DNA of 63,957 nt, the filler included. It is 5 parts of 5 records of this genome, joined end to end, with 100 filler letters (N's around TTAATTAATTAA, not from the genome) between each part and the next. Parts side by side here need not be neighbours in the genome. Positions count along the whole stretch, not along the records: positions 44,547 to 57,150 come from SRR31156797_5331; 4 more parts are not named here. The stretch is one strand, 5' to 3'. Positions 1 through 63,957 of this stretch are shown piece by piece. Every line of letters begins with the position of its first letter. Position 1 is the first letter of the stretch. A program made the position numbers and the translations under genes. The notes below the pieces were generated by a model that did no database searches, had not been told where the DNA came from, and saw only the letters and a program-made list of their open reading frames with translations.

Positions 1-90
1 ATTCAAGAGGTGTTGTTAAGGGGCGACTAAATAATTTCGGGAGATTTAATTATTTTATCTTTGAAAACATCTTTAACTAAATTAAATGCA

Positions 91-3027
91 ATGAAAAACT
101 TTAATCTACTCATTTTACTGGCAGCCACGGGGTTGCTTTTTTCATGTTCAGGTCAAAAGTACAAGACCGTTACCAAAACCGATGCAAACGGGTACACCTA
201 CCAGGAGGTAACCAACGATCCTATGAATACCAGGGTTTACACCCTCGAAAACGGGCTCAAAGTTTATCTATCGGTAAACAAGGATGAACCACGAATCTCA
301 ACCCTTATTGGTGTCAATGCTGGTGCAGCTTCTGATCCCATCGAAACAACCGGACTTGCTCACTACTTTGAGCATATGATGTTTAAAGGAACAGATGAAA
401 TCGGGACCATCAACTGGGAGGCGGAAAAGCCTTTGCTTGATGAGATCGAAAACCTGTTTGAACAACATCGTGACGCCATAGATCCTGCCGTTAAAAAGCG
501 CATTTATCAAAAAATTGATAGCCTATCTGCCATAGCAGCCACTTATGTAGCAACAAATGAATACGATAAGATGGTTTCCGGGATTGGGGCAAAACGTACC
601 AACGCAGGTACAAGTTACGATTATACCGTTTACATTAACGATATTCCAAAAAACGAATTTCAAAAATGGCTGAAGCTGGAAAGCGAACGCTTTAACGATA
701 TTGTGTTGCGCTTATTCCACACTGAGCTGGAGACTGTTTATGAAGAATACAACATGTATCAGGACATGGATAGAAGCCGCGCCAATTCGGCGATGATGGC
801 TGCACTTTTTCCAAACCATCCATACGGCCGTCAGGTTATCGGACTGGCCGAACACATCAAAAATCCTTCGATGACCAATATCTACGAATTTGCTGAAACT
901 TTTTATGTGCCCAATAATATGGCCATAGCACTCGCCGGTGATCTGGACTTCGAGGAAACCATCAGCCAGGTTGATAAATACTTTGGCCCACTTCAACCCA
1001 ATGATATTCCGGAAATTATTCAACCGGAAGAAAAACCGTTGGAAGGTCCGATTGTAAAAGAGGTTTTTGGTCCTGATGCTGAAAACATGATGCTGGCCTT
1101 CAGGTTTGCAGGTGATTACAGTTATGATGATAAAATGGTTACCATGATCGACAGGATTTTGAGTAACAGCCAGGCAGGCCTCATCGATCTGAACCTGAAT
1201 CAACAACAAAAAGTGCTTAGGGCAGGAAGCTATGCCAACTTTATGAAGGACTACGGTATGCATGTATTTTATGGCTCGCCCCGTGAAGGCCAATCACTTG
1301 AGGAGATAAAAGATCTTTTACTGGCTGAACTTGAAAAAGTAAAAAACGGTGAGTTTGACGAGTGGATGCTCGAAGCTATCGTAAATGATATGCGGCTCTC
1401 AGAAATTTATCGCAATGAAAACAACTTTTCCAGGGCCTTCACCTATATTGATGCATTTATTAAGGATGTTTCGATGGAGCAAAGGCTACGGTATATTGAT
1501 GAACTGGAATTGATCGCCAAAGAAGAACTTGTTGATTTTGCCAACAAGCGCTATGCTGATAACTATGTGGTGGTTTACAAGCGTTTTGGCGAAAGCACCA
1601 ACATTGCCAAAGTCGAGAAACCTAAACTCACGGCTGTGCCGATCAACAGGGAATACCAGTCAGAATTTTATAAAGAACTGACTTCCATGAAACCAACAGA
1701 AATAAACCCTGTCTTTGTAGACTACGAAAAGCAAATCGATCAAAAAGAGCTGAAGCCTGGTGTAGACATGTTTTATATCCAGAACAAAAACAATGAAATC
1801 TTCAACCTGAACTACATCATCGACATCGGTAAAAATCACAACATCAAATTCCCGCTGGCTGTGAATTTCCTGCCCTATTTAGGAACGGATAAATATACAC
1901 CTGCAGAATTGCAACAGGAATTTTTTAAACTCGGCCTTTCATTCGGTGTAAATACGGGAGGAGATCGCTCATATGTTACAATTTCAGGATTAAGCAAATC
2001 GTACAACCAGGCCATCGAACTTCTTGAACATGTAATTGCCAATGCCAAACCAGACGAACAAGCCTACGCGGATTATATTGATGGTATTTTGAAAGAGCGC
2101 GAAGACGCTAAGAAAAACAAAAACAGAATTTTGTATGGCGGATTGCTAAACTATGGCATTTATGGTAAAAATTCCTCCTTTAGAAACATCCTCACAGCAG
2201 ATGAATTGCGCAGTATTGATCCTGCATTTCTTACTGACATGGTGGCTAAAATGACTTCGTACAAACACAAAATTTTCTATTATGGCCCATCGGATTTCGA
2301 AACAGCATCAAATGTTGTAAAAGAAAAACACGTAACTCCTGAAACATTATCTGATCTGCCACCAGAAAAGGATTACAAGCAGGTTGACAACCTTAAAAAC
2401 GAAGTATACATCGTTGATTACGACATGGTTCAGGCCAACATTTTGATGGTTTCGAAGAGTGTACCTTTTAATAAGGAGCTAATTCCACCATCACGTATTT
2501 TTGGTGAGTATTTTGGGGGAGGGTTATCATCTATCATTTTCCAGGAAATCAGGGAATCGCGGGCTCTGGCTTACAGCGCGTTTTCATCGTTTTCTGTTCC
2601 GGGAGAGCCCGATAAAAACAATGTTGTTTATGGTTTTGTTGGAACACAGGCGGATAAACTGGAGACAGCCACATCAGCCATGCTTGAGCTAATGAACAAC
2701 ATGCCTGAAGCCGAAAAACAGTTCGACCTGGCCAGGGAATCTATCATTAAAAAGATCAACACTGAACGTATTACTAAAAGCAGTATTTTCTGGAACTACC
2801 TGAACAACAAAAAACGTGGCATTGATTACGACATCAGGAAAGATGTTTATGATTATGCGCAAAATGTTTCTATGGATCAGTTCAGGGATGATTTCTTCAA
2901 CAATTACATCCGCGGATTGAATTACAACTTTTTGATCCTGGGTAAGAAGAATGCTTTGGATATGAAATCACTCTCAAAAATTGGCGAAGTTCATGAACTC
3001 TCCCTGGAAGAAGTATTTAACTACTAA
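91..3027 (+). CDS. M16 (insulinase/pitrilysin) family zinc peptidase, lipoprotein
   Basis: Inverted zinc-binding motif HxxEH (HYFEH) in TTGLAHYFEHMMFKGT. About 980 aa, two-lobed M16 size. ATG at 91 gives signal MKNFNLLILLAATGLLFSC with lipobox LFSC (ORF track starts at TTG 61). Confidence 0.92.
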   Translation: MKNFNLLILLAATGLLFSCSGQKYKTVTKTDANGYTYQEVTNDPMNTRVYTLENGLKVYLSVNKDEPRISTLIGVNAGAASDPIETTGLAHYFEHMMFKGTDEIGTINWEAEKPLLDEIENLFEQHRDAIDPAVKKRIYQKIDSLSAIAATYVATNEYDKMVSGIGAKRTNAGTSYDYTVYINDIPKNEFQKWLKLESERFNDIVLRLFHTELETVYEEYNMYQDMDRSRANSAMMAALFPNHPYGRQVIGLAEHIKNPSMTNIYEFAETFYVPNNMAIALAGDLDFEETISQVDKYFGPLQPNDIPEIIQPEEKPLEGPIVKEVFGPDAENMMLAFRFAGDYSYDDKMVTMIDRILSNSQAGLIDLNLNQQQKVLRAGSYANFMKDYGMHVFYGSPREGQSLEEIKDLLLAELEKVKNGEFDEWMLEAIVNDMRLSEIYRNENNFSRAFTYIDAFIKDVSMEQRLRYIDELELIAKEELVDFANKRYADNYVVVYKRFGESTNIAKVEKPKLTAVPINREYQSEFYKELTSMKPTEINPVFVDYEKQIDQKELKPGVDMFYIQNKNNEIFNLNYIIDIGKNHNIKFPLAVNFLPYLGTDKYTPAELQQEFFKLGLSFGVNTGGDRSYVTISGLSKSYNQAIELLEHVIANAKPDEQAYADYIDGILKEREDAKKNKNRILYGGLLNYGIYGKNSSFRNILTADELRSIDPAFLTDMVAKMTSYKHKIFYYGPSDFETASNVVKEKHVTPETLSDLPPEKDYKQVDNLKNEVYIVDYDMVQANILMVSKSVPFNKELIPPSRIFGEYFGGGLSSIIFQEIRESRALAYSAFSSFSVPGEPDKNNVVYGFVGTQADKLETATSAMLELMNNMPEAEKQFDLARESIIKKINTERITKSSIFWNYLNNKKRGIDYDIRKDVYDYAQNVSMDQFRDDFFNNYIRGLNYNFLILGKKNALDMKSLSKIGEVHELSLEEVFNY

Positions 3028-3039
3028 AAACACATCATT

Positions 3040-3077
3040 AAAAATCCCCGGCCAACTTAATGACCGGGGATTTTTTT
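3040..3077. terminator. Bidirectional intrinsic terminator
   Basis: AAAAATCCCCGG (3040-3051) pairs with CCGGGGATTTTT (3064-3075). A/T tails on both sides, between two convergent genes. Confidence 0.85.
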
Positions 3078-3915
3078 ATTCCATTGCGTAAAGCATTTTT
3101 ATCTCTTTGTCCCAGATGTCCTCGTTTGGCGTTTCGAGGATCAGTGGAAATTCATCAAACCTGGAATCCTGCATGATAAAATTAAAACCTTCCTTACCTA
3201 TTTCTCCCTTACCTATGCTTTCGTGACGGTCAACTTTTGAACCCAAAGGTTTTTTAGCATCGTTTAAATGCAGCCCCTTAAGATAGCTGAAACCAATAGT
3301 TTCATCGAACTGCCTGAAAGTTTCGGCAAAAGACTCCTCTGTACGGATATCATACCCTGCCACAAAGCCATGGCAGGTATCGTAACAAACCCCTACCCTG
3401 CTTTTATCTTCCACCCTATCAATGATATGTGCCAATTGACTGAACTCAAAACCCATGTTTGTTCCCTGTCCAGCTGTATTCTCGATCACAGCCACAACCT
3501 GTTTCGTCTTATCCAGGGTTATGTTAATGGATTCTGCAATTCTATCCAGACACTTATCAGGTGAGATTTTATTGAGGTGACTGCCCGGGTGAAAGTTCAG
3601 CAGTTTTATACCAAGCTGTTCACAACGCTGCATTTCATCAAGGAATGCATCGCGGGATTTTTGTAAGGCTTCTTTTTCAGGATGCCCAAGGTTGATGAGG
3701 TAGCTGTCGTGCGGCATAACATGATCCAGAGAAAAACCAAATTTCTCCATATTCTCCCTGAAACCGTCAATGTTCTCAGTTGTAAGCGGTTTTGCCGTCC
3801 AACGCCTTTGATTTTTGGTAAACAAAGCAAATGCTTTAGCTCCGATTTTTTGGGCATTTCCAGGAGCATTTTGCACACCTCCCGAGGTACTTACATGGGC
3901 TCCGATTCTTTTCAT
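3076..3915 (-). CDS. nfo: Endonuclease IV (AP endonuclease family 2)
   Basis: MKRIGAHVS start, [44 protein letters not shown] and ILETP metal-binding motifs. Confidence 0.96.
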
Positions 3916-3936
3916 ATCAACTTCAGATTTTGCAAA

Positions 3937-4482
3937 TTAGGCCCCGGTGATCCACTTCACAATTTCCTCATCATCAGGTTTTGTGCGGGGCGAAAACATC
4001 TTCACGAGGTTCCCTTCTTCATCAATAAGATATTTCTGAAAATTCCATGAAACATCAGAATCCATCAAACCATTTTCTGACTCCTGAGTTAACCACTGAT
4101 AAACCGGATGCATGTCATCTCCTTTCACCGAAATTTTCTGCATCATTGGAAAGGTCACTCCATAATTTTCCTCACAAAATTCCCGTATTTCGTCGGGTGT
4201 TCCCGGTTCCTGATTCATGAAATTATTGGCCGGAAACCCGACAATCACGAAATCATCGCCGCTGTACTTTTCGTAAAGACTTTGCAAAGCCTCATACTGT
4301 GGCGTGAGCCCACACTTTGAAGCCGTATTCACAACCAAAACTTTTTTCCCTTTTAATGAGGACATATCAAAAGATTCACCTTCGAGGGTTTCTACCTTGA
4401 AACTGTGAAAGTTTTTTTGTGCAGAAGCTGTCACGAATAAACCGATAAAAACAACAGAGAGCCAGATTGAAATTTTATGCAT
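3937..4482 (-). CDS. Glutathione peroxidase family protein (Cys type) with signal peptide
   Basis: VNTASKCGLTPQY, GFPANNF..QEPG and WNFQKYLID motifs. Hydrophobic N-terminus ending ASA-Q. Confidence 0.93.
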   Translation of the reverse strand: MHKISIWLSVVFIGLFVTASAQKNFHSFKVETLEGESFDMSSLKGKKVLVVNTASKCGLTPQYEALQSLYEKYSGDDFVIVGFPANNFMNQEPGTPDEIREFCEENYGVTFPMMQKISVKGDDMHPVYQWLTQESENGLMDSDVSWNFQKYLIDEEGNLVKMFSPRTKPDDEEIVKWITGA

Positions 4483-4629
4483 AATTTTCGTATTTTAGTT
4501 CTAGCTTTCAAACAAAGGCATCTTGCCATTGTTCAAAAAAAACATTCCCTGAAACGCTGTTGATTATCAGTACTGGCCTCGCTCCGCCGGGGTTAAATGT
4601 TGTAAGAAATAGCGCCCCTGGTTTTCGGC

Positions 4630-4637
4630 TATCTTTG
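4630..4637 (+). promoter_or_regulatory. Possible Bacteroidota housekeeping promoter -7 element
   Basis: TATCTTTG matches the TAnnTTTG consensus, 22 nt upstream of the MFS start. No well-spaced -33 TTTG seen. Confidence 0.4.
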
Positions 4638-4659
4638 CGCCTCATAAAAAATCAGATGT

Positions 4660-5958
4660 GTGGCTAATCTGCTCAACCTAAATATATGTTGTGAAGAACG
4701 AAGAACCTTCAGGCTTCATATGGCCTATTCAATCATCGAAGGGTTTATTTTGGGCATCCTGGCACTCAACGAGTTTGTATTTATTAAGAGCCTGTTGGGC
4801 AGCAACTACCAACTCAGTGTACTATTCCAGTTTAGTATGCTGGTTTTTGTATTGCTGATATTTGTGAATGAGTTTCTGAAGAGAATCAGGAAACGAAGGA
4901 TTTTCCTGAGAAAAGTGGGCATCCTGACTAGGTTACCGCTGTTGTTGTTGTTTTTCTTTCCCAGAACCCCTGATGTTTACCAGGGCGATTCGGTTTATCA
5001 CCTGATTTTCCTGGGCATTTTTCTCATTTATTACCTGGCAGCTCTGGTGATCAATCCAACCATCAACCTTCTGTTAAAAACAAATTATAGTCATCAAAAT
5101 TTTGGCACCCTCTACAGTTATTCCCAGTCAGCAAACAAAATTGTGCTGTTGGTAGTAACTTTCCTTTACGGCCTCCAACTCGACTTTGATAATTATGCCT
5201 TCACCTACATTTTCCCGATTGTTTCTGTGTTGGGCATGACTTCCATTTATTTGCTTTCTAAAATAAACTATACGCCACCTGAGAAGATACCATCCCAAAA
5301 CAGCATGGGGCAATCGGTTGTGAACTCGGTAAAAAATATGTTTCACATCCTGAAAAACAACAAACCCTATCTCCATTTCGAAATGGGTTTTATGTTGTAT
5401 GGATTTGCATTTATGACGACTTATGCGGTTGTCACAATTTTCTTTTATGAAGAATTGAAGCTTAACTATTCCAGTGTGGCTTTTTATAAGAATTCATACA
5501 ATATCCTGGCAATTTTACTTTTACCGGTTTTCGGGAAAATTCTGGGCAAACTCGATCCTCGAAAATTTGCCGTCATTACTTATTCATCGCTGGCCATTTA
5601 TCTTTTTTTCCTGATGATCACGGAGTACATACCTTATTATATCGATTTCTTCAACATCAAGCTTTATTATACCCTGATTCTGTACATCATTTTTCATGGC
5701 TTTTTTGCTGCCACCATGGTTTTGCTCTGGAACATCGGATCGGCGTATTTTGGCAAGGATGAGGAAGCAGATATTTATCAATCCATTCACTTATTTCTTA
5801 CGGGTGTCCGGGCCATCATCGCACCCCTGTTTGGCATTTTTATTTATGAATATTTTGGATTTTCCATCACGTTCAGCCTGGGTATCCTCTCGCTTATTGC
5901 AGCCATTATTCTCATGTACTGGTCACATAATAAAGACCGTAAAAAAACAGTAGATTAA
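4660..5958 (+). CDS. MFS transporter
   Basis: 432 aa with about 12 hydrophobic segments in two halves. GKILGKLDPRK loop resembles MFS motif A. GTG start. Confidence 0.75.
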   Translation: MANLLNLNICCEERRTFRLHMAYSIIEGFILGILALNEFVFIKSLLGSNYQLSVLFQFSMLVFVLLIFVNEFLKRIRKRRIFLRKVGILTRLPLLLLFFFPRTPDVYQGDSVYHLIFLGIFLIYYLAALVINPTINLLLKTNYSHQNFGTLYSYSQSANKIVLLVVTFLYGLQLDFDNYAFTYIFPIVSVLGMTSIYLLSKINYTPPEKIPSQNSMGQSVVNSVKNMFHILKNNKPYLHFEMGFMLYGFAFMTTYAVVTIFFYEELKLNYSSVAFYKNSYNILAILLLPVFGKILGKLDPRKFAVITYSSLAIYLFFLMITEYIPYYIDFFNIKLYYTLILYIIFHGFFAATMVLLWNIGSAYFGKDEEADIYQSIHLFLTGVRAIIAPLFGIFIYEYFGFSITFSLGILSLIAAIILMYWSHNKDRKKTVD

Positions 5959-6024
5959 GAATTTACCTGTTCCTGAAGATGGGATATTTTTTCTAATTTT
6001 ACTGCCTCATATACCTGAATCATT

Positions 6025-7368
6025 ATGATGAATAAATGTAAGCAGAAAGCGCAGATGAAGGAAATAAAATTAGACGTCCAATTTTTACTCCCCATACTTT
6101 TTATCACCTTTTTCATTAATGTGTTTGCCTTTCCACAGAGTCCGGAATCAAACCTGCCTGTTAATCTGGAGTTTGAATACCCTGACCGGATCATGGCCGG
6201 AGAATCTTTTGATCTTGGGATATCGCTAAAAAAAGTAAACAATTATAATTACCCCGGGAATATTAGTCTGGAGTTTACCGGAGGTATGTCACCCGGAGTT
6301 AACAGCATCAGCGTCGTTGATTTGATGGTCCAAAACAATACCATGAATTTATCCTGGGAAGAGCTTTCAGCCAGTAACATAATTCAGTTACCGGTTTCGG
6401 TTAAAACAGAAGGCCACATGGGGGGTGTATACCCTGTGAGGGTAAAATATACAGATTTAAGCGGGCTGAGCTTCAACAAAAACATCGGTATTTATATTCA
6501 GGGAACGAAAAAACCGGAGCCTTACGAACCACCCCTTAATGAAAACCCCTTTACGATAAGCCTGGTTTACCCGGCTGAAGTGTATTACGATGAAACCTAT
6601 GACCTTGACATCGTAATTGCCAAAGGAAAAAATACCGGCGGAGCAAAAGTTTTCGTGCAGGTTCCTCCGGGAAGTGATCTTTTCGTGGATGATTACCCAG
6701 ATTTCCATTACAGGAAAGAGCCAGGTGACCTGAGTATCCTGCTAAATCATATGCCGGCAAGCCCTGAATTTAAAATTCATTGTCAGGTAACAAATTCAAG
6801 TAAGGTAACATCGGTTTATCCTATCAGGGCTTCGGTTGAATTTTTGAACGGCAATACTATTTCCTTTGATGACTTCATACTGGTTACAAACAAAAAATCC
6901 AATCCGGGATCTTACAATAGTCAGAGCACATTGCGATCGGTAAATGCGGTTGTGAATGCAGACACTGCGTCCTTATTCGAAGAACTGGACAGATTGCTAA
7001 CCAAATGGAGAGAATCGACAGGGAACTATCAGAGAGTTCCCCTAAAATCACGATCCGAAACACGGACTGAAAATCCAGCAACTGAATCTGATTTTGACTC
7101 CATCTTTACAGAAGACGTTATATTTTATTCTATTCAGATTGCCGCATCAGGAGTTACCCTGAATTCCATTGAACAAAGGCTTAAGGATAAAGGGTTTAAC
7201 CAAAAAATACTCGAAGATTACGATGGTACTATTTACAGGTATTCGGTTGGAGATTTTGAGGATATAGACGAAGCAGAAGCGTTGAAAAGAAAACTGATGG
7301 AACAGGGTTACCCGGATGCATTTATTGTTGAATACATAAATGGTGTGCGTAGTCGCTCTTTCTACTAA
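6025..7368 (+). CDS. Secreted SPOR-domain protein with duplicated N-terminal beta-rich domains
   Basis: Signal-like segment FLLPILFITFFINVFA. C-terminal FYSIQIAAS...YRYSVGDF...AEALKRKLMEQGYPDAFIV is typical of Bacteroidota SPOR domains. Two repeats of the form LxYP....YP(I/V)R. Start uncertain. Confidence 0.7.
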   Translation: MMNKCKQKAQMKEIKLDVQFLLPILFITFFINVFAFPQSPESNLPVNLEFEYPDRIMAGESFDLGISLKKVNNYNYPGNISLEFTGGMSPGVNSISVVDLMVQNNTMNLSWEELSASNIIQLPVSVKTEGHMGGVYPVRVKYTDLSGLSFNKNIGIYIQGTKKPEPYEPPLNENPFTISLVYPAEVYYDETYDLDIVIAKGKNTGGAKVFVQVPPGSDLFVDDYPDFHYRKEPGDLSILLNHMPASPEFKIHCQVTNSSKVTSVYPIRASVEFLNGNTISFDDFILVTNKKSNPGSYNSQSTLRSVNAVVNADTASLFEELDRLLTKWRESTGNYQRVPLKSRSETRTENPATESDFDSIFTEDVIFYSIQIAASGVTLNSIEQRLKDKGFNQKILEDYDGTIYRYSVGDFEDIDEAEALKRKLMEQGYPDAFIVEYINGVRSRSFY

Positions 7369-7373
7369 ATCCC

Positions 7374-8198
7374 TCAATCCAGTTCAGCACCACAATACTT
7401 ACAATAAACGGCATCTTTATCATGATGTGCGTGATCACATGACTGGCATCTGTAACCAGGACCTTTTGATGGACGTTCAGCTCGCATTAATTCGGCGGAG
7501 ATAATTCCCGTTGGGACAGCAATGATTGAATAACCCAGGATCATAATGATAGAAGCAAAAAACTGCCCCAGGATTGTTTGCGGCGTGATATCCCCAAAAC
7601 CAACAGTTGTGAGGGTAACTATTGCCCAGTAAATACTTCTGGGAATACTATTGAAACCATACTCAGGGCCTTCGATCAAATACATAAATGAACCCATAAT
7701 CACAACTGTAGCAATGACTACCTCAAGAAAAACTATAATTTTATACTTGCTTTGCCTGAGTGAAATTTGCAAAACCTGCGATGCCCGTAGGTACCTGCTG
7801 AGTTTTAAAATCCTGAAAATTCGCAGCATCCTCAATATCCTGATCACCAGCAGATAATGACTGCCGGTAATAACAAGACTTAGATATGTAGGTAGTATGG
7901 ACAACAAATCGATGATACCGTAAAAACTCCGGATATAATCGAGTGGTTTGCGGGATATGATGATACGGGTGAAATACTCCAGTGTAAACAGGATGGTAAA
8001 AATCCATTCGGCATAGATAAAAATACGGGTATATTTTTCATGCAACTCACTAACACTGTCGAGCATCACAATAAATACGCTCAAAATAATAGTGACCAGC
8101 AGGATGACGTCAAAGTTCTTTCCTGCCTGTGTATCGGAGTGAAATATTATTTCGTAAAGTTTATCTCTTCCTGATCTGTGATTATTGTTAATTTCCAT
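7374..8198 (-). CDS. Voltage-gated-type potassium channel (ion transporter)
   Basis: S4-like IRILRMLRIFRILKLSR, pore motif YWAIVTLTTVGFGD, C-terminal CQSC...CKYC zinc ribbon. Confidence 0.93.
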   Translation of the reverse strand: MEINNNHRSGRDKLYEIIFHSDTQAGKNFDVILLVTIILSVFIVMLDSVSELHEKYTRIFIYAEWIFTILFTLEYFTRIIISRKPLDYIRSFYGIIDLLSILPTYLSLVITGSHYLLVIRILRMLRIFRILKLSRYLRASQVLQISLRQSKYKIIVFLEVVIATVVIMGSFMYLIEGPEYGFNSIPRSIYWAIVTLTTVGFGDITPQTILGQFFASIIMILGYSIIAVPTGIISAELMRAERPSKGPGYRCQSCDHAHHDKDAVYCKYCGAELD

Positions 8199-8215
8199 GG
8201 TTTCGAGTCAGTTTT

Positions 8216-8223
8216 CAAAAATA
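8216..8223 (-). promoter_or_regulatory. Possible Bacteroidota -7 promoter element for the K+ channel gene
   Basis: Minus-strand TATTTTTG matches TAnnTTTG, 17 nt upstream of the ATG at 8198. Confidence 0.35.
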
Positions 8224-8229
8224 AACAAT

Positions 8230-9006
8230 TTAGAATTTTTCGAAGACTCCCAACCCAAAGAGTGCAAAATCATATTTCACCGGATCGTTTGGATTAAGCC
8301 TCCGCAGGTTTTGGGTAAGTTCTATTGCAGCTTTCCAGTCGTTTTGTTTTCTTTCCAAAAGCCCCAGCTTTCGCGCTGCGTTTGCTGAATGTACATCCAA
8401 AGGACAAACGAGTTGAGCCGGACTTATGGCGCTCCACATTCCGAAATCCACGCCTTTATTGTCATTTCTCACCATCCACCTTAAAAACATATTTATGCGT
8501 TTGGCTGAAGCATTTTTCGATGGGTTGGCAACATGTTTTTGAGTTCTGCCGGGGTGTTCCAGCTCGAAAAACATTTCACGGAATTGAATGATCGATCTGA
8601 AAACATCCGGATCCTCTTTTGAAAAATTACCTGAAAATGCACTTTCCAATCCACCATGTTGTTGATAAATATTTTTTAACGCCCACAGAAAATATTCACA
8701 GTCTACCCCATTAAAAGTGCGATGCACAAACTTGCGGAATGGTGCAAGGTCGGAATCCGTAAAATTCATAATAAATTCAAAAGGTTCACCAGCCATCCAT
8801 TTCATGAGCTTGTTGGCATTCTTAATAATGGTAACGCGCTGACCCCATGCAATTGTGGCTGATAGGAATCCCGAGATCTCAATATCCTCCTTTTTTACAA
8901 ACTGATGAGGTACAGATATGGGATCGGAAGAAATAAACTCCACCGCATTATAGCGGGCAGCTTTTTCGTCGAGAAATGCTTTTAAAGATTCTTCGGGCAA
9001 TTTCAT
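8230..9006 (-). CDS. TIGR02757/DUF2400 family protein
   Basis: DPISVPH, EISGFLSATIAWG, SAKRINMFLRWMVR, PLDVH and DPVKYDFALFGLG motifs. Confidence 0.9.
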   Translation of the reverse strand: MKLPEESLKAFLDEKAARYNAVEFISSDPISVPHQFVKKEDIEISGFLSATIAWGQRVTIIKNANKLMKWMAGEPFEFIMNFTDSDLAPFRKFVHRTFNGVDCEYFLWALKNIYQQHGGLESAFSGNFSKEDPDVFRSIIQFREMFFELEHPGRTQKHVANPSKNASAKRINMFLRWMVRNDNKGVDFGMWSAISPAQLVCPLDVHSANAARKLGLLERKQNDWKAAIELTQNLRRLNPNDPVKYDFALFGLGVFEKF

Positions 9007-9071
9007 TTATACCAAACACTGCAAATGGGAAGAAAGTTTTACAATTAAAACACAAATGAATCCTGACATAC

Positions 9072-9104
9072 AAAAACCCCGGTGAAATTAATTTTCCCGG
9101 GGTT
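9072..9104 (-). terminator. Intrinsic terminator after the oxidoreductase gamma gene
   Basis: AACCCCGG (9075-9082) pairs with CCGGGGTT (9097-9104), followed by a T run on the minus strand. Confidence 0.7.
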
Positions 9105-9136
9105 CATTATGTTGATTTTGGTTAATGCGTGATCAG

Positions 9137-9686
9137 CTATACGGCATGTACTTTTTGTGGACTTTCCATACCTTTTTTTACGGCAGATTCATTCATGGGT
9201 ATGAGTTTATGATAACGCTCCGGAAGCGATTTCTTTAATCCAAGTATTACGTTCTCAAGCTTAACAATTGGTTTAACTTTCAGGTAGGCACCAAGCACGA
9301 TCATATTAAAAATCTTGGTGTTTCCCATTTCTGCAGCCAGCCGCGCACCCTCAATGGTGTAGATGTTGATGTCTTTCCTTTCAGGGTGGTTGATAATTCC
9401 ATTGGGATCATAGAGCAACAAGCCGCCGGGCTTTACTGTAGATTCAAATTTATCCATCGACTGCTGGTTCAGGATAATGGCCGTATCAAAAAAATTAAGG
9501 ATGGGGGAACTGATCCGCTCATCACTAACGATAACGGTAACATTGGCTGTCCCTCCGCGCATTTCAGGCCCGTAGGAAGGCATCCAACTTACCTCCTGAT
9601 CCTGCATAATGCCAGAGTAAGCTAAAATTTTACCCATCGAGAGAACACCCTGTCCTCCAAATCCTGCAATGATAATTTCTTCTGTC
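9137..9686 (-). CDS. 2-oxoacid:acceptor (ferredoxin) oxidoreductase gamma subunit; start codon clipped by contig end
   Basis: Frame continues upstream of the ORF-track start as (M)TEEIIIAGFGGQGVLSMGKILA. Contains WMPSYGPEMRGGTAN and NMIVLGA. Confidence 0.92.
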
Positions 9687-9786
9687 NNNNNNNNNNNNNN
9701 NNNNNNNNNNNNNNNNNNNNNNNNNNNNNNTTAATTAATTAANNNNNNNNNNNNNNNNNNNNNNNNNNNNNNNNNNNNNNNNNNNN
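9687..9786. other. Artificial contig spacer
   Basis: 44 N + TTAATTAATTAA + 44 N. Confidence 0.98.
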
Positions 9787-9787
9787 C

Positions 9788-9853
9788 GCTGCATTTGTCT
9801 ATGAAAAATTAAAAAACGACCCATCAATCCGGGGAATTAACCTTTTTGACTGA
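9788..9853 (+). CDS. 3' end of an unidentified CDS (partial)
   Basis: Open frame from the contig edge reads AAFVYEKLKNDPSIRGINLFD*, convergent with acrB. Too short to identify. Confidence 0.3.
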   Translation, partial: AAFVYEKLKNDPSIRGINLFD

Positions 9854-9922
9854 TGTGGGGATTTTCGGCTTTTTTTTGATTGGCCGTAAACGCTGGTGAA
9901 CCAATGATTCAGCAATATTGTT

Positions 9923-12900
9923 TCAATCCCGGGCCGGGCACCGGAAAAACAGCAGTGAATACATAACCGGCACAAATACCAGAGTCAGGATTGTGGCAAA
10001 CATAAGTCCGAAGATCATTGATACGGCCATGGTCTCAAACATGGGGTCATGGGAGAGCCAAAGGGGGAGCATGCCCCCCACCGTGGTGGCGGTTGTCAAT
10101 AGAATCGGCCGCAGCCTCTGCTGGCAGGCTTCGTAAATGGCATCCTTGACACAAAGACCCTTCTCCCTGGTTTCGATTCTTATGCGGTCCAGCAATACAA
10201 TGGCGTTGTTGATAATGATGCCGGAGAGTGACACCAGCGCCAGGATCGTAAAAAAGCCGAAGATCGACCTTGCAATGATAAGCCCTGCACTGATGCCGAT
10301 AAGCCCCAGGGGAATTGTCATCAAGATGATTCCGGCCTTGCGTATGGAATTAAACTGACCGATCAATATGAGAACGATGAGCAGTCCGGCCAAAGGAAGA
10401 CCCGCCACGATAGAGACCATTGCATCGCCTGATGCCTCTGCCTCACCCCCTTGCTGATAGCCATAACCCGAAGGCCAGTTTTTTGATTCCTGTTCAAGCC
10501 ACGGAAGCAGAATATTGTTGACCTCCGTGGCTGTCACACCGGGGTTCAATTGCACATTCACCGTCATGGCACGGAGGCGGTCCCGCCGTTTTATCAGGCC
10601 GGGCTGCCAGACCACTTCAAGATCGGCCACTTGTTTTAACGGCACATGGCCTCCGCTGCCCGAGGCGTAAACCGTTATGCCCTCCATTTTTCCAAGATCG
10701 TTCCGGTCTGCCGCAACAGAGCGCAGGGTCACGGGAATAAGATTGTCATCCTCACGGTACTGGGTCAGGGTTGTACCCGAAAGACTGGATTCCAGGCAGA
10801 TGGCCACGTCTTCATTGGTCACCCCGGCCCGCTGAGCCCTTGCCTGGTCAACCACAACCATGAGTTTTTTTATCTGGGGGCCCCAGTCATCGTGTACCGA
10901 GTCGATCTGGGGCAGCGTATAAAGGTGGGTCTTTACCTCTTTCGCCAGCCGGGAAAGGGTGTCCGAGTTTTTACCCGTTATGCGGATCTGAACCGGGTAT
11001 TCCACGGGCGGACCGTTTTCCAGTTTTCTCATCTGGATCAGCAAGTCGGGATATTGACCCTTGATATAGGTGTCAACGGATTGGGACAGCTCAGGGATCA
11101 TCCGATAGTCCGTGGTGTTGGCAACCAAGGCGATGTGCCGGTAACTGGGGGTCCCGGGGTCGTACCCGAGAACAAAACGGGGGGCGCCAGCGCCGATAAA
11201 GGTCATCCAGTTTAAAACCCCCTGTTTGCCGGCGGCCTGCTCCGCTTTATCCACCACCCAGTTTTCCAGCAAATAATTTTCTATATCATAGGCAACCTGT
11301 TCGGTTGTTTCAATTGAGGTTCCCACAGGCATGTCAAATTTGGCATTTACAATGGGCGCCGTGGAGGAAGGAATAAATGCTTTGGGCACCAGGCCCAGCC
11401 CCTTTATTCCAAGAATAAACAAGGCCGCAACAAGGACCAGGAAAACGGGCTTATATTTTAATGAGGTTTTCAGGATCCGCCTGTAAACGCGGTAAACCGG
11501 TCCTGAAAAATCCCCTTTGTCCCCCTTTTTTTTCTCTTTGATTTTAATAAGATGGACAGCCAGCAGGGGGATCAATGTCATTGCCATCAGCCAGGACAGA
11601 AGCAAGGCCATGGTTACGACCCTGGCAATATCGCCGGTAAACTCGCCCACCGATGATTTTGCCGTTAGAATGGGGAGAAAGGCCGCAGAGGTTGTCAAAG
11701 AAGAGGTCAGCAGGGGAATCAGCATCTCTTTGCCCGTGGCAATTGCAGCGGCAGTTTTTCCCCGGCCCCGGCCCATGCGGACAAGGACGCCTTCGGCCAT
11801 GACAATGCCGTTGTCCACAAGAAGCCCTAAGGAAATAATCAGCGCTGCCAGGGACATTTTGTTGATACCCACATCAAAAACCTGCATCACAACAAAGGTG
11901 ATGGCCATGGTTGAGGGGATGAGCGCCGCCACCACCATCCCGGTTCGCAGTCCCAGAAAAGCAAGCATCACCATAAATACGATTGTCACTGCCTGAAAAA
12001 GATTCTTCATGAAATTATTGATACTGTTTTCCACCATATGAGGCTGGAAGGCAATGGTTTCAATCTCAATGCCGTGGGGGTAACGGGACTGAACCACCGG
12101 CATAATCCCTTTGAGCATTTTACCCAGTTCAAGAATGTTGCCGCCGTCTTTCATGGAAATGGTAACGGCAAGGGCGGGTTTCCCGTTTGAATGTACGGAA
12201 CTCTCCCTGGGATCTTTGTACCCTGAATATACATGGGCAATATCCTCAAGGTAGACCACATCCCTGGTGCCCGGAATTTTGACAATGGCCCTTTTGATAT
12301 CATTGAGGGACTCGAAATTTCCGGTGGGTTCCAGGGTGATCCGTTCCCGGCCGATTAAAATATTTCCCCCTGAATCCAATATATTGATGGCGGTTAAAGC
12401 GGCTCTCAACTGCTGGGGGGACAAGCCGAGATCCTGGAGGCGGGCAAGACTGTAATCCACAAATACAACCTCTTGCTGGTGTCCGTGGATTTCAACCTTG
12501 GCCACCTGATCCTGGAGCAGCAATTCGTCCCTGATTTCGTCGGCAATGTCTTTGAGCTCCCGGTAATTGAACCCGTCCCCTGTCAGGGTGTAGACCACGC
12601 CGAATACATCCCCGTACTCGTCATTTACAAAAGGCCCGGACACCCCTTGGGGAAGGTTTTTTTTAGCGGTTTCGACCTTCCGCCGCAGATCATCGAAAAT
12701 GGGACGCATCTCCTTGTAACTTTGTTTGAAATTGGCATTTATAACCGTCACACCGGTCTGGGTGTCACTGGAAATATAGTCAATTTCAGGCATCTGCTGG
12801 ATAACCTGCTCGATTTTGTCGGTCACAAGCGTTTCCACCCGCTCAGGACTTGCGCCGGGCAGAAAAGCGGTGATCACAGCCGTACGGATTGTAAAACCGG

Positions 12901-13012
12901 GATCCTCAGCCTTTGGCAGGCTGAAATAGGCCTGTATGCCGAAGAGCATCAAAAAAAGCACGAGAAAATAGGTCAGCCGGTTGTTTTGAATGGCAAATTC
13001 AGTGATATTCAT
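9923..13012 (-). CDS. RND efflux permease (AcrB/AcrD/AcrF family)
   Basis: 1029 aa. LPKAEDP, LPGASPERVE, TM4 GLLVDNGIVMAE, TM10 GIIINNAIVL and RLRPILLTTATT motifs. Confidence 0.95.
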   Translation of the reverse strand: MNITEFAIQNNRLTYFLVLFLMLFGIQAYFSLPKAEDPGFTIRTAVITAFLPGASPERVETLVTDKIEQVIQQMPEIDYISSDTQTGVTVINANFKQSYKEMRPIFDDLRRKVETAKKNLPQGVSGPFVNDEYGDVFGVVYTLTGDGFNYRELKDIADEIRDELLLQDQVAKVEIHGHQQEVVFVDYSLARLQDLGLSPQQLRAALTAINILDSGGNILIGRERITLEPTGNFESLNDIKRAIVKIPGTRDVVYLEDIAHVYSGYKDPRESSVHSNGKPALAVTISMKDGGNILELGKMLKGIMPVVQSRYPHGIEIETIAFQPHMVENSINNFMKNLFQAVTIVFMVMLAFLGLRTGMVVAALIPSTMAITFVVMQVFDVGINKMSLAALIISLGLLVDNGIVMAEGVLVRMGRGRGKTAAAIATGKEMLIPLLTSSLTTSAAFLPILTAKSSVGEFTGDIARVVTMALLLSWLMAMTLIPLLAVHLIKIKEKKKGDKGDFSGPVYRVYRRILKTSLKYKPVFLVLVAALFILGIKGLGLVPKAFIPSSTAPIVNAKFDMPVGTSIETTEQVAYDIENYLLENWVVDKAEQAAGKQGVLNWMTFIGAGAPRFVLGYDPGTPSYRHIALVANTTDYRMIPELSQSVDTYIKGQYPDLLIQMRKLENGPPVEYPVQIRITGKNSDTLSRLAKEVKTHLYTLPQIDSVHDDWGPQIKKLMVVVDQARAQRAGVTNEDVAICLESSLSGTTLTQYREDDNLIPVTLRSVAADRNDLGKMEGITVYASGSGGHVPLKQVADLEVVWQPGLIKRRDRLRAMTVNVQLNPGVTATEVNNILLPWLEQESKNWPSGYGYQQGGEAEASGDAMVSIVAGLPLAGLLIVLILIGQFNSIRKAGIILMTIPLGLIGISAGLIIARSIFGFFTILALVSLSGIIINNAIVLLDRIRIETREKGLCVKDAIYEACQQRLRPILLTTATTVGGMLPLWLSHDPMFETMAVSMIFGLMFATILTLVFVPVMYSLLFFRCPARD

Positions 13013-13018
13013 TTTTTG

Positions 13019-14140
13019 TTACTCCAGTTTTACATGGAGTCCGTCCCGGATGACGGACACCCCTGCTGTCACAATTTTATTTCCGGGTGTCACCCCGGTT
13101 TTTATTTCAAGTCCCATGGATGTCAACTCGCCGATGGTGACCTCTTGCCGATGGACAATCCCCTCTCCGGGATTCTCCCCGGGCTTGAGTATAAAAACAA
13201 AACAGCCTTGTCTGTCCTGTCCCACGGCAACGGGCGGCAGATAAATATGTGGCAGTTGGGGACGGCTGACAGGGAGGTTAAATGACACTTGGGCAGCAAG
13301 TCCGGACCGCAGCCGGGAATGTTTTTCTTTTAGGACCAGGGTTACGGGGAAGCTTGAACCGCCTGCTGATGAGACACCGACCTCGGCCACTTTTGCCGTA
13401 AACCGAACGTCAGGGATTGCGTCAAACCGCACCGAGGCTGACATGCCCTTGTTAATACGGGCAATCAGGCTTTCGGGCACCTTTACCTCAACTTCATTTA
13501 CCTGGCCGCAGACAGCCGCAATAATCGGTTCTCCGGCTGTGACATTTTCGTTTACCTCTGTAAAGACCTCAGCCACCGAACATTTTTCACCGGCTCTCAA
13601 CTCGGTATAGGATAAATCAAGCAATGCCAGTTCCAGGCTTTTTTTGGCGGAACGGACCTGTGCTTTGGTCGATTCAAGTGCCGTCCGGGCCGTGTCAAGG
13701 TCGTCCCTGGATGAGTTGTTGTTTTCGTACAGGTCGCGAATCCGTTGATATTTGGATTCGGCATTTCGTTTTTCCGATTCAGCCAGGGTCAGATCTGCCT
13801 TTGACCTTTCCACCTTCAATTCAAAAGAGTCGCGGTTCAAACCGGCAATAAGGGTATTCTTATCAAAGCTGTCACCCACTTTAACGGGGATTTCCTCCAG
13901 GGTGCCCCCGACCTTAAAGCTTAGGTTTGCTTCACGCCCGGCCTTTGATATACCCGAATACGTAAGGGTACGTCCGTTCACAGATTGCCTGACCACCTGG
14001 TATTTAACCGGCCGAAGGGTTTTTTTTACCGGGTCGCCTGTTGGGGCTGGGTCGCCGCACCCGCCGCACAATAACATCAGGCCGGCGGATAGGAACAGCA
14101 TAGGCCTGAGGTTTGATCTATTATGAAATTTAACAACCAT
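13019..14140 (-). CDS. RND periplasmic adaptor (membrane fusion protein), probable lipoprotein
   Basis: LSFKVGG..PVKVGD lipoyl half-motif, coiled-coil hairpin, GLAAQV, C-terminal GNKIVTAG. N-terminal LLCGGC lipobox-like. Confidence 0.92.
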   Translation of the reverse strand: MVVKFHNRSNLRPMLFLSAGLMLLCGGCGDPAPTGDPVKKTLRPVKYQVVRQSVNGRTLTYSGISKAGREANLSFKVGGTLEEIPVKVGDSFDKNTLIAGLNRDSFELKVERSKADLTLAESEKRNAESKYQRIRDLYENNNSSRDDLDTARTALESTKAQVRSAKKSLELALLDLSYTELRAGEKCSVAEVFTEVNENVTAGEPIIAAVCGQVNEVEVKVPESLIARINKGMSASVRFDAIPDVRFTAKVAEVGVSSAGGSSFPVTLVLKEKHSRLRSGLAAQVSFNLPVSRPQLPHIYLPPVAVGQDRQGCFVFILKPGENPGEGIVHRQEVTIGELTSMGLEIKTGVTPGNKIVTAGVSVIRDGLHVKLE

Positions 14141-14166
14141 TCAATTATTCTCCTTTAGAATCACTT

Positions 14167-16485
14167 TTACCGGGGTTCAGTATCATGCCGGGAACTGCCT
14201 GTTAAAAAATCAAAGGATCCGGTTGCCCGCTGCAAACTTACTAGATCAATCAGATATTGATAGACCGCGTTGGAAGCGGTAAGCTCGGCCGTCAGGTAGG
14301 AATTCTGGGCATCCACAAGGTCCACGACTCCTGTTGTCCCCTTGGTGTAGGCATCCTGAACCAGATCAAAATTTTTTCTTGATGCCTTTGCAGCCGTGCG
14401 GTTTAGATCAATTGACGCTTTTGATGCCTGTGCCGTATGCAGCCGGCTTCGAATCATCTGCTCAACGGCATTTGTGGTGTCTTTTAATTCCAAACGGAGT
14501 TTATTCAGAGTCAGGTGTGCCCGGGTTACGCGTTTTGACCTTGCTCCGCCTTCAAACAGGGGCAGGGACATGTTTAAGCCAAGGTACCACTCATCTTCCC
14601 CTTCCAGGGAAAGTGCGTCTGATCGGCTGTCATGGTAGGTGTTCAAATACTCTCCTGTCAGGGTAAGCGTCGGCATCCAAAAACTTCGCTTTTCACTGAT
14701 AAAATTTCTTTTTTGTGCAACGACTTCAGCCATGATGAGCGCAATTTCAGGAGATCTGTCCAAACCCTCCCGGATCATTATCTCACTTAAACTCTGGAAA
14801 CCGGCTCGGTTGCCGAGCATCCCGAGCCGTTCGGAGTTGTTCATGACCAGATTTTCGTCGGTCAGGGCGGCCGGCTCCAGACTAAATGCCTCGGTCAAAG
14901 GGCGGTTGAGCAGACGGTTCAGTGATTCCTGTTCCTGGTTGAGCGCTGCCGTTGCGCTGAGCAGATTTGCCTTGGCATGGGCCACTTCGCTTTCCCATCG
15001 GTAAACATCTGCCAGGGTTGCCGAGCCTATTTTCGCTCTGACCCGGGCCAATCCGAGGTTGGTATGACTCAACTCAAGGTTGGCCTGGTGAATTTTCTTT
15101 AGCGAGTTGGATTTCAACACATTCAGAAAAGCGGTTGCAGCATCCTGGATGGTGTCCAATTTAATCTGTTCCGCCGTTGCAACCCTTGCCGTCTGATCAG
15201 CCTTTGCAATATCCAGATTCGCCCATGTTGATTCATTGAAAACAACCTGGCTTAAGCTTAGGGTCGCATTCCCCTGTTGTTCTGCCGCCCCTCCCGTGGC
15301 AACACTGTGTGAGGAATCGTCGCGAACCTGCTGGACGGCACCGAGGGTCAGCTTGGGAAAAAGATGGGCCCTTGCTTCATCCACCCGCTTTGAACCGGCT
15401 TCAACCCCGGCATTTGAAGCGCGTATGCCTAAGTTTTCAACAAGGGCTTTGCCGGCAACCCGGCTTAATGTATAATGAACAACAGCGGTTTCCGGCTCTT
15501 CATTGAGCTTTTCTGCGTCAAGCAGCACCTCAATTGGAGGAGAGATTTGAAGACGACGGGCGGTTTTCATATTTATGACCATTCGTCTTTGGTCCTCCAC
15601 AGCCACTTTCATATCCCCGGGGTCATCACCAAAGAGTATGGCCTGAATATTCAGGGCCAGGCGCCGGGTCCTGCGCTGCCAGCTTTCCAAGGGAACTGCC
15701 GTCGCCAGGGCGCCCTGCTCAACAAGACGCTGACCTGTGAGGCTGTAGCTTGGTAACCCGCGTTTGCCAAGATCATCCAATAATTGGGTTGTTTGTGCCT
15801 CATTCATCCTGGGTAATGCGCCGATCAAAACGGCATCCGCACCGGCCGGCAGACGGGAGACAAGATCCTCGCCTTCTTTTCCATGGAGCACGGGAAAGAT
15901 TTTTATCCCCATCTTAGAGGCGACTTTAGCCCCTTCCGCCGATAGCGCCGGCATCACTTCCAGCATCAGCGCATCACTTAGAATGGCAAGGTTTTTAAAA
16001 TCCACAATTCTACGAAATGTTTTGAGTTCGGTTTCAAGATCGGCCTGGATATTGATATAGGTAAGATTGTGTTTACCGGAGACCCCGGCTTTGACAGGCG
16101 CATTGACCAGGTGGGGATAGAGGATTACCGAAGCGATTGTCGGCTTTGGATGCGCTTTTGAAGAAACGGCAACAGCGGCGGAACCGAATCCCAATGCCAG
16201 GACAATATCAACTTGAGGGTCTTGATACAGACGGGACAGGGCCGATTCTATCCCCCTGCGCCGCCAGCCGCCGTTCAGCCTTTTTTCCTTGTTTAACCGG
16301 ACAACAAACTCATTTTTTGCCAGATGCTGGATTTCCTCATTGATAAATCCGATCACTTGGTCCATATGCAAAGAAGGACCGTCGGTCACAACGCCGACAA
16401 TCGTCTGTCCCGGTGCACCAAAAGCTGCTGTAGAAGAAATTAAAAACAAAATCATACCCATGAAAGGGGATAAAAAGCGGTTCAT
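14167..16485 (-). CDS. TolC-family outer-membrane factor fused to an N-terminal periplasmic-binding-protein-like domain
   Basis: C-terminal ~430 aa has two OEP repeats (LFPKLTL, LSQVVF, FWMPTLTL, LPLFEGG, YTKG...DLVDAQ, LQRATG). N-terminal ~330 aa ends in MVINMKTARRLQI, resembling the ABC_sub_bind C-terminus. ATG 16485 preferred (ORF track 16506). Confidence 0.85.
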   Translation of the reverse strand: MNRFLSPFMGMILFLISSTAAFGAPGQTIVGVVTDGPSLHMDQVIGFINEEIQHLAKNEFVVRLNKEKRLNGGWRRRGIESALSRLYQDPQVDIVLALGFGSAAVAVSSKAHPKPTIASVILYPHLVNAPVKAGVSGKHNLTYINIQADLETELKTFRRIVDFKNLAILSDALMLEVMPALSAEGAKVASKMGIKIFPVLHGKEGEDLVSRLPAGADAVLIGALPRMNEAQTTQLLDDLGKRGLPSYSLTGQRLVEQGALATAVPLESWQRRTRRLALNIQAILFGDDPGDMKVAVEDQRRMVINMKTARRLQISPPIEVLLDAEKLNEEPETAVVHYTLSRVAGKALVENLGIRASNAGVEAGSKRVDEARAHLFPKLTLGAVQQVRDDSSHSVATGGAAEQQGNATLSLSQVVFNESTWANLDIAKADQTARVATAEQIKLDTIQDAATAFLNVLKSNSLKKIHQANLELSHTNLGLARVRAKIGSATLADVYRWESEVAHAKANLLSATAALNQEQESLNRLLNRPLTEAFSLEPAALTDENLVMNNSERLGMLGNRAGFQSLSEIMIREGLDRSPEIALIMAEVVAQKRNFISEKRSFWMPTLTLTGEYLNTYHDSRSDALSLEGEDEWYLGLNMSLPLFEGGARSKRVTRAHLTLNKLRLELKDTTNAVEQMIRSRLHTAQASKASIDLNRTAAKASRKNFDLVQDAYTKGTTGVVDLVDAQNSYLTAELTASNAVYQYLIDLVSLQRATGSFDFLTGSSRHDTEPR

Positions 16486-16547
16486 ATGAAAATGTCCTGG
16501 ATTCAATGCTTGCGCATTATTTAGTTAATTGGGTTCAAAAATTGTGG

Positions 16548-16787
16548 TCAAGACCTATCAATGGCCACCAAATACTGGACAAGGCGGCGGGCTCCGGGTA
16601 CAAGGACTGCGGCGGCAGGGAATCCCACCGCAAAACCAAGGGCCCAGGCCTTGAGCCAGGCAATGGCAAAGTTATTTGAAAATCCCAGGTTGACCGCCAC
16701 CATGACAAACGACATGGTGAAGCTCATTCCAAAGGCAATAAAAAGTCCCATTAAAACACCTGAAAATTTTGGATTCATTTTCATCAA
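16548..16787 (-). CDS. DUF2798-like small membrane protein
   Basis: Two hydrophobic helices with MSFTMSFVMVAVNLG...WLKAWALGFAVGFP...VPGARRLV. Confidence 0.8.
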   Translation of the reverse strand: MMKMNPKFSGVLMGLFIAFGMSFTMSFVMVAVNLGFSNNFAIAWLKAWALGFAVGFPAAAVLVPGARRLVQYLVAIDRS

Positions 16788-16838
16788 TCAATTCTCCATA
16801 TACCCGACGGGTCCTGTTTTAATAAATCACCAGCGGTC

Positions 16839-17147
16839 CTATGAACCATATGCCGCTTCAGGCAAGGGGATGTCCAGGCGCTCCCAGACCTTGTGATCCA
16901 CCAGGCCGAAGGCGGTCAGCAATTGGGCCAGATGGAAGCCTGTATATGTTTTGGCAGGGATTTTTTCGGGTTCGTCCCAAAAAAGCTGAACGCTCATGTC
17001 GGTTTTATAACTCAGGTTCTGGTAAAGCCGAACACAGACCTGGTTATGGGTTTTTAAATCCTCATGAATGCAGGCGCATAATTCAACAGCTTCCCTAAAT
17101 TCCTTTTTTCCGACAGTTCTGACATTGATAACTTCTATCCAGGTCAT
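16839..17147 (-). CDS. Hypothetical protein, first gene of the sigma54 operon
   Basis: Strong RBS GGAGG before ATG. MTWIEVINVR...TDMSVQLFWD...LAQLLTAFGLVDHKVW recalls small deltaproteobacterial proteins near sigma54 activators. Confidence 0.7.
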   Translation of the reverse strand: MTWIEVINVRTVGKKEFREAVELCACIHEDLKTHNQVCVRLYQNLSYKTDMSVQLFWDEPEKIPAKTYTGFHLAQLLTAFGLVDHKVWERLDIPLPEAAYGS

Positions 17148-17256
17148 TTTTTATTACCTCCCTGGGTTGTCGGTTTCCCCCAACCGGGTAACCGGATATA
17201 AATGAGCATTGGCACCGTCCTTAAAATCAGGTATCCGTTCAACAAGGTATGATTAG

Positions 17257-17272
17257 AGCAAAGAGTGTGCCC
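17257..17272 (-). promoter_or_regulatory. Sigma54 (-24/-12) promoter for the efflux operon
   Basis: Minus strand GGGCACACTCTTTGCT has GG-N10-GC and matches TGGCAC-N5-TTGCW. Lies 110 nt upstream of 17147 and divergent from a sigma54 activator. Confidence 0.8.
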
Positions 17273-17288
17273 CGGTTGTATAAGGTGT

Positions 17289-17310
17289 AAAAACATAAAG
17301 TTATGTTTTT
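17289..17310. promoter_or_regulatory. Perfect AT-rich palindrome, candidate regulator or DNA-bending site
   Basis: AAAAACATAA-ag-TTATGTTTTT just upstream of the sigma54 promoter. Confidence 0.45.
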
Positions 17311-17424
17311 TGGGTTCGGGGGTGTTACGAAATAAAAAGAAATCTCTTTTTAAATACCGTGAGGCTTGTTATATTTCGTGAAAATTCAATGACCCTGGAG
17401 AGTGGCAAAACCGGAGCGTGGCAA

Positions 17425-18134
17425 ATGGACAAAATTGATTTTTTCAAACAGGCAACCTTGCTGGTTTGCAGCAGCCTGGATATTGAAAAGGGACTTCACA
17501 GGTGTATTGGTCATCTGGCCAGATTCATACCGGTCTCGGCCATTTATTTAAACCAGTTTGATCAGAATCTGGGGATTATCCATTGCCTTGCCATGGTAAC
17601 CCGGGAGGGGGAGCGAAAAAGGCTGCCGCCTACCCCTTTGCCCCAAGATGCAGTCCGGCTTATAGAGGCAAGTGTCAGAAAGGGTAAGCCGTTTATCGTC
17701 GTCAACCGGCCGGAGGAAAACCCCATCGCCCGTCAGCTTTTTAAAAATTTTGACCTGTCTGATATTTCCATTATCATCATCCCCCTGGTGGTTGAAGGTA
17801 AACTCCTCGGGGCCATGGGGATCATGGCCAAAGGGAAGGAACCCTTCACAACGGCACATGAAGCCATGCTGACCGAACTTCGGGAGCCTTTTGCTCTGGC
17901 AATGTCAAATGCCCTGCGCCATAGGGAAATATTAAAACTCAAAGATATGCTAGCCTCTGAAAACCGGGAACTGCAAAGGGAGCTCAGCCGTCAATCCCCC
18001 CGTGAAATCGTGGGTGCGGATTTCGGCCTCAAACGGATAATGGAAATGGTAAGGCAGGTGTCTCCCATTGATACCCCTGTCATCCTTCTAGGTGAGACCG
18101 GTGTGGGCAAAGAGGTGATTGCCAATGCCATCCA
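17425..18134 (+). CDS. GAF-domain sigma54-dependent activator (FhlA/NifA-like), 3' partial
   Basis: MDKIDFFKQATLLVCSSLDI N-terminus, GAF (IIPLVVEGKLLGAM), coiled coil, then IVGADFGL...PVILLGETGVGKEVIANAI Walker A. Cut by contig end. ATG 17425 preceded by GGAG. Confidence 0.9.
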
Positions 18135-18234
18135 NNNNNNNNNNNNNNNNNNNNNNNNNNNNNNNNNNNNNNNNNNNNTTAATTAATTAANNNNNNNNNN
18201 NNNNNNNNNNNNNNNNNNNNNNNNNNNNNNNNNN
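18135..18234. other. Artificial contig spacer
   Basis: 44 N + TTAATTAATTAA + 44 N. Confidence 0.98.
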
Positions 18235-18235
18235 G

Positions 18236-19924
18236 TTCTGCCAGGCCGGAATGATTTACAGGCCCGTGCGGGAAAGAAATCCCGAGTCCATTATGAAAAT
18301 TGCGGAGAAGACTTTGGATCTCACCGGCTATGAAGATTTATCGCTATTGTCACTCAGTTCCGGTGATTACAGCCATATCGGTTCGCTTCTTCGCGCCCTC
18401 ATGGATCGTCATTCCCCCGATCATATCGGCATCAGTCTCCCCTCTCTCAGGGTGGACAGCCTGGATGCTGAAATGACGGAACAGATCAAAAGGGTTCGGA
18501 AAACAGGGTTTACCCTTGCCCCCGAGGCGGGAAACAATCGCCTTAGAAGGGTCATCAACAAGGGGTTGACCCAATCGGACATCCTTGAAACGGCCAAAAT
18601 CGTATACCGGTCCGGATGGAAACTGATCAAACTCTATTTTATGATCGGGCTGCCCTCGGAAGAAGATGAAGATCTTCAGGATATTATCGATCTTGCGGAA
18701 CAAATCACAAGATTGTCGGGTAAAAAGGGTAGGCGGGAAAATGTGAATGTCAGCCTTTCCACCTTTGTGCCGAAGAGCCATACCCCTTTTATGTGGATGC
18801 CACAAGTGACACTGGAAGAAAGCCGGCGAAAGGTTGAACTGATTCGGCAAGGCCTTAGAAAAAGTCGTGTGCGGGTTAAATGGAATCAACCGGAGTTAAG
18901 CTGGCTGGAAGGTGTCATGGCCAGGGGGGACAGGAAGCTCGGTAAGGCCATTATTGAGGCCTGGAAGCTAGGCGCAAGGTTTGACGCATGGAGCGAGCAT
19001 TTCAAAATGGAGATATGGAAAACGGCTTTTGACCGATCCGGGATTAAACCGGAATTCTATCACAGGGAAAGGGGGTCCCGGGAAATTCTGCCGTGGGACC
19101 ATATTCGGTCCGGTGTTACAAAGGCTTTTCTTAATAAAGAACGAAAAAAGGCGCAAGCAGAGCAGTTTACTCCCGATTGTCGTGAAAAATGCCATGAGTG
19201 TGGTGTATGCGACCACAAGCATATTGATCCGGTCCTTTTTAAAGACCTGTCATTTCTCCCCAAAAAGGCTTCTCTGGATCCGCAGGACCCGCAAACTGCG
19301 AGCAAGTTTCGCCTCACCTTCACAAAAATGGGAAGCACCCGGCATCTCAGTCATCTGGAATTGGGTCGCGTGCTGAATCGGGCATTCAGGCGTGCTGGAT
19401 TGAAACTGACCTATTCCCAGGGGTTTCATCCCATGCCGAAGATCTCTTTTTTTTCAGCCTTGCCGGTGGGTACGGGGAGCAATGCGGAATTGGCGGAGAT
19501 TGAATTGAATGAAGGGGCGGATGTGGATGATCTTAAAGATAAAATCAATGGGGAATTGCCTGAGGGTGTTCATATAACACGTATTGAAAAGGTTTCTCCT
19601 TCAGGAAAAAAACTTCGTCCCAAGGCTTCTCGGTTTCTTATTACCCTTAAGGAGGCGACGTTCAATGAAACAAACCTCATGGAATTTCTCAAATCGAAAC
19701 ATTTTGAGGTTGTCAAAATCAATAAAAAAGGGGAACATATAATTGATGCCCGAAGCCTTGTGACGACCATGCGTCTTCTTTCGCCCGGGCAGATCGATCT
19801 GACCATCAGGCAAACAGATACATTGACCTTGAAACCGGCTGAGATTATGAAGGGTGTATTTTCTTTGAAAGAAGATGATCTTCTCAATATGAACATCCTT
19901 AAAACCGAGCAGGTTTTTCATTAA
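18236..19924 (+). CDS. TIGR03960-type radical SAM fused to TIGR03936 (DUF2344) radical SAM-linked domain, 5' partial
   Basis: In-frame FCQAGMIYRPVRER at the contig edge (end of CxxxCxxC). SLPSLRVD, FTLAPEAG, KLYFMIGLP, FVPKSHTPF, DCREKCHECGVC, then HLSHLEL..RAFRRA..YSQGFHPMPK. Immediately upstream of rng. Confidence 0.92.
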   Translation, partial: FCQAGMIYRPVRERNPESIMKIAEKTLDLTGYEDLSLLSLSSGDYSHIGSLLRALMDRHSPDHIGISLPSLRVDSLDAEMTEQIKRVRKTGFTLAPEAGNNRLRRVINKGLTQSDILETAKIVYRSGWKLIKLYFMIGLPSEEDEDLQDIIDLAEQITRLSGKKGRRENVNVSLSTFVPKSHTPFMWMPQVTLEESRRKVELIRQGLRKSRVRVKWNQPELSWLEGVMARGDRKLGKAIIEAWKLGARFDAWSEHFKMEIWKTAFDRSGIKPEFYHRERGSREILPWDHIRSGVTKAFLNKERKKAQAEQFTPDCREKCHECGVCDHKHIDPVLFKDLSFLPKKASLDPQDPQTASKFRLTFTKMGSTRHLSHLELGRVLNRAFRRAGLKLTYSQGFHPMPKISFFSALPVGTGSNAELAEIELNEGADVDDLKDKINGELPEGVHITRIEKVSPSGKKLRPKASRFLITLKEATFNETNLMEFLKSKHFEVVKINKKGEHIIDARSLVTTMRLLSPGQIDLTIRQTDTLTLKPAEIMKGVFSLKEDDLLNMNILKTEQVFH

Positions 19925-19950
19925 CGCCAGAGAACCTAGAGGGACCACAC

Positions 19951-21501
19951 ATGTCCAGTGAACTGATCATCAATTCCAGATCCTATGAAACCAGGGTTGC
20001 ACTGGTTGAAAACGGCGTTGTTGTTGAACTGCACATTGAGAGAGACAGCGGCCGGGAGTTGATGGGTAATATTTATCGAGGGAGGGTGGTCCGCGTTCTA
20101 CCCGGTATGCAGGCGGCTTTTGTGGACATCAGCCTCGGAAGAACCGCCTTCCTTTACGTTTCCGACGTTTACAGGGATTTTTCGGATTTTGAGCAGATGA
20201 TGCTGAACGCCGGTGATGTTAATGAAACCCTGGATACGGATAAGTTTGAGGATTCCGTTAGAAAGCAATCAAGCCATAATGGTTTCCAGATAGAGGACCT
20301 TCTCCATGAAGGGCAAAGCATTATGGTTCAGGTTTCAAAAGAGCCCCTTGGAAATAAAGGGGCCCGCTTGACATCCCACGTATCATTGCCCGGGAGGCAC
20401 CTGGTGCTGATGCCCACGGTGAACCATATCGGGGTATCTCGAAAAATTGAAGACAGAGAAGAGCGCGAACGGCTCAAAGGCGCCATAAAAGAAATATTAT
20501 TGGGCAGGGATATCAATCCCGGATCCTTTGGTTTTATTGTCAGGACCGTTGCGGAAAACACTTCCAAAGAAAAACTGGAAGCTGAAATGGATTTTTTGCT
20601 GAAACTCTGGGAAAATATCAGGGAAAAAATGGATAAAGGCCATAATCCCGGACTTTTATACAAGGATCTTACCATTACACTGCGGGCGGTAAGGGACTTG
20701 TTTACCAGGGAAGTGGATCGTCTTATTGTCGATTCGGATAAAGAGTACGAAAAGATTATGGCCTTTATTGAGACCTTTGCACCCCGGTTGAAATACTCGG
20801 TTGAACTCTATGAAGGGGCCGGTCCCATTTTTGATGCCTTTGGCATCGAAATAGAGATTTCCCGAGCCCTCGGCACTAAGATCTGGTTAAAATCGGGAGG
20901 CTATATCGTCATTGAACTGACCGAAGCGTTGACGGCAATAGATGTAAACACCGGAAGTTATGTGGGGAAGCGAAATCTTGAAGAAACAATTCTAAAAACA
21001 AATCTTGAAGCCGTAAAAGAGATCGCCTATCAGCTCCGCTTCAGGAACATCGGTGGACTTATTGTAATTGATTTCATCGATATGGAGAAACTATCAAACC
21101 GTGAACGGGTCTCCATGGCGCTTAAGGAGGCGCTCAGTAAAGATAAAGCCAAAACAAATATTCTTCAAATGTCTGATCTGGGGTTGATCGAGATGACCCG
21201 AAAGAGAACCCGGGCCAGTCTGAACCGACTGCTCAGTGAACCGTGCGCCTACTGTGAAGGGCGAGGGACGTTGAAATCACCCAAAACAATCTGTTACGAG
21301 ATTTTCAGGGACCTGGAACGGGACTGCATGCACCTGGAAGAAGGGGGCAGCATTCACATTTATGTGAACCCTGAAGTAGACAAGATCTTGAGGGAAGAAG
21401 AGCAGGGGTCGGTTATTGATCTGGAAAAAAGAACTGGAAAACGGATCATCATTGTGGGAAAAGAACACTTCCATCAGGAGCAGTATTCCGTCGAGCTTTA
21501 G
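19951..21501 (+). CDS. rng: Ribonuclease G (Rne/Rng family)
   Basis: ETRVALVENG, GNIYRGRV..VLPGMQAAFVDI, KEPLGNKGARLT, AIDVNTG, NIGGLIVIDFIDM, CAYCEGRG. 516 aa with no RNase E tail. Confidence 0.95.
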   Translation: MSSELIINSRSYETRVALVENGVVVELHIERDSGRELMGNIYRGRVVRVLPGMQAAFVDISLGRTAFLYVSDVYRDFSDFEQMMLNAGDVNETLDTDKFEDSVRKQSSHNGFQIEDLLHEGQSIMVQVSKEPLGNKGARLTSHVSLPGRHLVLMPTVNHIGVSRKIEDREERERLKGAIKEILLGRDINPGSFGFIVRTVAENTSKEKLEAEMDFLLKLWENIREKMDKGHNPGLLYKDLTITLRAVRDLFTREVDRLIVDSDKEYEKIMAFIETFAPRLKYSVELYEGAGPIFDAFGIEIEISRALGTKIWLKSGGYIVIELTEALTAIDVNTGSYVGKRNLEETILKTNLEAVKEIAYQLRFRNIGGLIVIDFIDMEKLSNRERVSMALKEALSKDKAKTNILQMSDLGLIEMTRKRTRASLNRLLSEPCAYCEGRGTLKSPKTICYEIFRDLERDCMHLEEGGSIHIYVNPEVDKILREEEQGSVIDLEKRTGKRIIIVGKEHFHQEQYSVEL

Positions 21502-21728
21502 TCTCTTTTGATGCGTGCCTTACGCAACCGGCTCAATCCCGATTCTATTTCCCCCCTGGAAAACGTTTTTTCACATCTTGTGCACTGGAACCGTTCACCC
21601 ACCTTCTTGTCGTAGATGAGATCATCGGAAAAATTCACTCCGTGAAACCGAAGACAGAAATTGTAAACAAGTTTGAAGTCTTTGCCGTCACAATTATCAC
21701 ACAAAAAATAATCCAGGATGTCACCCAT
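21498..21728 (-). CDS. Small dual-CxxC zinc-ribbon protein
   Basis: CDNC...CTRC pair. GGGGAG RBS before ATG 21728 (MGDILDYFLC). Stop overlaps the rng stop. Confidence 0.7.
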   Translation of the reverse strand: MGDILDYFLCDNCDGKDFKLVYNFCLRFHGVNFSDDLIYDKKVGERFQCTRCEKTFSRGEIESGLSRLRKARIKRD

Positions 21729-22027
21729 CAGAATCTCCCCAAAAAGCAATCCTACCTAAAATGTACATCTTTAAGCCCTTTGTCCGTTATGGTCCGTTAA
21801 TTTGAAGGCTAATAGAATCCCTTTTAGCCATTATTTCGAATAGTTATCCGATGTTGAAGAATATGCGGCCTTGTTTCAAAGAAACCTTTTATACTTTTCT
21901 ATTTCTTTTTACAATGTTTTTTTGACCCCAGGGCCCGGATTGGTTACAATCGCCCGAATCCCACTGGGGAACAGGTTGCTTCAGTCAAAAACCATTGACC
22001 ACGATTTAACTTTCTGGAGGCTTTCCG

Positions 22028-22813
22028 GTGTTCATCATCAAAAAAATAGTGGGGTCGCTTTTGATGCCCTTACCCTTCTGTCTTCTGATTTCTTTTCTGG
22101 GGTTGTTTTTTTTATGGCGCGGAAAAAGGGTTTTGACGGGAAAAATACTGATGGCAATGGGTCTCGTGGGGCTTACCGTAATGAGCTATAACCCTGTATC
22201 AAGGGTATTAAATACGCCGTTGAACTGCAAATATGAAGCGTATTCACCGGAATTGCTGAAAAAAACCGGAACCGAACCTGACACTATGGTAAAATATGTG
22301 GTGGTGCTTGCCGGTGGCCATAAGTCCGATCCAAACATTCCCGCAACCGGTCAGCTCTCCGGAAATTCGTTGATCCGACTGGTGGAAGGGGTTCGGATTC
22401 TTAGGCAGAATCCCGGCGCCAGATTGATCCTTTCAGGGGGTGGTTTTGTGGATCCTGTTCCTGAAGCGGCGGTTATGGCCCAAGTCAGCCGGTTCATGGG
22501 GGTGTCGAAAGACGACATGATCATTGAATCCACTTCCAAAGATACGGAAGACCAGGCCCGGTTGATCAAACCCATTGTCGGAACGGCGCCCTTTGTGCTG
22601 GTAACGTCCGCCGTCCATATGCCCCGGTCCATGGCTCTTTTTCAAAACTTCGGCATGAATCCCATCCCAGGGCCTGCCGGTAGTACCTCGCGGGTCAAAA
22701 TGCCCTTTTCCCCCCAAGATCTCTTCCCCAGCGTCAGTGCTCTGGAGGACACGACCGATGCGGTCCATGAATATCTCGGGCTCATGTGGGGCAGGTTGAA
22801 GGGGAAAATTTGA
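22028..22813 (+). CDS. elyC: ElyC/YdcF (DUF218) envelope biogenesis factor
   Basis: MFIIKKIVGSLLMPLP N-terminus like ElyC. VVVLAGG, RLVEG, ILSGG, SKDTEDQA, LVTSAVHMPRS and AVHEYLG motifs. Confidence 0.85.
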   Translation: MFIIKKIVGSLLMPLPFCLLISFLGLFFLWRGKRVLTGKILMAMGLVGLTVMSYNPVSRVLNTPLNCKYEAYSPELLKKTGTEPDTMVKYVVVLAGGHKSDPNIPATGQLSGNSLIRLVEGVRILRQNPGARLILSGGGFVDPVPEAAVMAQVSRFMGVSKDDMIIESTSKDTEDQARLIKPIVGTAPFVLVTSAVHMPRSMALFQNFGMNPIPGPAGSTSRVKMPFSPQDLFPSVSALEDTTDAVHEYLGLMWGRLKGKI

Positions 22814-22815
22814 GA

Positions 22816-23517
22816 ATGGGGTATTTCCAAAAACGTATTTCAAAAGGTGCGTTGATCAAATTTCTGGGACTCATCTTTTTTGCCGCCGGCGCCCTTTGCC
22901 TGTATCGATTTACGGCACTCAAAGAGTTGATAACCCCCCAAACTCTGGGATCAATCCTTAATGCGTCCGGGTTCTGGGCGCCGGCCGTCTTTATTGTTCT
23001 GGAAGCTGCGGCAATCGCCCTTTTCGTTCCGGCCAGCATCCTGATTATTTTGGCCGCCGGTCTATTCGGGCCCTATTGGGGATTTTTGTATGGATGGCTC
23101 GGCGTCTGGGCAGGGGCGGGATGCGCTTTTTTTGTGGGAAGGACCCTGGGCCGGGATTTTGTTAAATCCGCCATAGGCGACCGGCTGGAAAAATATGATG
23201 ACGCCATCGAAAAAAACGGGTTTACGGCAGTGCTTTATATCCGCTTGCTCAATATGCCTTTCACGCCCATGAATTACGGATTGAGCCTCACCAAAGTCCA
23301 TTTCAAAGATTTTTTCCTCGGCACGGGACTGGGGGTCATGGTCTCCGTTTTTGCCATTACGTTCCTCAGTGGAATGATAAGAGATGCCTGGATTTCCGGC
23401 CGGTGGAGCGATCTGGTTTCCTTGAAAATGTTGTTTGGAATTATCCTTTATGTTTTTTCATTTTTCATCCCGATGATTCTTAAGAAAATAAAAGGGAGCC
23501 CGGCGTTATCTTCGTAG
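22816..23517 (+). CDS. TVP38/TMEM64 (DedA/VTT) family membrane protein
   Basis: FVPASILIILAAGLFG, FFVGRTLGRD, RLLNMPFTPMNYGLSLTKVHFKDFFLGT. ATG 22816 directly after the elyC stop. Confidence 0.9.
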   Translation: MGYFQKRISKGALIKFLGLIFFAAGALCLYRFTALKELITPQTLGSILNASGFWAPAVFIVLEAAAIALFVPASILIILAAGLFGPYWGFLYGWLGVWAGAGCAFFVGRTLGRDFVKSAIGDRLEKYDDAIEKNGFTAVLYIRLLNMPFTPMNYGLSLTKVHFKDFFLGTGLGVMVSVFAITFLSGMIRDAWISGRWSDLVSLKMLFGIILYVFSFFIPMILKKIKGSPALSS

Positions 23518-23718
23518 TTGCAATGTTCCAATTGAAGCACATAAAGGGTATTTCACTTTTCCTACTATGAGATGCCATATGTATTTGTATTCAGTTTCCC
23601 CTTGACTCAAAGAGGAAGTGGCCGCGGGATTACACAACAAAAAAAAATCAACCGGGAAGAAAATCAAGAAACAAGCTGGCCCCAAACAATCCACGCTATT
23701 CTAACAAATTAGGGACCC

Positions 23719-24369
23719 ATGGAAAAACAGGGACGTTATTCTACATCCGGCATGACCGAAGATCAGTATATGCCCGGATCGGACGGCAAAGTTCTGAAGA
23801 ACCTGCTGAATATTATAACCCGGCATGAAATAGAGCGTATTGAAACGGAACTGCTCTTTGAAGTAACGGATCAGCTGCTGGATGAATTTGATAATACCCA
23901 CCGGTTTTCTGCGGATGACATCTCGGAAATACACCGCAAATGGCTCGGATCCGTGTATGCGTGGGCCGGAAAATATCGCCAAGTCATGATGAGCAAAGGC
24001 AATTTCACCTTTGCCGCCCCGGCGCATATCCCCCGATTGATGGCGGATTTTGAAAAAGAGATTTTGGCGGAATACACGCCCTGTACGTTTGAATCAAGGG
24101 AGAAGATAGTGACTGCTCTGGCAATCGTTCACACTGACCTTATCCTCATCCACCCTTTCCGGGAAGGAAACGGCAGGGTATCACGTCTTCTGGCCACGTT
24201 AATGGCACTGCAAGCCGGTTTGCCCTTTCTCGATTTCAGTGGTTTTGAAAAGGAACGTCGGGAAGAATATTTTGCCGCAGTCCGGTGTGGGCTGGATCGT
24301 AATTACGAGCCCATGGAAAAGGTGTTCACCGATGTGGTTAATCGTTCATTACAGGCTTATGAGGCTTAG
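23719..24369 (+). CDS. fic: Fic-domain AMP transferase (class I toxin type)
   Basis: Canonical HPFREGNGRVSR active-site motif. Y.PG..VLKNLL N-terminus and IHRKWLGSVYAWAGKYR. No internal (S/T)xxxE(G/N) inhibitory helix seen. Confidence 0.93.
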   Translation: MEKQGRYSTSGMTEDQYMPGSDGKVLKNLLNIITRHEIERIETELLFEVTDQLLDEFDNTHRFSADDISEIHRKWLGSVYAWAGKYRQVMMSKGNFTFAAPAHIPRLMADFEKEILAEYTPCTFESREKIVTALAIVHTDLILIHPFREGNGRVSRLLATLMALQAGLPFLDFSGFEKERREEYFAAVRCGLDRNYEPMEKVFTDVVNRSLQAYEA

Positions 24370-24529
24370 GCGGGTTGCCTTTTTTTTTCAAATACGCCTC
24401 GAGAAGGGCGGCTGCCGCTATCCCTTCAATGGCGGAAGATGAGCGTACGGAAGCGACAAGGCCCGTCAGTCGTCTGGTGTTGTCGCGAAGGTAAGGATTT
24501 GTTTGACTGAGACATTCTTTTTTCATCAT
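24338..24529 (-). CDS. Probable Fic antitoxin (VbhA/FicA-like inhibitory helix)
   Basis: 63 aa containing SVRSSSAIEG, which matches the (S/T)xxxE(G/N) motif. Convergent with fic, overlapping its 3' end by 32 nt. Confidence 0.7.
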   Translation of the reverse strand: MMKKECLSQTNPYLRDNTRRLTGLVASVRSSSAIEGIAAAALLEAYLKKKGNPPKPHKPVMND

Positions 24530-24588
24530 TCGATAATAGCATATTCGGCCGGCATTTTCATTGAATTTGTTTCTCGGTCGGAAGGTGT

Positions 24589-26121
24589 TTATTGGTCAAT
24601 CATCATTTTTTTAACTTTCCCGAGAGCCGTTCTCGGGAACTCCTCGCAGAAGACAATTTCCCCGGGCCATTTATAACGGGCCAGTTGCGTCTCACAGTGC
24701 GATAAAAGGGATTCGCATGTGGTATCCGCTCCCTTTTTCAAAACGACAAACGCTTTTCCCGTCTCTCCCCATTTCTCATCCGGTACACCCACCACGGCGG
24801 CGTCTTTTACGGCCTCATGGGTTTTTAAAACCGCTTCCACTTCAACGGGGTAAACATTTTCACCTCCCGATATGTACATGTTCTTGACCCGGTCCACCAG
24901 GAAGAAATAGCCGTCTTCATCCATCCGGGCAAGATCCCCCGTGTGCAGCCAACCGTTTCTGATGGTTTCTTCCGTTCTCGCAGGGTCCTGCCAATACTCT
25001 TTCATCATGATGGATCCCCGGACCGCAATTTCCCCCACCTCACCGGTCTTGACGGGCCGTCCGGTGTCGTCCATGAGGATCACTTCCGAATGAAAAACAG
25101 GGCGACCCACGGTCCCCGGTTTTTTGATGGAATCCTCTTCGGATGCCCAAAAAAGGATTGATGTTTCCGTCTGCCCCATGATTTGCCGGACGGGGAATCC
25201 GGCCTTGCGGCACATGCTCTGTAATTCGAGGGTGACCTTTTCACCGCCGATGGCTGAAACCTTGAGCGTTGAAACATTCTTATTTATCGGTAGATCTCTT
25301 TTCAGAAGTGCCTTGTAAATGGTGGGGACACCCAAAAATTTGGTGACCCTGTACCGTTCAATGTCCGCATAGGTCCGGACGGCATCGAATTTGGGGTGGA
25401 TAATCATGGTGCCCCCTTTATAGAGGATCGGCGAGGCCTGAATAAAGAGTCCGCCCGAGTGGAAAAGCGGCAGGATGATGAGCATGGTATCGTCAAAATG
25501 GAGTTTGAAAAATATGTCCGCATTCAGACAGTTAAACAGCGTTTTCCGGTATGAGAGCACTGCCCCCTTGGGCGCGCCGGTGGTGCCGGAGGTGTACATG
25601 ATCACGTGGGGTTCTTCAGGGTCGGCAGGTGCCAGAGATTTGGTGAGAAACGGTTTTTTTCCATCAAATTTCCGCGTTTCGGGTTTGAAATCAAGAATAT
25701 CTTCCGGGTCATGGCCGGAACCGAGACAAGCCAGAACCATGTGAGGTTTTTCATTGTGAAGTTTCAGCTCGCATACGCTTTGTCGGGAGGCTTCACCGAA
25801 CACGAACAGCCTGGGTTGGGCGTTTTTCAAAATGTAGGTCAATTCAGGGCCGGTCAGCCTGAAATTGATGGGGACGAAAATGGCCCCCAGCCGCGCACAC
25901 GCCAGGTAAAGGTCTATGAATTCAGGGCAGTTTCTCATCATGACGGCCACCCGGTCCCCCTTTTCTATCCCTAAGGATTGAAGCCAGCAACTGACCCGGT
26001 TGGCCCGTCCGTGAAGTTCCAGATAGGTTATTTTTCTTCCCTCGAAAAGGATGGCGATCTTCTCCGGATGCAATTCTTTCCACCGTTGCACCCACCAGGC
26101 GATATTCATGGATTTAATCAT
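24589..26121 (-). CDS. Acyl-CoA synthetase (AMP-forming; long-chain/MenE-like)
   Basis: IMYTSGTTGAPKG, PLFHSGG, GQTET, GWLHTGDL, YISGGENVYP and PRTALGKV motifs. Confidence 0.93.
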   Translation of the reverse strand: MIKSMNIAWWVQRWKELHPEKIAILFEGRKITYLELHGRANRVSCWLQSLGIEKGDRVAVMMRNCPEFIDLYLACARLGAIFVPINFRLTGPELTYILKNAQPRLFVFGEASRQSVCELKLHNEKPHMVLACLGSGHDPEDILDFKPETRKFDGKKPFLTKSLAPADPEEPHVIMYTSGTTGAPKGAVLSYRKTLFNCLNADIFFKLHFDDTMLIILPLFHSGGLFIQASPILYKGGTMIIHPKFDAVRTYADIERYRVTKFLGVPTIYKALLKRDLPINKNVSTLKVSAIGGEKVTLELQSMCRKAGFPVRQIMGQTETSILFWASEEDSIKKPGTVGRPVFHSEVILMDDTGRPVKTGEVGEIAVRGSIMMKEYWQDPARTEETIRNGWLHTGDLARMDEDGYFFLVDRVKNMYISGGENVYPVEVEAVLKTHEAVKDAAVVGVPDEKWGETGKAFVVLKKGADTTCESLLSHCETQLARYKWPGEIVFCEEFPRTALGKVKKMMIDQ

Positions 26122-27098
26122 TTCGATTCCTTTTGGATCGGTTTAAAAAGATATTTTTCAAATAAAGAGACGGGCATCCTGGTTACCACGCGGACCAGTA
26201 TAAATATGAAAATCATGGCGTATATCACCCTTATCCAGAGAAGTCCGGACAGATGGGCGCCCAGGACCACCATGAGCAGAGTGTCTTCAATTACACTGTG
26301 GGCCAGCCCCATGAAAGAAACGGCAAAAAAAATATCCCGGTTTTGGACTTTGCCGGATCGGGCCTCATGGATAATCAATCCGCCGCCGTATGCCAGCCCC
26401 ATCACCATACCGATAATGGTGAGGGGCGCCGCCGCCGGGCCGATCCCCAGAAGCTTCAGCAGCGGATTGAACAATCTGATGAACACTTTGGTGACCTTGA
26501 GAAAATCGAGTATTTTCATAAGGGTGATCAGCCCGAAAATGATGGCGAAAATAGCGCATAGGTTTTGAAGCTGATCCACACCCCAAAAGAAGAGGTTTTC
26601 CGGTTCCGCCTCCGGGACCCACAGCAGATGATTGGGAGTTTGCAGCCAGCCGGATAAATTATAAATATGATGCAGCAAAACCCCCACAAAGAGGGCGGAT
26701 CCCATCCGCATGAACCATTGGAACAGGATGCGGTTCCCGGATTTTCGAGCGATCTCAAGTTCGATGGGGAGCGAGTGGGCAATCAGGATAATGGTTCCCA
26801 GAATTGTCACCTGGGCCGTGGTCAGTGGAAACTGGGGCGACAGGGAAACAAACACAATCATGGCGCCATAAATATTATTGATCATGGCCGTTGCCCAGAC
26901 AAGGCCCATTTCCCCGGGCAGTCCCATCAATGACATGATCGGTGACAACGGCATGGCCATATGGGCAATCAATCCCAGTTCCTGAAACAGCTTGACCCCG
27001 AGAATAATGGGAATCATGATTTTGAACAGGGAAATACTGACCTGAACGGCTTGTGCAGGGATCTTTTTCAGTTCAATGATGATTTGTGGCATTTCCAT
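26118..27098 (-). CDS. Nucleoside-recognition (Gate) domain membrane protein
   Basis: Two repeated halves (LSPIMSLMGLPGE / FNPLLKLLGIGP) with AHSLPIE and AHSVIEDT motifs. Overlaps the ligase start by 4 nt. Confidence 0.75.
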   Translation of the reverse strand: MEMPQIIIELKKIPAQAVQVSISLFKIMIPIILGVKLFQELGLIAHMAMPLSPIMSLMGLPGEMGLVWATAMINNIYGAMIVFVSLSPQFPLTTAQVTILGTIILIAHSLPIELEIARKSGNRILFQWFMRMGSALFVGVLLHHIYNLSGWLQTPNHLLWVPEAEPENLFFWGVDQLQNLCAIFAIIFGLITLMKILDFLKVTKVFIRLFNPLLKLLGIGPAAAPLTIIGMVMGLAYGGGLIIHEARSGKVQNRDIFFAVSFMGLAHSVIEDTLLMVVLGAHLSGLLWIRVIYAMIFIFILVRVVTRMPVSLFEKYLFKPIQKESK

Positions 27099-27106
27099 CG
27101 GATGGT

Positions 27107-27820
27107 TCAGGACGAGTCCGAACGCCGTCCACTGTGGATGGTCATGGTTCCGAACATGAATAAATTGTATTTGACGGATTCGAATCCGGCTTCTTGCATG
27201 GTGGCGACCATTTCATCAGGATTCATGAAATTCCTGGTGGTATCGGGCAGATAGGTGTAAGCCGCCTGATTTCCGCCCACAAGACGCCCTAAAAAGGGGA
27301 TTGTGATCTTGAGGTGAAGCGCAATCAATGGCCGCAACAGGTTTTGTTTGGGTGGCGAGGTTTCCAGGCAGACCGCACGGCCTCCCGGTTTGAGGACCCG
27401 CAACTGTTCCTGAAAGGCGCGTAGTGGGTTTACCACATTTCGAATCAGGTATCCGGAGGTTACGGCGTCAAAAGTGCCATCTGCAAAAGGGAGTTGCAGC
27501 GCATCCGCACAACACCAGGGGATGCGATTTCCCCCTGGGCGGCTTCGACCCTTTTTCATCATGCCATGGGAGAAATCAGCCGCTGTTACCTTTGCTGTCG
27601 GTTCTTTGTGAAGAGCGGTTAATGCGATATCCCCGGTTCCCGCTCCCACATCGAGCAAGTATCCGCCGGTAGGCAAATGGGCCTTTTCAATGACACGACG
27701 GCGCCATCTTGAATCAAAACCGAATGTCATCAGCCGGTTCAAGAGATCGTAGTGGCCGGCCAGCCGGTCAAACATGGCTTTTACGTCCGGTCTGTTTTGG
27801 GATTGTCTGTATGGTTCCAA
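27107..27820 (-). CDS. ubiE: UbiE/MenG family (demethylmenaquinone) methyltransferase
   Basis: VKAMFDRLAGHYDLLNRLMTFG, LLDVGAGTGD, DALQLPFADGTFDAVT, RVLKPGG and AYTYLP motifs. Confidence 0.85.
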   Translation of the reverse strand: MEPYRQSQNRPDVKAMFDRLAGHYDLLNRLMTFGFDSRWRRRVIEKAHLPTGGYLLDVGAGTGDIALTALHKEPTAKVTAADFSHGMMKKGRSRPGGNRIPWCCADALQLPFADGTFDAVTSGYLIRNVVNPLRAFQEQLRVLKPGGRAVCLETSPPKQNLLRPLIALHLKITIPFLGRLVGGNQAAYTYLPDTTRNFMNPDEMVATMQEAGFESVKYNLFMFGTMTIHSGRRSDSS

Positions 27821-27943
27821 GCGATACTTTCTCCTATTTCATGCTCCCGGCTTTTACCTGATCCACAGAAAAATATATCCTTTTTATTTTCGCCTGTACA
27901 GTGGATTCCTGAAGCGGTATAAGAATCCCGTAAAGCATCCAAA

Positions 27944-28945
27944 GTGAATAAAAGCATGATACCTGAAACCATGGAGACGAAAGTGGTGGAACAATACCCT
28001 GTTAAACTGAAACCGGTGGATGAGATTGAAATCGTAACCCTCATGGACAACTATTCCGATGTGCTGCTTCAAAGCGAAGGCCCCGTGACACGGGCGCCTT
28101 TGGCAACGGGTGGTGAGATCCCCACCGATACGCTCCTGGCGGAGCATGGGCTTTCTCAACTGGTACGCCTGGAATGTGGGGGGAGAACCCACAGCATCCT
28201 TTTTGACACCGGTTACAGCCGGATCGGTGTGTTGCATAACCTGAAACTTCTGGGGATTGATTTTGAAGGGATTGAAGCCATCATTATGAGTCATGGTCAC
28301 ATGGACCACACGGGCTCACTCCGCGCCATCCTGGAAAGTCTCGATCGCACCATGCCGCTGGTTGTCCATCCCGAAGCCTTTCTTTCTCCCCGCTACCTGA
28401 GTGTCGGCGACGGAAAGAAACTTCTTTTTCCCTGCACCTTGAAGCGGGATGAACTGGAAGTTCTCGGGGCGGAAATCCTCGAGTCAGCGGTGCCGGTTTC
28501 CCTTTGCCATAACGGCCTGTTGGTTACGGGCCAGGTGGAACGAACAACCTCTTTTGAAAAAGGGTTTCCAAATGCATATTTATCCCGGGACGGAAAAGAG
28601 GAGCCCGACGCCGTACGGGACGACCAGTCCCTGGTACTCCATTTGAAGGGAAAAGGTCTGGTTGTTATTTCAGGCTGCGCCCATGCGGGGATTGTCAATA
28701 CCGTGCAATACGCCAGAAAGATTACCGGAGTTGAAACCATTTATGGCATCATGGGCGGGTTTCACCTCTCCGGTCCGGCTTTTGAGCCCATTATCGAACA
28801 GACCATCGAGGAATTGATAAAAATGGATCCCAGCATCATCGTCCCCATGCATTGTACCGGTTGGAAAGCCATGGCCCAATTCCGGGAAGCCTTCTCAAGC
28901 GCCTTTATCCTGAACAGCGTCGGGTCCAAATTTACGCTGAATTGA
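27944..28945 (+). CDS. Metallo-beta-lactamase-fold hydrolase (DHPS-like MBL subfamily)
   Basis: AEHGLS, LFDTG, SHGHMDH (HxHxDH), DDQSL, SGCAHAG, GGFHL and PMHCTG motifs. Start uncertain. Confidence 0.88.
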   Translation: MNKSMIPETMETKVVEQYPVKLKPVDEIEIVTLMDNYSDVLLQSEGPVTRAPLATGGEIPTDTLLAEHGLSQLVRLECGGRTHSILFDTGYSRIGVLHNLKLLGIDFEGIEAIIMSHGHMDHTGSLRAILESLDRTMPLVVHPEAFLSPRYLSVGDGKKLLFPCTLKRDELEVLGAEILESAVPVSLCHNGLLVTGQVERTTSFEKGFPNAYLSRDGKEEPDAVRDDQSLVLHLKGKGLVVISGCAHAGIVNTVQYARKITGVETIYGIMGGFHLSGPAFEPIIEQTIEELIKMDPSIIVPMHCTGWKAMAQFREAFSSAFILNSVGSKFTLN

Positions 28946-28993
28946 GCTTCAGCAACCCCCGATCCCGGCCAATGGTCCCATATATTTGATGGA

Positions 28994-30736
28994 TCAATCG
29001 GAATTTTCAGTGAGGTCCTTATTTTGAAGCTGCGAAAGACTTTCTCTTCGCTCGCGCATGTCCTCCCTGAATGCGGTCAGGTCCCATATCATTTCGGTCA
29101 GGCTCCCCTCCCATACTTGGTTCAGGGCCTCTTTCAGGCGACCGATGTGCTTTCGGGTATTTCTGATCAGGATTGTCCTGTAACGTCTATAGAAGGCCCA
29201 TCCGACGCACAGGTTAATGACGGCAAAGCTTCCGAGGGCCGCCAGGCCCGTTGTACTGAAAAGAGTTCCGATGATGGAGAGGAACAGGTTCGCGAAACCT
29301 TCCCATGAAGGTGTTAAAAAAACACGTCGCCAGGCATTATCGCCCCCCACGGAAAGTAAAAACGCCGCGAAAATGAAGCCGTAGACCGCCCATTGGGAAA
29401 AACGAAACCCCCATAAGGAAGAACGACGTTTTTCCGTGGTATAGGCCGCCGCCGTTTGAAAAAAACTCTCGCCCAGATTCTCAAAGCGGCGGGAAAGGGA
29501 AAGGGTTTCCTTGAGCCGTGATTGAAGAGAAGATGGGAGATTTTCATTTAGAAAGCGGTGGCTGAGCCGGTCCTCCACCCACGATAAACGGTTCCGAAAG
29601 GCATGGGAAATTTGATCCGGGGGCTGAAAAATGGAAAAGTCGGTCTGTTTTTCGTCTCCTCCTTTAAATCCTTTTCCAAGAGAAAGGAAAACCATGGCAT
29701 AGGCATATCCGGGTCCAGCCAGCCGGGAAGGTTCCCCCTGGTAAAGTGAGATTTTTTCCTGAACCTGTTTTCCGAACCAGCGGTCAATGATCTCTTTACC
29801 GGTTTGAACCCACAAGGATCGCTGGGTTTCAAGGTCTTTTACCGCGTCGTCAAGGATACGACCGGCGCGATTCAGATTGTGAATTTCCCCTTCAAAAACA
29901 GCGGTGAGGGCTTGAATCTCCACATCCAGATTCATGGCTTTGATGGCTGTGATCTGTTTGGCATTGCGTTCCCTGAAAACATGCTGACGAAAAGCCGGGA
30001 ACTGATTCCACGGAGAAATGGCGTCTCTCTTAAACGCTTCCTCGGAAGCCAGGGCAAAAAGGATGGGTTCTTCAATCCCATTTTTTTGAAGAAGTTCGTT
30101 AAACCGTGTCATAACCCGGTTCAGCCGGCCATACCCTATCTCCATGGTTTCCCCGTTAAACAACAGGTCCGCTTTGTTCAGGACAAAGGTGAAGTTTTCC
30201 CTGGCCTTGGGGGCCTGTGACAGGAACGCATAAAATTTTTGGTCCGCGTACTTTTCAGGAGAGGTCACCCAGAGCAGCAAATCCAATTGCACCATAAAAC
30301 GGATCACCCTTTCACGGTGTTCTCCCTCAAGGCTGTCAAAATCCGGAAGGTCGCAAAGTAGGATACGCCGAATCCGCTCCCCTTGATGGAGAATTTCCTG
30401 CCGGGGTACGTTCACGGTGTTTGAAAGCGGCGGTGTCCGGGCCGACTCGTGCCGGTAGATGAGGACCCTCTCCGTATGCGGTCGCCTGTGACTGGTGGAA
30501 GCGATGGGGGCCCCTGCCAGGGCGTTCATGAGGGTTGATTTTCCGACCCCCGTTCCGCCCACCAGGCCGATGGTCAGGTACCGGGCTTCCATGCGATCCA
30601 GTTTCCGAACAAGCCCTGCGGCTTCCGTTTCCAGGGTTTCCCGCTTTTCATTGGAAAGTGAAAAAAGCCCTCCCTTTCGAAGCAGTTGAAGGACTTGTTC
30701 CAGTCGGGCCTGGTGTTGTTCAATGGGATTTGTCAT
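28994..30736 (-). CDS. Dynamin-like/TRAFAC membrane GTPase B
   Basis: G1 GGTGVGKS, G2 RPHT, G3 DLPDFDS, G4 NKAD. Long helical region with two C-terminal hydrophobic segments. Confidence 0.8.
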   Translation of the reverse strand: MTNPIEQHQARLEQVLQLLRKGGLFSLSNEKRETLETEAAGLVRKLDRMEARYLTIGLVGGTGVGKSTLMNALAGAPIASTSHRRPHTERVLIYRHESARTPPLSNTVNVPRQEILHQGERIRRILLCDLPDFDSLEGEHRERVIRFMVQLDLLLWVTSPEKYADQKFYAFLSQAPKARENFTFVLNKADLLFNGETMEIGYGRLNRVMTRFNELLQKNGIEEPILFALASEEAFKRDAISPWNQFPAFRQHVFRERNAKQITAIKAMNLDVEIQALTAVFEGEIHNLNRAGRILDDAVKDLETQRSLWVQTGKEIIDRWFGKQVQEKISLYQGEPSRLAGPGYAYAMVFLSLGKGFKGGDEKQTDFSIFQPPDQISHAFRNRLSWVEDRLSHRFLNENLPSSLQSRLKETLSLSRRFENLGESFFQTAAAYTTEKRRSSLWGFRFSQWAVYGFIFAAFLLSVGGDNAWRRVFLTPSWEGFANLFLSIIGTLFSTTGLAALGSFAVINLCVGWAFYRRYRTILIRNTRKHIGRLKEALNQVWEGSLTEMIWDLTAFREDMRERRESLSQLQNKDLTENSD

Positions 30737-30783
30737 TTTAAAATTTCCAAATGGGACAGCAACCCATTATTTGGGTTTTGGCG

Positions 30784-32499
30784 CTAAATGGTTTTGGAAA
30801 GTCTTTTCATTGCCGTCACTGTTTCGTCCGGGGTCATGAGATCTTTCAGACAGGCGATATATCGATCTTCCTGCCGGCGTAAAATGGACTGGAGGCCGTC
30901 CTGGTAGCGTTTGGCCAGTTCTCCTGCGATTTTTCGGATTTCATGATAGGCGAAAACTTCCACGGCCCCTTTGGTGACAAAAGGGCCCAGTGCGGAATCG
31001 AGCGCCGCATCCAGCATGGTAAATCCACCGCCCACCACCACATTAAACGTTACAATGAGGATTCCCCAAAGAATGGCGGTGGAATGAATACCCACTTTTT
31101 TCCCCTTGGGAATGCCTTTTGCCAGAGCCTCAAAGGTCCCTTCCAGCCATTGGGCCAGGTCCTCCTGGGCTTCCAATATATAATGTCGAATTTCCGGTTC
31201 CGTGAGCACGCGGTTCGGATCCCTTAACGCTTTAAAAAGCGGGGATGTTTCTTCTGCCGGTGAAAGCTTTTCCAGTATTGAGCGGTTGTATTTTGCCAAG
31301 GTTTCCTGAATCGGAGCAAACGCGACGTTTTTCCCCACTTTCAACAAGCCGTCCCGGCGATCTGCGCCTTTTTTCTTCTTGTATAGCCCTGTGAGGCGTA
31401 GCGGCGCTGTCATGATTTCTCGAACAAACCGGCGCGGCCTGGCCAGGAGATCGTATCGGGAAAAAAGCTTGCGGATTTCCGCACTCAGATATTGACTGCT
31501 GGTTTTTGAAAACCGCTCTTTCTGGTCGTGAAGATATGCAAGTGATGCCTGCTGGGTGATTTTCCCAAGTTGATGCAGCCATGCATCCGCAGCGTGGGCC
31601 TCCTGTGCCAGAAGTTCCCGAACCCTTGCCAGATCCTTTTTCAGCACTTTTGCCGCCCTTGAATGGGAGATGTCCCTCTGATTCTGAGCCTGTTCTTTTG
31701 AAAAAGCGTGAGAAAAAGAATCTTTCAGTTGAATGAAGGATCTCAGTTCCGCAATTTTATCATAGATACCGGGAGACGTGTGAGGAATCAGCCATAATCT
31801 CGACCCATGGATATTTAACCCCCGGGCTTGAAGGGCCTTTAGAACTTCTTCACGGGTGGTTTCGAGTGACGCTTTGTTCAGCACAAAAAAGCACGGCTTT
31901 TGGTCCTCCAGCACGTTCATGAAGAAGTCGTGCAGGACCCCATCCGCATATTTTTCCTGGCTGGCCACAAAGACAACCGCATCGGACAGGTCATAGAGGT
32001 CTTTTGCGATTCGGTGATTCTGCTCTTCGACACTGTCCAGATCAGGCGTGTCCACCAGGACCAGATGGGGGGCGATCTCTTCCCTGGAATCAATGATTGT
32101 CAGCTGTCCGGGCTTACCCGCGCATGGTACCGAAACCATTGGTGCCAACTCAATTTCAGGAAAGGGAAACGCCTGGTTCAGTGAACAGTGCCGGTGGGTG
32201 TAGGCAACGGGGCCCGCGGTTTTGGGCCGCTCCACACCCGTGGCGCTCAAGGGTTTTTGGCAAAATGCGTTAAAAAGGGTGGATTTTCCCGTTCCGGTGC
32301 CGCCGATGAAAACAACCCAGAAACAAGGATTTTCCCGTTTGTATGAAAGGATGGCGAAACGCCTGAGAATATTTTTTGCAAGGAGCGGAATTTCAAGGCC
32401 GTTTAAGGTCAGCCCCGGGGTCTTGAACGCTTCAGGTCGCAGGGCATCGTCGGTATTTTGCGGTTTCGGGGAACCGGTGTTGTTCGCAGATGCTGGCAT
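30784..32499 (-). CDS. Dynamin-like/TRAFAC membrane GTPase A
   Basis: G1 GGTGTGKS, G2 RPKT, G3 DTPDLDS, G4 NKAS, SQEKYAD. Helical stalk and C-terminal hydrophobic paddle. Confidence 0.8.
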   Translation of the reverse strand: MPASANNTGSPKPQNTDDALRPEAFKTPGLTLNGLEIPLLAKNILRRFAILSYKRENPCFWVVFIGGTGTGKSTLFNAFCQKPLSATGVERPKTAGPVAYTHRHCSLNQAFPFPEIELAPMVSVPCAGKPGQLTIIDSREEIAPHLVLVDTPDLDSVEEQNHRIAKDLYDLSDAVVFVASQEKYADGVLHDFFMNVLEDQKPCFFVLNKASLETTREEVLKALQARGLNIHGSRLWLIPHTSPGIYDKIAELRSFIQLKDSFSHAFSKEQAQNQRDISHSRAAKVLKKDLARVRELLAQEAHAADAWLHQLGKITQQASLAYLHDQKERFSKTSSQYLSAEIRKLFSRYDLLARPRRFVREIMTAPLRLTGLYKKKKGADRRDGLLKVGKNVAFAPIQETLAKYNRSILEKLSPAEETSPLFKALRDPNRVLTEPEIRHYILEAQEDLAQWLEGTFEALAKGIPKGKKVGIHSTAILWGILIVTFNVVVGGGFTMLDAALDSALGPFVTKGAVEVFAYHEIRKIAGELAKRYQDGLQSILRRQEDRYIACLKDLMTPDETVTAMKRLSKTI

Positions 32500-32502
32500 T
32501 TT

Positions 32503-33063
32503 TTAACATTCCTTGAGCCGGTCCCAATACCCTTGAAAATATTTCCATCCGGACCACACCGTGGCCGCCAGGATAATGGTCATGATAATATTGGCCACAG
32601 GGGGAAGCAGGAGACTGACCTGCCGGCTGTAGTCCCCGGACGGGATCATGTACAGCAGAATCGTACCGCCCACCATCTGGGTGATGGTTTTGATTTTTCC
32701 CCATGTACCGGCGGCAATGGCGATCCCTGCCTGCTGGGACACAATGGCCCGCAAACCGGTAATGGAAACTTCCCTGGCAATAATAATGATGACCATCCAG
32801 GCTGCTACCACCTGGTATTTTACCAGAATAATAAAGGCGCTCATGATGAGCAATTTATCGGCCAGGGGATCCAGAAAGATGCCCAGGGTGCTGACCTCCT
32901 TGCGGCTGCGGGCAAAATAGCCGTCCAACGGGTCCGTGGCGCAGGCGATGACAAAAATGGAGGCGGCAACAAATTTTGTCCAGGTGGCGGCGGGAATGGT
33001 GAATATGATGAAAACCGGAATCAGGACAATCCGAAAGAGGGTGATCTTGTTGGCAAGGGTCAT
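32503..33063 (-). CDS. pgsA: CDP-diacylglycerol--glycerol-3-phosphate 3-phosphatidyltransferase
   Basis: ANKITLFRI, TDPLDGYFARS...STLGIFLDPLADK (CDP-alcohol motif), REVSITGLR, GKIKT..Q. Confidence 0.95.
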   Translation of the reverse strand: MTLANKITLFRIVLIPVFIIFTIPAATWTKFVAASIFVIACATDPLDGYFARSRKEVSTLGIFLDPLADKLLIMSAFIILVKYQVVAAWMVIIIIAREVSITGLRAIVSQQAGIAIAAGTWGKIKTITQMVGGTILLYMIPSGDYSRQVSLLLPPVANIIMTIILAATVWSGWKYFQGYWDRLKEC

Positions 33064-33110
33064 TATTTTTCCGTACCTTTCATGGTGTCTGACAATTACA
33101 GGTAAAGGAC

Positions 33111-33139
33111 CTTATAGCCCGTGACAGTCAGAATATCAA
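33111..33139 (-). promoter_or_regulatory. Probable sigma70 promoter for the pgsA-GTPase operon
   Basis: Minus strand TTGATA-N17-TATAAG, about 48 nt upstream of pgsA. Confidence 0.55.
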
Positions 33140-33182
33140 GATTTCCCTTGCGATTTCAAAAAGAATGGGATAATTCCCGACC

Positions 33183-34145
33183 ATGCGTTTGACCCTGGGA
33201 AAACTGATGATTCTCACCCAATGGCTGTTGACACGGCGGCCCACGTCCGTTGCCATTGATATTACCCACAAATGCAATCTCAAATGCCTCCACTGCTATT
33301 GGTGGAAACAGGAACACCCTCCGGAACTGGATGACGGTCAAATGATGGTTTTTCTGAAAAGGCTGCGGGCCAGGGGGTTGCGGGCAGCTATTTTGTACGG
33401 TGGCGAACCCACTCTTCGTCCTGAAATCTGCAGGGCTGCCGCCCGGATTTTTGATGCCACACTGGCCTTTACCAATGGCCTAAACGGCTTTCCGGAACTT
33501 GAAAACGGCCAGTGGATTCTCTCCCTGGATGGACCCGAAATGGAAAATGATCAAATTCGCGGAGAAGGGGTGTATCAAAAGGCCGTGGAAAACCTGAAAC
33601 GTGCCGTCCGCCCGCCCATCGTTCACATGACCATTTCAAAAATAAACCAAAACAGCCTGGAGCGTTTTGTTCGGGAAATGATGGCGCTCCCCATCAAGGG
33701 GATGGGATTTTCCTTTGTGACGCCCAATCGGGGAATGGTGGATGAAAACCTGTTTATTCCCCTGACACAACGGAACCGACTGGTAATGGAACTGCTTCGG
33801 CTCAGGAAAAAGTATGGTGAAAAAGTGGGGTTTACGCGTGCCATGGCCCGCCAGTTGCTGACCCATGGGGCATTTTCCCAATGGAACAGCCTGCAGGCCT
33901 GCCCGGTGAGCCGACGGGTTCGGTGTTACCGATCGGATGGTCAGCCCAAAAGTTGCACTTATGGGGACCAGGCCGATTGTTCCCGCTGCGGGTGCGCCGC
34001 TGTTGTGGCGTACCGGGGTGCTTACAAACCCTTTGACTATGAGACGCTCCGGGTGATACTGGGCCTGATGACCCCGGAATATCAGGCCCAATCGTCCTCT
34101 TATGAAAAAGAGGCCGAAAAAATTTCTGGAGAGACGAATGGTTGA
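33183..34145 (+). CDS. Radical SAM protein with C-terminal Cys cluster (SPASM/twitch-like)
   Basis: CNLKCLHC, YGGEP, FTNG, SLDG...DQIRG. C-terminal C-x7-C-x9-C-x7-CSRCGC. Confidence 0.88.
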   Translation: MRLTLGKLMILTQWLLTRRPTSVAIDITHKCNLKCLHCYWWKQEHPPELDDGQMMVFLKRLRARGLRAAILYGGEPTLRPEICRAAARIFDATLAFTNGLNGFPELENGQWILSLDGPEMENDQIRGEGVYQKAVENLKRAVRPPIVHMTISKINQNSLERFVREMMALPIKGMGFSFVTPNRGMVDENLFIPLTQRNRLVMELLRLRKKYGEKVGFTRAMARQLLTHGAFSQWNSLQACPVSRRVRCYRSDGQPKSCTYGDQADCSRCGCAAVVAYRGAYKPFDYETLRVILGLMTPEYQAQSSSYEKEAEKISGETNG

Positions 34146-34347
34146 TGACAATCCCCAAACGAAACATAACCCTGAAGATTTGATCAATTGCAGCAGATGC
34201 CGCAGCTTCCATTTTTTCGAAAACAGCGCCGAGCATAACAGCCCCCATGCCCTGGGGGAATGCAGGGGTGAGCCCTGGGACGGCAGTCTGGGTCAGTGGG
34301 GTATGTTTCAGCACCATTGCAGCGCTTTTCAAGCCGCCCAAAGTTGA
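34138..34347 (+). CDS. Small Cys/His-rich protein
   Basis: ATG overlaps the radical SAM 3' end and is preceded by GGAGAG. Sequence CSRC...GEC...W...HHC. Confidence 0.55.
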   Translation: MVDDNPQTKHNPEDLINCSRCRSFHFFENSAEHNSPHALGECRGEPWDGSLGQWGMFQHHCSAFQAAQS

Positions 34348-34391
34348 ATTTTACGCAAAGACACGGAGTACTGGGGGCACCCTGTAAACCA

Positions 34392-35573
34392 TTATATCTG
34401 ATCCCAACGCCCGGGAATGGTCGTCCCGCAATAAGTACACTTGCCGTTTTTCATGTTAATTTCCTTGATCAGGTAACCGTTCCTTCGAACAATCACTTTT
34501 TGGCACTGATGACAATAGGTCTGTGTGCCCCAGTGGCCCGGGACATTGCCCAGATACACATACCGGATGCCCTGATCGAGGGCGATTCGCCGCAATTCCT
34601 CAAGGGTGGCAATGGGTGTGGCCGGAAGGCGGGTCAGTTTATACTGGGGGAAAAACCTCAGGAAATGAAGGGGATAATCGGGTCCCAGGTTCTTCATTAT
34701 CCATATGCACATGTCTTTGATCATTTCCGGTTTGTCCACGTATGTGGGTACCACCAGGGTGGTCATTTCAAACCAGACCCCCTGTTCGTGAAGGGTTTTG
34801 AAGGTTTCAAGAACCGGGTGAAGGGTTCCGCCGTTCAAGCACCCGTAGATACCATTGTCAAAGCTTTTGAGGTTTATATTGGCTCCGTCCAGATACCGGC
34901 AGAGACTCGTGAGGGGTTTGCCATTGATGTAGCCATTGCTGATGAGCACATTTTTGAGGTTTGCCCGGCGCGCAAGTACCGCCGTGTCGAACATGTATTC
35001 ATAGAAGGTAGTGGGCTCCGAATAGGTGTAGGCGATGGAGCGGGCCCCTTTATCATCGGCCAGCTGCACGGCCTCTTTGGGAAACAGGGTCATATGTTCC
35101 ACCTGTTCCGGTTTTTTCTGTGAAATTTCCCAGTTCTGGCAATTCAAACACCTGAAGTTACAGCCGGTGGTGGCCATGGAAAAGGCCTTGGTGCGCGGAT
35201 AAAAGTGGGTTAAAGGTTTTTTTTCAATGGGGTCCAGATGGACGGCACAGGGGTTTCCATAGGTCAGGGAATAGAGTTTCCCCCCGATGTTGACTTTTGA
35301 GCGGCAGATACTGCGGTCCCCGGGACCCAGGGTGCAGCGGTTGGGGCACACCTGGCATTGGACCTTCTTTCCGTCGGAGGCGTAGTGAAAACCTTCGATG
35401 GCCCATTTCCACGGTTTTTCGGGTGCGTTGTTTTTCGTGATGACGCCTTTGATGCTGCCGGTGCAATCGGCGCTTTTTCCGAAAAAACCATGTCCCGTCC
35501 CGGCACACAGAAGGGCTGAGGCCCCCAGGGCCGCGGATTTCAGAAATTCCTTGCGTGTCATCATTTTATTCAT
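34392..35573 (-). CDS. amrS: AmmeMemoRadiSam system radical SAM enzyme with Tat-like leader
   Basis: CQVCPNRC...C zinc site, DPIEKKPL.HF.P, GCNFRCLNCQNWEISQ, IAYTYSEP, LHFLRFFP, YVYLGNVPG, CHQC...CTYC. N-terminal TRKEFLK followed by a hydrophobic stretch. Confidence 0.93.
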   Translation of the reverse strand: MNKMMTRKEFLKSAALGASALLCAGTGHGFFGKSADCTGSIKGVITKNNAPEKPWKWAIEGFHYASDGKKVQCQVCPNRCTLGPGDRSICRSKVNIGGKLYSLTYGNPCAVHLDPIEKKPLTHFYPRTKAFSMATTGCNFRCLNCQNWEISQKKPEQVEHMTLFPKEAVQLADDKGARSIAYTYSEPTTFYEYMFDTAVLARRANLKNVLISNGYINGKPLTSLCRYLDGANINLKSFDNGIYGCLNGGTLHPVLETFKTLHEQGVWFEMTTLVVPTYVDKPEMIKDMCIWIMKNLGPDYPLHFLRFFPQYKLTRLPATPIATLEELRRIALDQGIRYVYLGNVPGHWGTQTYCHQCQKVIVRRNGYLIKEINMKNGKCTYCGTTIPGRWDQI

Positions 35574-35608
35574 GTTTCAAAGGTCTCCACGCCTGAATGT
35601 ACCGTATT

Positions 35609-37735
35609 TCAGTTGCCGGATTTTCGGCTGAATACCAGCAACAGGGCGCTGGAGGTTTTCACCAGCATCAACACCAAAACCGCCACCGCCACCCCCCACA
35701 AAGGAATTAAGAGGGTTCCCACCACCAGGGCGCCCACCGCCGCACCGCATAAATCCGCGGCCAGACACCCGGCTGCGGGACTCTGGTCTTCGCCGATCAT
35801 CCGGGCGGCCACGGGAAATTGAAACCCGGCAAAAAATGAGAAAACAAAGCAGAAGATCAGAAACCAGGCCGGGTGGAGGGCAACCTTGAACCACCCGGAC
35901 CAGCACAAAAAGATCACCGACATGACCAGCAAAGCCCCTTCCGACAATCCCATTTTCATGCCATTGCCGGTGCGCCATTTTACACCCGCCAAAGCGCCTG
36001 GAAGGAGCCCCAGTAGAAATGCCGTAATGATGGCGCCGATCATCATGTAAATATAACCATAGATGATCTGGAATGCAAAAATGATGGCCATTTCCAGGCC
36101 CATGGCCGTAAAACCGGTTGAGAAAAGGATGTATTCCTCTTTTTTCATGAAGATGAAATAGAGCAGCAACAATCCCGAGAGAACACAGATGAAGACGGTG
36201 GGTGTGGTGCCGTGTTTGGTGAACCATTCCCTGAAAACCAGTTGCATGAGCCGGGGGTTGAAATCGGTGTTGATGGTTTTGTTTTGAACCAGCTTGTCTC
36301 TGATCTGCAAAATTCGCTCTTTCGTGATATTACCGTGAAAATAACCGTCAATGTAGGCGGTGTTGATCCCTTTTGATTGTAGTTTCTCGGGGATTTTGGC
36401 GGAAAGGGGCCGGTCGCTCATGAGGAAACAGGCCTGTTCACCTGGAAGGACCAGAATATGGCTAAAGTGCTTTTCCATGGTATGGTAAAGGATGGAGAGC
36501 TTTTTTCTTCGAAGATCGCTCAGGTAATTGGGAGAATAGTCCATATTCAGGGCCAAAATGCCGTTTTTTTTAAGGACGTTTTTTGCCAGGTCAAAAAATT
36601 CATCGGTGAAAAAGCGGTTGACCTGAAAGGTATCGGGTTCCGGAAGATCTAAAATAACGGCATCATAGAGCATGTGGGTGGATTGTATGTACCGTCTGGC
36701 ATCCGTATTGATGATGTTCAGAAAAGGCGCTTTCGGGATTATTTCCAGGGCCAGGGCGGTTCGGGTCAGGGCCGGGTCCAGCTCCACATAATCCACCCTG
36801 GCAGGTCCGTATTTTCCCATTTCCACAAGGGTTTCACCCAACCCCCCCGATACCAGCAGCACGTTTTCCACACCATTTAACTGGCTTAGGGGGTAATGTA
36901 CCTTTTCCTCGGCCTCAATCACATTGGAATCGGAATAAAGGGGGGTCCCCGATTCCCAGAAGGTGTATTGCGGTCCTTCCTTTGATACCACAATCCGTCC
37001 AAATGGGGACTCCGAATAGCCTGCAATATTTCCGTACTGGGCCTCAAGGGTGCCCGTTTCCACGGAAGGCATCAAGGCGAGTGCATAAAAAAAGGCGGCA
37101 GGGGGGACGGCAAATGCCAGAAAACGCCATTTTCGAAATACGCCCATCATGAACAGTGTTACCAGGATCAGGAAAGAGGCGGTTAGAATGATAACGGCAA
37201 AGGGTTTGAACCAGAAAACCAGCAGAAAGCTGAACAGCATGCCCCCCAGAATATCTCCCATGCTGTCGGTGATGTAGAGTTCTCCACTTTCAAAGGGGAT
37301 ATTGAGATGATGAAAAAGTTTCTGGGTGTAGGGCAGAATAAAACCGGTGAGAAGGCAGTAGGGGGCAATGGCCAGTGTGATATACATGAAGATGGGGTAG
37401 AATCCCGGACTCACCCCATGGGTAAAAAACAATTCCCTGAAAAACCGTATGCCCATGACCTGGAAAAGGGGCCACACACCGATGGTGAGCGCAAGAACCA
37501 GGTAGATCCCGAGGGATGCGTTTCGAAAGCATTTTGCACCAAGGGTTCCTATTCCCGTCAGGACCAGCCAGCAGAAAATAACCAGGCTGATGGTGATTTC
37601 ATTCCCGTGGAATTGGCTCAGGAATTCTCGAATGGTGAGGATCTGGGTGGTGACGGAAGAGATGCCGATCCCGATGATGGACCCGATTACCAACCGGCGG
37701 AAATGATGGCTCGAAATGAAACCATTGGGGGGCAT
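35609..37735 (-). CDS. Membrane-fused spermidine-synthase-like (class I SAM-binding) protein
   Basis: N-terminal TMs (QILTIREFL..FHGNE, LYITDSMG), central ESPFGRI, EEKVH, VLLVSGG, VELDP, DARRYI, YDAVILDLPEP, FFTDEFF, NTDFNP. C-terminal TMs with ADLCGA. Confidence 0.85.
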   Translation of the reverse strand: MPPNGFISSHHFRRLVIGSIIGIGISSVTTQILTIREFLSQFHGNEITISLVIFCWLVLTGIGTLGAKCFRNASLGIYLVLALTIGVWPLFQVMGIRFFRELFFTHGVSPGFYPIFMYITLAIAPYCLLTGFILPYTQKLFHHLNIPFESGELYITDSMGDILGGMLFSFLLVFWFKPFAVIILTASFLILVTLFMMGVFRKWRFLAFAVPPAAFFYALALMPSVETGTLEAQYGNIAGYSESPFGRIVVSKEGPQYTFWESGTPLYSDSNVIEAEEKVHYPLSQLNGVENVLLVSGGLGETLVEMGKYGPARVDYVELDPALTRTALALEIIPKAPFLNIINTDARRYIQSTHMLYDAVILDLPEPDTFQVNRFFTDEFFDLAKNVLKKNGILALNMDYSPNYLSDLRRKKLSILYHTMEKHFSHILVLPGEQACFLMSDRPLSAKIPEKLQSKGINTAYIDGYFHGNITKERILQIRDKLVQNKTINTDFNPRLMQLVFREWFTKHGTTPTVFICVLSGLLLLYFIFMKKEEYILFSTGFTAMGLEMAIIFAFQIIYGYIYMMIGAIITAFLLGLLPGALAGVKWRTGNGMKMGLSEGALLVMSVIFLCWSGWFKVALHPAWFLIFCFVFSFFAGFQFPVAARMIGEDQSPAAGCLAADLCGAAVGALVVGTLLIPLWGVAVAVLVLMLVKTSSALLLVFSRKSGN

Positions 37736-38442
37736 TATTCCTCAAAGGCCTGGACCTGGTAGGTGGAAACTTTAAGATCACCTTTCTCCCAGGCGTTTCC
37801 AGAAAGGCCCGCCTTGAGGCAGAGGTGATTCAAAAATGCCTTTTTCTCCGGCAACTGGTCCCACACCTGGGGGAGGAAGGTGGACTGGCGAAATCCCTTT
37901 TTGATGATGACGCCGTCAATGCCCGGCCTGAGCTTATGGAGGAGATCCTTGCCGTCCGTATAGGCAAGGGATTTCGGTTCGGTCAGGATGCTGATTTCAA
38001 CCTGAACATTTTTCCATTCATCCATGGTAAGGGGCCGGAAGCGCGGATCCCGAAAGGCCGCGTTGATGGCGTTTTCCCGAATTCCCTCGATGAGGGATTC
38101 CCGGGGTATGATGTGTCCGATGCACCCCCTCAGGTTACCACGGGAGGTAAGGGTTACAAAAGTACCTCTTTTTTCATTGAAAACCGTCGGCATCTCTTTT
38201 GTCTCCCGGGGGATGTCTTTTTTGCCGGAAAGGCGGTCTTGAATGGTCTTTCTGGCTTCCAAGAGCAGATATTCCCCTTGCGCCTCGGTCAAATCTCCCT
38301 GTTTTGACATATGTTCCTCCCTTGTTTCCCGTGCATTGGAAACCGATCCCGCAGACAGTCCGTGAACCACCGTGAAAAACAGCAGTATCCGGAAAAAATG
38401 TATGCCATGGAAAAGACTCTTTTGATTTTTCGCATTTTTCAT
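37735..38442 (-). CDS. amrA: AmmeMemoRadiSam system protein A (AMMECR1 domain)
   Basis: GTFVTL...LRGCIG, AAFRDPRF, EISILT, GIDGVII, STFLPQVW, LCLKAG. The start may instead be ATG 38310 (strong GGAGG RBS). Stop overlaps the next ATG (TAATG). Confidence 0.93.
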   Translation of the reverse strand: MKNAKNQKSLFHGIHFFRILLFFTVVHGLSAGSVSNARETREEHMSKQGDLTEAQGEYLLLEARKTIQDRLSGKKDIPRETKEMPTVFNEKRGTFVTLTSRGNLRGCIGHIIPRESLIEGIRENAINAAFRDPRFRPLTMDEWKNVQVEISILTEPKSLAYTDGKDLLHKLRPGIDGVIIKKGFRQSTFLPQVWDQLPEKKAFLNHLCLKAGLSGNAWEKGDLKVSTYQVQAFEE

Positions 38443-38467
38443 GATCAACACCCGTATTTTATTTCAG

Positions 38468-38495
38468 ATATTAGCGCAAACAGGGGTGGTGTCAA
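38468..38495 (-). promoter_or_regulatory. Possible sigma70 promoter for the amrA operon
   Basis: Minus strand TTGACA-N16-TAATAT upstream of amrA. Confidence 0.45.
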
Positions 38496-38779
38496 CCGGA
38501 AATGCCACAATGGAACGATTCAGATGAAGGGATTATTCAAAAATCCAGCGATTGAGCTGGAAAAAGGCGGACTTTTTTGGTACCGCGCTATGTGTATGAA
38601 CGCACTTCCGGAATGCTCCGAAATGTTGGGGTTTCGGAATTCCGGTCTTTTGTTTATGGCTCTTTTGTGTATTTTCCATTCATTTTCGGATATAAAAAAC
38701 GGTCCGTTCAGATGGTAAAGCCACTGAACTCTGCTGACCTTGCCCAAAGGCCAAGGGTTTTCATATTGGACCAAGAGGG

Positions 38780-41700
38780 ATGCATATGATTTTGATACCT
38801 GGCTATAGGATCCGCGACAAAGTCCATGAGGATGCGCAAAGTATCGTCTATCGAGGAGAGAGAGAAAAGGACGGGACCTCGGTAATCATCAAAACGGCGG
38901 CGGCGGAGTATCCCACCCTGAGAACCCTCGCCCAATTACGGCATGAATATGAAATAACCAAAGCCTTGAATATCGATGGAATTTTTAAACCCAATGCCAT
39001 TGTAAAGTATGGAAACGGCCTGGCCCTGATGTTTCGGGACGGGGGTGAACAATCTTTGATGGGTGTGCTTTCTTCGGGAAAAATGTGCCTGGAAGAATTT
39101 CTCATGATGGCCATTTCTCTCGCGGGAATTTTGGGAGATTTGCATCAAAACAATGTCATCCATAAAGATATCAATCCCCGCCATATCCTCATGGGTGCGG
39201 GGAAAAATGAGGTTCAGTTGACCGGCTTCGGTATCGCCTCCAGTTTTCCATGCGAGGAACCGAACATCACGGGTGCCCATATTATCCAAGGCGCATTGCC
39301 CTATGTGTCTCCGGAGCAGACGGGCCGAATGAACCGTTCTCTCGATTATCGCACCGATTTTTATTCGTTGGGCGTTACCTTCTATGAGGTTCTCACGGGG
39401 GAGTTGCCCTTCCGGGCTTCAGACCCTCTGGAACTGGTGCATTGTCATATGGCCAGGGAACCCGGATCTCCCCACCAATTGGACCCGGAAATTCCAAAGG
39501 TTGTTTCCCATCTGGTCATGAAGCTCATATCAAAATCCGCCGAGGACCGTTATCAGGGTGCGCTTGGCCTAAAAGGCGACCTGAATGAATGTTTGAGGCG
39601 GCTGGAGACCGGTGACAGCATCACCCCTTTTCCGATCGGTCGTTATGATATTCCCCGGACATTGAAAATTTCCCATAAGCTTTATGGCAGAGAAGGGGAA
39701 GTGGAGCGTCTGCTCAGGGCGTTTCAACAGATTGGAAAAGGGAGGACTTCCGCGGTAATGGTAGCGGGTTATGGGGGTGTGGGTAAAACCTCACTGGTCC
39801 GGGAGGTCCATAAATTAATTGCCCCGGAAGTGGGGTATTTCATCTCCGGCAAATTTGACCAGTTCCAGCGGAATATCCCTTATAACGCCCTTGTTCAGGC
39901 TTTTCAGGGGTTGGTGAAACAAATCTTGTCCGAGCCCCAATCGGAACTTGGACGGCTGAAGGGAGGACTCCTCCACGCCTTGGGTCCCAACGGGCAAATC
40001 ATTATTGATGTAATTCCCGAAGTCGAGCATGTGATCGGACCACAACCTCCGGTGCAGGAGCTGGACCCCCCGGAGTTCAAGAATCTCTTCAACCTGGTCT
40101 TTCAGAACTTTATTCAAGTATTTTGCAGAGCGCGGCATCCTTTGGTCATCTTCCTGGACGATCTTCAATGGGCCGATGGGGCCACCCTGAATCTGATCCA
40201 TGCCATCATGAGGAATGAAAAAAATCAATATCTTTTGCTTATGGGAGCCTACCGTCATAACGAAGTGGACCTCGACCATCCCTTGGCGAGCGCACTGAAG
40301 GCTTTGAGGGAGGAAAAGATTCTTACGGATGAAATCACACTCGGTTCTTTGGGTCTCGATCATCTCACGCAATTGATGGCGGATGCCCTTCTTCGAGATG
40401 TGGAATCCGTGGCGCCCCTTGCCGCCCTGGTGGAACGGAAAACCGGCGGCAATCCGTTTTTTCTGGAGCAGTTTTTGCGGTTAATGCATGAGAAGGGGCT
40501 GTTTCAATTCGATGTGGACCTCGGGGGCTGGCATTGGAAAATGGAGGGGATCCGGGAAGCCGCCATGACGGACAATGTTATTGATCTCATGGCGGAGAAG
40601 ATCCGGGAATTACCAGGCGAAACCCGTGAGGTGTTAAAGCTGGCCGCCTGTATCGGGAGTCCCTTTGATCTGGAAACGCTGACAATTGTTCATGAAGCGC
40701 CGGCCCATAAAACCGCCCATGATTTGAGGAAGGCGGTACAGGAAGGCTTAATCCTGCCCGTTTCAGATGCCGGTTTCCCGATCCCCCGTTCAAAAGGCGC
40801 CTTTTCCGTGTCCGACCCGGAAAGTCAGGCCTCAAACCCCAAGTTCAGGTTTTTGCATGATCGCGTTCAGCAAGCGGCCCATCTTCTGATCCGGGAAAAA
40901 CGGAAGAAAGAGGTGGCCCTGAAGATCGGGCGTCTGATGTTGAAAGGATTCCATGGCAGTGAAATCCATGAGAATGTTTTTGATATCCTGAACCATATGA
41001 ATGTTGCAAAGGATTTGATCACAACCAGGGCGGAAAAGGACGGTTTGGCGAAATTGAACCTCATGGGGGGGATGAAGGCAAAGACGTCGGCCGCCTATGG
41101 GTCGGCCTTGGAATATCTGGTCGCGGGAATGGGCCTGATGGAAGAAAATTGTTGGCGCAATCAGTATGATCTGACCTTCAACCTTCACAGGGAGTGTGCG
41201 GAACTGGAATATCTTACCGGCAATTTTGAGCAGGCCGAGAAATTGATCGATCTGACCCTGGCCCATGCCAGATTCCCGGTTGAAAAGGCCGACCTCTACA
41301 GCTTGCTGATCGTTCAGTATTCCATGACGGCAAGATTCGGGGCGGCCTATGGGGTGGGCCGGAAGGCATTGCGCATTCTGGGCATGGAATTGCCGGAAAT
41401 TGAGCAGGTGGATATCGGGGAGATTTTGGATGAACAGTTGGCCAGGGTAAAAGAAACCATGGGAAATAGAATGATTTCTTCCCTGATCAATGGACCCGAA
41501 TTGGCCGTTCCCGAAAAAAAAATGGCCGTAAGGCTTCTAACCAACATGCTCCCCCTTTCCTATTTTCTGGATCTGAAGCTGTTTGGTCTCCTCACCGCAA
41601 AATTGGTTTGCGTCTTGTTGCAATACGGCCATGTTCCCGTGTCGTCATATGTCTTTGCTTGCTATGGACGTCTCCTTATTTCCCGGGGAGAGTATGCCTC

Positions 41701-44446
41701 GGGCTATGAGTTCGGCCTTCTGGGCATGCGCCTGAGTGAACGATACAACGATCTGGCCCAGAAATGCCGATGTTATAACACCTTTGCCAATTACGTACAC
41801 CCGTGGGGAAAACATATGAGGGAGGCTGATTCCTTTAACAAGGAAGGATATCGGGCAGGCCTTCAATCGGGGGAGTTCCAGTTTGCCGGATACTGTTTGT
41901 GCAATACCCTTTTTAATCTGTTTTACCAGGGGATCCATCTGGAAACGATTCTGACGTTATGTTTAAAATATCGCCAATTCGTCCGGAAAACACGCAATCG
42001 GATGGCCGAGGGCGTGATTGATACGGTCCATTGGGTTCTGGTCAACCTAATCGGTCGAGGGGAAGGAGACTTTGATGTTTTTCGTGAGAAGTTAAAAGAG
42101 AAGGTGCCATTCAGGAAAAGCCTGCAATCAAAGGATCTTGTTTTGGTTTCATGCCACTATCAGGTATACCGGGCCGAGATTCAATATCTTTGCGGTAACC
42201 CGGATCATGCCCTTGAATCCATCCTGGAGGCAAGGACATGGCTGGCCCATGTGGTGGGAAGTGTCCTTTACGCAAAGCACAATTTTGTATACTCCTTGAT
42301 CCTTGCCGATCTCTATCCCGGCGCTTCCGAAGAGAGGAAACGTCAATATCTGAGGCGGATTGAAGCCAACCAGGAACAATTGAAAGTCTGGGCGGACAAC
42401 TGCGAGGCAAATTTCTTGCATAAATATCTTCTTGTGGCCGGGGAGTTGGGGCGTATTACCGGAAAAAACCAAGAAGCGAAAGCCTGTTACCACGAAGCCG
42501 GCCGTTTGGCGAAACAGAACGAATATGTCCAGGATGAAGCGCTGGCCAATGAACTGGCGGCCAAGTTTTTTCTTGGGGGGAAAGAGAAGGGGTTGGCGGC
42601 ACCCTATTTGAAAAAGGCCCACTACGGGTACGGAATTTGGGGCGCCATGAGAAAGGTTGAAAACCTGGAGATGGCCCATCATCACTTTTTTATGAAGAAA
42701 ACCGTTGACGGTAATCGATGCATGGTCGATTCCACCCATTCGGAAGGGCTGGATCTGTCCACGATGATGAAGGCTTCCCGGGCCATTTCAGGCGAAATTG
42801 TCCTGGATCGTCTACTGGCCAAGTTAACCAAAATATTGATTGAAAACGCGGGGGCTCAAAAAGGGTTTTTTATCCTGGAGTCCCACGGGAGGCTCCTGAT
42901 CGAGGCGGAGGGAGATATTGACAGGGCCGAAGTCCGGATTTTACAGTCCGTTTCCGTTGAAAAGAGCGAAAATATTTCTCCCGCAATTATCCAATATGTG
43001 GCAAGAACCCGTGAATATGTGGTGTTGAACGATGCCGGCCGGGAAGGTATGTTTAAAAGCGATCCCCATGTCCAATCCCGCCATGTGAAGTCCGTGGTCT
43101 GTGGCCCCATCCTTCACAAGTCCAGATTGATCGGTATGTTTTACCTGGAAAATGCGCTGATATCAGGCGCCTTTACCCCTGACCGGTTGGAGGTGCTTAA
43201 ACTCCTTGCCTCTCAGATCGCCATTTCCATGGAAAACGCCATGCTTTATTCGAACCTGGAGTCCCAGGCGCGTAAAACCAAGGCTGCCAATGCAAAGCTT
43301 GAGCGGGAAATTCGGGAGAAAAAAAGGGCCGAGGAAAAATACCGGGGTATTTTCGAAAATGCCGTTGAAGGGATTTTTCAGGCCGGCCCAAGGGGATTGT
43401 TTGTAAACGCCAACCCGGCCCTGGCCCGGATTTTGGGCTTTGAATCTCCCGATGAACTGATCCTAAAGATAAATGATATGGGGCACCCACTCTACGTTGA
43501 TCCTGTGCAGCGGGAAAAATTGCTTCAATTGATGCGGAATCGCAAGACCATCTCCGGGCATGAGGTTCAATTGCGTCGAAAGGATGGGAGCAGCATATGG
43601 GCCTCTCTCCATGCGCGACCCGTTTTCGATGAGAATGATCAACTTCTGTTGATCGAAGGCATCCTGACGGATATCTCCCGGCGAAAGGCGGAGGCGGAAG
43701 CGTTGCGTGAAAGGGAGGAATCCTTGCGCCGGGAAAACATACGCCTGCGATCGGATATCGGGGACCGCTACAAGTTCGGGAACATCGTGGGCAAGAGTCC
43801 GGGCATGCAAAGGGTCTACGGGCTGGTTTTAAAGGCTGCCGCCAATGATGCAAATATCATCATCTATGGGGAATCGGGTACCGGAAAGGAGCTTGTTGCC
43901 AAGGCCATCCATCGTTTAAGCGGCCGCAAGGGGAAAAAATTTGTTTCCGTGAACTGCGGGGCGATCCCCGAAAATTTGCTTGAAAGTGAATTTTTTGGCT
44001 ATAAAAAGGGTGCCTTTACAGGGGCTTATGCTGCCAAGGAAGGTTTTTTTGATCTGGCCCATGGCGGGACCCTGTTCCTGGATGAATTGGGGGAAATAAA
44101 TCTGAACCTGCAGGTCAAACTATTGCGGGCCATTGAAGGGGGCGGCTATACACCGGTTGGGGGGAATGAAGTGAAGCGGCCCGATTTTCGCCTGATTGCC
44201 GCCACCCATCGGGATTTGCAGGAACAGGTAAAGCAAGGGTTGATGCGCGAGGATTTTTTTTATAGAATTCATATCATTCCCATCCTTATCCCCCCCCTAA
44301 GAGATCGGAAGGAGGATCTTTCTCTCCTGGTGGAACATTTCCTGAAAGAATACGGCAAAGACGGGGATGTGCCGAATCTTTCGGGAAATGACATGGAAGC
44401 CATGTTGGACCATGATTGGCCCGGCAATGTCAGGGAGCTTCAAAAC
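38780..44446 (+). CDS. Multidomain Ser/Thr kinase-like / NTPase / GAF / PAS / sigma54 activator, 3' partial
   Basis: HKDINP, YVSPEQTGRMNR, DFYSLG (kinase). GYGGVGKT, FLDDLQWAD, GGNPFF, FLHDRVQQAA (NTPase). GAF, PAS (YRGIFENAVEGIF), then GESGTGKE, GAFTGA, LFLDE, WPGNVRELQN (bEBP AAA+). HTH lost at contig end. Confidence 0.92.
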
Positions 44447-44546
44447 NNNNNNNNNNNNNNNNNNNNNNNNNNNNNNNNNNNNNNNNNNNNTTAATTAATT
44501 AANNNNNNNNNNNNNNNNNNNNNNNNNNNNNNNNNNNNNNNNNNNN
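44447..44546. other. Artificial contig spacer
   Basis: 44 N + TTAATTAATTAA + 44 N. Confidence 0.98.
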
Positions 44547-44559
44547 TTTTAACAAATCC

Positions 44560-47214
44560 TTATCTTAATGACATTGATTCGGCGACCTGACTTCCTAATG
44601 AAACCCATTCATTGTTATTCCAATATTCCAATTCGTAATGATCGCCTATTTCAATGCAGTTACCATCATTCCGTGGGATAAAACGGATATCACTTATAAT
44701 AGATGGTTTGTCTAACTTTAATCCTACCCAACTATTACTGGCAGTTGGCCCATCGTAAAAGGTCAGAATATCATTGTCAAAAGCTTTTTCAATAGTGTTC
44801 CCTAAGTTTTTAAAACTACCGGGCGTTCCAATTGGTGTACCTGATATTTTCTCATCGTTCTCATCTTTAAATGAAAGTTCGCATAACGTGGAATGGCATC
44901 CTTCAGCCCCAATATACCTGACATACTTAAACTCTTTATTGCAATTAACAGGGATATTGTAAAAAACAGGTTCTGTGTCACCCTTATAGGTATAAAGAGT
45001 AACAGCGTCTGAGAAATCAGGTTTATTAGCTCCCTGAAAACGACCATTATTCATCCGATTATTAGACCAAAATCCTCCCCATAAAAACTTACGCTTTAAT
45101 ACTATAGTCTCAAGTACATCCATATCTGGCTTAATGGTCTGAACAGTACTGTCTTTATGAAGAACAAAGGGGTAACTTACCGCTTTCATTGTTTTATCCT
45201 TGCTATAATAAACTGGTAAATACAATACATCTAATCCCAAATTCTTAAACTGACAAGTTTTATTTGCTACTTCTCCCCATCCTACAGGTTGCCATTCCCT
45301 ATTATTCACACATACATAAACATGATCAAACTCATTCTTTGCAGATTGGTACAAATCAATAGTTACATCACTTGTTGGTATATAATCTGAAGTAATATCA
45401 ATAATATGCGCATCATTTAGAGGTGAAGGTATCCATTCGTTATCTTTCCGAGTGGCCATCGGACTCTGTGGATTTACAGAGAATCTCTTCCTAAGTACTT
45501 TTGAAACCGGCAAATTAAAAAGTCCCACACCGGGGGTTAGAGTAACCTGACAATAAATAGATTGGTTATTTTGATCGATGATTGAATTAAATTCATGACC
45601 TATGGTTGAAAATGCACATAGTGGCATATTATCAACTGCGGTAGGAATACCTAAAGAGCGTAATATAGATGCAAAGTATTGTGTTTCTTCATGGCACCCC
45701 CCAATTTTGGTTTTAAGAATATCCATGGTGGTAACATGAGGTAACGAAATGTTTAAGTGCTGCCAGTTAAAATCCAGCTCCGGAGCAATTCTCCGTGTTG
45801 CCGCCAACACCGAATGCTGAGGGACATGAATGTTTTTATCAAATCGGGAGCAAGTATCTGTAATCAAAAATTGCCAGTGTTGATTTACTGCCCCTTCATA
45901 TGTATTTAAAAACACACTGTTATTAGATAAAGAAGCTTCGATACATTTTCCAGTATTTTTATTCATTATTTTATATTGGTTTTCCCCTACCGGAATAATG
46001 GCCCATAACTGTTTTGGTAAATAGTTATACGGATTACACCCGATATACATATGACTATTTTCTAAAATTTGTGCATCCAAACAATTAGCTTTTTCAGAAG
46101 TATTGTTTTCTGGCTGAAGTACAAAAAAGCCATAATCTGCATTCTGGATATGAAAACCTCGAGGATTACTATCCATTTCATTCTTCTTATCAACACAGAT
46201 AGTTTTATCTACACGCTCATTAACTTCAAGGTACTTGTTTGACGCAACATTTTTTATAGCATAGGAAGCTCCATCTTTTATTTTAAAATTCTCAAAATCG
46301 TAATAATATTTTTCATAGGGTATTATTTCTATATAGTCGATTGCCATCACATCATCAACAGCATAAAACTCAATAGTATTAACTCCTTTTTTTAGATCAA
46401 TTTGAACTTTTAATGGATGGATGGGATTCGTCTGTAAATTATCTAAAGGCTGTAAATTTAAAACCTGACTATTATGTTTGTTCACGACCATTAAAACTTT
46501 GTTCCAATGATCTGTATTAGAGTAATGAAAAACTAATGTTTTGCGTCCGGCATTGGCACTTATAACAGAATCGAACATTAGTGCAGTAGTGTTGGGTTTT
46601 AACTTTACAAACTGTTGCCCTTCTTTATTGCCCGAAATAATTTGAGCATGTTGCGGATTTTGGTTTACCGCATAATATTTTTCTCCAGCTTCGAAATAAA
46701 TACTATTAAGCAAAGGGGAATAAATATCATGATACTGGCTATAGAAATCTGAAATTCCTTCTTTCCCATACTTATACGGAAGAATATATTCACAAAAATT
46801 ATTAAAACTCACCTCTTTATTCCATGGGGCATTTTTCCAGGTATCAAAGGCTATATCAATATGCCCAATCAGAAAATCAGCCGTTACTACATCCTTGTCG
46901 GACATAACATGAAGAGAAGATATCAACCAATTGGCATTCTTTTGTAATAGCATGTTATCTCTGCTTAATTTTGGAACCTTAGCCAGATCTCCATAGATCT
47001 TACTCATATCGGCATACGCATCTCCACAATAAGAATAATTGTATTCGAGATTATCAATTAAAAACTGGGCAGCTTTCAATTTCTCAGGATTAGGGTCTTC
47101 CTGCTTGTAATGTATTAAAACCTTATTAAATGGCTTATTCGTTATTCCAAAATAATAGTACAGCGATACTCCTAGTATAATAGTAACAAGAATTAAAATG
47201 GTAGTTCTTTTCAT
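44560..47214 (-). CDS. Membrane-anchored transglutaminase-like protein with CBM-like, ricin-B lectin and C-terminal discoidin-like domains
   Basis: N-terminal TM, KLKAAQFLIDN, FCEYILPYK, beta-sandwich (LKKGVNTI...IDYIEI), ricin-type repeats (YAIKNVASNKYL, KQLW, YKIMNKNTGKCI, NQHW), GGC...LRSLGIP...GHEFN, AFDNDILTF, IRFIPRNDGN. Confidence 0.7.
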   Translation of the reverse strand: MKRTTILILVTIILGVSLYYYFGITNKPFNKVLIHYKQEDPNPEKLKAAQFLIDNLEYNYSYCGDAYADMSKIYGDLAKVPKLSRDNMLLQKNANWLISSLHVMSDKDVVTADFLIGHIDIAFDTWKNAPWNKEVSFNNFCEYILPYKYGKEGISDFYSQYHDIYSPLLNSIYFEAGEKYYAVNQNPQHAQIISGNKEGQQFVKLKPNTTALMFDSVISANAGRKTLVFHYSNTDHWNKVLMVVNKHNSQVLNLQPLDNLQTNPIHPLKVQIDLKKGVNTIEFYAVDDVMAIDYIEIIPYEKYYYDFENFKIKDGASYAIKNVASNKYLEVNERVDKTICVDKKNEMDSNPRGFHIQNADYGFFVLQPENNTSEKANCLDAQILENSHMYIGCNPYNYLPKQLWAIIPVGENQYKIMNKNTGKCIEASLSNNSVFLNTYEGAVNQHWQFLITDTCSRFDKNIHVPQHSVLAATRRIAPELDFNWQHLNISLPHVTTMDILKTKIGGCHEETQYFASILRSLGIPTAVDNMPLCAFSTIGHEFNSIIDQNNQSIYCQVTLTPGVGLFNLPVSKVLRKRFSVNPQSPMATRKDNEWIPSPLNDAHIIDITSDYIPTSDVTIDLYQSAKNEFDHVYVCVNNREWQPVGWGEVANKTCQFKNLGLDVLYLPVYYSKDKTMKAVSYPFVLHKDSTVQTIKPDMDVLETIVLKRKFLWGGFWSNNRMNNGRFQGANKPDFSDAVTLYTYKGDTEPVFYNIPVNCNKEFKYVRYIGAEGCHSTLCELSFKDENDEKISGTPIGTPGSFKNLGNTIEKAFDNDILTFYDGPTASNSWVGLKLDKPSIISDIRFIPRNDGNCIEIGDHYELEYWNNNEWVSLGSQVAESMSLR

Positions 47215-47265
47215 AGTGATATTTTGCCTGGTGTTTTATAAAGCTATTTTTATTTAATCAATTGT

Positions 47266-48372
47266 TTAATTAAGGTGCATACATAGTCTTCCCCACATAT
47301 TTTGATCATGCTCCTGATCATTCCATAATACAGCGCGGGCTTTACCTATTATATGATCTTCCGGAACAAATCCCCAAGTTCTGGAATCCAAAGAACCATT
47401 TCGGTTATCACCCATCATAAAATAATAGTTTTGCTGTATCACATAACAACCAGCTGATTTTCCATTAATATATATTTCATCATCCTTAACGCTTAATGTA
47501 TTTCCTTCATAAACCGAAATTAACCTATCGTAAACGGTAATGTTTTTCGCAGAAATCTCAATCGTATCACCCTTTGATGGAATATATAGGGGGCCGTATT
47601 CATCTTCATGCCAACTCAAATTTTCCACCCTCAACCTGGGAAATACATCTTCAGGATACCACTCAAAAGGATGATATTGTATTTTTAACATTTCATTCTG
47701 CAACATCAATCCCTGTGCTTTTTGTTTTGTAGCCAGGAAATGATAAACACTATCAGTTTCTGATATACTCCAATAACTTTTGATATTATTACTCATCAAA
47801 AATGAAGGGATTAATTGAGATGGTCCATGAATAAGATACCGAAATTTAAAATCGGACTTTGGCTCTATATGCTCCTGATTACAATACACATTACCATCTT
47901 TAATACGAAGAGTATCTCCCGGTAGTCCAATACACCTTTTAATATATGCTATTCTGTTTTGAACAGGCAAATAACAGGTTTTGCTTTCCTTATTAAAAAA
48001 GGATTCATTATTGTTGAATTCCCAACTATTCTTTAACAAGTAATAATTCTGGGTTGGATCATCTACAAAAACCGTATCTCCCAAAGGAAAGTTAAAAACA
48101 ATGATGTCATTTCGTTTAATGTTTCCATAACCCCATAGCCTTTTTATACCATCTTTTGTTATCCAACGATCTCCATATACTAATTTATCCACCAAAATAT
48201 AATCACCTGTTTCAATAGTTTCTTCCATCGAATCGGAAGGGATATAATAAACCCCAAAAACCATGGTACGCATAATGAAAAAAACAGCATATCCTAAAAC
48301 ACCAACAAATGCTATTTTATAAAGCACTTTAATGGTCTTTTTGAAGATTCCGGATTTCCAATATATCTTCAT
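47266..48372 (-). CDS. lepB: Signal peptidase I
   Basis: IPSDSME (catalytic Ser), YIKRCIGLPGD (catalytic Lys), GDNRNGSLDSRTWGFVP. ATG 48372 directly after the acrB stop. Confidence 0.92.
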   Translation of the reverse strand: MKIYWKSGIFKKTIKVLYKIAFVGVLGYAVFFIMRTMVFGVYYIPSDSMEETIETGDYILVDKLVYGDRWITKDGIKRLWGYGNIKRNDIIVFNFPLGDTVFVDDPTQNYYLLKNSWEFNNNESFFNKESKTCYLPVQNRIAYIKRCIGLPGDTLRIKDGNVYCNQEHIEPKSDFKFRYLIHGPSQLIPSFLMSNNIKSYWSISETDSVYHFLATKQKAQGLMLQNEMLKIQYHPFEWYPEDVFPRLRVENLSWHEDEYGPLYIPSKGDTIEISAKNITVYDRLISVYEGNTLSVKDDEIYINGKSAGCYVIQQNYYFMMGDNRNGSLDSRTWGFVPEDHIIGKARAVLWNDQEHDQNMWGRLCMHLN

Positions 48373-48373
48373 T

Positions 48374-51300
48374 TTAAGCACTAAATTTTGATTTATATAA
48401 ATAATAATAGCATAATGGAACAAAATACAGACTCACTAAAGTACCTAGTATCATACCTCCGATTACAGTGAGTGCAAGCGGGCGTTGAAGTTCACTTCCC
48501 ATATCGCTTCCCCATAAAAAAGGAACCAAAGCCAAAATGGTCGTTAAGCTTGTCATAATAATGGGTTTAATCCTTCGGTGACCCGCTTTTTCTATCGCTT
48601 TAAAAATCGGGATACCATCCTTCCGAAGGCGATTAATGGTATCTATTTTAAGAATGGAATCATTGATGATAATTCCGCACATCACTACAATACCAATCAT
48701 CGACATGAGGTTGATTGAACCTCCGAATATCCACAGCATTAAAAATGCACCTGCGATATCAATGGGTACTTCGAGCAGTACAATTAGAGGCTGAAGAAAC
48801 GATTCGAACTGGGCAGCTAAAATAAAATATAGCAATAACAAAGAAATCAACAATACGATGGCTAACTCCTGAATTAAACTTTGCGTTACAAACCAACTCC
48901 CGGAAAAACTAACATTTACATTTGCTATCTGCTTGATTATATTTCTGATTTGAGGTATTAATTTATCCGGAGAAATGACAGAAGCGTCAAATTCAACAGG
49001 AACATACGCACCATCCTTGCCTCCATGCAATACCTTATAATCTGTTACAGGGACTAAATTTACTAATTGATTGATGGAGATTAAGTCATCGTTTTTATTC
49101 CGAACTTTCAGGCTTCGGAGCATATGCTCTATCTTCTCTTGCTGATCGGATAAAACGATAGGAACATATTGTGCTCCAGTTCTTAATATGCCTATTTGAT
49201 ATGAATTGATAGCTGTTTTTAAGGTTGTATACAAATTACCCTGATCCACTTGGTATATGGCTAATAAAGCCGGCTTTAAACGCACTTCTAAAAATGACTC
49301 CGAAGCAGTTGGCTGAAGCTCGTTAACTGCAATATTTTGGTTTAAACGATGGATGATATCGTTCATTTGAGCCAATTGTGGCACTCCATTTCGTGTATTA
49401 GAACTTATTCTTGCTTCTACATCTGCCTGTTTTGAACTAAACAGCTTTTCAAAAATGGTCCCGGGTCGTTGAAAATTAAAACTGCATTCGGGGTAATTCT
49501 GCGTTAAATAATTTTCAATTTGCGCTTGAAGCTTTTTCACAGATTTTCCTTTTTTCACTTCCAGATAGATTACCGATTCCTGCAACGATAAATCCATATC
49601 CTTATGCATTATATACTGTTGATTTCCAATAAAAGCATTGCTCATTTTCAGATTTGAATGGCACATCGCAATGATAGAATCAGCCCGATTGATATTTTCC
49701 GTAACGTTTATCCGGTTATTCCAGTCAATTCGTAACAACAATTCAGTTTGCTTAAATTGAGGGAAACGCTCTTTCTTCAGGATAAGTCCAAGTCCAACAC
49801 TCACCATCAACATCATAATGAAGGAAATAAACACGACTCCACGATATTTAAAAACCCAGTGAAATCCTTTTTCATACACTGACTCAATATCTACAAGGTT
49901 CACTTTTCCCAGCCACTTGCTCACTTTTCCGTTATCTATCCCCTTTTTATTACGAAGCCAAAACAAGCGGTACAAAGTAGGAAGCAAAGTAATAGAAACA
50001 ATTAACGACACAACTAAACCTACAGTAACGGCCATGGCCTGATCGTAGAATAATGCACCCGAGATTCCGCTTAAAAATATCAAGGGTAAAAATACAGCAC
50101 AGGTTGTTAACACTGAACTAATCAATGGCCGTATCACTTCATTTGTACCTTTAATACAAGCCTTTGGTAAGGATTCCCCGTTTGACAGATACTGTGAAAT
50201 ATTATCGATCACAATAATAGAATTGTCGATCATCATACCTACACCCAATATCAATCCCGACAAGGAAATAATATTAATAGACAACCCTATCAAATGAAAA
50301 AACAACACACTGATGACCAATGAAACAGGAATGCTCAAACCTATCAACCAGGGCGATCGGGCATCCTTTAAAAAGAAAAACATGATGAGAAATGCCAATA
50401 ATGCTCCCACGATCAAGCTGGTTTTTAAATTAGATATGGCATACTGCAATAATCCGGTCTGGTCTCTGACGATCTCAAACTTTACATCCTTAAAATCATT
50501 TTCAAAGGTATGAATCAAAGCCTCAACATTAGATTTCAGGTCTTCCATACGGGCATCGGATTGCTTGATTACTGCTAAAGATAAGGCCTGTTGATTCTGG
50601 TTTAAAAAGGCTCCTTGTCGCTCCTCGGATCTCATCTTTACCTGGGCAATATCTTTTAATTGTAATATCCGATCACCCGCTTTGATATAAATATTCTCGA
50701 TATCGTTTATGGTGCGCAAGGCATTCGAAAAACGAATATTATAGCGATACTGACCATCAATTACCTGTAAAGAGCCTAATGAAATATTGTTATTGGTGAT
50801 CGCCTCTTTAATTAAATCCTGTGAAATATTCAGTGGCCGTATTTTCGCCTCATCAGGTAGGATACATAACTCAGGTTCGAGCTGCCCTGTAATATCCACC
50901 ATGGCTACTTCCGAAAGTTGCTCTATGCGTTTTACCACCACATTCTGGCATAATTCACACAATTCCATAAAACGGTTGTCATCCGCTAACGAATCCTTCA
51001 TCCATGTATTGATATAAAACACCGGTAAATCCGAAGCCGAAGCTTTTATAATTGATGGGCGGTCTAAATCTTTGGGTAGTGTCTGCATAGCCGCATCCAC
51101 CTGCTCATTCACATCAATAATAGCATAGTTAATATCTGCCCCATAATTAAAGCGCAAACGTATAATTCCCTTTCCTTCGTAGGATTCACTTGTAATATCA
51201 TCCAAATGCGGTACCTGCATCAGGTTCTGCCGCAATTGACTCACCACTCCATTCTCTATTTCACGCACGGATTTCCCCGTGTAATCCACCTGAACGGTAA

Positions 51301-51427
51301 TTTCCGGAATATTAATATCCGGCATTAACGAAACCGGCAATAACCCGGAAGAAACAATTCCTAACATGAGTATGGCCACAAAGGTCATGATGACGGCAAT
51401 GGGCCGGTGTATAATAAATTTTACCAT
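48374..51427 (-). CDS. RND efflux permease (AcrB family), second paralogue
   Basis: LPVSLMPDINIPEI, GMMIDNSIIV, GIIINDSIL, RIKPIIMTSLTT. 1017 aa. Confidence 0.94.
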   Translation of the reverse strand: MVKFIIHRPIAVIMTFVAILMLGIVSSGLLPVSLMPDINIPEITVQVDYTGKSVREIENGVVSQLRQNLMQVPHLDDITSESYEGKGIIRLRFNYGADINYAIIDVNEQVDAAMQTLPKDLDRPSIIKASASDLPVFYINTWMKDSLADDNRFMELCELCQNVVVKRIEQLSEVAMVDITGQLEPELCILPDEAKIRPLNISQDLIKEAITNNNISLGSLQVIDGQYRYNIRFSNALRTINDIENIYIKAGDRILQLKDIAQVKMRSEERQGAFLNQNQQALSLAVIKQSDARMEDLKSNVEALIHTFENDFKDVKFEIVRDQTGLLQYAISNLKTSLIVGALLAFLIMFFFLKDARSPWLIGLSIPVSLVISVLFFHLIGLSINIISLSGLILGVGMMIDNSIIVIDNISQYLSNGESLPKACIKGTNEVIRPLISSVLTTCAVFLPLIFLSGISGALFYDQAMAVTVGLVVSLIVSITLLPTLYRLFWLRNKKGIDNGKVSKWLGKVNLVDIESVYEKGFHWVFKYRGVVFISFIMMLMVSVGLGLILKKERFPQFKQTELLLRIDWNNRINVTENINRADSIIAMCHSNLKMSNAFIGNQQYIMHKDMDLSLQESVIYLEVKKGKSVKKLQAQIENYLTQNYPECSFNFQRPGTIFEKLFSSKQADVEARISSNTRNGVPQLAQMNDIIHRLNQNIAVNELQPTASESFLEVRLKPALLAIYQVDQGNLYTTLKTAINSYQIGILRTGAQYVPIVLSDQQEKIEHMLRSLKVRNKNDDLISINQLVNLVPVTDYKVLHGGKDGAYVPVEFDASVISPDKLIPQIRNIIKQIANVNVSFSGSWFVTQSLIQELAIVLLISLLLLYFILAAQFESFLQPLIVLLEVPIDIAGAFLMLWIFGGSINLMSMIGIVVMCGIIINDSILKIDTINRLRKDGIPIFKAIEKAGHRRIKPIIMTSLTTILALVPFLWGSDMGSELQRPLALTVIGGMILGTLVSLYFVPLCYYYLYKSKFSA

Positions 51428-51435
51428 TTTACTGT

Positions 51436-51477
51436 TACACAGAGATTCACAGAGTACCGCAAAGCTCTACTGAGTTT
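51436..51477. repeat. Degenerate decamer array (CACAGAGATT-type) downstream of the GxxExxY gene
   Basis: CACAGAGATT CACAGAGTAC CGCAAAGCTC TACTGAGTTT (51438-51477). TACACAGAGATT (51436-51447) is the exact reverse complement of 51892-51903. Confidence 0.8.
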
Positions 51478-51857
51478 TAATTATTTGAATTGATATATCT
51501 CTTTAAGCCATTTTTTAGTAACTTTTCGTGAAAGTTTATGAGCAAACCTATTTCATATTCTCCTAATCTTAAATATGTTAAAATTTGAGCTTCATGAACT
51601 TCCGTTAAAGCCTCAACATGTTTTAGTTCAACCACCACTTTATCCTCAATTAACAAATCTATCCTGTAACCATGATCTAATTCAATTTCCTTGTAAACTA
51701 TAGGAAGTACCTTTTCTTTTTCAACTTTTAATCCTTCTTGCTTAAGTTCGTAACTTAAACATTCCTGATAAGCAGATTCCAACAATCCCGGACCAAGTAC
51801 TCTGTGGACTTCGATCGCCTTCCCTATAATTATTTTTGTTATATCGTTAGTTCTCAT
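51477..51857 (-). CDS. GxxExxY protein (PD-(D/E)XK nuclease-like)
   Basis: LGPGLLESAY (GxxExxY), YRIDLLIEDKVVVELK, HEAQILTYL, GLLINF. 126 aa. Confidence 0.95.
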   Translation of the reverse strand: MRTNDITKIIIGKAIEVHRVLGPGLLESAYQECLSYELKQEGLKVEKEKVLPIVYKEIELDHGYRIDLLIEDKVVVELKHVEALTEVHEAQILTYLRLGEYEIGLLINFHEKLLKNGLKRYINSNN

Positions 51858-51888
51858 AATTAAATGTTACATATCCCCTTCTAATAAT

Positions 51889-54800
51889 TTAAATCTCTGT
51901 GTATCTCAGTGATTTCCTGGCGAATCTCCGCGAAACTCCAAAATTCATAAACAAAGGCAACCACACAAAAATGGCCACTAATGAAAACAGTAAGCCTCCA
52001 ATACTTCCACAAGCCAACGAAAACCAAAACCCACCGTTTTGTCCATCTAATAAAAAGGGGATCATCCCCAGTATGGTAGATAATATCGTGAGCAGAATAG
52101 GAATCACTTTATGATTAAAGGCTTTGATATAAGAAGCGAGTCTGCTTTTCTGGTTGTAGTTTCTTACATTATTATTGAAATCATTGATAATGTACAAAGC
52201 CGAGTTGACGGTAATTCCACAAAGCAAAATCATAGAAGCATATCCTCCCTGATCAAATTTTAATTTAAAAATGGCGAAGGTGAGAAAAACACCAATAAAA
52301 GAAATGGGAATAGTGGCAATAACCACCAAAGGCTGCACCAGCGATTCTAACAAAATGGCACATATAAAATAAATAATACCTACCACCAATAGCAACAACC
52401 AATATTGTGTTTTCTCCTTATAATTCCAATTATACATATTCTTAAAACCATCCTGAGCATAATATCCCAAGGGTAATTCATTTTCCAGTTTTTCAATATT
52501 CTGGTTCAATACTTTTTTTGACAATTGGTAAGGACCTATAAAGTCGTACTCTACATTTAAACTGTATTGCTGGTTCGTTTTTCGGATGAGACTCCCGGTG
52601 CGTTCTTTTACAATTTTTCCAACATTTTTTAATCGTAAATAATCCTGATTGGCACTCAGCAAACTATTTTTAAACTGCCATAATTGAGCCGTTTCATTGT
52701 TTTCCCCTTTCACTATAATAGGATAGGTTCCATTTATGGCGTAATACATACCTGCATACAAATCGGAAGGTGAATAAAAGGACAAATTATTAAAAACACT
52801 TTGTAAAGAACTGTTATTCGCCACCAATACAGCCGGATTTAAATCCATCACAAACTCATATTTAGGCTTACCACGCCAGGAAGTTCCAGACTGAATAAAA
52901 ACTTCATTAATACGAGGGCTTAATAGTAAACTATCTTTTAAATTTTGTGCATAGTAAACCAATTGATCGTAGTTATATCCTTTTAGCTCTATACTGCTGC
53001 TTTTACCACCATCAGATAACGCATTGCTAAAGCCCCTGCCAATACCATATACACTAAAATCGGCCCCTCCAGTCTCTATAGCCTTATTCTGAAGCTCCTG
53101 TTTTAAATAATATGGAAATGTACTATTCTCTCCTTCTTTGGTAAACGCTATTTCTATGGTTGAATGATCAATACTATTAATCGATGAAACAAATCGTTTC
53201 ACTTCCTTAAACTTTGACAGTAAGTTTTCAAAATCAAGAAATACCTTATTCATTTGTTCCAAGGTTGCTCCATCCGGCATACTCACATTAACCCACAAGC
53301 GGGTCTGCTGATCATCCCAGTCCATACTACTTTGATCCATGTAAGAAGTAAAATAATATAAACTCCCACCTAAAATCTTATCTACCCAAGGACGAACTTC
53401 TGATTTATAATAGGAATTTCCCAAGGTGTTATTATACAACTCACCCCACCAGGTAAGTTTTTCACCTTTATGTTCATCAATTATTATTTCTTCAGGTATT
53501 AAGAATGTGGGCAAACCAAAACCCCAGATCATAACTCCTATACCGACCCATTGCCAGCGTTTACTAAATGTTATCATTTTTGTATATCTACCACTCCACC
53601 TGAAAGATCTTGCTTTATGTTTAAACCACTTTCCTGTTTTTTTTTGTTGCGAGTTACAAGTTTCAGGTTGATGTACAGCTCTTATAAGTTCCGAGTTCTG
53701 GCTTGATGCAATGCTATCCCTGATTAATCCCCTTTGCACTTTGCTCTCCGCCCTTCGCTTTCCTAACTGATTACTGTTTACTGAACACTGTTCACTGATA
53801 ACTGTTAACTGTTTCCTGAACACTGCCCTTCGCCCTCTCAGTGGAAACTTATCCATAATAGCCGGAATAAACCATAATGCCACACACAAAGAAACACTCA
53901 GGTTGATAATCATTACCCAAGCAAAATCCACCAGGTTGGCACGTTGTTCTTCTTTTAAAAAGAATATCACCACCATGGAGCCAATAGTTGTTAATGTAGC
54001 TGCCAAAATCGCTAAAAATGATTTTTTATTTCCGGTATGCCGGATATGATCTACCATCACAATTGTGTTATCAATCATAATTCCCAGAGATACAGTAACT
54101 CCTGCCAAACTATACAAGTGAATCTCAACATCCAGTAAATAGTAAAATAGAACACCTGCCGTTAGGTTAACTATCAGGCTTATTAATATAATTAACAGGT
54201 ATCGCCATCTGCGACTTATCATTAATACAAAGAGCAATAAAATAAGGATGGCCATCAATGCCCGTGCGCTAATCTTTGAAATTTCCTTTTGAATAACTTC
54301 TGAAGCATCGTAATTCAACATCATTTTAAACCGATCAGGAAAACCACCTTCCAAACCTGCTACAACAGCTTTTACCTTTTTAGATAATTGAACCTGATTA
54401 GCCCCTTTTTCGGAATAAATAACCAGGTAAATGGTATTTAGTCCATTAATACGGTAATAGGATTCCGGCGTAACTACTTTGGGTTGAATATCGGCCACAT
54501 CGGTCAATCGGATGATTCTTTTTCCCTGGTTACCAACAATAATTTCGCTCCAGATTAAACTATCCGATGGCTGACCTTTAAAAGTAAGAAACATGTTCCC
54601 TTTATCTTCCCAGCTTATATTGCCTAACTCCTGGCTTTGCAAATAATTTTGAATGGCTAGTTGAATGTCTCCGGCTTCCAGACCAGCTGATCGCATTTGA
54701 AATTTATTATAATTTACGACCCACTGAACCGGACTAGCTCCTGATACTATAACATTACTTACATCACTGAGTTGACCAATATAGGTGGCAATATGTTCCT

Positions 54801-55260
54801 CGGCATATTTTTGCAATTGATAATTACTTCCATCGCCATTTACATTGTAAACCATCAATACCGGATTGTTATTATCATTCCCGTTATTGTAAGTAACTAC
54901 AGGACGAGTAACTCCATCAGGTAGTTTTTTGTAGGCACTCCGCACCAATGAAGCCACCTCAAAGCGTGCCGCATCCACATCTGCCTTATCCTTAAAAGTC
55001 AACACAATATTGCCCGTTCCATTGGACGATTCTGAAGTGACATCTTTTACGCCCCGTACAGAAGATAGTACACCCTCTAAAGGAGAAGTCACCTCTTTTT
55101 CCAATACTTCGGCAGAAACATCTCCCCAACGAAAACACACGGTAACACTTTTACCCTGATGCCCCGGATTTAACCTGATAGGCAACATGGGTATTAAGGC
55201 CAAACCAACAATGGTAAACACCAGAAAAATAACGTTTATGGAAAAGCTGTTTTTGTACAT
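51889..55260 (-). CDS. RND efflux permease (AcrB family), first paralogue, with repeat-derived loop insertion
   Basis: LEKEVTSPLEG, GIMIDNTIVM, GITVNSAL, KVIPILLTILST. ATG 55260 preferred over TTG 55278. Confidence 0.92.
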   Translation of the reverse strand: MYKNSFSINVIFLVFTIVGLALIPMLPIRLNPGHQGKSVTVCFRWGDVSAEVLEKEVTSPLEGVLSSVRGVKDVTSESSNGTGNIVLTFKDKADVDAARFEVASLVRSAYKKLPDGVTRPVVTYNNGNDNNNPVLMVYNVNGDGSNYQLQKYAEEHIATYIGQLSDVSNVIVSGASPVQWVVNYNKFQMRSAGLEAGDIQLAIQNYLQSQELGNISWEDKGNMFLTFKGQPSDSLIWSEIIVGNQGKRIIRLTDVADIQPKVVTPESYYRINGLNTIYLVIYSEKGANQVQLSKKVKAVVAGLEGGFPDRFKMMLNYDASEVIQKEISKISARALMAILILLLFVLMISRRWRYLLIILISLIVNLTAGVLFYYLLDVEIHLYSLAGVTVSLGIMIDNTIVMVDHIRHTGNKKSFLAILAATLTTIGSMVVIFFLKEEQRANLVDFAWVMIINLSVSLCVALWFIPAIMDKFPLRGRRAVFRKQLTVISEQCSVNSNQLGKRRAESKVQRGLIRDSIASSQNSELIRAVHQPETCNSQQKKTGKWFKHKARSFRWSGRYTKMITFSKRWQWVGIGVMIWGFGLPTFLIPEEIIIDEHKGEKLTWWGELYNNTLGNSYYKSEVRPWVDKILGGSLYYFTSYMDQSSMDWDDQQTRLWVNVSMPDGATLEQMNKVFLDFENLLSKFKEVKRFVSSINSIDHSTIEIAFTKEGENSTFPYYLKQELQNKAIETGGADFSVYGIGRGFSNALSDGGKSSSIELKGYNYDQLVYYAQNLKDSLLLSPRINEVFIQSGTSWRGKPKYEFVMDLNPAVLVANNSSLQSVFNNLSFYSPSDLYAGMYYAINGTYPIIVKGENNETAQLWQFKNSLLSANQDYLRLKNVGKIVKERTGSLIRKTNQQYSLNVEYDFIGPYQLSKKVLNQNIEKLENELPLGYYAQDGFKNMYNWNYKEKTQYWLLLLVVGIIYFICAILLESLVQPLVVIATIPISFIGVFLTFAIFKLKFDQGGYASMILLCGITVNSALYIINDFNNNVRNYNQKSRLASYIKAFNHKVIPILLTILSTILGMIPFLLDGQNGGFWFSLACGSIGGLLFSLVAIFVWLPLFMNFGVSRRFARKSLRYTEI
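51892..51932. repeat. Inverted degenerate decamer array upstream of the GxxExxY gene
   Basis: AATCTCTGTG TATCTCAGTG ATTTCCTGGCG AATCTCCGCG. Reverse complements match the downstream array. Encodes the last codons of acrB. Confidence 0.8.
53646..53841. repeat. Patchwork of degenerate 7-bp tandem repeats inside acrB
   Basis: GTTGCGA GTTACAA GTTTCAG GTTGATG (53646-73). CTTTGCA CTTTGCT CTCCGCC CTTCGCT (53732-59). AACTGAT TACTGTT TACTGAA CACTGTT CACTGAT AACTGTT AACTGTT TCCTGAA CACTGCC (53765-827). Confidence 0.85.
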
Positions 55261-55281
55261 TCTTTTAGCTCTTAGCAAAAT

Positions 55282-55323
55282 AACTGTTCACTGATAACTG
55301 TTCACTGACAACAGTTCACTATT
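55282..55323. repeat. Intergenic 7-bp tandem repeat array
   Basis: AACTGTT CACTGAT AACTGTT CACTGAC AACAGTT CACTATT. Shares the exact 20-mer ACTGTTCACTGATAACTGTT with 53787-53806. Confidence 0.85.
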
Positions 55324-56398
55324 CACCCAAACTCACCGGACTTTCATGAGCCAGATTCAGATTATTACTTACAATTACCTGATCGCCCGGTTTTAAACTA
55401 CCATCGTTAATACACACTTCAACACTGTTTTCATCCGCAGTTTCTACATATACCCAATTGGCTTTGCCATCTTTATACACAAAAACTACCTTACGATTTT
55501 GCCTGTATAGTAAAGCCGACTTAGGAATAATGACACAATTCGGAACTTCTTTTTTAACCCTGATTTTTACATTCATGCCATCAATGAGCTTCTCATCCTG
55601 GTTAGAGACCTGTGCCGTTACCTTAATTAAGCCCTCTTCGATAAACGGATTGATTGAAATAATCTTACCCGTTTTTTCCACATTGGGCAATGCAAAGGGC
55701 AATACACTTACATTTTGTCCTTTATCAATCAGATTTAACTCCCCTTCCAACACATGGAATTTTACTTCCATATCATCCATATCGATAACCTGACAACAAT
55801 AATCATATTGCGACGACTGGTTGTATTTTTTTGCTAACAAGTTGGAAACTATACCGGCAATGGGCGACACAATTTTTGTTTGTTCATAATTACGTTTGGC
55901 CTCCTTTAAATCCGACAAGGTCTGGTTATAATTACTGCGTATCCTGAATGATTTCATAAAAGTATCCGGAACCTTGGCAGTATCTTTTAATGTATAGCCA
56001 TGCCCCAGTAATAAATCTGTTAAATCAATCAATGATTTATCATACACATTTTGCGCATCATTTAACTTCTTTAAATAATCTACAGAATCAATTACAGCAA
56101 TCACCTGTCCTTTTTTTACTTGATCACCTTCTTTTACAAGCACTCGCGTTATTTGTCCACTCACTTTAAAAGGCAGAATTACTTTTTCTGCAGCCACAAT
56201 AGCCCCATTACTAATCAGCTCGCGCGAAAAAGTACCCTGTCTAACCGCAGTTGTTTTTACCTTGATCTCTTCTTTTTCATTGTATGTTTTTTTAATCCCA
56301 TCGGTGCTTGGCTGCGAAGCCTGAGAAAAGGTACAACTTGTAATAGCAAAAGATGCAATTACAAATAACAATAAAATAAAAGCTTTATATTTTTTCAT
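55319..56398 (-). CDS. RND periplasmic adaptor (MFP), lipoprotein
   Basis: Lipobox AITSC, SGQITRVLVKEGDQVKKGQVIA, IVSPIAGIV, LIDGMNV, IPKSAL, LKPGDQVIVS. Confidence 0.92.
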   Translation of the reverse strand: MKKYKAFILLLFVIASFAITSCTFSQASQPSTDGIKKTYNEKEEIKVKTTAVRQGTFSRELISNGAIVAAEKVILPFKVSGQITRVLVKEGDQVKKGQVIAVIDSVDYLKKLNDAQNVYDKSLIDLTDLLLGHGYTLKDTAKVPDTFMKSFRIRSNYNQTLSDLKEAKRNYEQTKIVSPIAGIVSNLLAKKYNQSSQYDYCCQVIDMDDMEVKFHVLEGELNLIDKGQNVSVLPFALPNVEKTGKIISINPFIEEGLIKVTAQVSNQDEKLIDGMNVKIRVKKEVPNCVIIPKSALLYRQNRKVVFVYKDGKANWVYVETADENSVEVCINDGSLKPGDQVIVSNNLNLAHESPVSLGE

Positions 56399-56466
56399 TT
56401 AAATGATTGACTATTTTGATATCGACTATATAAAAGTTCGAGTAAATCTACTCAATAATAAAAAAA

Positions 56467-56999
56467 CTATTTTGCACAAATTTCTCTATAAAGTTTTGTC
56501 ATTTCCTTATCTCCGAATGGTGTCCCTACAAGCTGTACTTTATTTTCCTCATCTATTAGAAGCCCTGCATTTATAACCCATATAGGAAATTCTTTTTTGT
56601 AATAACTATATTTAAATAACCTATCATAAGCAACATATGAATCCGCTTCTATATGTTTAATTTGTTCAACTTCCTTAAGAAAGTGTTTCGTTTCACCTCC
56701 CTGAATTACAAAAAGCAAAGTGCTATTGGGAGCCATTCCTAAAGAATCCATCTTCTCCTGCCATTTAATAAACTTAGGGTAACATGGCTCACATCCTTCC
56801 TTTAAACATACCACTGATATATATTTATACTTATTACGAAAGTCTTTAAAACTCATGTAATTATTGCCCTTCCATATTGAATCCAATGTGTGCAGGTTTA
56901 ACTCTCTTCCTACCGAGTTTTCTATATCTTGCTTTATACTATTTTTGCTTGTACATGCAAAAAACAGCATATACAAGAAATTACAATCGTAAATCTCAT
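56467..56999 (-). CDS. Thioredoxin-like (CxxC) Bacteroidota lipoprotein; signal peptide possibly frameshifted
   Basis: CLKEGCEPC and LLIDEENKVQLVGTP. FFAC lipobox is in frame, but the natural-looking ATG at 56999 is one base out of frame. Confidence 0.55.
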
Positions 57000-57102
57000 G
57001 AGTTTTAACATTTAATATCAAGACTAATAGCCAATTTGCTTGACTTATGCATAGCCTATCATATCCATTTGTATTTAATTCTTTCTTAATATATATTCGC
57101 GG

Positions 57103-57150
57103 TTATATTTCTAGATTAACATACCCAAATGGCTCTTCCTGATCTTCAAA
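57103..57150 (-). CDS. 3' end of an upstream CDS (partial, unidentified)
   Basis: Open frame from the contig edge reads FEDQEEPFGYVNLEI*, same orientation as the cluster. Confidence 0.35.
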   Translation of the reverse strand, partial: FEDQEEPFGYVNLEI

Positions 57151-57250
57151 NNNNNNNNNNNNNNNNNNNNNNNNNNNNNNNNNNNNNNNNNNNNTTAATT
57201 AATTAANNNNNNNNNNNNNNNNNNNNNNNNNNNNNNNNNNNNNNNNNNNN
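57151..57250. other. Artificial contig spacer
   Basis: 44 N + TTAATTAATTAA + 44 N. Confidence 0.98.
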
Positions 57251-57314
57251 TTTGTTTTGTAGGCGAAGCCCTTTTTTATAAATAACAAATAACAGAGAAA
57301 TATTGGAGGAAGTG

Positions 57315-58481
57315 ATGGAAACAATATTGGCAAGTAATTCAATGAGGAATTTCAGTTGTATAGGAGGAGCTTGCGAAGCTTCCTGTTGCAAAGCAGGCTG
57401 GAATATTAATATTGATAAAACAACATATGATCTATACATGACAGCGAAGAATGACACAGTTATAAATTTCATAGAAAATGTTGTATTGCATCCAGAGGAG
57501 ATACGCTCGGAATATAGATATGCGACATTTGCAAAGGAAAACGGTGAGTGCAAACTACTAGATAATAACGGGTTCTGTAAAATTCATTCTAGATATGGTG
57601 TGCCTGCACTTTCAAATGTTTGCAATACTTATCCCAGAGTAGTTAATAGAGTAAACGGAGAGTTTGAAATTGCTTGGAGTATTTCTTGTCCAGAAATAGT
57701 TAGATTCATGATGAATAATACTTCGACAAAATTCGAAAGAGTGGATGCAAGTAATTATTTAGGTGGTGTATTTGCTCTGGGTCATATATATGAACAGGAG
57801 AATTATAATACGAAATGGCAATATTTATTACCTGAAATTAGAGATGTTATTTTGAAAATATCTCTTGAGAAAGAGTTTCAGCTTAATGAGAGACTTATTA
57901 AAATAGGTAAATTTGTTCGAAAAATTCAAAATGAAATTAATGAGAATAATTATATCTTTTCAGCTGAAGAAATATTACAAGAAGTTCAAGATAAAAATTT
58001 AATTACAGAAGTATCAGATGAGAAGCAAGAGCAGCATTTTGCATATCTGTTTTCAATTTGCCATGACAGAGCTGTACTTGATTCGACTTATAGTAATTTT
58101 ATTGAGAAGTTAGAGATGGAATTAAGGTATGTGTTTACTACTAAGAGATATGCAGAGAATGAGATAAATAAAAAGTACAGAAATTTTATTGAAAATTATG
58201 TACATAATTTGATTATGCAGACGATTTTTCCCTTAACAGAAGGTAAAAATATTTTTGCTGAGTATTCGAAATTAGTAATTAATTACTCTTTATTATTGAT
58301 GCATATTAACTATTTTATTCTAGATACTAATGAAATAGATGAACAGTATTTTATAGATACTATTGTTAGATTTTCCAGAGATATGGAACATGACAGTAAA
58401 TTTATGGGGGATGTTTATTTCAAATCTGAGCTTCAAAATTATATGAATTTAAACACAATGATAGAACTATTAAGTTTATAA
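57315..58481 (+). CDS. fliB: Flagellin lysine-N-methylase family protein
   Basis: FSCIGGACEASCC.AGWNINIDK, CKLLDNNGFCKIH, LSNVCNTYPR, SCPE, ENYVHN, FSRDMEH. GGAGG RBS before ATG 57315. Confidence 0.85.
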   Translation: METILASNSMRNFSCIGGACEASCCKAGWNINIDKTTYDLYMTAKNDTVINFIENVVLHPEEIRSEYRYATFAKENGECKLLDNNGFCKIHSRYGVPALSNVCNTYPRVVNRVNGEFEIAWSISCPEIVRFMMNNTSTKFERVDASNYLGGVFALGHIYEQENYNTKWQYLLPEIRDVILKISLEKEFQLNERLIKIGKFVRKIQNEINENNYIFSAEEILQEVQDKNLITEVSDEKQEQHFAYLFSICHDRAVLDSTYSNFIEKLEMELRYVFTTKRYAENEINKKYRNFIENYVHNLIMQTIFPLTEGKNIFAEYSKLVINYSLLLMHINYFILDTNEIDEQYFIDTIVRFSRDMEHDSKFMGDVYFKSELQNYMNLNTMIELLSL

Positions 58482-58611
58482 AATGTATGCAAAAATCAGA
58501 ACAATAACTTACAAGAGAGAACTTATTATAAAAGCTAATTAATTAAAAAATAAAGGATGTGGGAAAATGGGTAATTTAAAAAATGATGAAAAATTAGTAG
58601 AATAATTCATA

Positions 58612-58651
58612 TAAATAGAGAGAATCAGTTTAAACTGATCCTCTCTATTTA
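58612..58651. terminator. Long hairpin / bidirectional terminator between convergent genes
   Basis: TAAATAGAGAGAATCAGTTT / AAACTGATCCTCTCTATTTA, a near-perfect inverted repeat. Confidence 0.7.
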
Positions 58652-58665
58652 TTATATTTATATTT

Positions 58666-59328
58666 TTAAATAAACTCTAAGTTATTAGCTTTCATCATGT
58701 AGTTGTAGTTTAAATCATTCACGCATTTAGGGCTTACCCAAAAGTCAGGAAAAAGGATCTGCTCGTTATACATAACCTGAGCATGTTCGCAGTAACTTTT
58801 GATAGAATCAACTAATTCGTGATATAGATTCGAAGTAGCAAAATTACTCGTACAAATAACCTCTTTACTAACTGTATCTATTACTTTTTCAGGATAACTA
58901 AGCTCTAATCCAATATTTGAATTGGAACTTGAGTCAAAGTATGCTACACTCAGCCTTTTATTTTGCTTCAGCTGAAGTGAAAATGGTGATAAATTAATGA
59001 CCGCTTGTATCGGAAGTTGCTGAATTCTTTTTTTCTTATTTGCTTCTAATCCAATTGATTCAGGAGAAGCCAGATTAATATCATTGGTTATTCTGGTATA
59101 GATGTTTAGTTCGTTTTCATGTCCCTGCCAAACTTCACCAGAGATAACTTTTTTATAGAATAGTGAGTAATTAAAAAAGATAGATTCCTTATCATTTATC
59201 TGATTACTTTCTTCTATAGGGGCACATTTTTCTGCTATAAACCATTTAATATCAGTAAGGACATTTCTTAATTCATCAGGAGTTAAGATGAATTTAATTT
59301 TTTGCCATTTTAAACTTCTGTAATTCAT
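58666..59328 (-). CDS. Hypothetical protein
   Basis: 220-aa ORF in AT-rich DNA with a GAGGTG RBS. No family recognised. Confidence 0.7.
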   Translation of the reverse strand: MNYRSLKWQKIKFILTPDELRNVLTDIKWFIAEKCAPIEESNQINDKESIFFNYSLFYKKVISGEVWQGHENELNIYTRITNDINLASPESIGLEANKKKRIQQLPIQAVINLSPFSLQLKQNKRLSVAYFDSSSNSNIGLELSYPEKVIDTVSKEVICTSNFATSNLYHELVDSIKSYCEHAQVMYNEQILFPDFWVSPKCVNDLNYNYMMKANNLEFI

Positions 59329-59774
59329 TTTTTCACCTCAAAGTATTGGATTTCCCTTTAACCTCTTATCCCCATACTTTTGAAAAACATCCGTTTTATT
59401 TTCAGCAATTTTTGCTTATTTTAGATACAAATCAATTTAAATATTACTAGTTATCAGTAACAAAACACATATAAAACTACTTTTAATAGATTAAATAATA
59501 ACCGAAAAGAGTTTCAATATGAATTAATTTATTCAACTAATACATATTATACTCTATAAGAAGATAAAGTTCAATAGAAAAGTCATTAAAATCAATTAAC
59601 TTTTTTAAAGAGTCATTTTGTAAGAATAAATTCTGAATAGATATTTGATATGAAACTATTTTTCATATTAAGTTAAAATATTTTTTGTAACAGAACGATA
59701 CTTATTATGGTAAAATAATATATATATGTTAAAGTGTTTTTTGAATTGGAGTTTGTAGATTACAGGGAGGTATT

Positions 59775-60578
59775 ATGGAGGAGATTATCAATTATTTAGA
59801 GGATTTTGGCTTTTCAAGTATGGAGGCAAAAGTATATATAACTTTATTGGAGAATAGAAAATTAACGGGTTATCAAGTGTCAAAATTACTTGATATTTCT
59901 AAATCTTCAGCTTATTCTGCACTTAATAATTTATACAAAAAAAATTGTATTTTTTTATTACCGGGTGAAAATAACGTATATACACCTGAGGAACCATCTA
60001 TATTAATAAATCGAATAAAGAAAAAATTAGATAATTCCGGAGAAAAATTAATTGAAATGTTTAAAGATTCGAAATTTAAAATTACTGATAATAATTTCTA
60101 TAATATTCTGGGTTTAGAAAATAATATTGAAAAAACCAGAGAGCTAATATCATCAGCTAGAAAAGAAATATTGATAAATACAGAGATTAATATATTGAAA
60201 CTTGAAAAAGAGATAAGAGAAGCAGCAAAAAAAGGTGTCAGAATTTTGGTTTTTAATTGGTTGAAAAAAGAGGTTAAAGATCTGCCTGTTGAACTGTATT
60301 CAATATCAAAACATCCTGAAGAATCATCTGGAAGGGAAAGAAATAAAACTGTATTAGTTTGTGATTATGAAGTTGCCTTGGTTTTTGGTGGAGAAAGCTC
60401 GAGAGAAACTATAGGGACATTGTCAAAGCATAGAAACTTTGTCGAAATTCTAACAGAGCATATTTCTACTGATATCTATAATGGTAAGATAATTGAACGA
60501 ACAGGAAAAAGTCCAATTACAGATGCTGATAGAATATATACTATTCGGGAAAATGCTTTTTTTAATGATAAAGTTTGA
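59775..60578 (+). CDS. TrmB family transcriptional regulator
   Basis: LEDFGFSSMEAKVYITLL..TGYQVSK...SKSSAYSALNNL wHTH. Effector domain ISSARKEILI...GVRI...LVCD. GGAGG RBS. Confidence 0.9.
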   Translation: MEEIINYLEDFGFSSMEAKVYITLLENRKLTGYQVSKLLDISKSSAYSALNNLYKKNCIFLLPGENNVYTPEEPSILINRIKKKLDNSGEKLIEMFKDSKFKITDNNFYNILGLENNIEKTRELISSARKEILINTEINILKLEKEIREAAKKGVRILVFNWLKKEVKDLPVELYSISKHPEESSGRERNKTVLVCDYEVALVFGGESSRETIGTLSKHRNFVEILTEHISTDIYNGKIIERTGKSPITDADRIYTIRENAFFNDKV

Positions 60579-60594
60579 TATCACTATAAATAAA

Positions 60595-60631
60595 TGGAGA
60601 CTGATTTTTCGATCAGTCTCCACTTTTTTTT
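60595..60631. terminator. Intrinsic terminator between the convergent trmB genes
   Basis: TGGAGACTGAT-ttttcg-ATCAGTCTCCA followed by a T run. Confidence 0.85.
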
Positions 60632-61463
60632 ATCCAATATTTCTCCGCTCTTCATTAAGTAGGATCATTTTTCGCTTAGATTCCTCTTCGTGTTTCGAGT
60701 TAATCCAAATATCATTCTCAATAAAATCAGGATTATTTTTATATATTTTGGATAAATAAATATCGTGGTGAATGTGCTCCGCAATAATAGTTGCGTATAT
60801 AGGATTATTAGAAAAATTACCTACAAGATTATACTTAGATTCGTTAAATGCAACTAAGACATTTTTTCTGTCACAAACAAGCATAAGTCTTTCACCAACG
60901 GGATTAAAACCATCTTTGGAGTATCTGGAATATACTTCAATATCCAGTCCATATGTGTTTTGTTTTTGAAATGAGAATATAGTAACTTTAACATTTCTGG
61001 TTATTGCATTTTCGAGCTCTTTAATTAAAGGCTTTAAATCCAAATCGAGACTCATATAAATATCTTGTTTAGAATTTGATATCATCTCTTTAGCTTTGGA
61101 GATAATATTGTTATCTCCTTCTAGATTATAAAAATATTTAGTTTCTTCTAACTCTTTGAAACTATTTAACTCTCTTTTCAGGTATTCTGTATTCTCCAAA
61201 TACTCAGTTTCAAGTTCTTGCATCATTACTTCTATATCCTTTGCCTGATACTCTTTATTCTCTGAAGGGACTAAAAACAGATAACCTTTATTATAAAGTG
61301 AATCAATAGCCTGATATACAGTCGATCGTGATAAATTGAGTTCCTTTGCTATTTTGTAACCACTGGATACACCGTTTTTTAAGAAATGAACATAAGTTAA
61401 ACTTTCTGTTTTAGTAAATCCAAATCTCATTAATTTATCGATTATTTTATCTAAATTTATCAT
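60630..61463 (-). CDS. TrmB family transcriptional regulator
   Basis: LMRFGFTKTESLTY...SGYKIAKELNLSRSTVYQAIDSL, and RLMLVCD...IAEHIHHDIYL. Confidence 0.9.
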   Translation of the reverse strand: MINLDKIIDKLMRFGFTKTESLTYVHFLKNGVSSGYKIAKELNLSRSTVYQAIDSLYNKGYLFLVPSENKEYQAKDIEVMMQELETEYLENTEYLKRELNSFKELEETKYFYNLEGDNNIISKAKEMISNSKQDIYMSLDLDLKPLIKELENAITRNVKVTIFSFQKQNTYGLDIEVYSRYSKDGFNPVGERLMLVCDRKNVLVAFNESKYNLVGNFSNNPIYATIIAEHIHHDIYLSKIYKNNPDFIENDIWINSKHEEESKRKMILLNEERRNIG

Positions 61464-61472
61464 AGCAAACCT

Positions 61473-63290
61473 TTATACTTTCTTTTCATCAAAAATCATT
61501 TCATATTCAAATGCACCTAGTTCGAACTCTTCTTTAGTAAGAGGATTCGTAAATTTCACGCTGTCATCACTGTTATTCATAAATATATATAAATCTTCAG
61601 AAATACTCTCTTTTTTCAGTATAAAAGAATTATTAGCTTGATCTATATCTATCCACTTGAATGAATTAACCTGCATAGATGGATGAGTTTTACGTTTACT
61701 GATTAAATCAGATAAATATTTATACAATTCATGCTCTCTAGGGTCGTTATCCCAATCCATCAACTCTCTGTTATTTGCATAAAATCCTTTTAATCCGATT
61801 TCACTTCCATAATAGATACTTGGTGAACCAGGCATAATCATCTGTAATAGATATAGTAGCTTAGCCCTTCTTAGATCAAAATCAGCTATATTAATTACTC
61901 TGGCTGTATCATGACTGTCAATAACGTTGAACATATATGGCATAGTATTTTTAGGGTATGCAACTAAGAAATCACCAAGCTGATTTTTAAACTCTTCAAC
62001 CTTAATTTCATTTTTAATATACTCTCCTTTTTTACCTATGAAATTCCAAATCATAAACATTAGTTCATAATTCATAACTGAATCAAATTGATCTCCCTGA
62101 ATCCACGGATAGTATCCTTCCCAGTTCTCTCCTACGATATATGCATCAGCTTTAGATTTTTTTACGATTTGTCTGAATTCTCGCCAAAATTCATGAGGAA
62201 CTTCATTTGAAACATCAAGTCTCCATCCATCAATATCATAAGTTTCAACCCAGAATTTTGCTACATCGAATAAGTACTCTCTTACTTCAGGATTTGAATG
62301 ATTCCATTTAGGCATCTTTGGTTCTAAAGCGAAAGTTCTATAATTCATATTTAATAAATCTTCATTTGAAATATTATAATTTATAACATCTTCTTCAGAA
62401 AAATCCATTATTGCTTTGTTTGGATCAAGAATGTGGAAGTAATCATAATATTCAGAATCAACTCCTTTTTCTAATACATCTTGCCAAAATGGATGTTTCC
62501 AACTGCAGTGATTGAATACTGCATCAAGAACTATTTTGATACCTCTTTTGTGAGCTTCCTCTACTAATTCGCCAAACTCCTGATTACTTCCAAAAAATGG
62601 ATCAATAGTGTAGTAGTCAATAGTATCATAGTGATGAGCACTATCAGCTACAAATAAGGGAGTAAAGTAAATTCCGTTAATTCCCATCTCTTCTAAATAG
62701 TCGAGTTTAGAAATAATTCCTTTTATATTTCCACCAAAATGTTGATCGTTATATTTTTCAACCGGTTCCCATGGCTGAATATCTCTACCATCATCTGGTG
62801 AACCATTGCAGAATCTATCTACAAAAATTTGATACCAGACAGTTGATTCAACCCATTTGGGAGCTGTAAAGATATCCTCTTTATTGATAAAAGGAAAATT
62901 AAAATATTCTGTATAGTCAGTACGTTTTTTTTCATAAGCTTCATTATCACATATTCCTTTTGAACCGTAAAAGTATTTATCTTCATCAGTTTCCATGATA
63001 AATCCATATCTCATTCTCAGAGTAGATGATTCTAATTCAGCAAACCAAAAATCATATAAGTCATTTGTGTGTTCCTTCTCCATAGAGAGTGATGTGATCT
63101 TCGTTTCAGAAAATACCCAGTTATCAGAATTTTCACTTTCCTGAACCCATACTTCATAAGGATCAAATGTTTTTACTATTACTTTATCAACATCATTTTT
63201 GGCTGTTCTAAACCTTAGATGAAGTTTACCTTCCTCATATATATAAGAGTATCTACTTTTAGTTTCATGATGTACTGCTTGTTTATTCAT
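61473..63290 (-). CDS. GH13 cyclomaltodextrinase/neopullulanase/maltogenic amylase
   Basis: N-terminal LHLRFRTAKND domain, WYQIFVDRF, DAVFNH, GWRLDVSNE (nucleophile), GENW (acid/base), DSHD, PSIYYG. Confidence 0.93.
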   Translation of the reverse strand: MNKQAVHHETKSRYSYIYEEGKLHLRFRTAKNDVDKVIVKTFDPYEVWVQESENSDNWVFSETKITSLSMEKEHTNDLYDFWFAELESSTLRMRYGFIMETDEDKYFYGSKGICDNEAYEKKRTDYTEYFNFPFINKEDIFTAPKWVESTVWYQIFVDRFCNGSPDDGRDIQPWEPVEKYNDQHFGGNIKGIISKLDYLEEMGINGIYFTPLFVADSAHHYDTIDYYTIDPFFGSNQEFGELVEEAHKRGIKIVLDAVFNHCSWKHPFWQDVLEKGVDSEYYDYFHILDPNKAIMDFSEEDVINYNISNEDLLNMNYRTFALEPKMPKWNHSNPEVREYLFDVAKFWVETYDIDGWRLDVSNEVPHEFWREFRQIVKKSKADAYIVGENWEGYYPWIQGDQFDSVMNYELMFMIWNFIGKKGEYIKNEIKVEEFKNQLGDFLVAYPKNTMPYMFNVIDSHDTARVINIADFDLRRAKLLYLLQMIMPGSPSIYYGSEIGLKGFYANNRELMDWDNDPREHELYKYLSDLISKRKTHPSMQVNSFKWIDIDQANNSFILKKESISEDLYIFMNNSDDSVKFTNPLTKEEFELGAFEYEMIFDEKKV

Positions 63291-63633
63291 TTTATTACTC
63301 CTCCTCTTTTTAAAACATTATTATAAAAATTAAACGTATTTTTAATCATACTGTATCATATTAACATAAATTGTAAATATTCCAGATAGTAGTACCATTT
63401 GGACTCTACACAAAATAATAATTATATTATATAATCCTATTATCAAATAAAAGGAAGAGATCTGGATTTCAATTTATTATATTTTAAAAATTGCTGCCAA
63501 AAAATGTCGCGATTAAAAAGCAGCAAAAATGAAAGGGTGAAACTATATTATTAGAAATTAAAACATTTATGGGAAAATGTAAAAATTAAAAATTAATTTA
63601 ACAGAGTAAAAGAAAAAAATATGGAGGAAAAAG

Positions 63634-63957
63634 ATGAAAAAATTATTTAACCTTGTAATGTTATTGGCAGTAATTGCAGTTACTTATACAGAAGCTGAAG
63701 CGGGCTGGTTTAGTAAAAAGAAAAAGAAAGCACCTAAAAAAACAACAAAAAGTTCAAATGGAGAAGTTGTGCCCGAAGACGGGGCTAAACTAATTATTTG
63801 GGAAGCTGAAGGTGCTCAAATGAATTACTTAATGAAAGTTGCTGAAGAGTTCACTGCAAAATATGGTGTAGCTGTAGAATTTGAACCGGTATCTGGTTTA
63901 GCAGCAGGAAGTAAAATAATGCAGGACGGGCCAGCGGGAACTGGAGCAGATGTATTT
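63634..63957 (+). CDS. Maltose/maltodextrin ABC transporter substrate-binding protein, 3' partial
   Basis: Not in the ORF track. GGAGG RBS, then MKKLFNLVMLLAVIAVTYTEAEAGWF...PEDGAKLIIWE...EFTAKYGVAVEFE...QDGPAGTGADVF, running off the window end. Confidence 0.85.
   Translation, partial: MKKLFNLVMLLAVIAVTYTEAEAGWFSKKKKKAPKKTTKSSNGEVVPEDGAKLIIWEAEGAQMNYLMKVAEEFTAKYGVAVEFEPVSGLAAGSKIMQDGPAGTGADVF

Follow-up and report, generated by a model that had tools for sequence, protein, structure and literature searches.

The described systems closest to the locus analysed here include the RAYTs, HUH tyrosine transposases of which a genome typically has one, the homing enzymes, among them I-Ssp6803I of the PD-(D/E)XK type, and integron cassettes, whose ORFs lack promoters, all run in the direction of upstream transcription, are each accompanied by an imperfect inverted-repeat site and can be exchanged at one position. 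ORF-bearing intervening sequences occur in the 23S rRNA of Coxiella burnetii and Leptospira; their ORF, of the S23p (four-helix-bundle) kind and about 120 codons long, lies within inverted sequences, and the element is described, in the passages that treat it, as sporadic and selfish (PMC4990558, PMC11270868). Free-standing homing endonuclease genes, such as T4 mobE, are found in phage and bacterial genomes (PMC2790892), and intergenic direct repeats of the heptamer TAACTGA are reported from Beggiatoaceae, Cyanobacteria and some Bacteroidetes (PMC4679880).

We consider it an evenly balanced question whether the segment at 51428-51939 of the window (the whole 64-kb stretch of DNA that was analysed) is one copy of a widespread, undescribed small gene cassette, consisting of a GxxExxY nuclease gene for about 125 aa and two inverted motif-array arms; no paper describing such a cassette was found in the literature searched. 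It has the ORF size, the enclosing inverted sequences and the sporadic occurrence of the rRNA intervening sequences, and in a sister genome (L001) the same junction carries a gene of the intervening-sequence ORF family with inverted heptamer arms of its own. Unlike them, it lies not in a 23S or 16S rRNA helix but between two protein-coding genes, those of two RND permeases, encodes a PD-(D/E)XK protein, and has 7-nt motif arrays with non-complementary spacers. With REPINs and RAYTs (PMC3116915, PMC3337134) it shares a nuclease-type gene flanked by inverted short repeats, which in relatives are also dispersed as gene-less pairs, and a long residence in lineages; unlike in RAYTs, the enzyme is of the PD-(D/E)XK type and a genome can have as many as 20 matches to it, the repeats are tandem 7-mer arrays and the gene sits within operons. 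No HUH tyrosine transposase (Y1) gene was found at the locus, where family matches are solely to PD-(D/E)XK.

The resemblance to homing endonuclease genes, in being a small nuclease gene between conserved genes that is present, absent or replaced with sharp boundaries and near-identical flanks (PMC2790892, in part), rests on the population pattern of occupied, swapped and empty junctions; homing endonuclease genes are not known to have bracketing arrays of their own motif. The TAACTGA repeats, like the arms, are short-period tandem units in intergenic gaps just 5' of start codons, horizontally patchy and of no known mechanism, but they are direct and, in the passages on them, have no tie to enclosed genes (PMC4679880), and the GxxExxY arms use another motif with a period of 8-11 nt. 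Further short-period arrays lie in the operon studied here, at 55280-55326 and, within permease 1, at 53764-53818; the former, together with the heptamer arms of the L001 cassette, are of the TCAGTTA/TAACTGA type (PMC4679880). The co-oriented, putatively promoterless ORF, the imperfect inverted repeats beside it and its exchangeability at one position recall integron cassettes, although GxxExxY cassettes are scattered singly in operons and not stacked in an array. In contrast to insertion sequences and MITEs, of which one in relative G007 has 15-bp ends and 8-bp duplications, the outer termini of the cassette are not conserved (TTAAC in 5 of 44).

A cassette inserted between two permease genes

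The first-pass annotation had described a 126-aa GxxExxY gene interrupting an acrB-acrB operon, and all of its coordinates check (Table 1). It had also proposed that the upstream array had been absorbed into the last codons of acrB, and translation bears this out: the permease 1 protein ends in ...SRRFARKSLRYTEI*, with the stop codon at 51891-51889, and its last codons are the left array in translation, the native C-terminal tail being replaced by array-encoded residues. On the other side, the right arm stops 10 nt ahead of the permease 2 ATG.

Table 1. Coordinates, in the window, of the cassette, its arms and the neighbouring genes
Feature	Position	Strand	Remarks
Adaptor gene	56398-55319	-	First of these genes along the - strand
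RND (AcrB-type) permease 1, upstream host gene	51889..55278	-	Profile matches; probable ATG 55260
Whole cassette	51428..51939	-	512 nt; limits are those of the segment swapped in the sister genome
Left (upstream) arm	51892..51939	-	CGCGGAG (51932-51926), CGCCAGG (degenerate), CACTGAG (51911-51905), CACAGAG (51901-51895); spacing 10-11 nt
GxxExxY gene (P0001)	51477..51857	-	126 aa; TIGR04256 and PF13366 matches
Right (downstream) arm	51428..51474	-	CTCAGTA (degenerate), CTTTGCG (51464-51458), CTCTGTG (51454-51448), CTCTGTG (51444-51438); reverse complement of left motif
RND (AcrB-type) permease 2, downstream host gene	48374..51427	-	Profile matches

The limits of the cassette are set by comparison with relatives. 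In the sister genome, whose permease 2 is 96% identical and whose flanks are 96-97% identical, exactly 51428-51939 is swapped for 540 letters that carry a four-helix-bundle gene, belonging to the rRNA intervening-sequence protein family, with CAGTnAA/CTAACTG heptamer arms. A contig of run X2 has the same swap, its joint passing from 51427 to 51940 with 512 letters skipped and 540 between, so that both alignments place the boundaries at 51427/51428 and 51939/51940. In a more distant relative (L038) the junction is empty, permease 1 stop and permease 2 ATG being separated by 5 nt; L002 and L006 have spacers of about 185 nt without such arrays, and in L004 the junction holds a GxxExxY gene of 83% identity, amid five complete hairpins of the same units. 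We conclude that the cassette is an insertion at an operon stop/start junction, and that relatives differ, at the level of DNA, by its gain, loss or replacement; the search for empty alleles that the first-pass annotation had proposed found this junction empty in one relative and differently occupied in others. By eye, some cassettes occupy one junction across several genomes (L103, L105, L122, L123), which long residence or a host function would account for no less well than selfishness.

The cassette also lies, as had been claimed, outside the standard IS classes, since it shows no transposase, conserved termini or duplication: profile searches at the locus matched no transposase family but only the PD-(D/E)XK family, no target-site duplication was seen at the cassette boundaries in the window, and Rfam gave no family match at E up to 1 over 44560-57140. 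Its protein matches TIGR04256 (E 3.7e-44, 149.8 bits against a cut-off of 35) and PF13366, PDDEXK_3 (E 2.4e-42, 144.4 bits against a cut-off of 22), and contains G24-L-L-E27-S-A-Y30 together with the catalytic residues D67 and E77-L-K79 (D...E-x-K). Across an alignment of 91 sequences G22, G24, Y30, D67, K79, Q91 and N108 are invariant, and E27 and E77 are kept in at least 90%. The structure model (pLDDT 94.1) has a restriction-endonuclease-like core, with weak best fold matches to Cas4 (4ic1, E 2e-3, TM 0.39-0.49), lambda exonuclease and Hjc; Foldseek with the model gave no match at E up to 1e-3, a PDB sequence search none at E up to 1, and PADLOC returned weak Cas4 rows only (E 8.6e-5) and called no defence system. 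These data predict a nuclease with a minimal RecB/Cas4-like PD-(D/E)XK fold, in agreement with the PD-(D/E)XK-like assignment already made for GxxExxY proteins, for which no function was found on record in the literature searched.

Arms and protein across the family

Within the window itself the arms are modest. The first-pass annotation had counted four units of about 10 bp in each; three good 7-nt units stand in each arm, and 'four' is generous, the fourth being degenerate. The perfect 12-bp inverted pair (51436-51447 / 51892-51903) is confirmed, a perfect inverted match of at least 12 between the two 120-nt flanks arising in 1 of 1000 dinucleotide shuffles, and the arms can, as claimed, pair in several registers (12 nt at 100%, 17 nt at 88%, 23 nt at 74%). 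The decamer CACAGAGATT has exact copies in the window solely at both arms, but with one mismatch it has 4 matches against 3.5 expected; the arm similarity score of 24 falls below the 95th percentile for permuted partners (31), and no second array of the motif was found elsewhere in the 64-kb window. Since these statistics are modest, the case rests on other loci.

For these we took, from the 203 of 301 Bacteroidia genomes that have the family, the 90 GxxExxY loci with the highest scores among about 616 matches, a choice that favours canonical members, and counted the motif C[AG]C[AG][AG]A[GT]. It occurs 179 times upstream, against 8.8 +/- 2.9 (maximum 19) in shuffles, and, as its complement, 200 times downstream, so that inverted CACAGAG-type arrays are strongly enriched at other GxxExxY genes, as the first-pass annotation had suggested should be checked. 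At least one motif is present in 85/90 loci and at least two on each side in inward orientation in 44/90, an arm-gene-arm topology is seen in 46/90, and in 36/90 a locus's own flanks score higher for inverted similarity than the 95th percentile for permuted partners; a full two-sided array is missing in 46/90, and the flank repeats are direct rather than inverted in 27/90. Typical arms consist of three to four copies of C-R-C-A-R-A-G, 8-11 nt apart. At 36 four-helix-bundle loci, by comparison, the motif was found once on each side (matches 1/2/3/1) and arrays of it in 0/36, and the CRCARAG-type motif is thus specific to the GxxExxY protein family. The gene takes the orientation of its host operon: in 43 loci both neighbours point the same way as the gene, and in none do both point the other way. 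Conserved termini of the form TTAACC.../...GGTTAA, suggested by eye, were present in only 5 and 4 of 44 and were discarded. Taken together, the array enrichment at other GxxExxY genes and the empty or differently filled junctions identify a cassette subject to gain, loss and replacement.

These counts bear on the idea that the arrays are generic extragenic hairpins or terminators, beside or inside one of which a small gene happened to land. Other short-period arrays do occur in the operon (55280-55326; 53764-53818), motif hairpins without genes exist, and the statistics of the window are unimpressive, all of which speaks for such a coincidence. It is nevertheless largely refuted by the motif counts (179 and 200 against about 9 expected), by the absence of arrays of this motif from the four-helix-bundle genes of similar genomes (0/36) and by the way in which the arms track the protein across contexts; in G001, moreover, motif arrays number about 20 in 6.5 Mb, and both GxxExxY genes are among their sites. 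We therefore hold coincidence to be very improbable indeed.

The tracking of protein by arms is seen in 4913 pairs of loci from different contexts, for which protein identity and flank 6-mer similarity are correlated (rank r 0.31, reached in 0 of 500 permutations). A labelling of three motif classes on the tree was tried and abandoned as too coarse, 43/110 loci falling under 'other', mostly with other topologies. Between two paralogues in one genome homology is confined to gene plus arms, divergent paralogues have other motifs (TACGAA, CACTAAA), and each of 15 intact copies examined has its own motif variant. Most copies within a genome are old, with a median nt identity of 62% and of 91% in the best pairs and no sign of recent bursts among those compared, and a search among relatives of G007 for an empty-site pair gave no genome alignable at the flanks. 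Gene and arms are inherited and duplicated as one unit. The C-terminal tail reads R-x-[VA]-N in 35/35 loci whose motif begins CGC and in 1/28 of those with CAC, which differ at motif position 2, and one pair of proteins 92% identical differs in both tail and motif position 2; the association is confounded by descent, with only three independent pairs on supported branches (p 0.25).

Possible pairing of the arms in RNA

The first-pass annotation had entertained a looping-out of the ORF in the mRNA, in the manner of an rRNA intervening sequence. Folding of 51420-51950 did yield the predicted closing stem, the minimum-free-energy and centroid structures both closing the ORF by pairing between the arrays, but not significant stability (z -1.68; 7 of 100 shuffles fold as well). 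The motif letters in the two arms of one cassette are more complementary (0.94) than those in arms of different cassettes (0.84), whereas for the spacers the two values do not differ beyond chance (0.58 against 0.55), and complementary motif letters with non-complementary spacers fit putative arrays of binding sites. Among transition mismatches at 42 loci, sense-strand G.U pairs are rarer (36) than A.C (74). The last bias could suggest a structure in the antisense strand or in DNA, but we do not conclude this, since the asymmetry of the arms is small (G at unit position 4 in 14/146 units upstream and 31/165 downstream) and an A-rich leader gives the same bias.

These results do not so far support the looping-out proposal, which stays a possibility of low likelihood: the spacers are non-complementary, the wobble bias runs the opposite way and the fold is unexceptional. 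A fuller version would have the arms pair in the pump mRNA and RNase III cut the interrupted stem, the ORF being released and the pump messages separated, with the motif merely the look of slippage-prone stems. In keeping with this are the inter-array stem in both folds, the parallel with the architecture of rRNA intervening sequences, the fact that the alternative occupant of the junction is a gene of just that protein family, the closer match of variable motif letters within cassettes, and the strict co-orientation (43 against 0), by which the arms are co-transcribed with the operon. However, the non-complementary spacers allow only 7-bp helices with loops between them, the fold energy is ordinary and G.U pairs are the rarer (a comparison confounded by A-rich leaders); ribosomes translating the tail of permease 1, to which the left arm belongs, would melt a stem there; and pairing alone leaves unexplained why one motif family recurs in 85/90 loci and is absent from four-helix-bundle cassettes. 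An RNA-level intervening cassette is, in our view, unlikely.

Gene-less arrays, possible spread and significance

Arms also occur without the gene. In three genomes the motif forms 27, 90 and 22 doublets, where the reversed control gives 2, 2 and 1, and dispersed gene-less inverted pairs of the arm motif are present in relatives G001, G007 and G302. In G001 an arm...arm element without the gene, about 270 nt long and with arms resembling those of the resident gene, has five to eight gene-less matches (69-85% identical), of which five are near full length (80-85% identical). In G007 the commonest gene-less hairpin rides in a 149-nt MITE, whose 15-bp ends are unrelated and which makes 8-bp duplications, which indicates that some hairpins spread by another system. 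Decay is apparent in G111, where 13 of the 16 matches are fragments and three cover the greater part of the profile, one of these three having an internal stop. Rfam searches of five hairpin-rich loci returned only chance-level miRNA and SAM-II rows, far under gathering scores.

We favour the reading of a selfish cassette in which the nuclease gene is transcribed with the host operon and the arms serve as the cassette's own recognition sites. The arms would be cis-acting sites recognised by the encoded nuclease itself, possibly via its C-terminal tail, and transcripts reading through from the operon would supply the enzyme; by acting on the arms, or on arm pairs that lack the gene, it may drive spread or retention of the cassette in a mode that would be homing-like or RAYT/REPIN-like rather than DDE-transposon-like. 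Candidates for the movement step are cut-and-paste, copy by repair and recombination, and gene loss would leave gene-less hairpins. No movement event was caught in the genomes compared, nor was a target-site duplication, and the outermost flank is TTAAC in 5 of 44.

The same gene might instead be a resident of the host, a domesticated small nuclease or regulator (in repair, defence or RNA turnover) with the arrays as autoregulatory sites and with ordinary accessory-gene turnover behind its presence and absence. The family is found in 203/301 sampled Bacteroidia genomes (201/299 minus two unpublished genomes), its catalytic residues are conserved, its paralogues are mostly old, by eye one junction is filled in several genomes, and the weak PADLOC matches are to Cas4 (E 8.6e-5), points that speak for this explanation. 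A host function sits less well with insertion at arbitrary operon junctions and overwriting of a host gene's tail, with the substitution of an unrelated cassette at identical boundaries, with frequent decayed copies and fragments (13/16 in G111), with multi-copy gene-less arm pairs, and with genomes that have as many as 20 matches, a separate motif variant standing in each of the 15 copies examined. We regard the host-gene explanation as improbable.

A broader form of the selfish-cassette reading, which we advance only tentatively and lean somewhat against, is that GxxExxY proteins may be nucleases with sequence specificity for the 7-nt motif of their own arms, the C-terminal tail setting its second letter, and that they may define a new autonomous class of 'nuclease plus iterated-site' cassettes. 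Such cassettes would colonise operon stop/start junctions, where four-helix-bundle cassettes would be their competitors, and the hairpins and tandem repeats of short period in the intergenic gaps of Bacteroidota and other phyla would be what is left of them after decay.

Finally, the cassette alters its host operon, in which the C-terminus of an RND efflux permease has been rewritten and both permease genes are separated by the insert. GxxExxY/PDDEXK_3 is a large orphan family, and the tie of this family to a 7-nt motif opens a direct and cheap experiment, in which the protein is set against motif arrays. The cassettes are, in addition, a candidate explanation for puzzling short-period intergenic repeats and, if self-propagating, would make up a type of mobile element overlooked by annotation pipelines and by IS classifications.

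Insertion and exchange at the permease junction

The junction between the two RND permeases was compared one by one in relatives found by a permease 2 search of species-representative genomes. In L001, a Saccharicrinis MAG whose permease 2 is 96% identical to the window's and whose operon is the same, what separates the permeases is a four-helix-bundle gene of 120 aa (TIGR02436, E 6.8e-28) with CAGTnAA heptamers on its upstream side and CTAACTG heptamers on its downstream side. The window and L001 are near-identical as far as ...TTTATGAA(G)TTTT and align again from the permease 2 ATG, with no relatedness over the entire stretch between these points. Support separate from the annotation of the L001 assembly comes from a 19.5-kb contig of sequencing run X2, which may represent the same organism as L001: its flanks are 96–97% identical, and its joint from 51427 to 51940 skips 512 letters and carries 540 instead. 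In L038 (61% identical) just 5 nt lie between the permease 1 stop and the permease 2 ATG, so that the acrB–acrB junction exists in differently occupied alleles and also in the empty state that the first-pass annotation had proposed to look for. In L004 (69% identical) a GxxExxY gene that shares 83% identity with that of the window lies immediately upstream of permease 2, placed between the first and second of five complete ~100-nt hairpins (L004:1-1035); these are built of the window's unit type with decamer spacing, each as left array, A-rich loop and right array, with a conserved spacer of ~45 nt between one hairpin and the next. At the junctions of L002 and L006 the spacer is ~185 nt long and lacks such arrays, and gene orders in L003 and L005 differ from the window's. 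From these junction states we conclude that 51428-51939 is a cassette inserted at the permease junction, and that cassettes of two unrelated types alternate at this site. At the orthologous junction of L006 (6920-7110) there is a GC-rich hairpin, CCCCTAAAGGGG.../...CCCCCTTCAGGGGG, which belongs to another kind of repeat.

Genes and array units of the pump locus in the window
Feature	Position	Strand	Details
RND adaptor	56398-55319	-	
RND permease 1	55278-51889	-	probable ATG 55260
GxxExxY / PDDEXK_3 gene	51857-51477	-	126 aa; TIGR04256 E 3.7e-44, PF13366 E 2.4e-42
RND permease 2	51427-48374	-	
Signal peptidase gene	same locus	-	
Upstream units			CGCGGAG, CGCCAGG (degenerate), CACTGAG, CACAGAG; 10-11 nt spacing
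Downstream units (reverse complement)			CTCAGTA (degenerate), CTTTGCG, CTCTGTG, CTCTGTG; 10-11 nt spacing

Within the window, the arrays had been described as having four units each; three are clear on each side and the fourth is degenerate on each. The perfect 12-bp inverted pair (51436-51447 / 51892-51903) is indeed present, a perfect inverted match of at least 12 bp between 120-nt flanks arising in 1 of 1000 dinucleotide shuffles, and the upstream array does constitute the last codons of permease 1, into which it was said to have been absorbed. Since the exact decamer is not enriched elsewhere in the window, the window alone makes only a modest case.

Other repeats occur in the same operon. 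The gap from the adaptor stop to permease 1 (55280-55326) is filled by a 14-nt unit made of two heptamers, TCAGTGAACAGTTA, which is present in three copies and is of the TCAGTTA/TAACTGA type, like the arms of L001's four-helix-bundle cassette, and a related array occupies the adaptor/permease junction of L001. Direct repeats of TAACTGA are described in PMC4679880, with no mechanism given. Within permease 1, an in-frame insertion of ~60-75 codons in the central loop (~53598-53830, residues ~485-560) is made up of heptamer-type repeats, in order CAGTGAA/CAGTTAA, GCGAAGG/GCAAAGT and AACTCGG/AACTTGT; it differs in length in L001, is missing in L002, L038 and L006, and is array DNA turned into coding sequence. 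Runs of N around TTAATTAATTAA at window positions 9676-9796, 18127-18244, 44437-44554 and 57142-57262 look like contig-joining linkers, and the pump operon therefore sits on a ~12.6-kb piece (44555-57141).

Family-specific arms

Of the 301 Bacteroidia genomes sampled, 203 have GxxExxY family matches (~616 in all), or 201 of 299 without the two unpublished genomes included. Flanks were analysed at 90 loci, comprising the 30 top returned loci, the next 60 intact matches by E-value, L080 (an intact GxxExxY gene of genome G001), L004 and the window, less L095 (unpublished genome), L124 (start codon not found) and L131 (flank too short); three matches less than ~600 nt from a contig end, two with internal stops and the G001 copy already in the set had been passed over. 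These being the best-scoring members, the sample is biased to canonical proteins.

The enrichment of inverted CACAGAG-type arrays proposed for other GxxExxY genes is borne out. The motif C[AG]C[AG][AG]A[GT] occurs 179 times upstream (shuffles 8.8 ± 2.9, maximum 19) and its complement 200 times downstream, against 44 and 75 in the opposite orientations. At least one motif is present in 85/90 loci, and at least two per side, pointing inward, in 44/90; by nearest motif the topology is arm–gene–arm in 46/90, the remaining 44 being mixed or motif-free on one side. Units are spaced by 8 nt (52 cases), 9 (63), 10 (38) or 11 (18), and the median distances between the arms and the start and stop codons are 19-20 nt. 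When the upstream 120 nt were compared by Smith–Waterman with the reverse complement of the downstream 120 nt, the median score was 26, against 17 for permuted partners, exceeding the permuted 95th percentile in 36/90 loci and the 99th in 17/90; the window's own score of 24 is under the 95th percentile because permuted partners carry the motif too. Direct flank repeats exceed the 95th percentile in 27/90, with scores reaching 127, and at these loci, as in L004, complete hairpins are repeated on either side of the gene.

The four-helix-bundle genes, another small family of the same niche with matches in 48/61 genomes, served as a contrast (of 38 fetched loci, 37 could be located and 36 of these had full flanks). 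The C-R-C-A-R-A-G motif occurs 1, 2, 3 and 1 times across their four flank/orientation classes, and 0/36 loci have arrays of it; by eye, nearly all are flanked by their own kind of inverted heptamer array, which differs from locus to locus. Because these 36 loci lack such arrays, we conclude that C-R-C-A-R-A-G arrays are specific to GxxExxY genes, and we regard a chance meeting of the gene with generic repeats as highly improbable.

Gene and arms as one unit

Gene and arms vary together. Over 104 loci (4913 pairs, after 443 sharing an outer-flank 12-mer were dropped), protein identity correlates with flank 6-mer similarity (rank r 0.31, reached by 0/500 label permutations), mean flank cosine rising from 0.11 at <40% protein identity to 0.34 at >80%. 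Genome G007 has 20 family matches, and each of the 15 copies examined has its own motif variant (CACAGAT, CACAAAG, CGCAAAG, CGCAGAT). In two G007 paralogues with 91% identical genes, homology is limited to gene and arms, yet one has CACAAAG and the other CGCAAAG arms, each on both sides. Divergent paralogues have other inverted arrays (TACGAA, CACTAAA, ATTACAGTGA; L221-L224 in G007, L229 in G099, L212/L216, L228), the TACGAA type being shared by similar paralogues in G007 and G099, which suggests that motifs are subfamily-specific. By eye, L103, L105, L122 and L123, from four genomes, have both neighbour genes in common and differ in their arm units, suggesting long residence at one junction with both arms changing in concert.

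A C-terminal tail, R-x-[VA]-N, is found at 35/35 CGC-type and 1/28 CAC-type loci (mutual information with motif letter 2 0.61; null 95th percentile 0.27); it is not translated repeat, since the gene's stop codon lies ahead of the arm. In a phylogeny that leaves out the tail residues the motif type switches 11 times, but supported branches offer only three independent pairs (3/3 in the same direction, p 0.25), and direct reading of letter 2 by the tail is a lead rather than a demonstration. Among 91 sequences, G22, G24, Y30, D67, K79, Q91 and N108 are invariant and H18, E27, E77, H88, Y95 and R120 are at least 90% conserved. The structure is predicted confidently (pLDDT 94.1, pTM 0.88); the PDB holds no sequence relatives, and structural matches to Cas4 (4ic1, 4r5q), lambda exonuclease, the AdnAB nuclease and Hjc are weak (0 at E 1e-3). 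Residues, model and fold matches together point to a minimal RecB/Cas4-like putative nuclease with a predicted intact active site. PF13366 is listed as 'Unknown' in a table of a PD-(D/E)XK survey (PMC3424549). Among the papers listed by literature searches covering few subscription journals, and thus no proof of absence, none deals with GxxExxY function or flanks, and none of those on heptamer repeats, the protein family of the IVS and similar topics describes array-flanked cassettes.

Motif doublets number 27 in G001, 90 in G007 and 22 in the genome of L004 (reversed control 2, 2 and 1), most of them distant from any GxxExxY gene. A gene-less ~270-nt element of G001 is made up of three units, then ~170 nt of non-coding DNA, then three inverted units, its arms resembling those of the intact resident gene L080; between 5 and 8 other sequences match it at 69-85% identity, and five of these are near full length at 80-85%. 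Its copies (L257-L262) share a conserved non-coding core that contains a small hairpin, and their inverted similarity continues for ~25 nt past the arrays. The commonest hairpin of G007, of CTCTGTG/CACAGAG arrays, lies inside a 149-nt MITE (e.g. L233-L242; ~19 near-full-length copies at 92-99% identity, two at 79-82%) with 8-bp target duplications and unrelated 15-bp terminal inverted repeats, GTTACTATTCACCCC/GGGGTGAATAGTAAC, and gene-less hairpins therefore need not all stem from GxxExxY. In two MITE copies the loop contains an additional, GC-rich hairpin. Neither a target duplication nor a conserved terminus was found for the GxxExxY cassettes themselves.

DNA sites, RNA stem and operon transcription

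The first-pass annotation had also proposed that the transcript loops out the ORF in the manner of an rRNA intervening sequence. A stem between the arrays does close the ORF in both the MFE and the centroid prediction; the energy of the fold, however, is ordinary (z -1.68; 7/100 shuffles fold as well). Where units are clustered on both sides (31 loci), the agreement of motif columns is 0.94 within a cassette and 0.84 between cassettes, whereas that of spacer columns is 0.58 and 0.55 ± 0.06, a chance level, so complementarity is limited to the 7-nt units. Transition mismatches at 42 loci give 36 G.U and 74 A.C pairs on the sense strand, the opposite of the prediction for a selected sense-RNA stem, although the asymmetry between the arms is slight and might result from A-rich leaders. 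With ordinary fold energy, non-complementary spacers and reversed wobble bias, excision at the RNA level finds no positive support, and we consider it unlikely, compatible though it is with a DNA-level account.

The gene is co-oriented with both neighbours at 43 of 104 loci and opposed to both at none (8 mixed, 53 undetermined); as the arms are symmetric, such a bias suggests that the cassette depends on transcription from the host. That the gene is a resident of the host with the arrays as its operators also seems unlikely to us. The account that we favour, with roughly even confidence, is a selfish nuclease cassette whose arms repeat its own recognition motif: the encoded nuclease would recognise the arrays and might have a role in spread, and the cassette, which is gained, lost and replaced at operon junctions, would ride on the operon's transcription.
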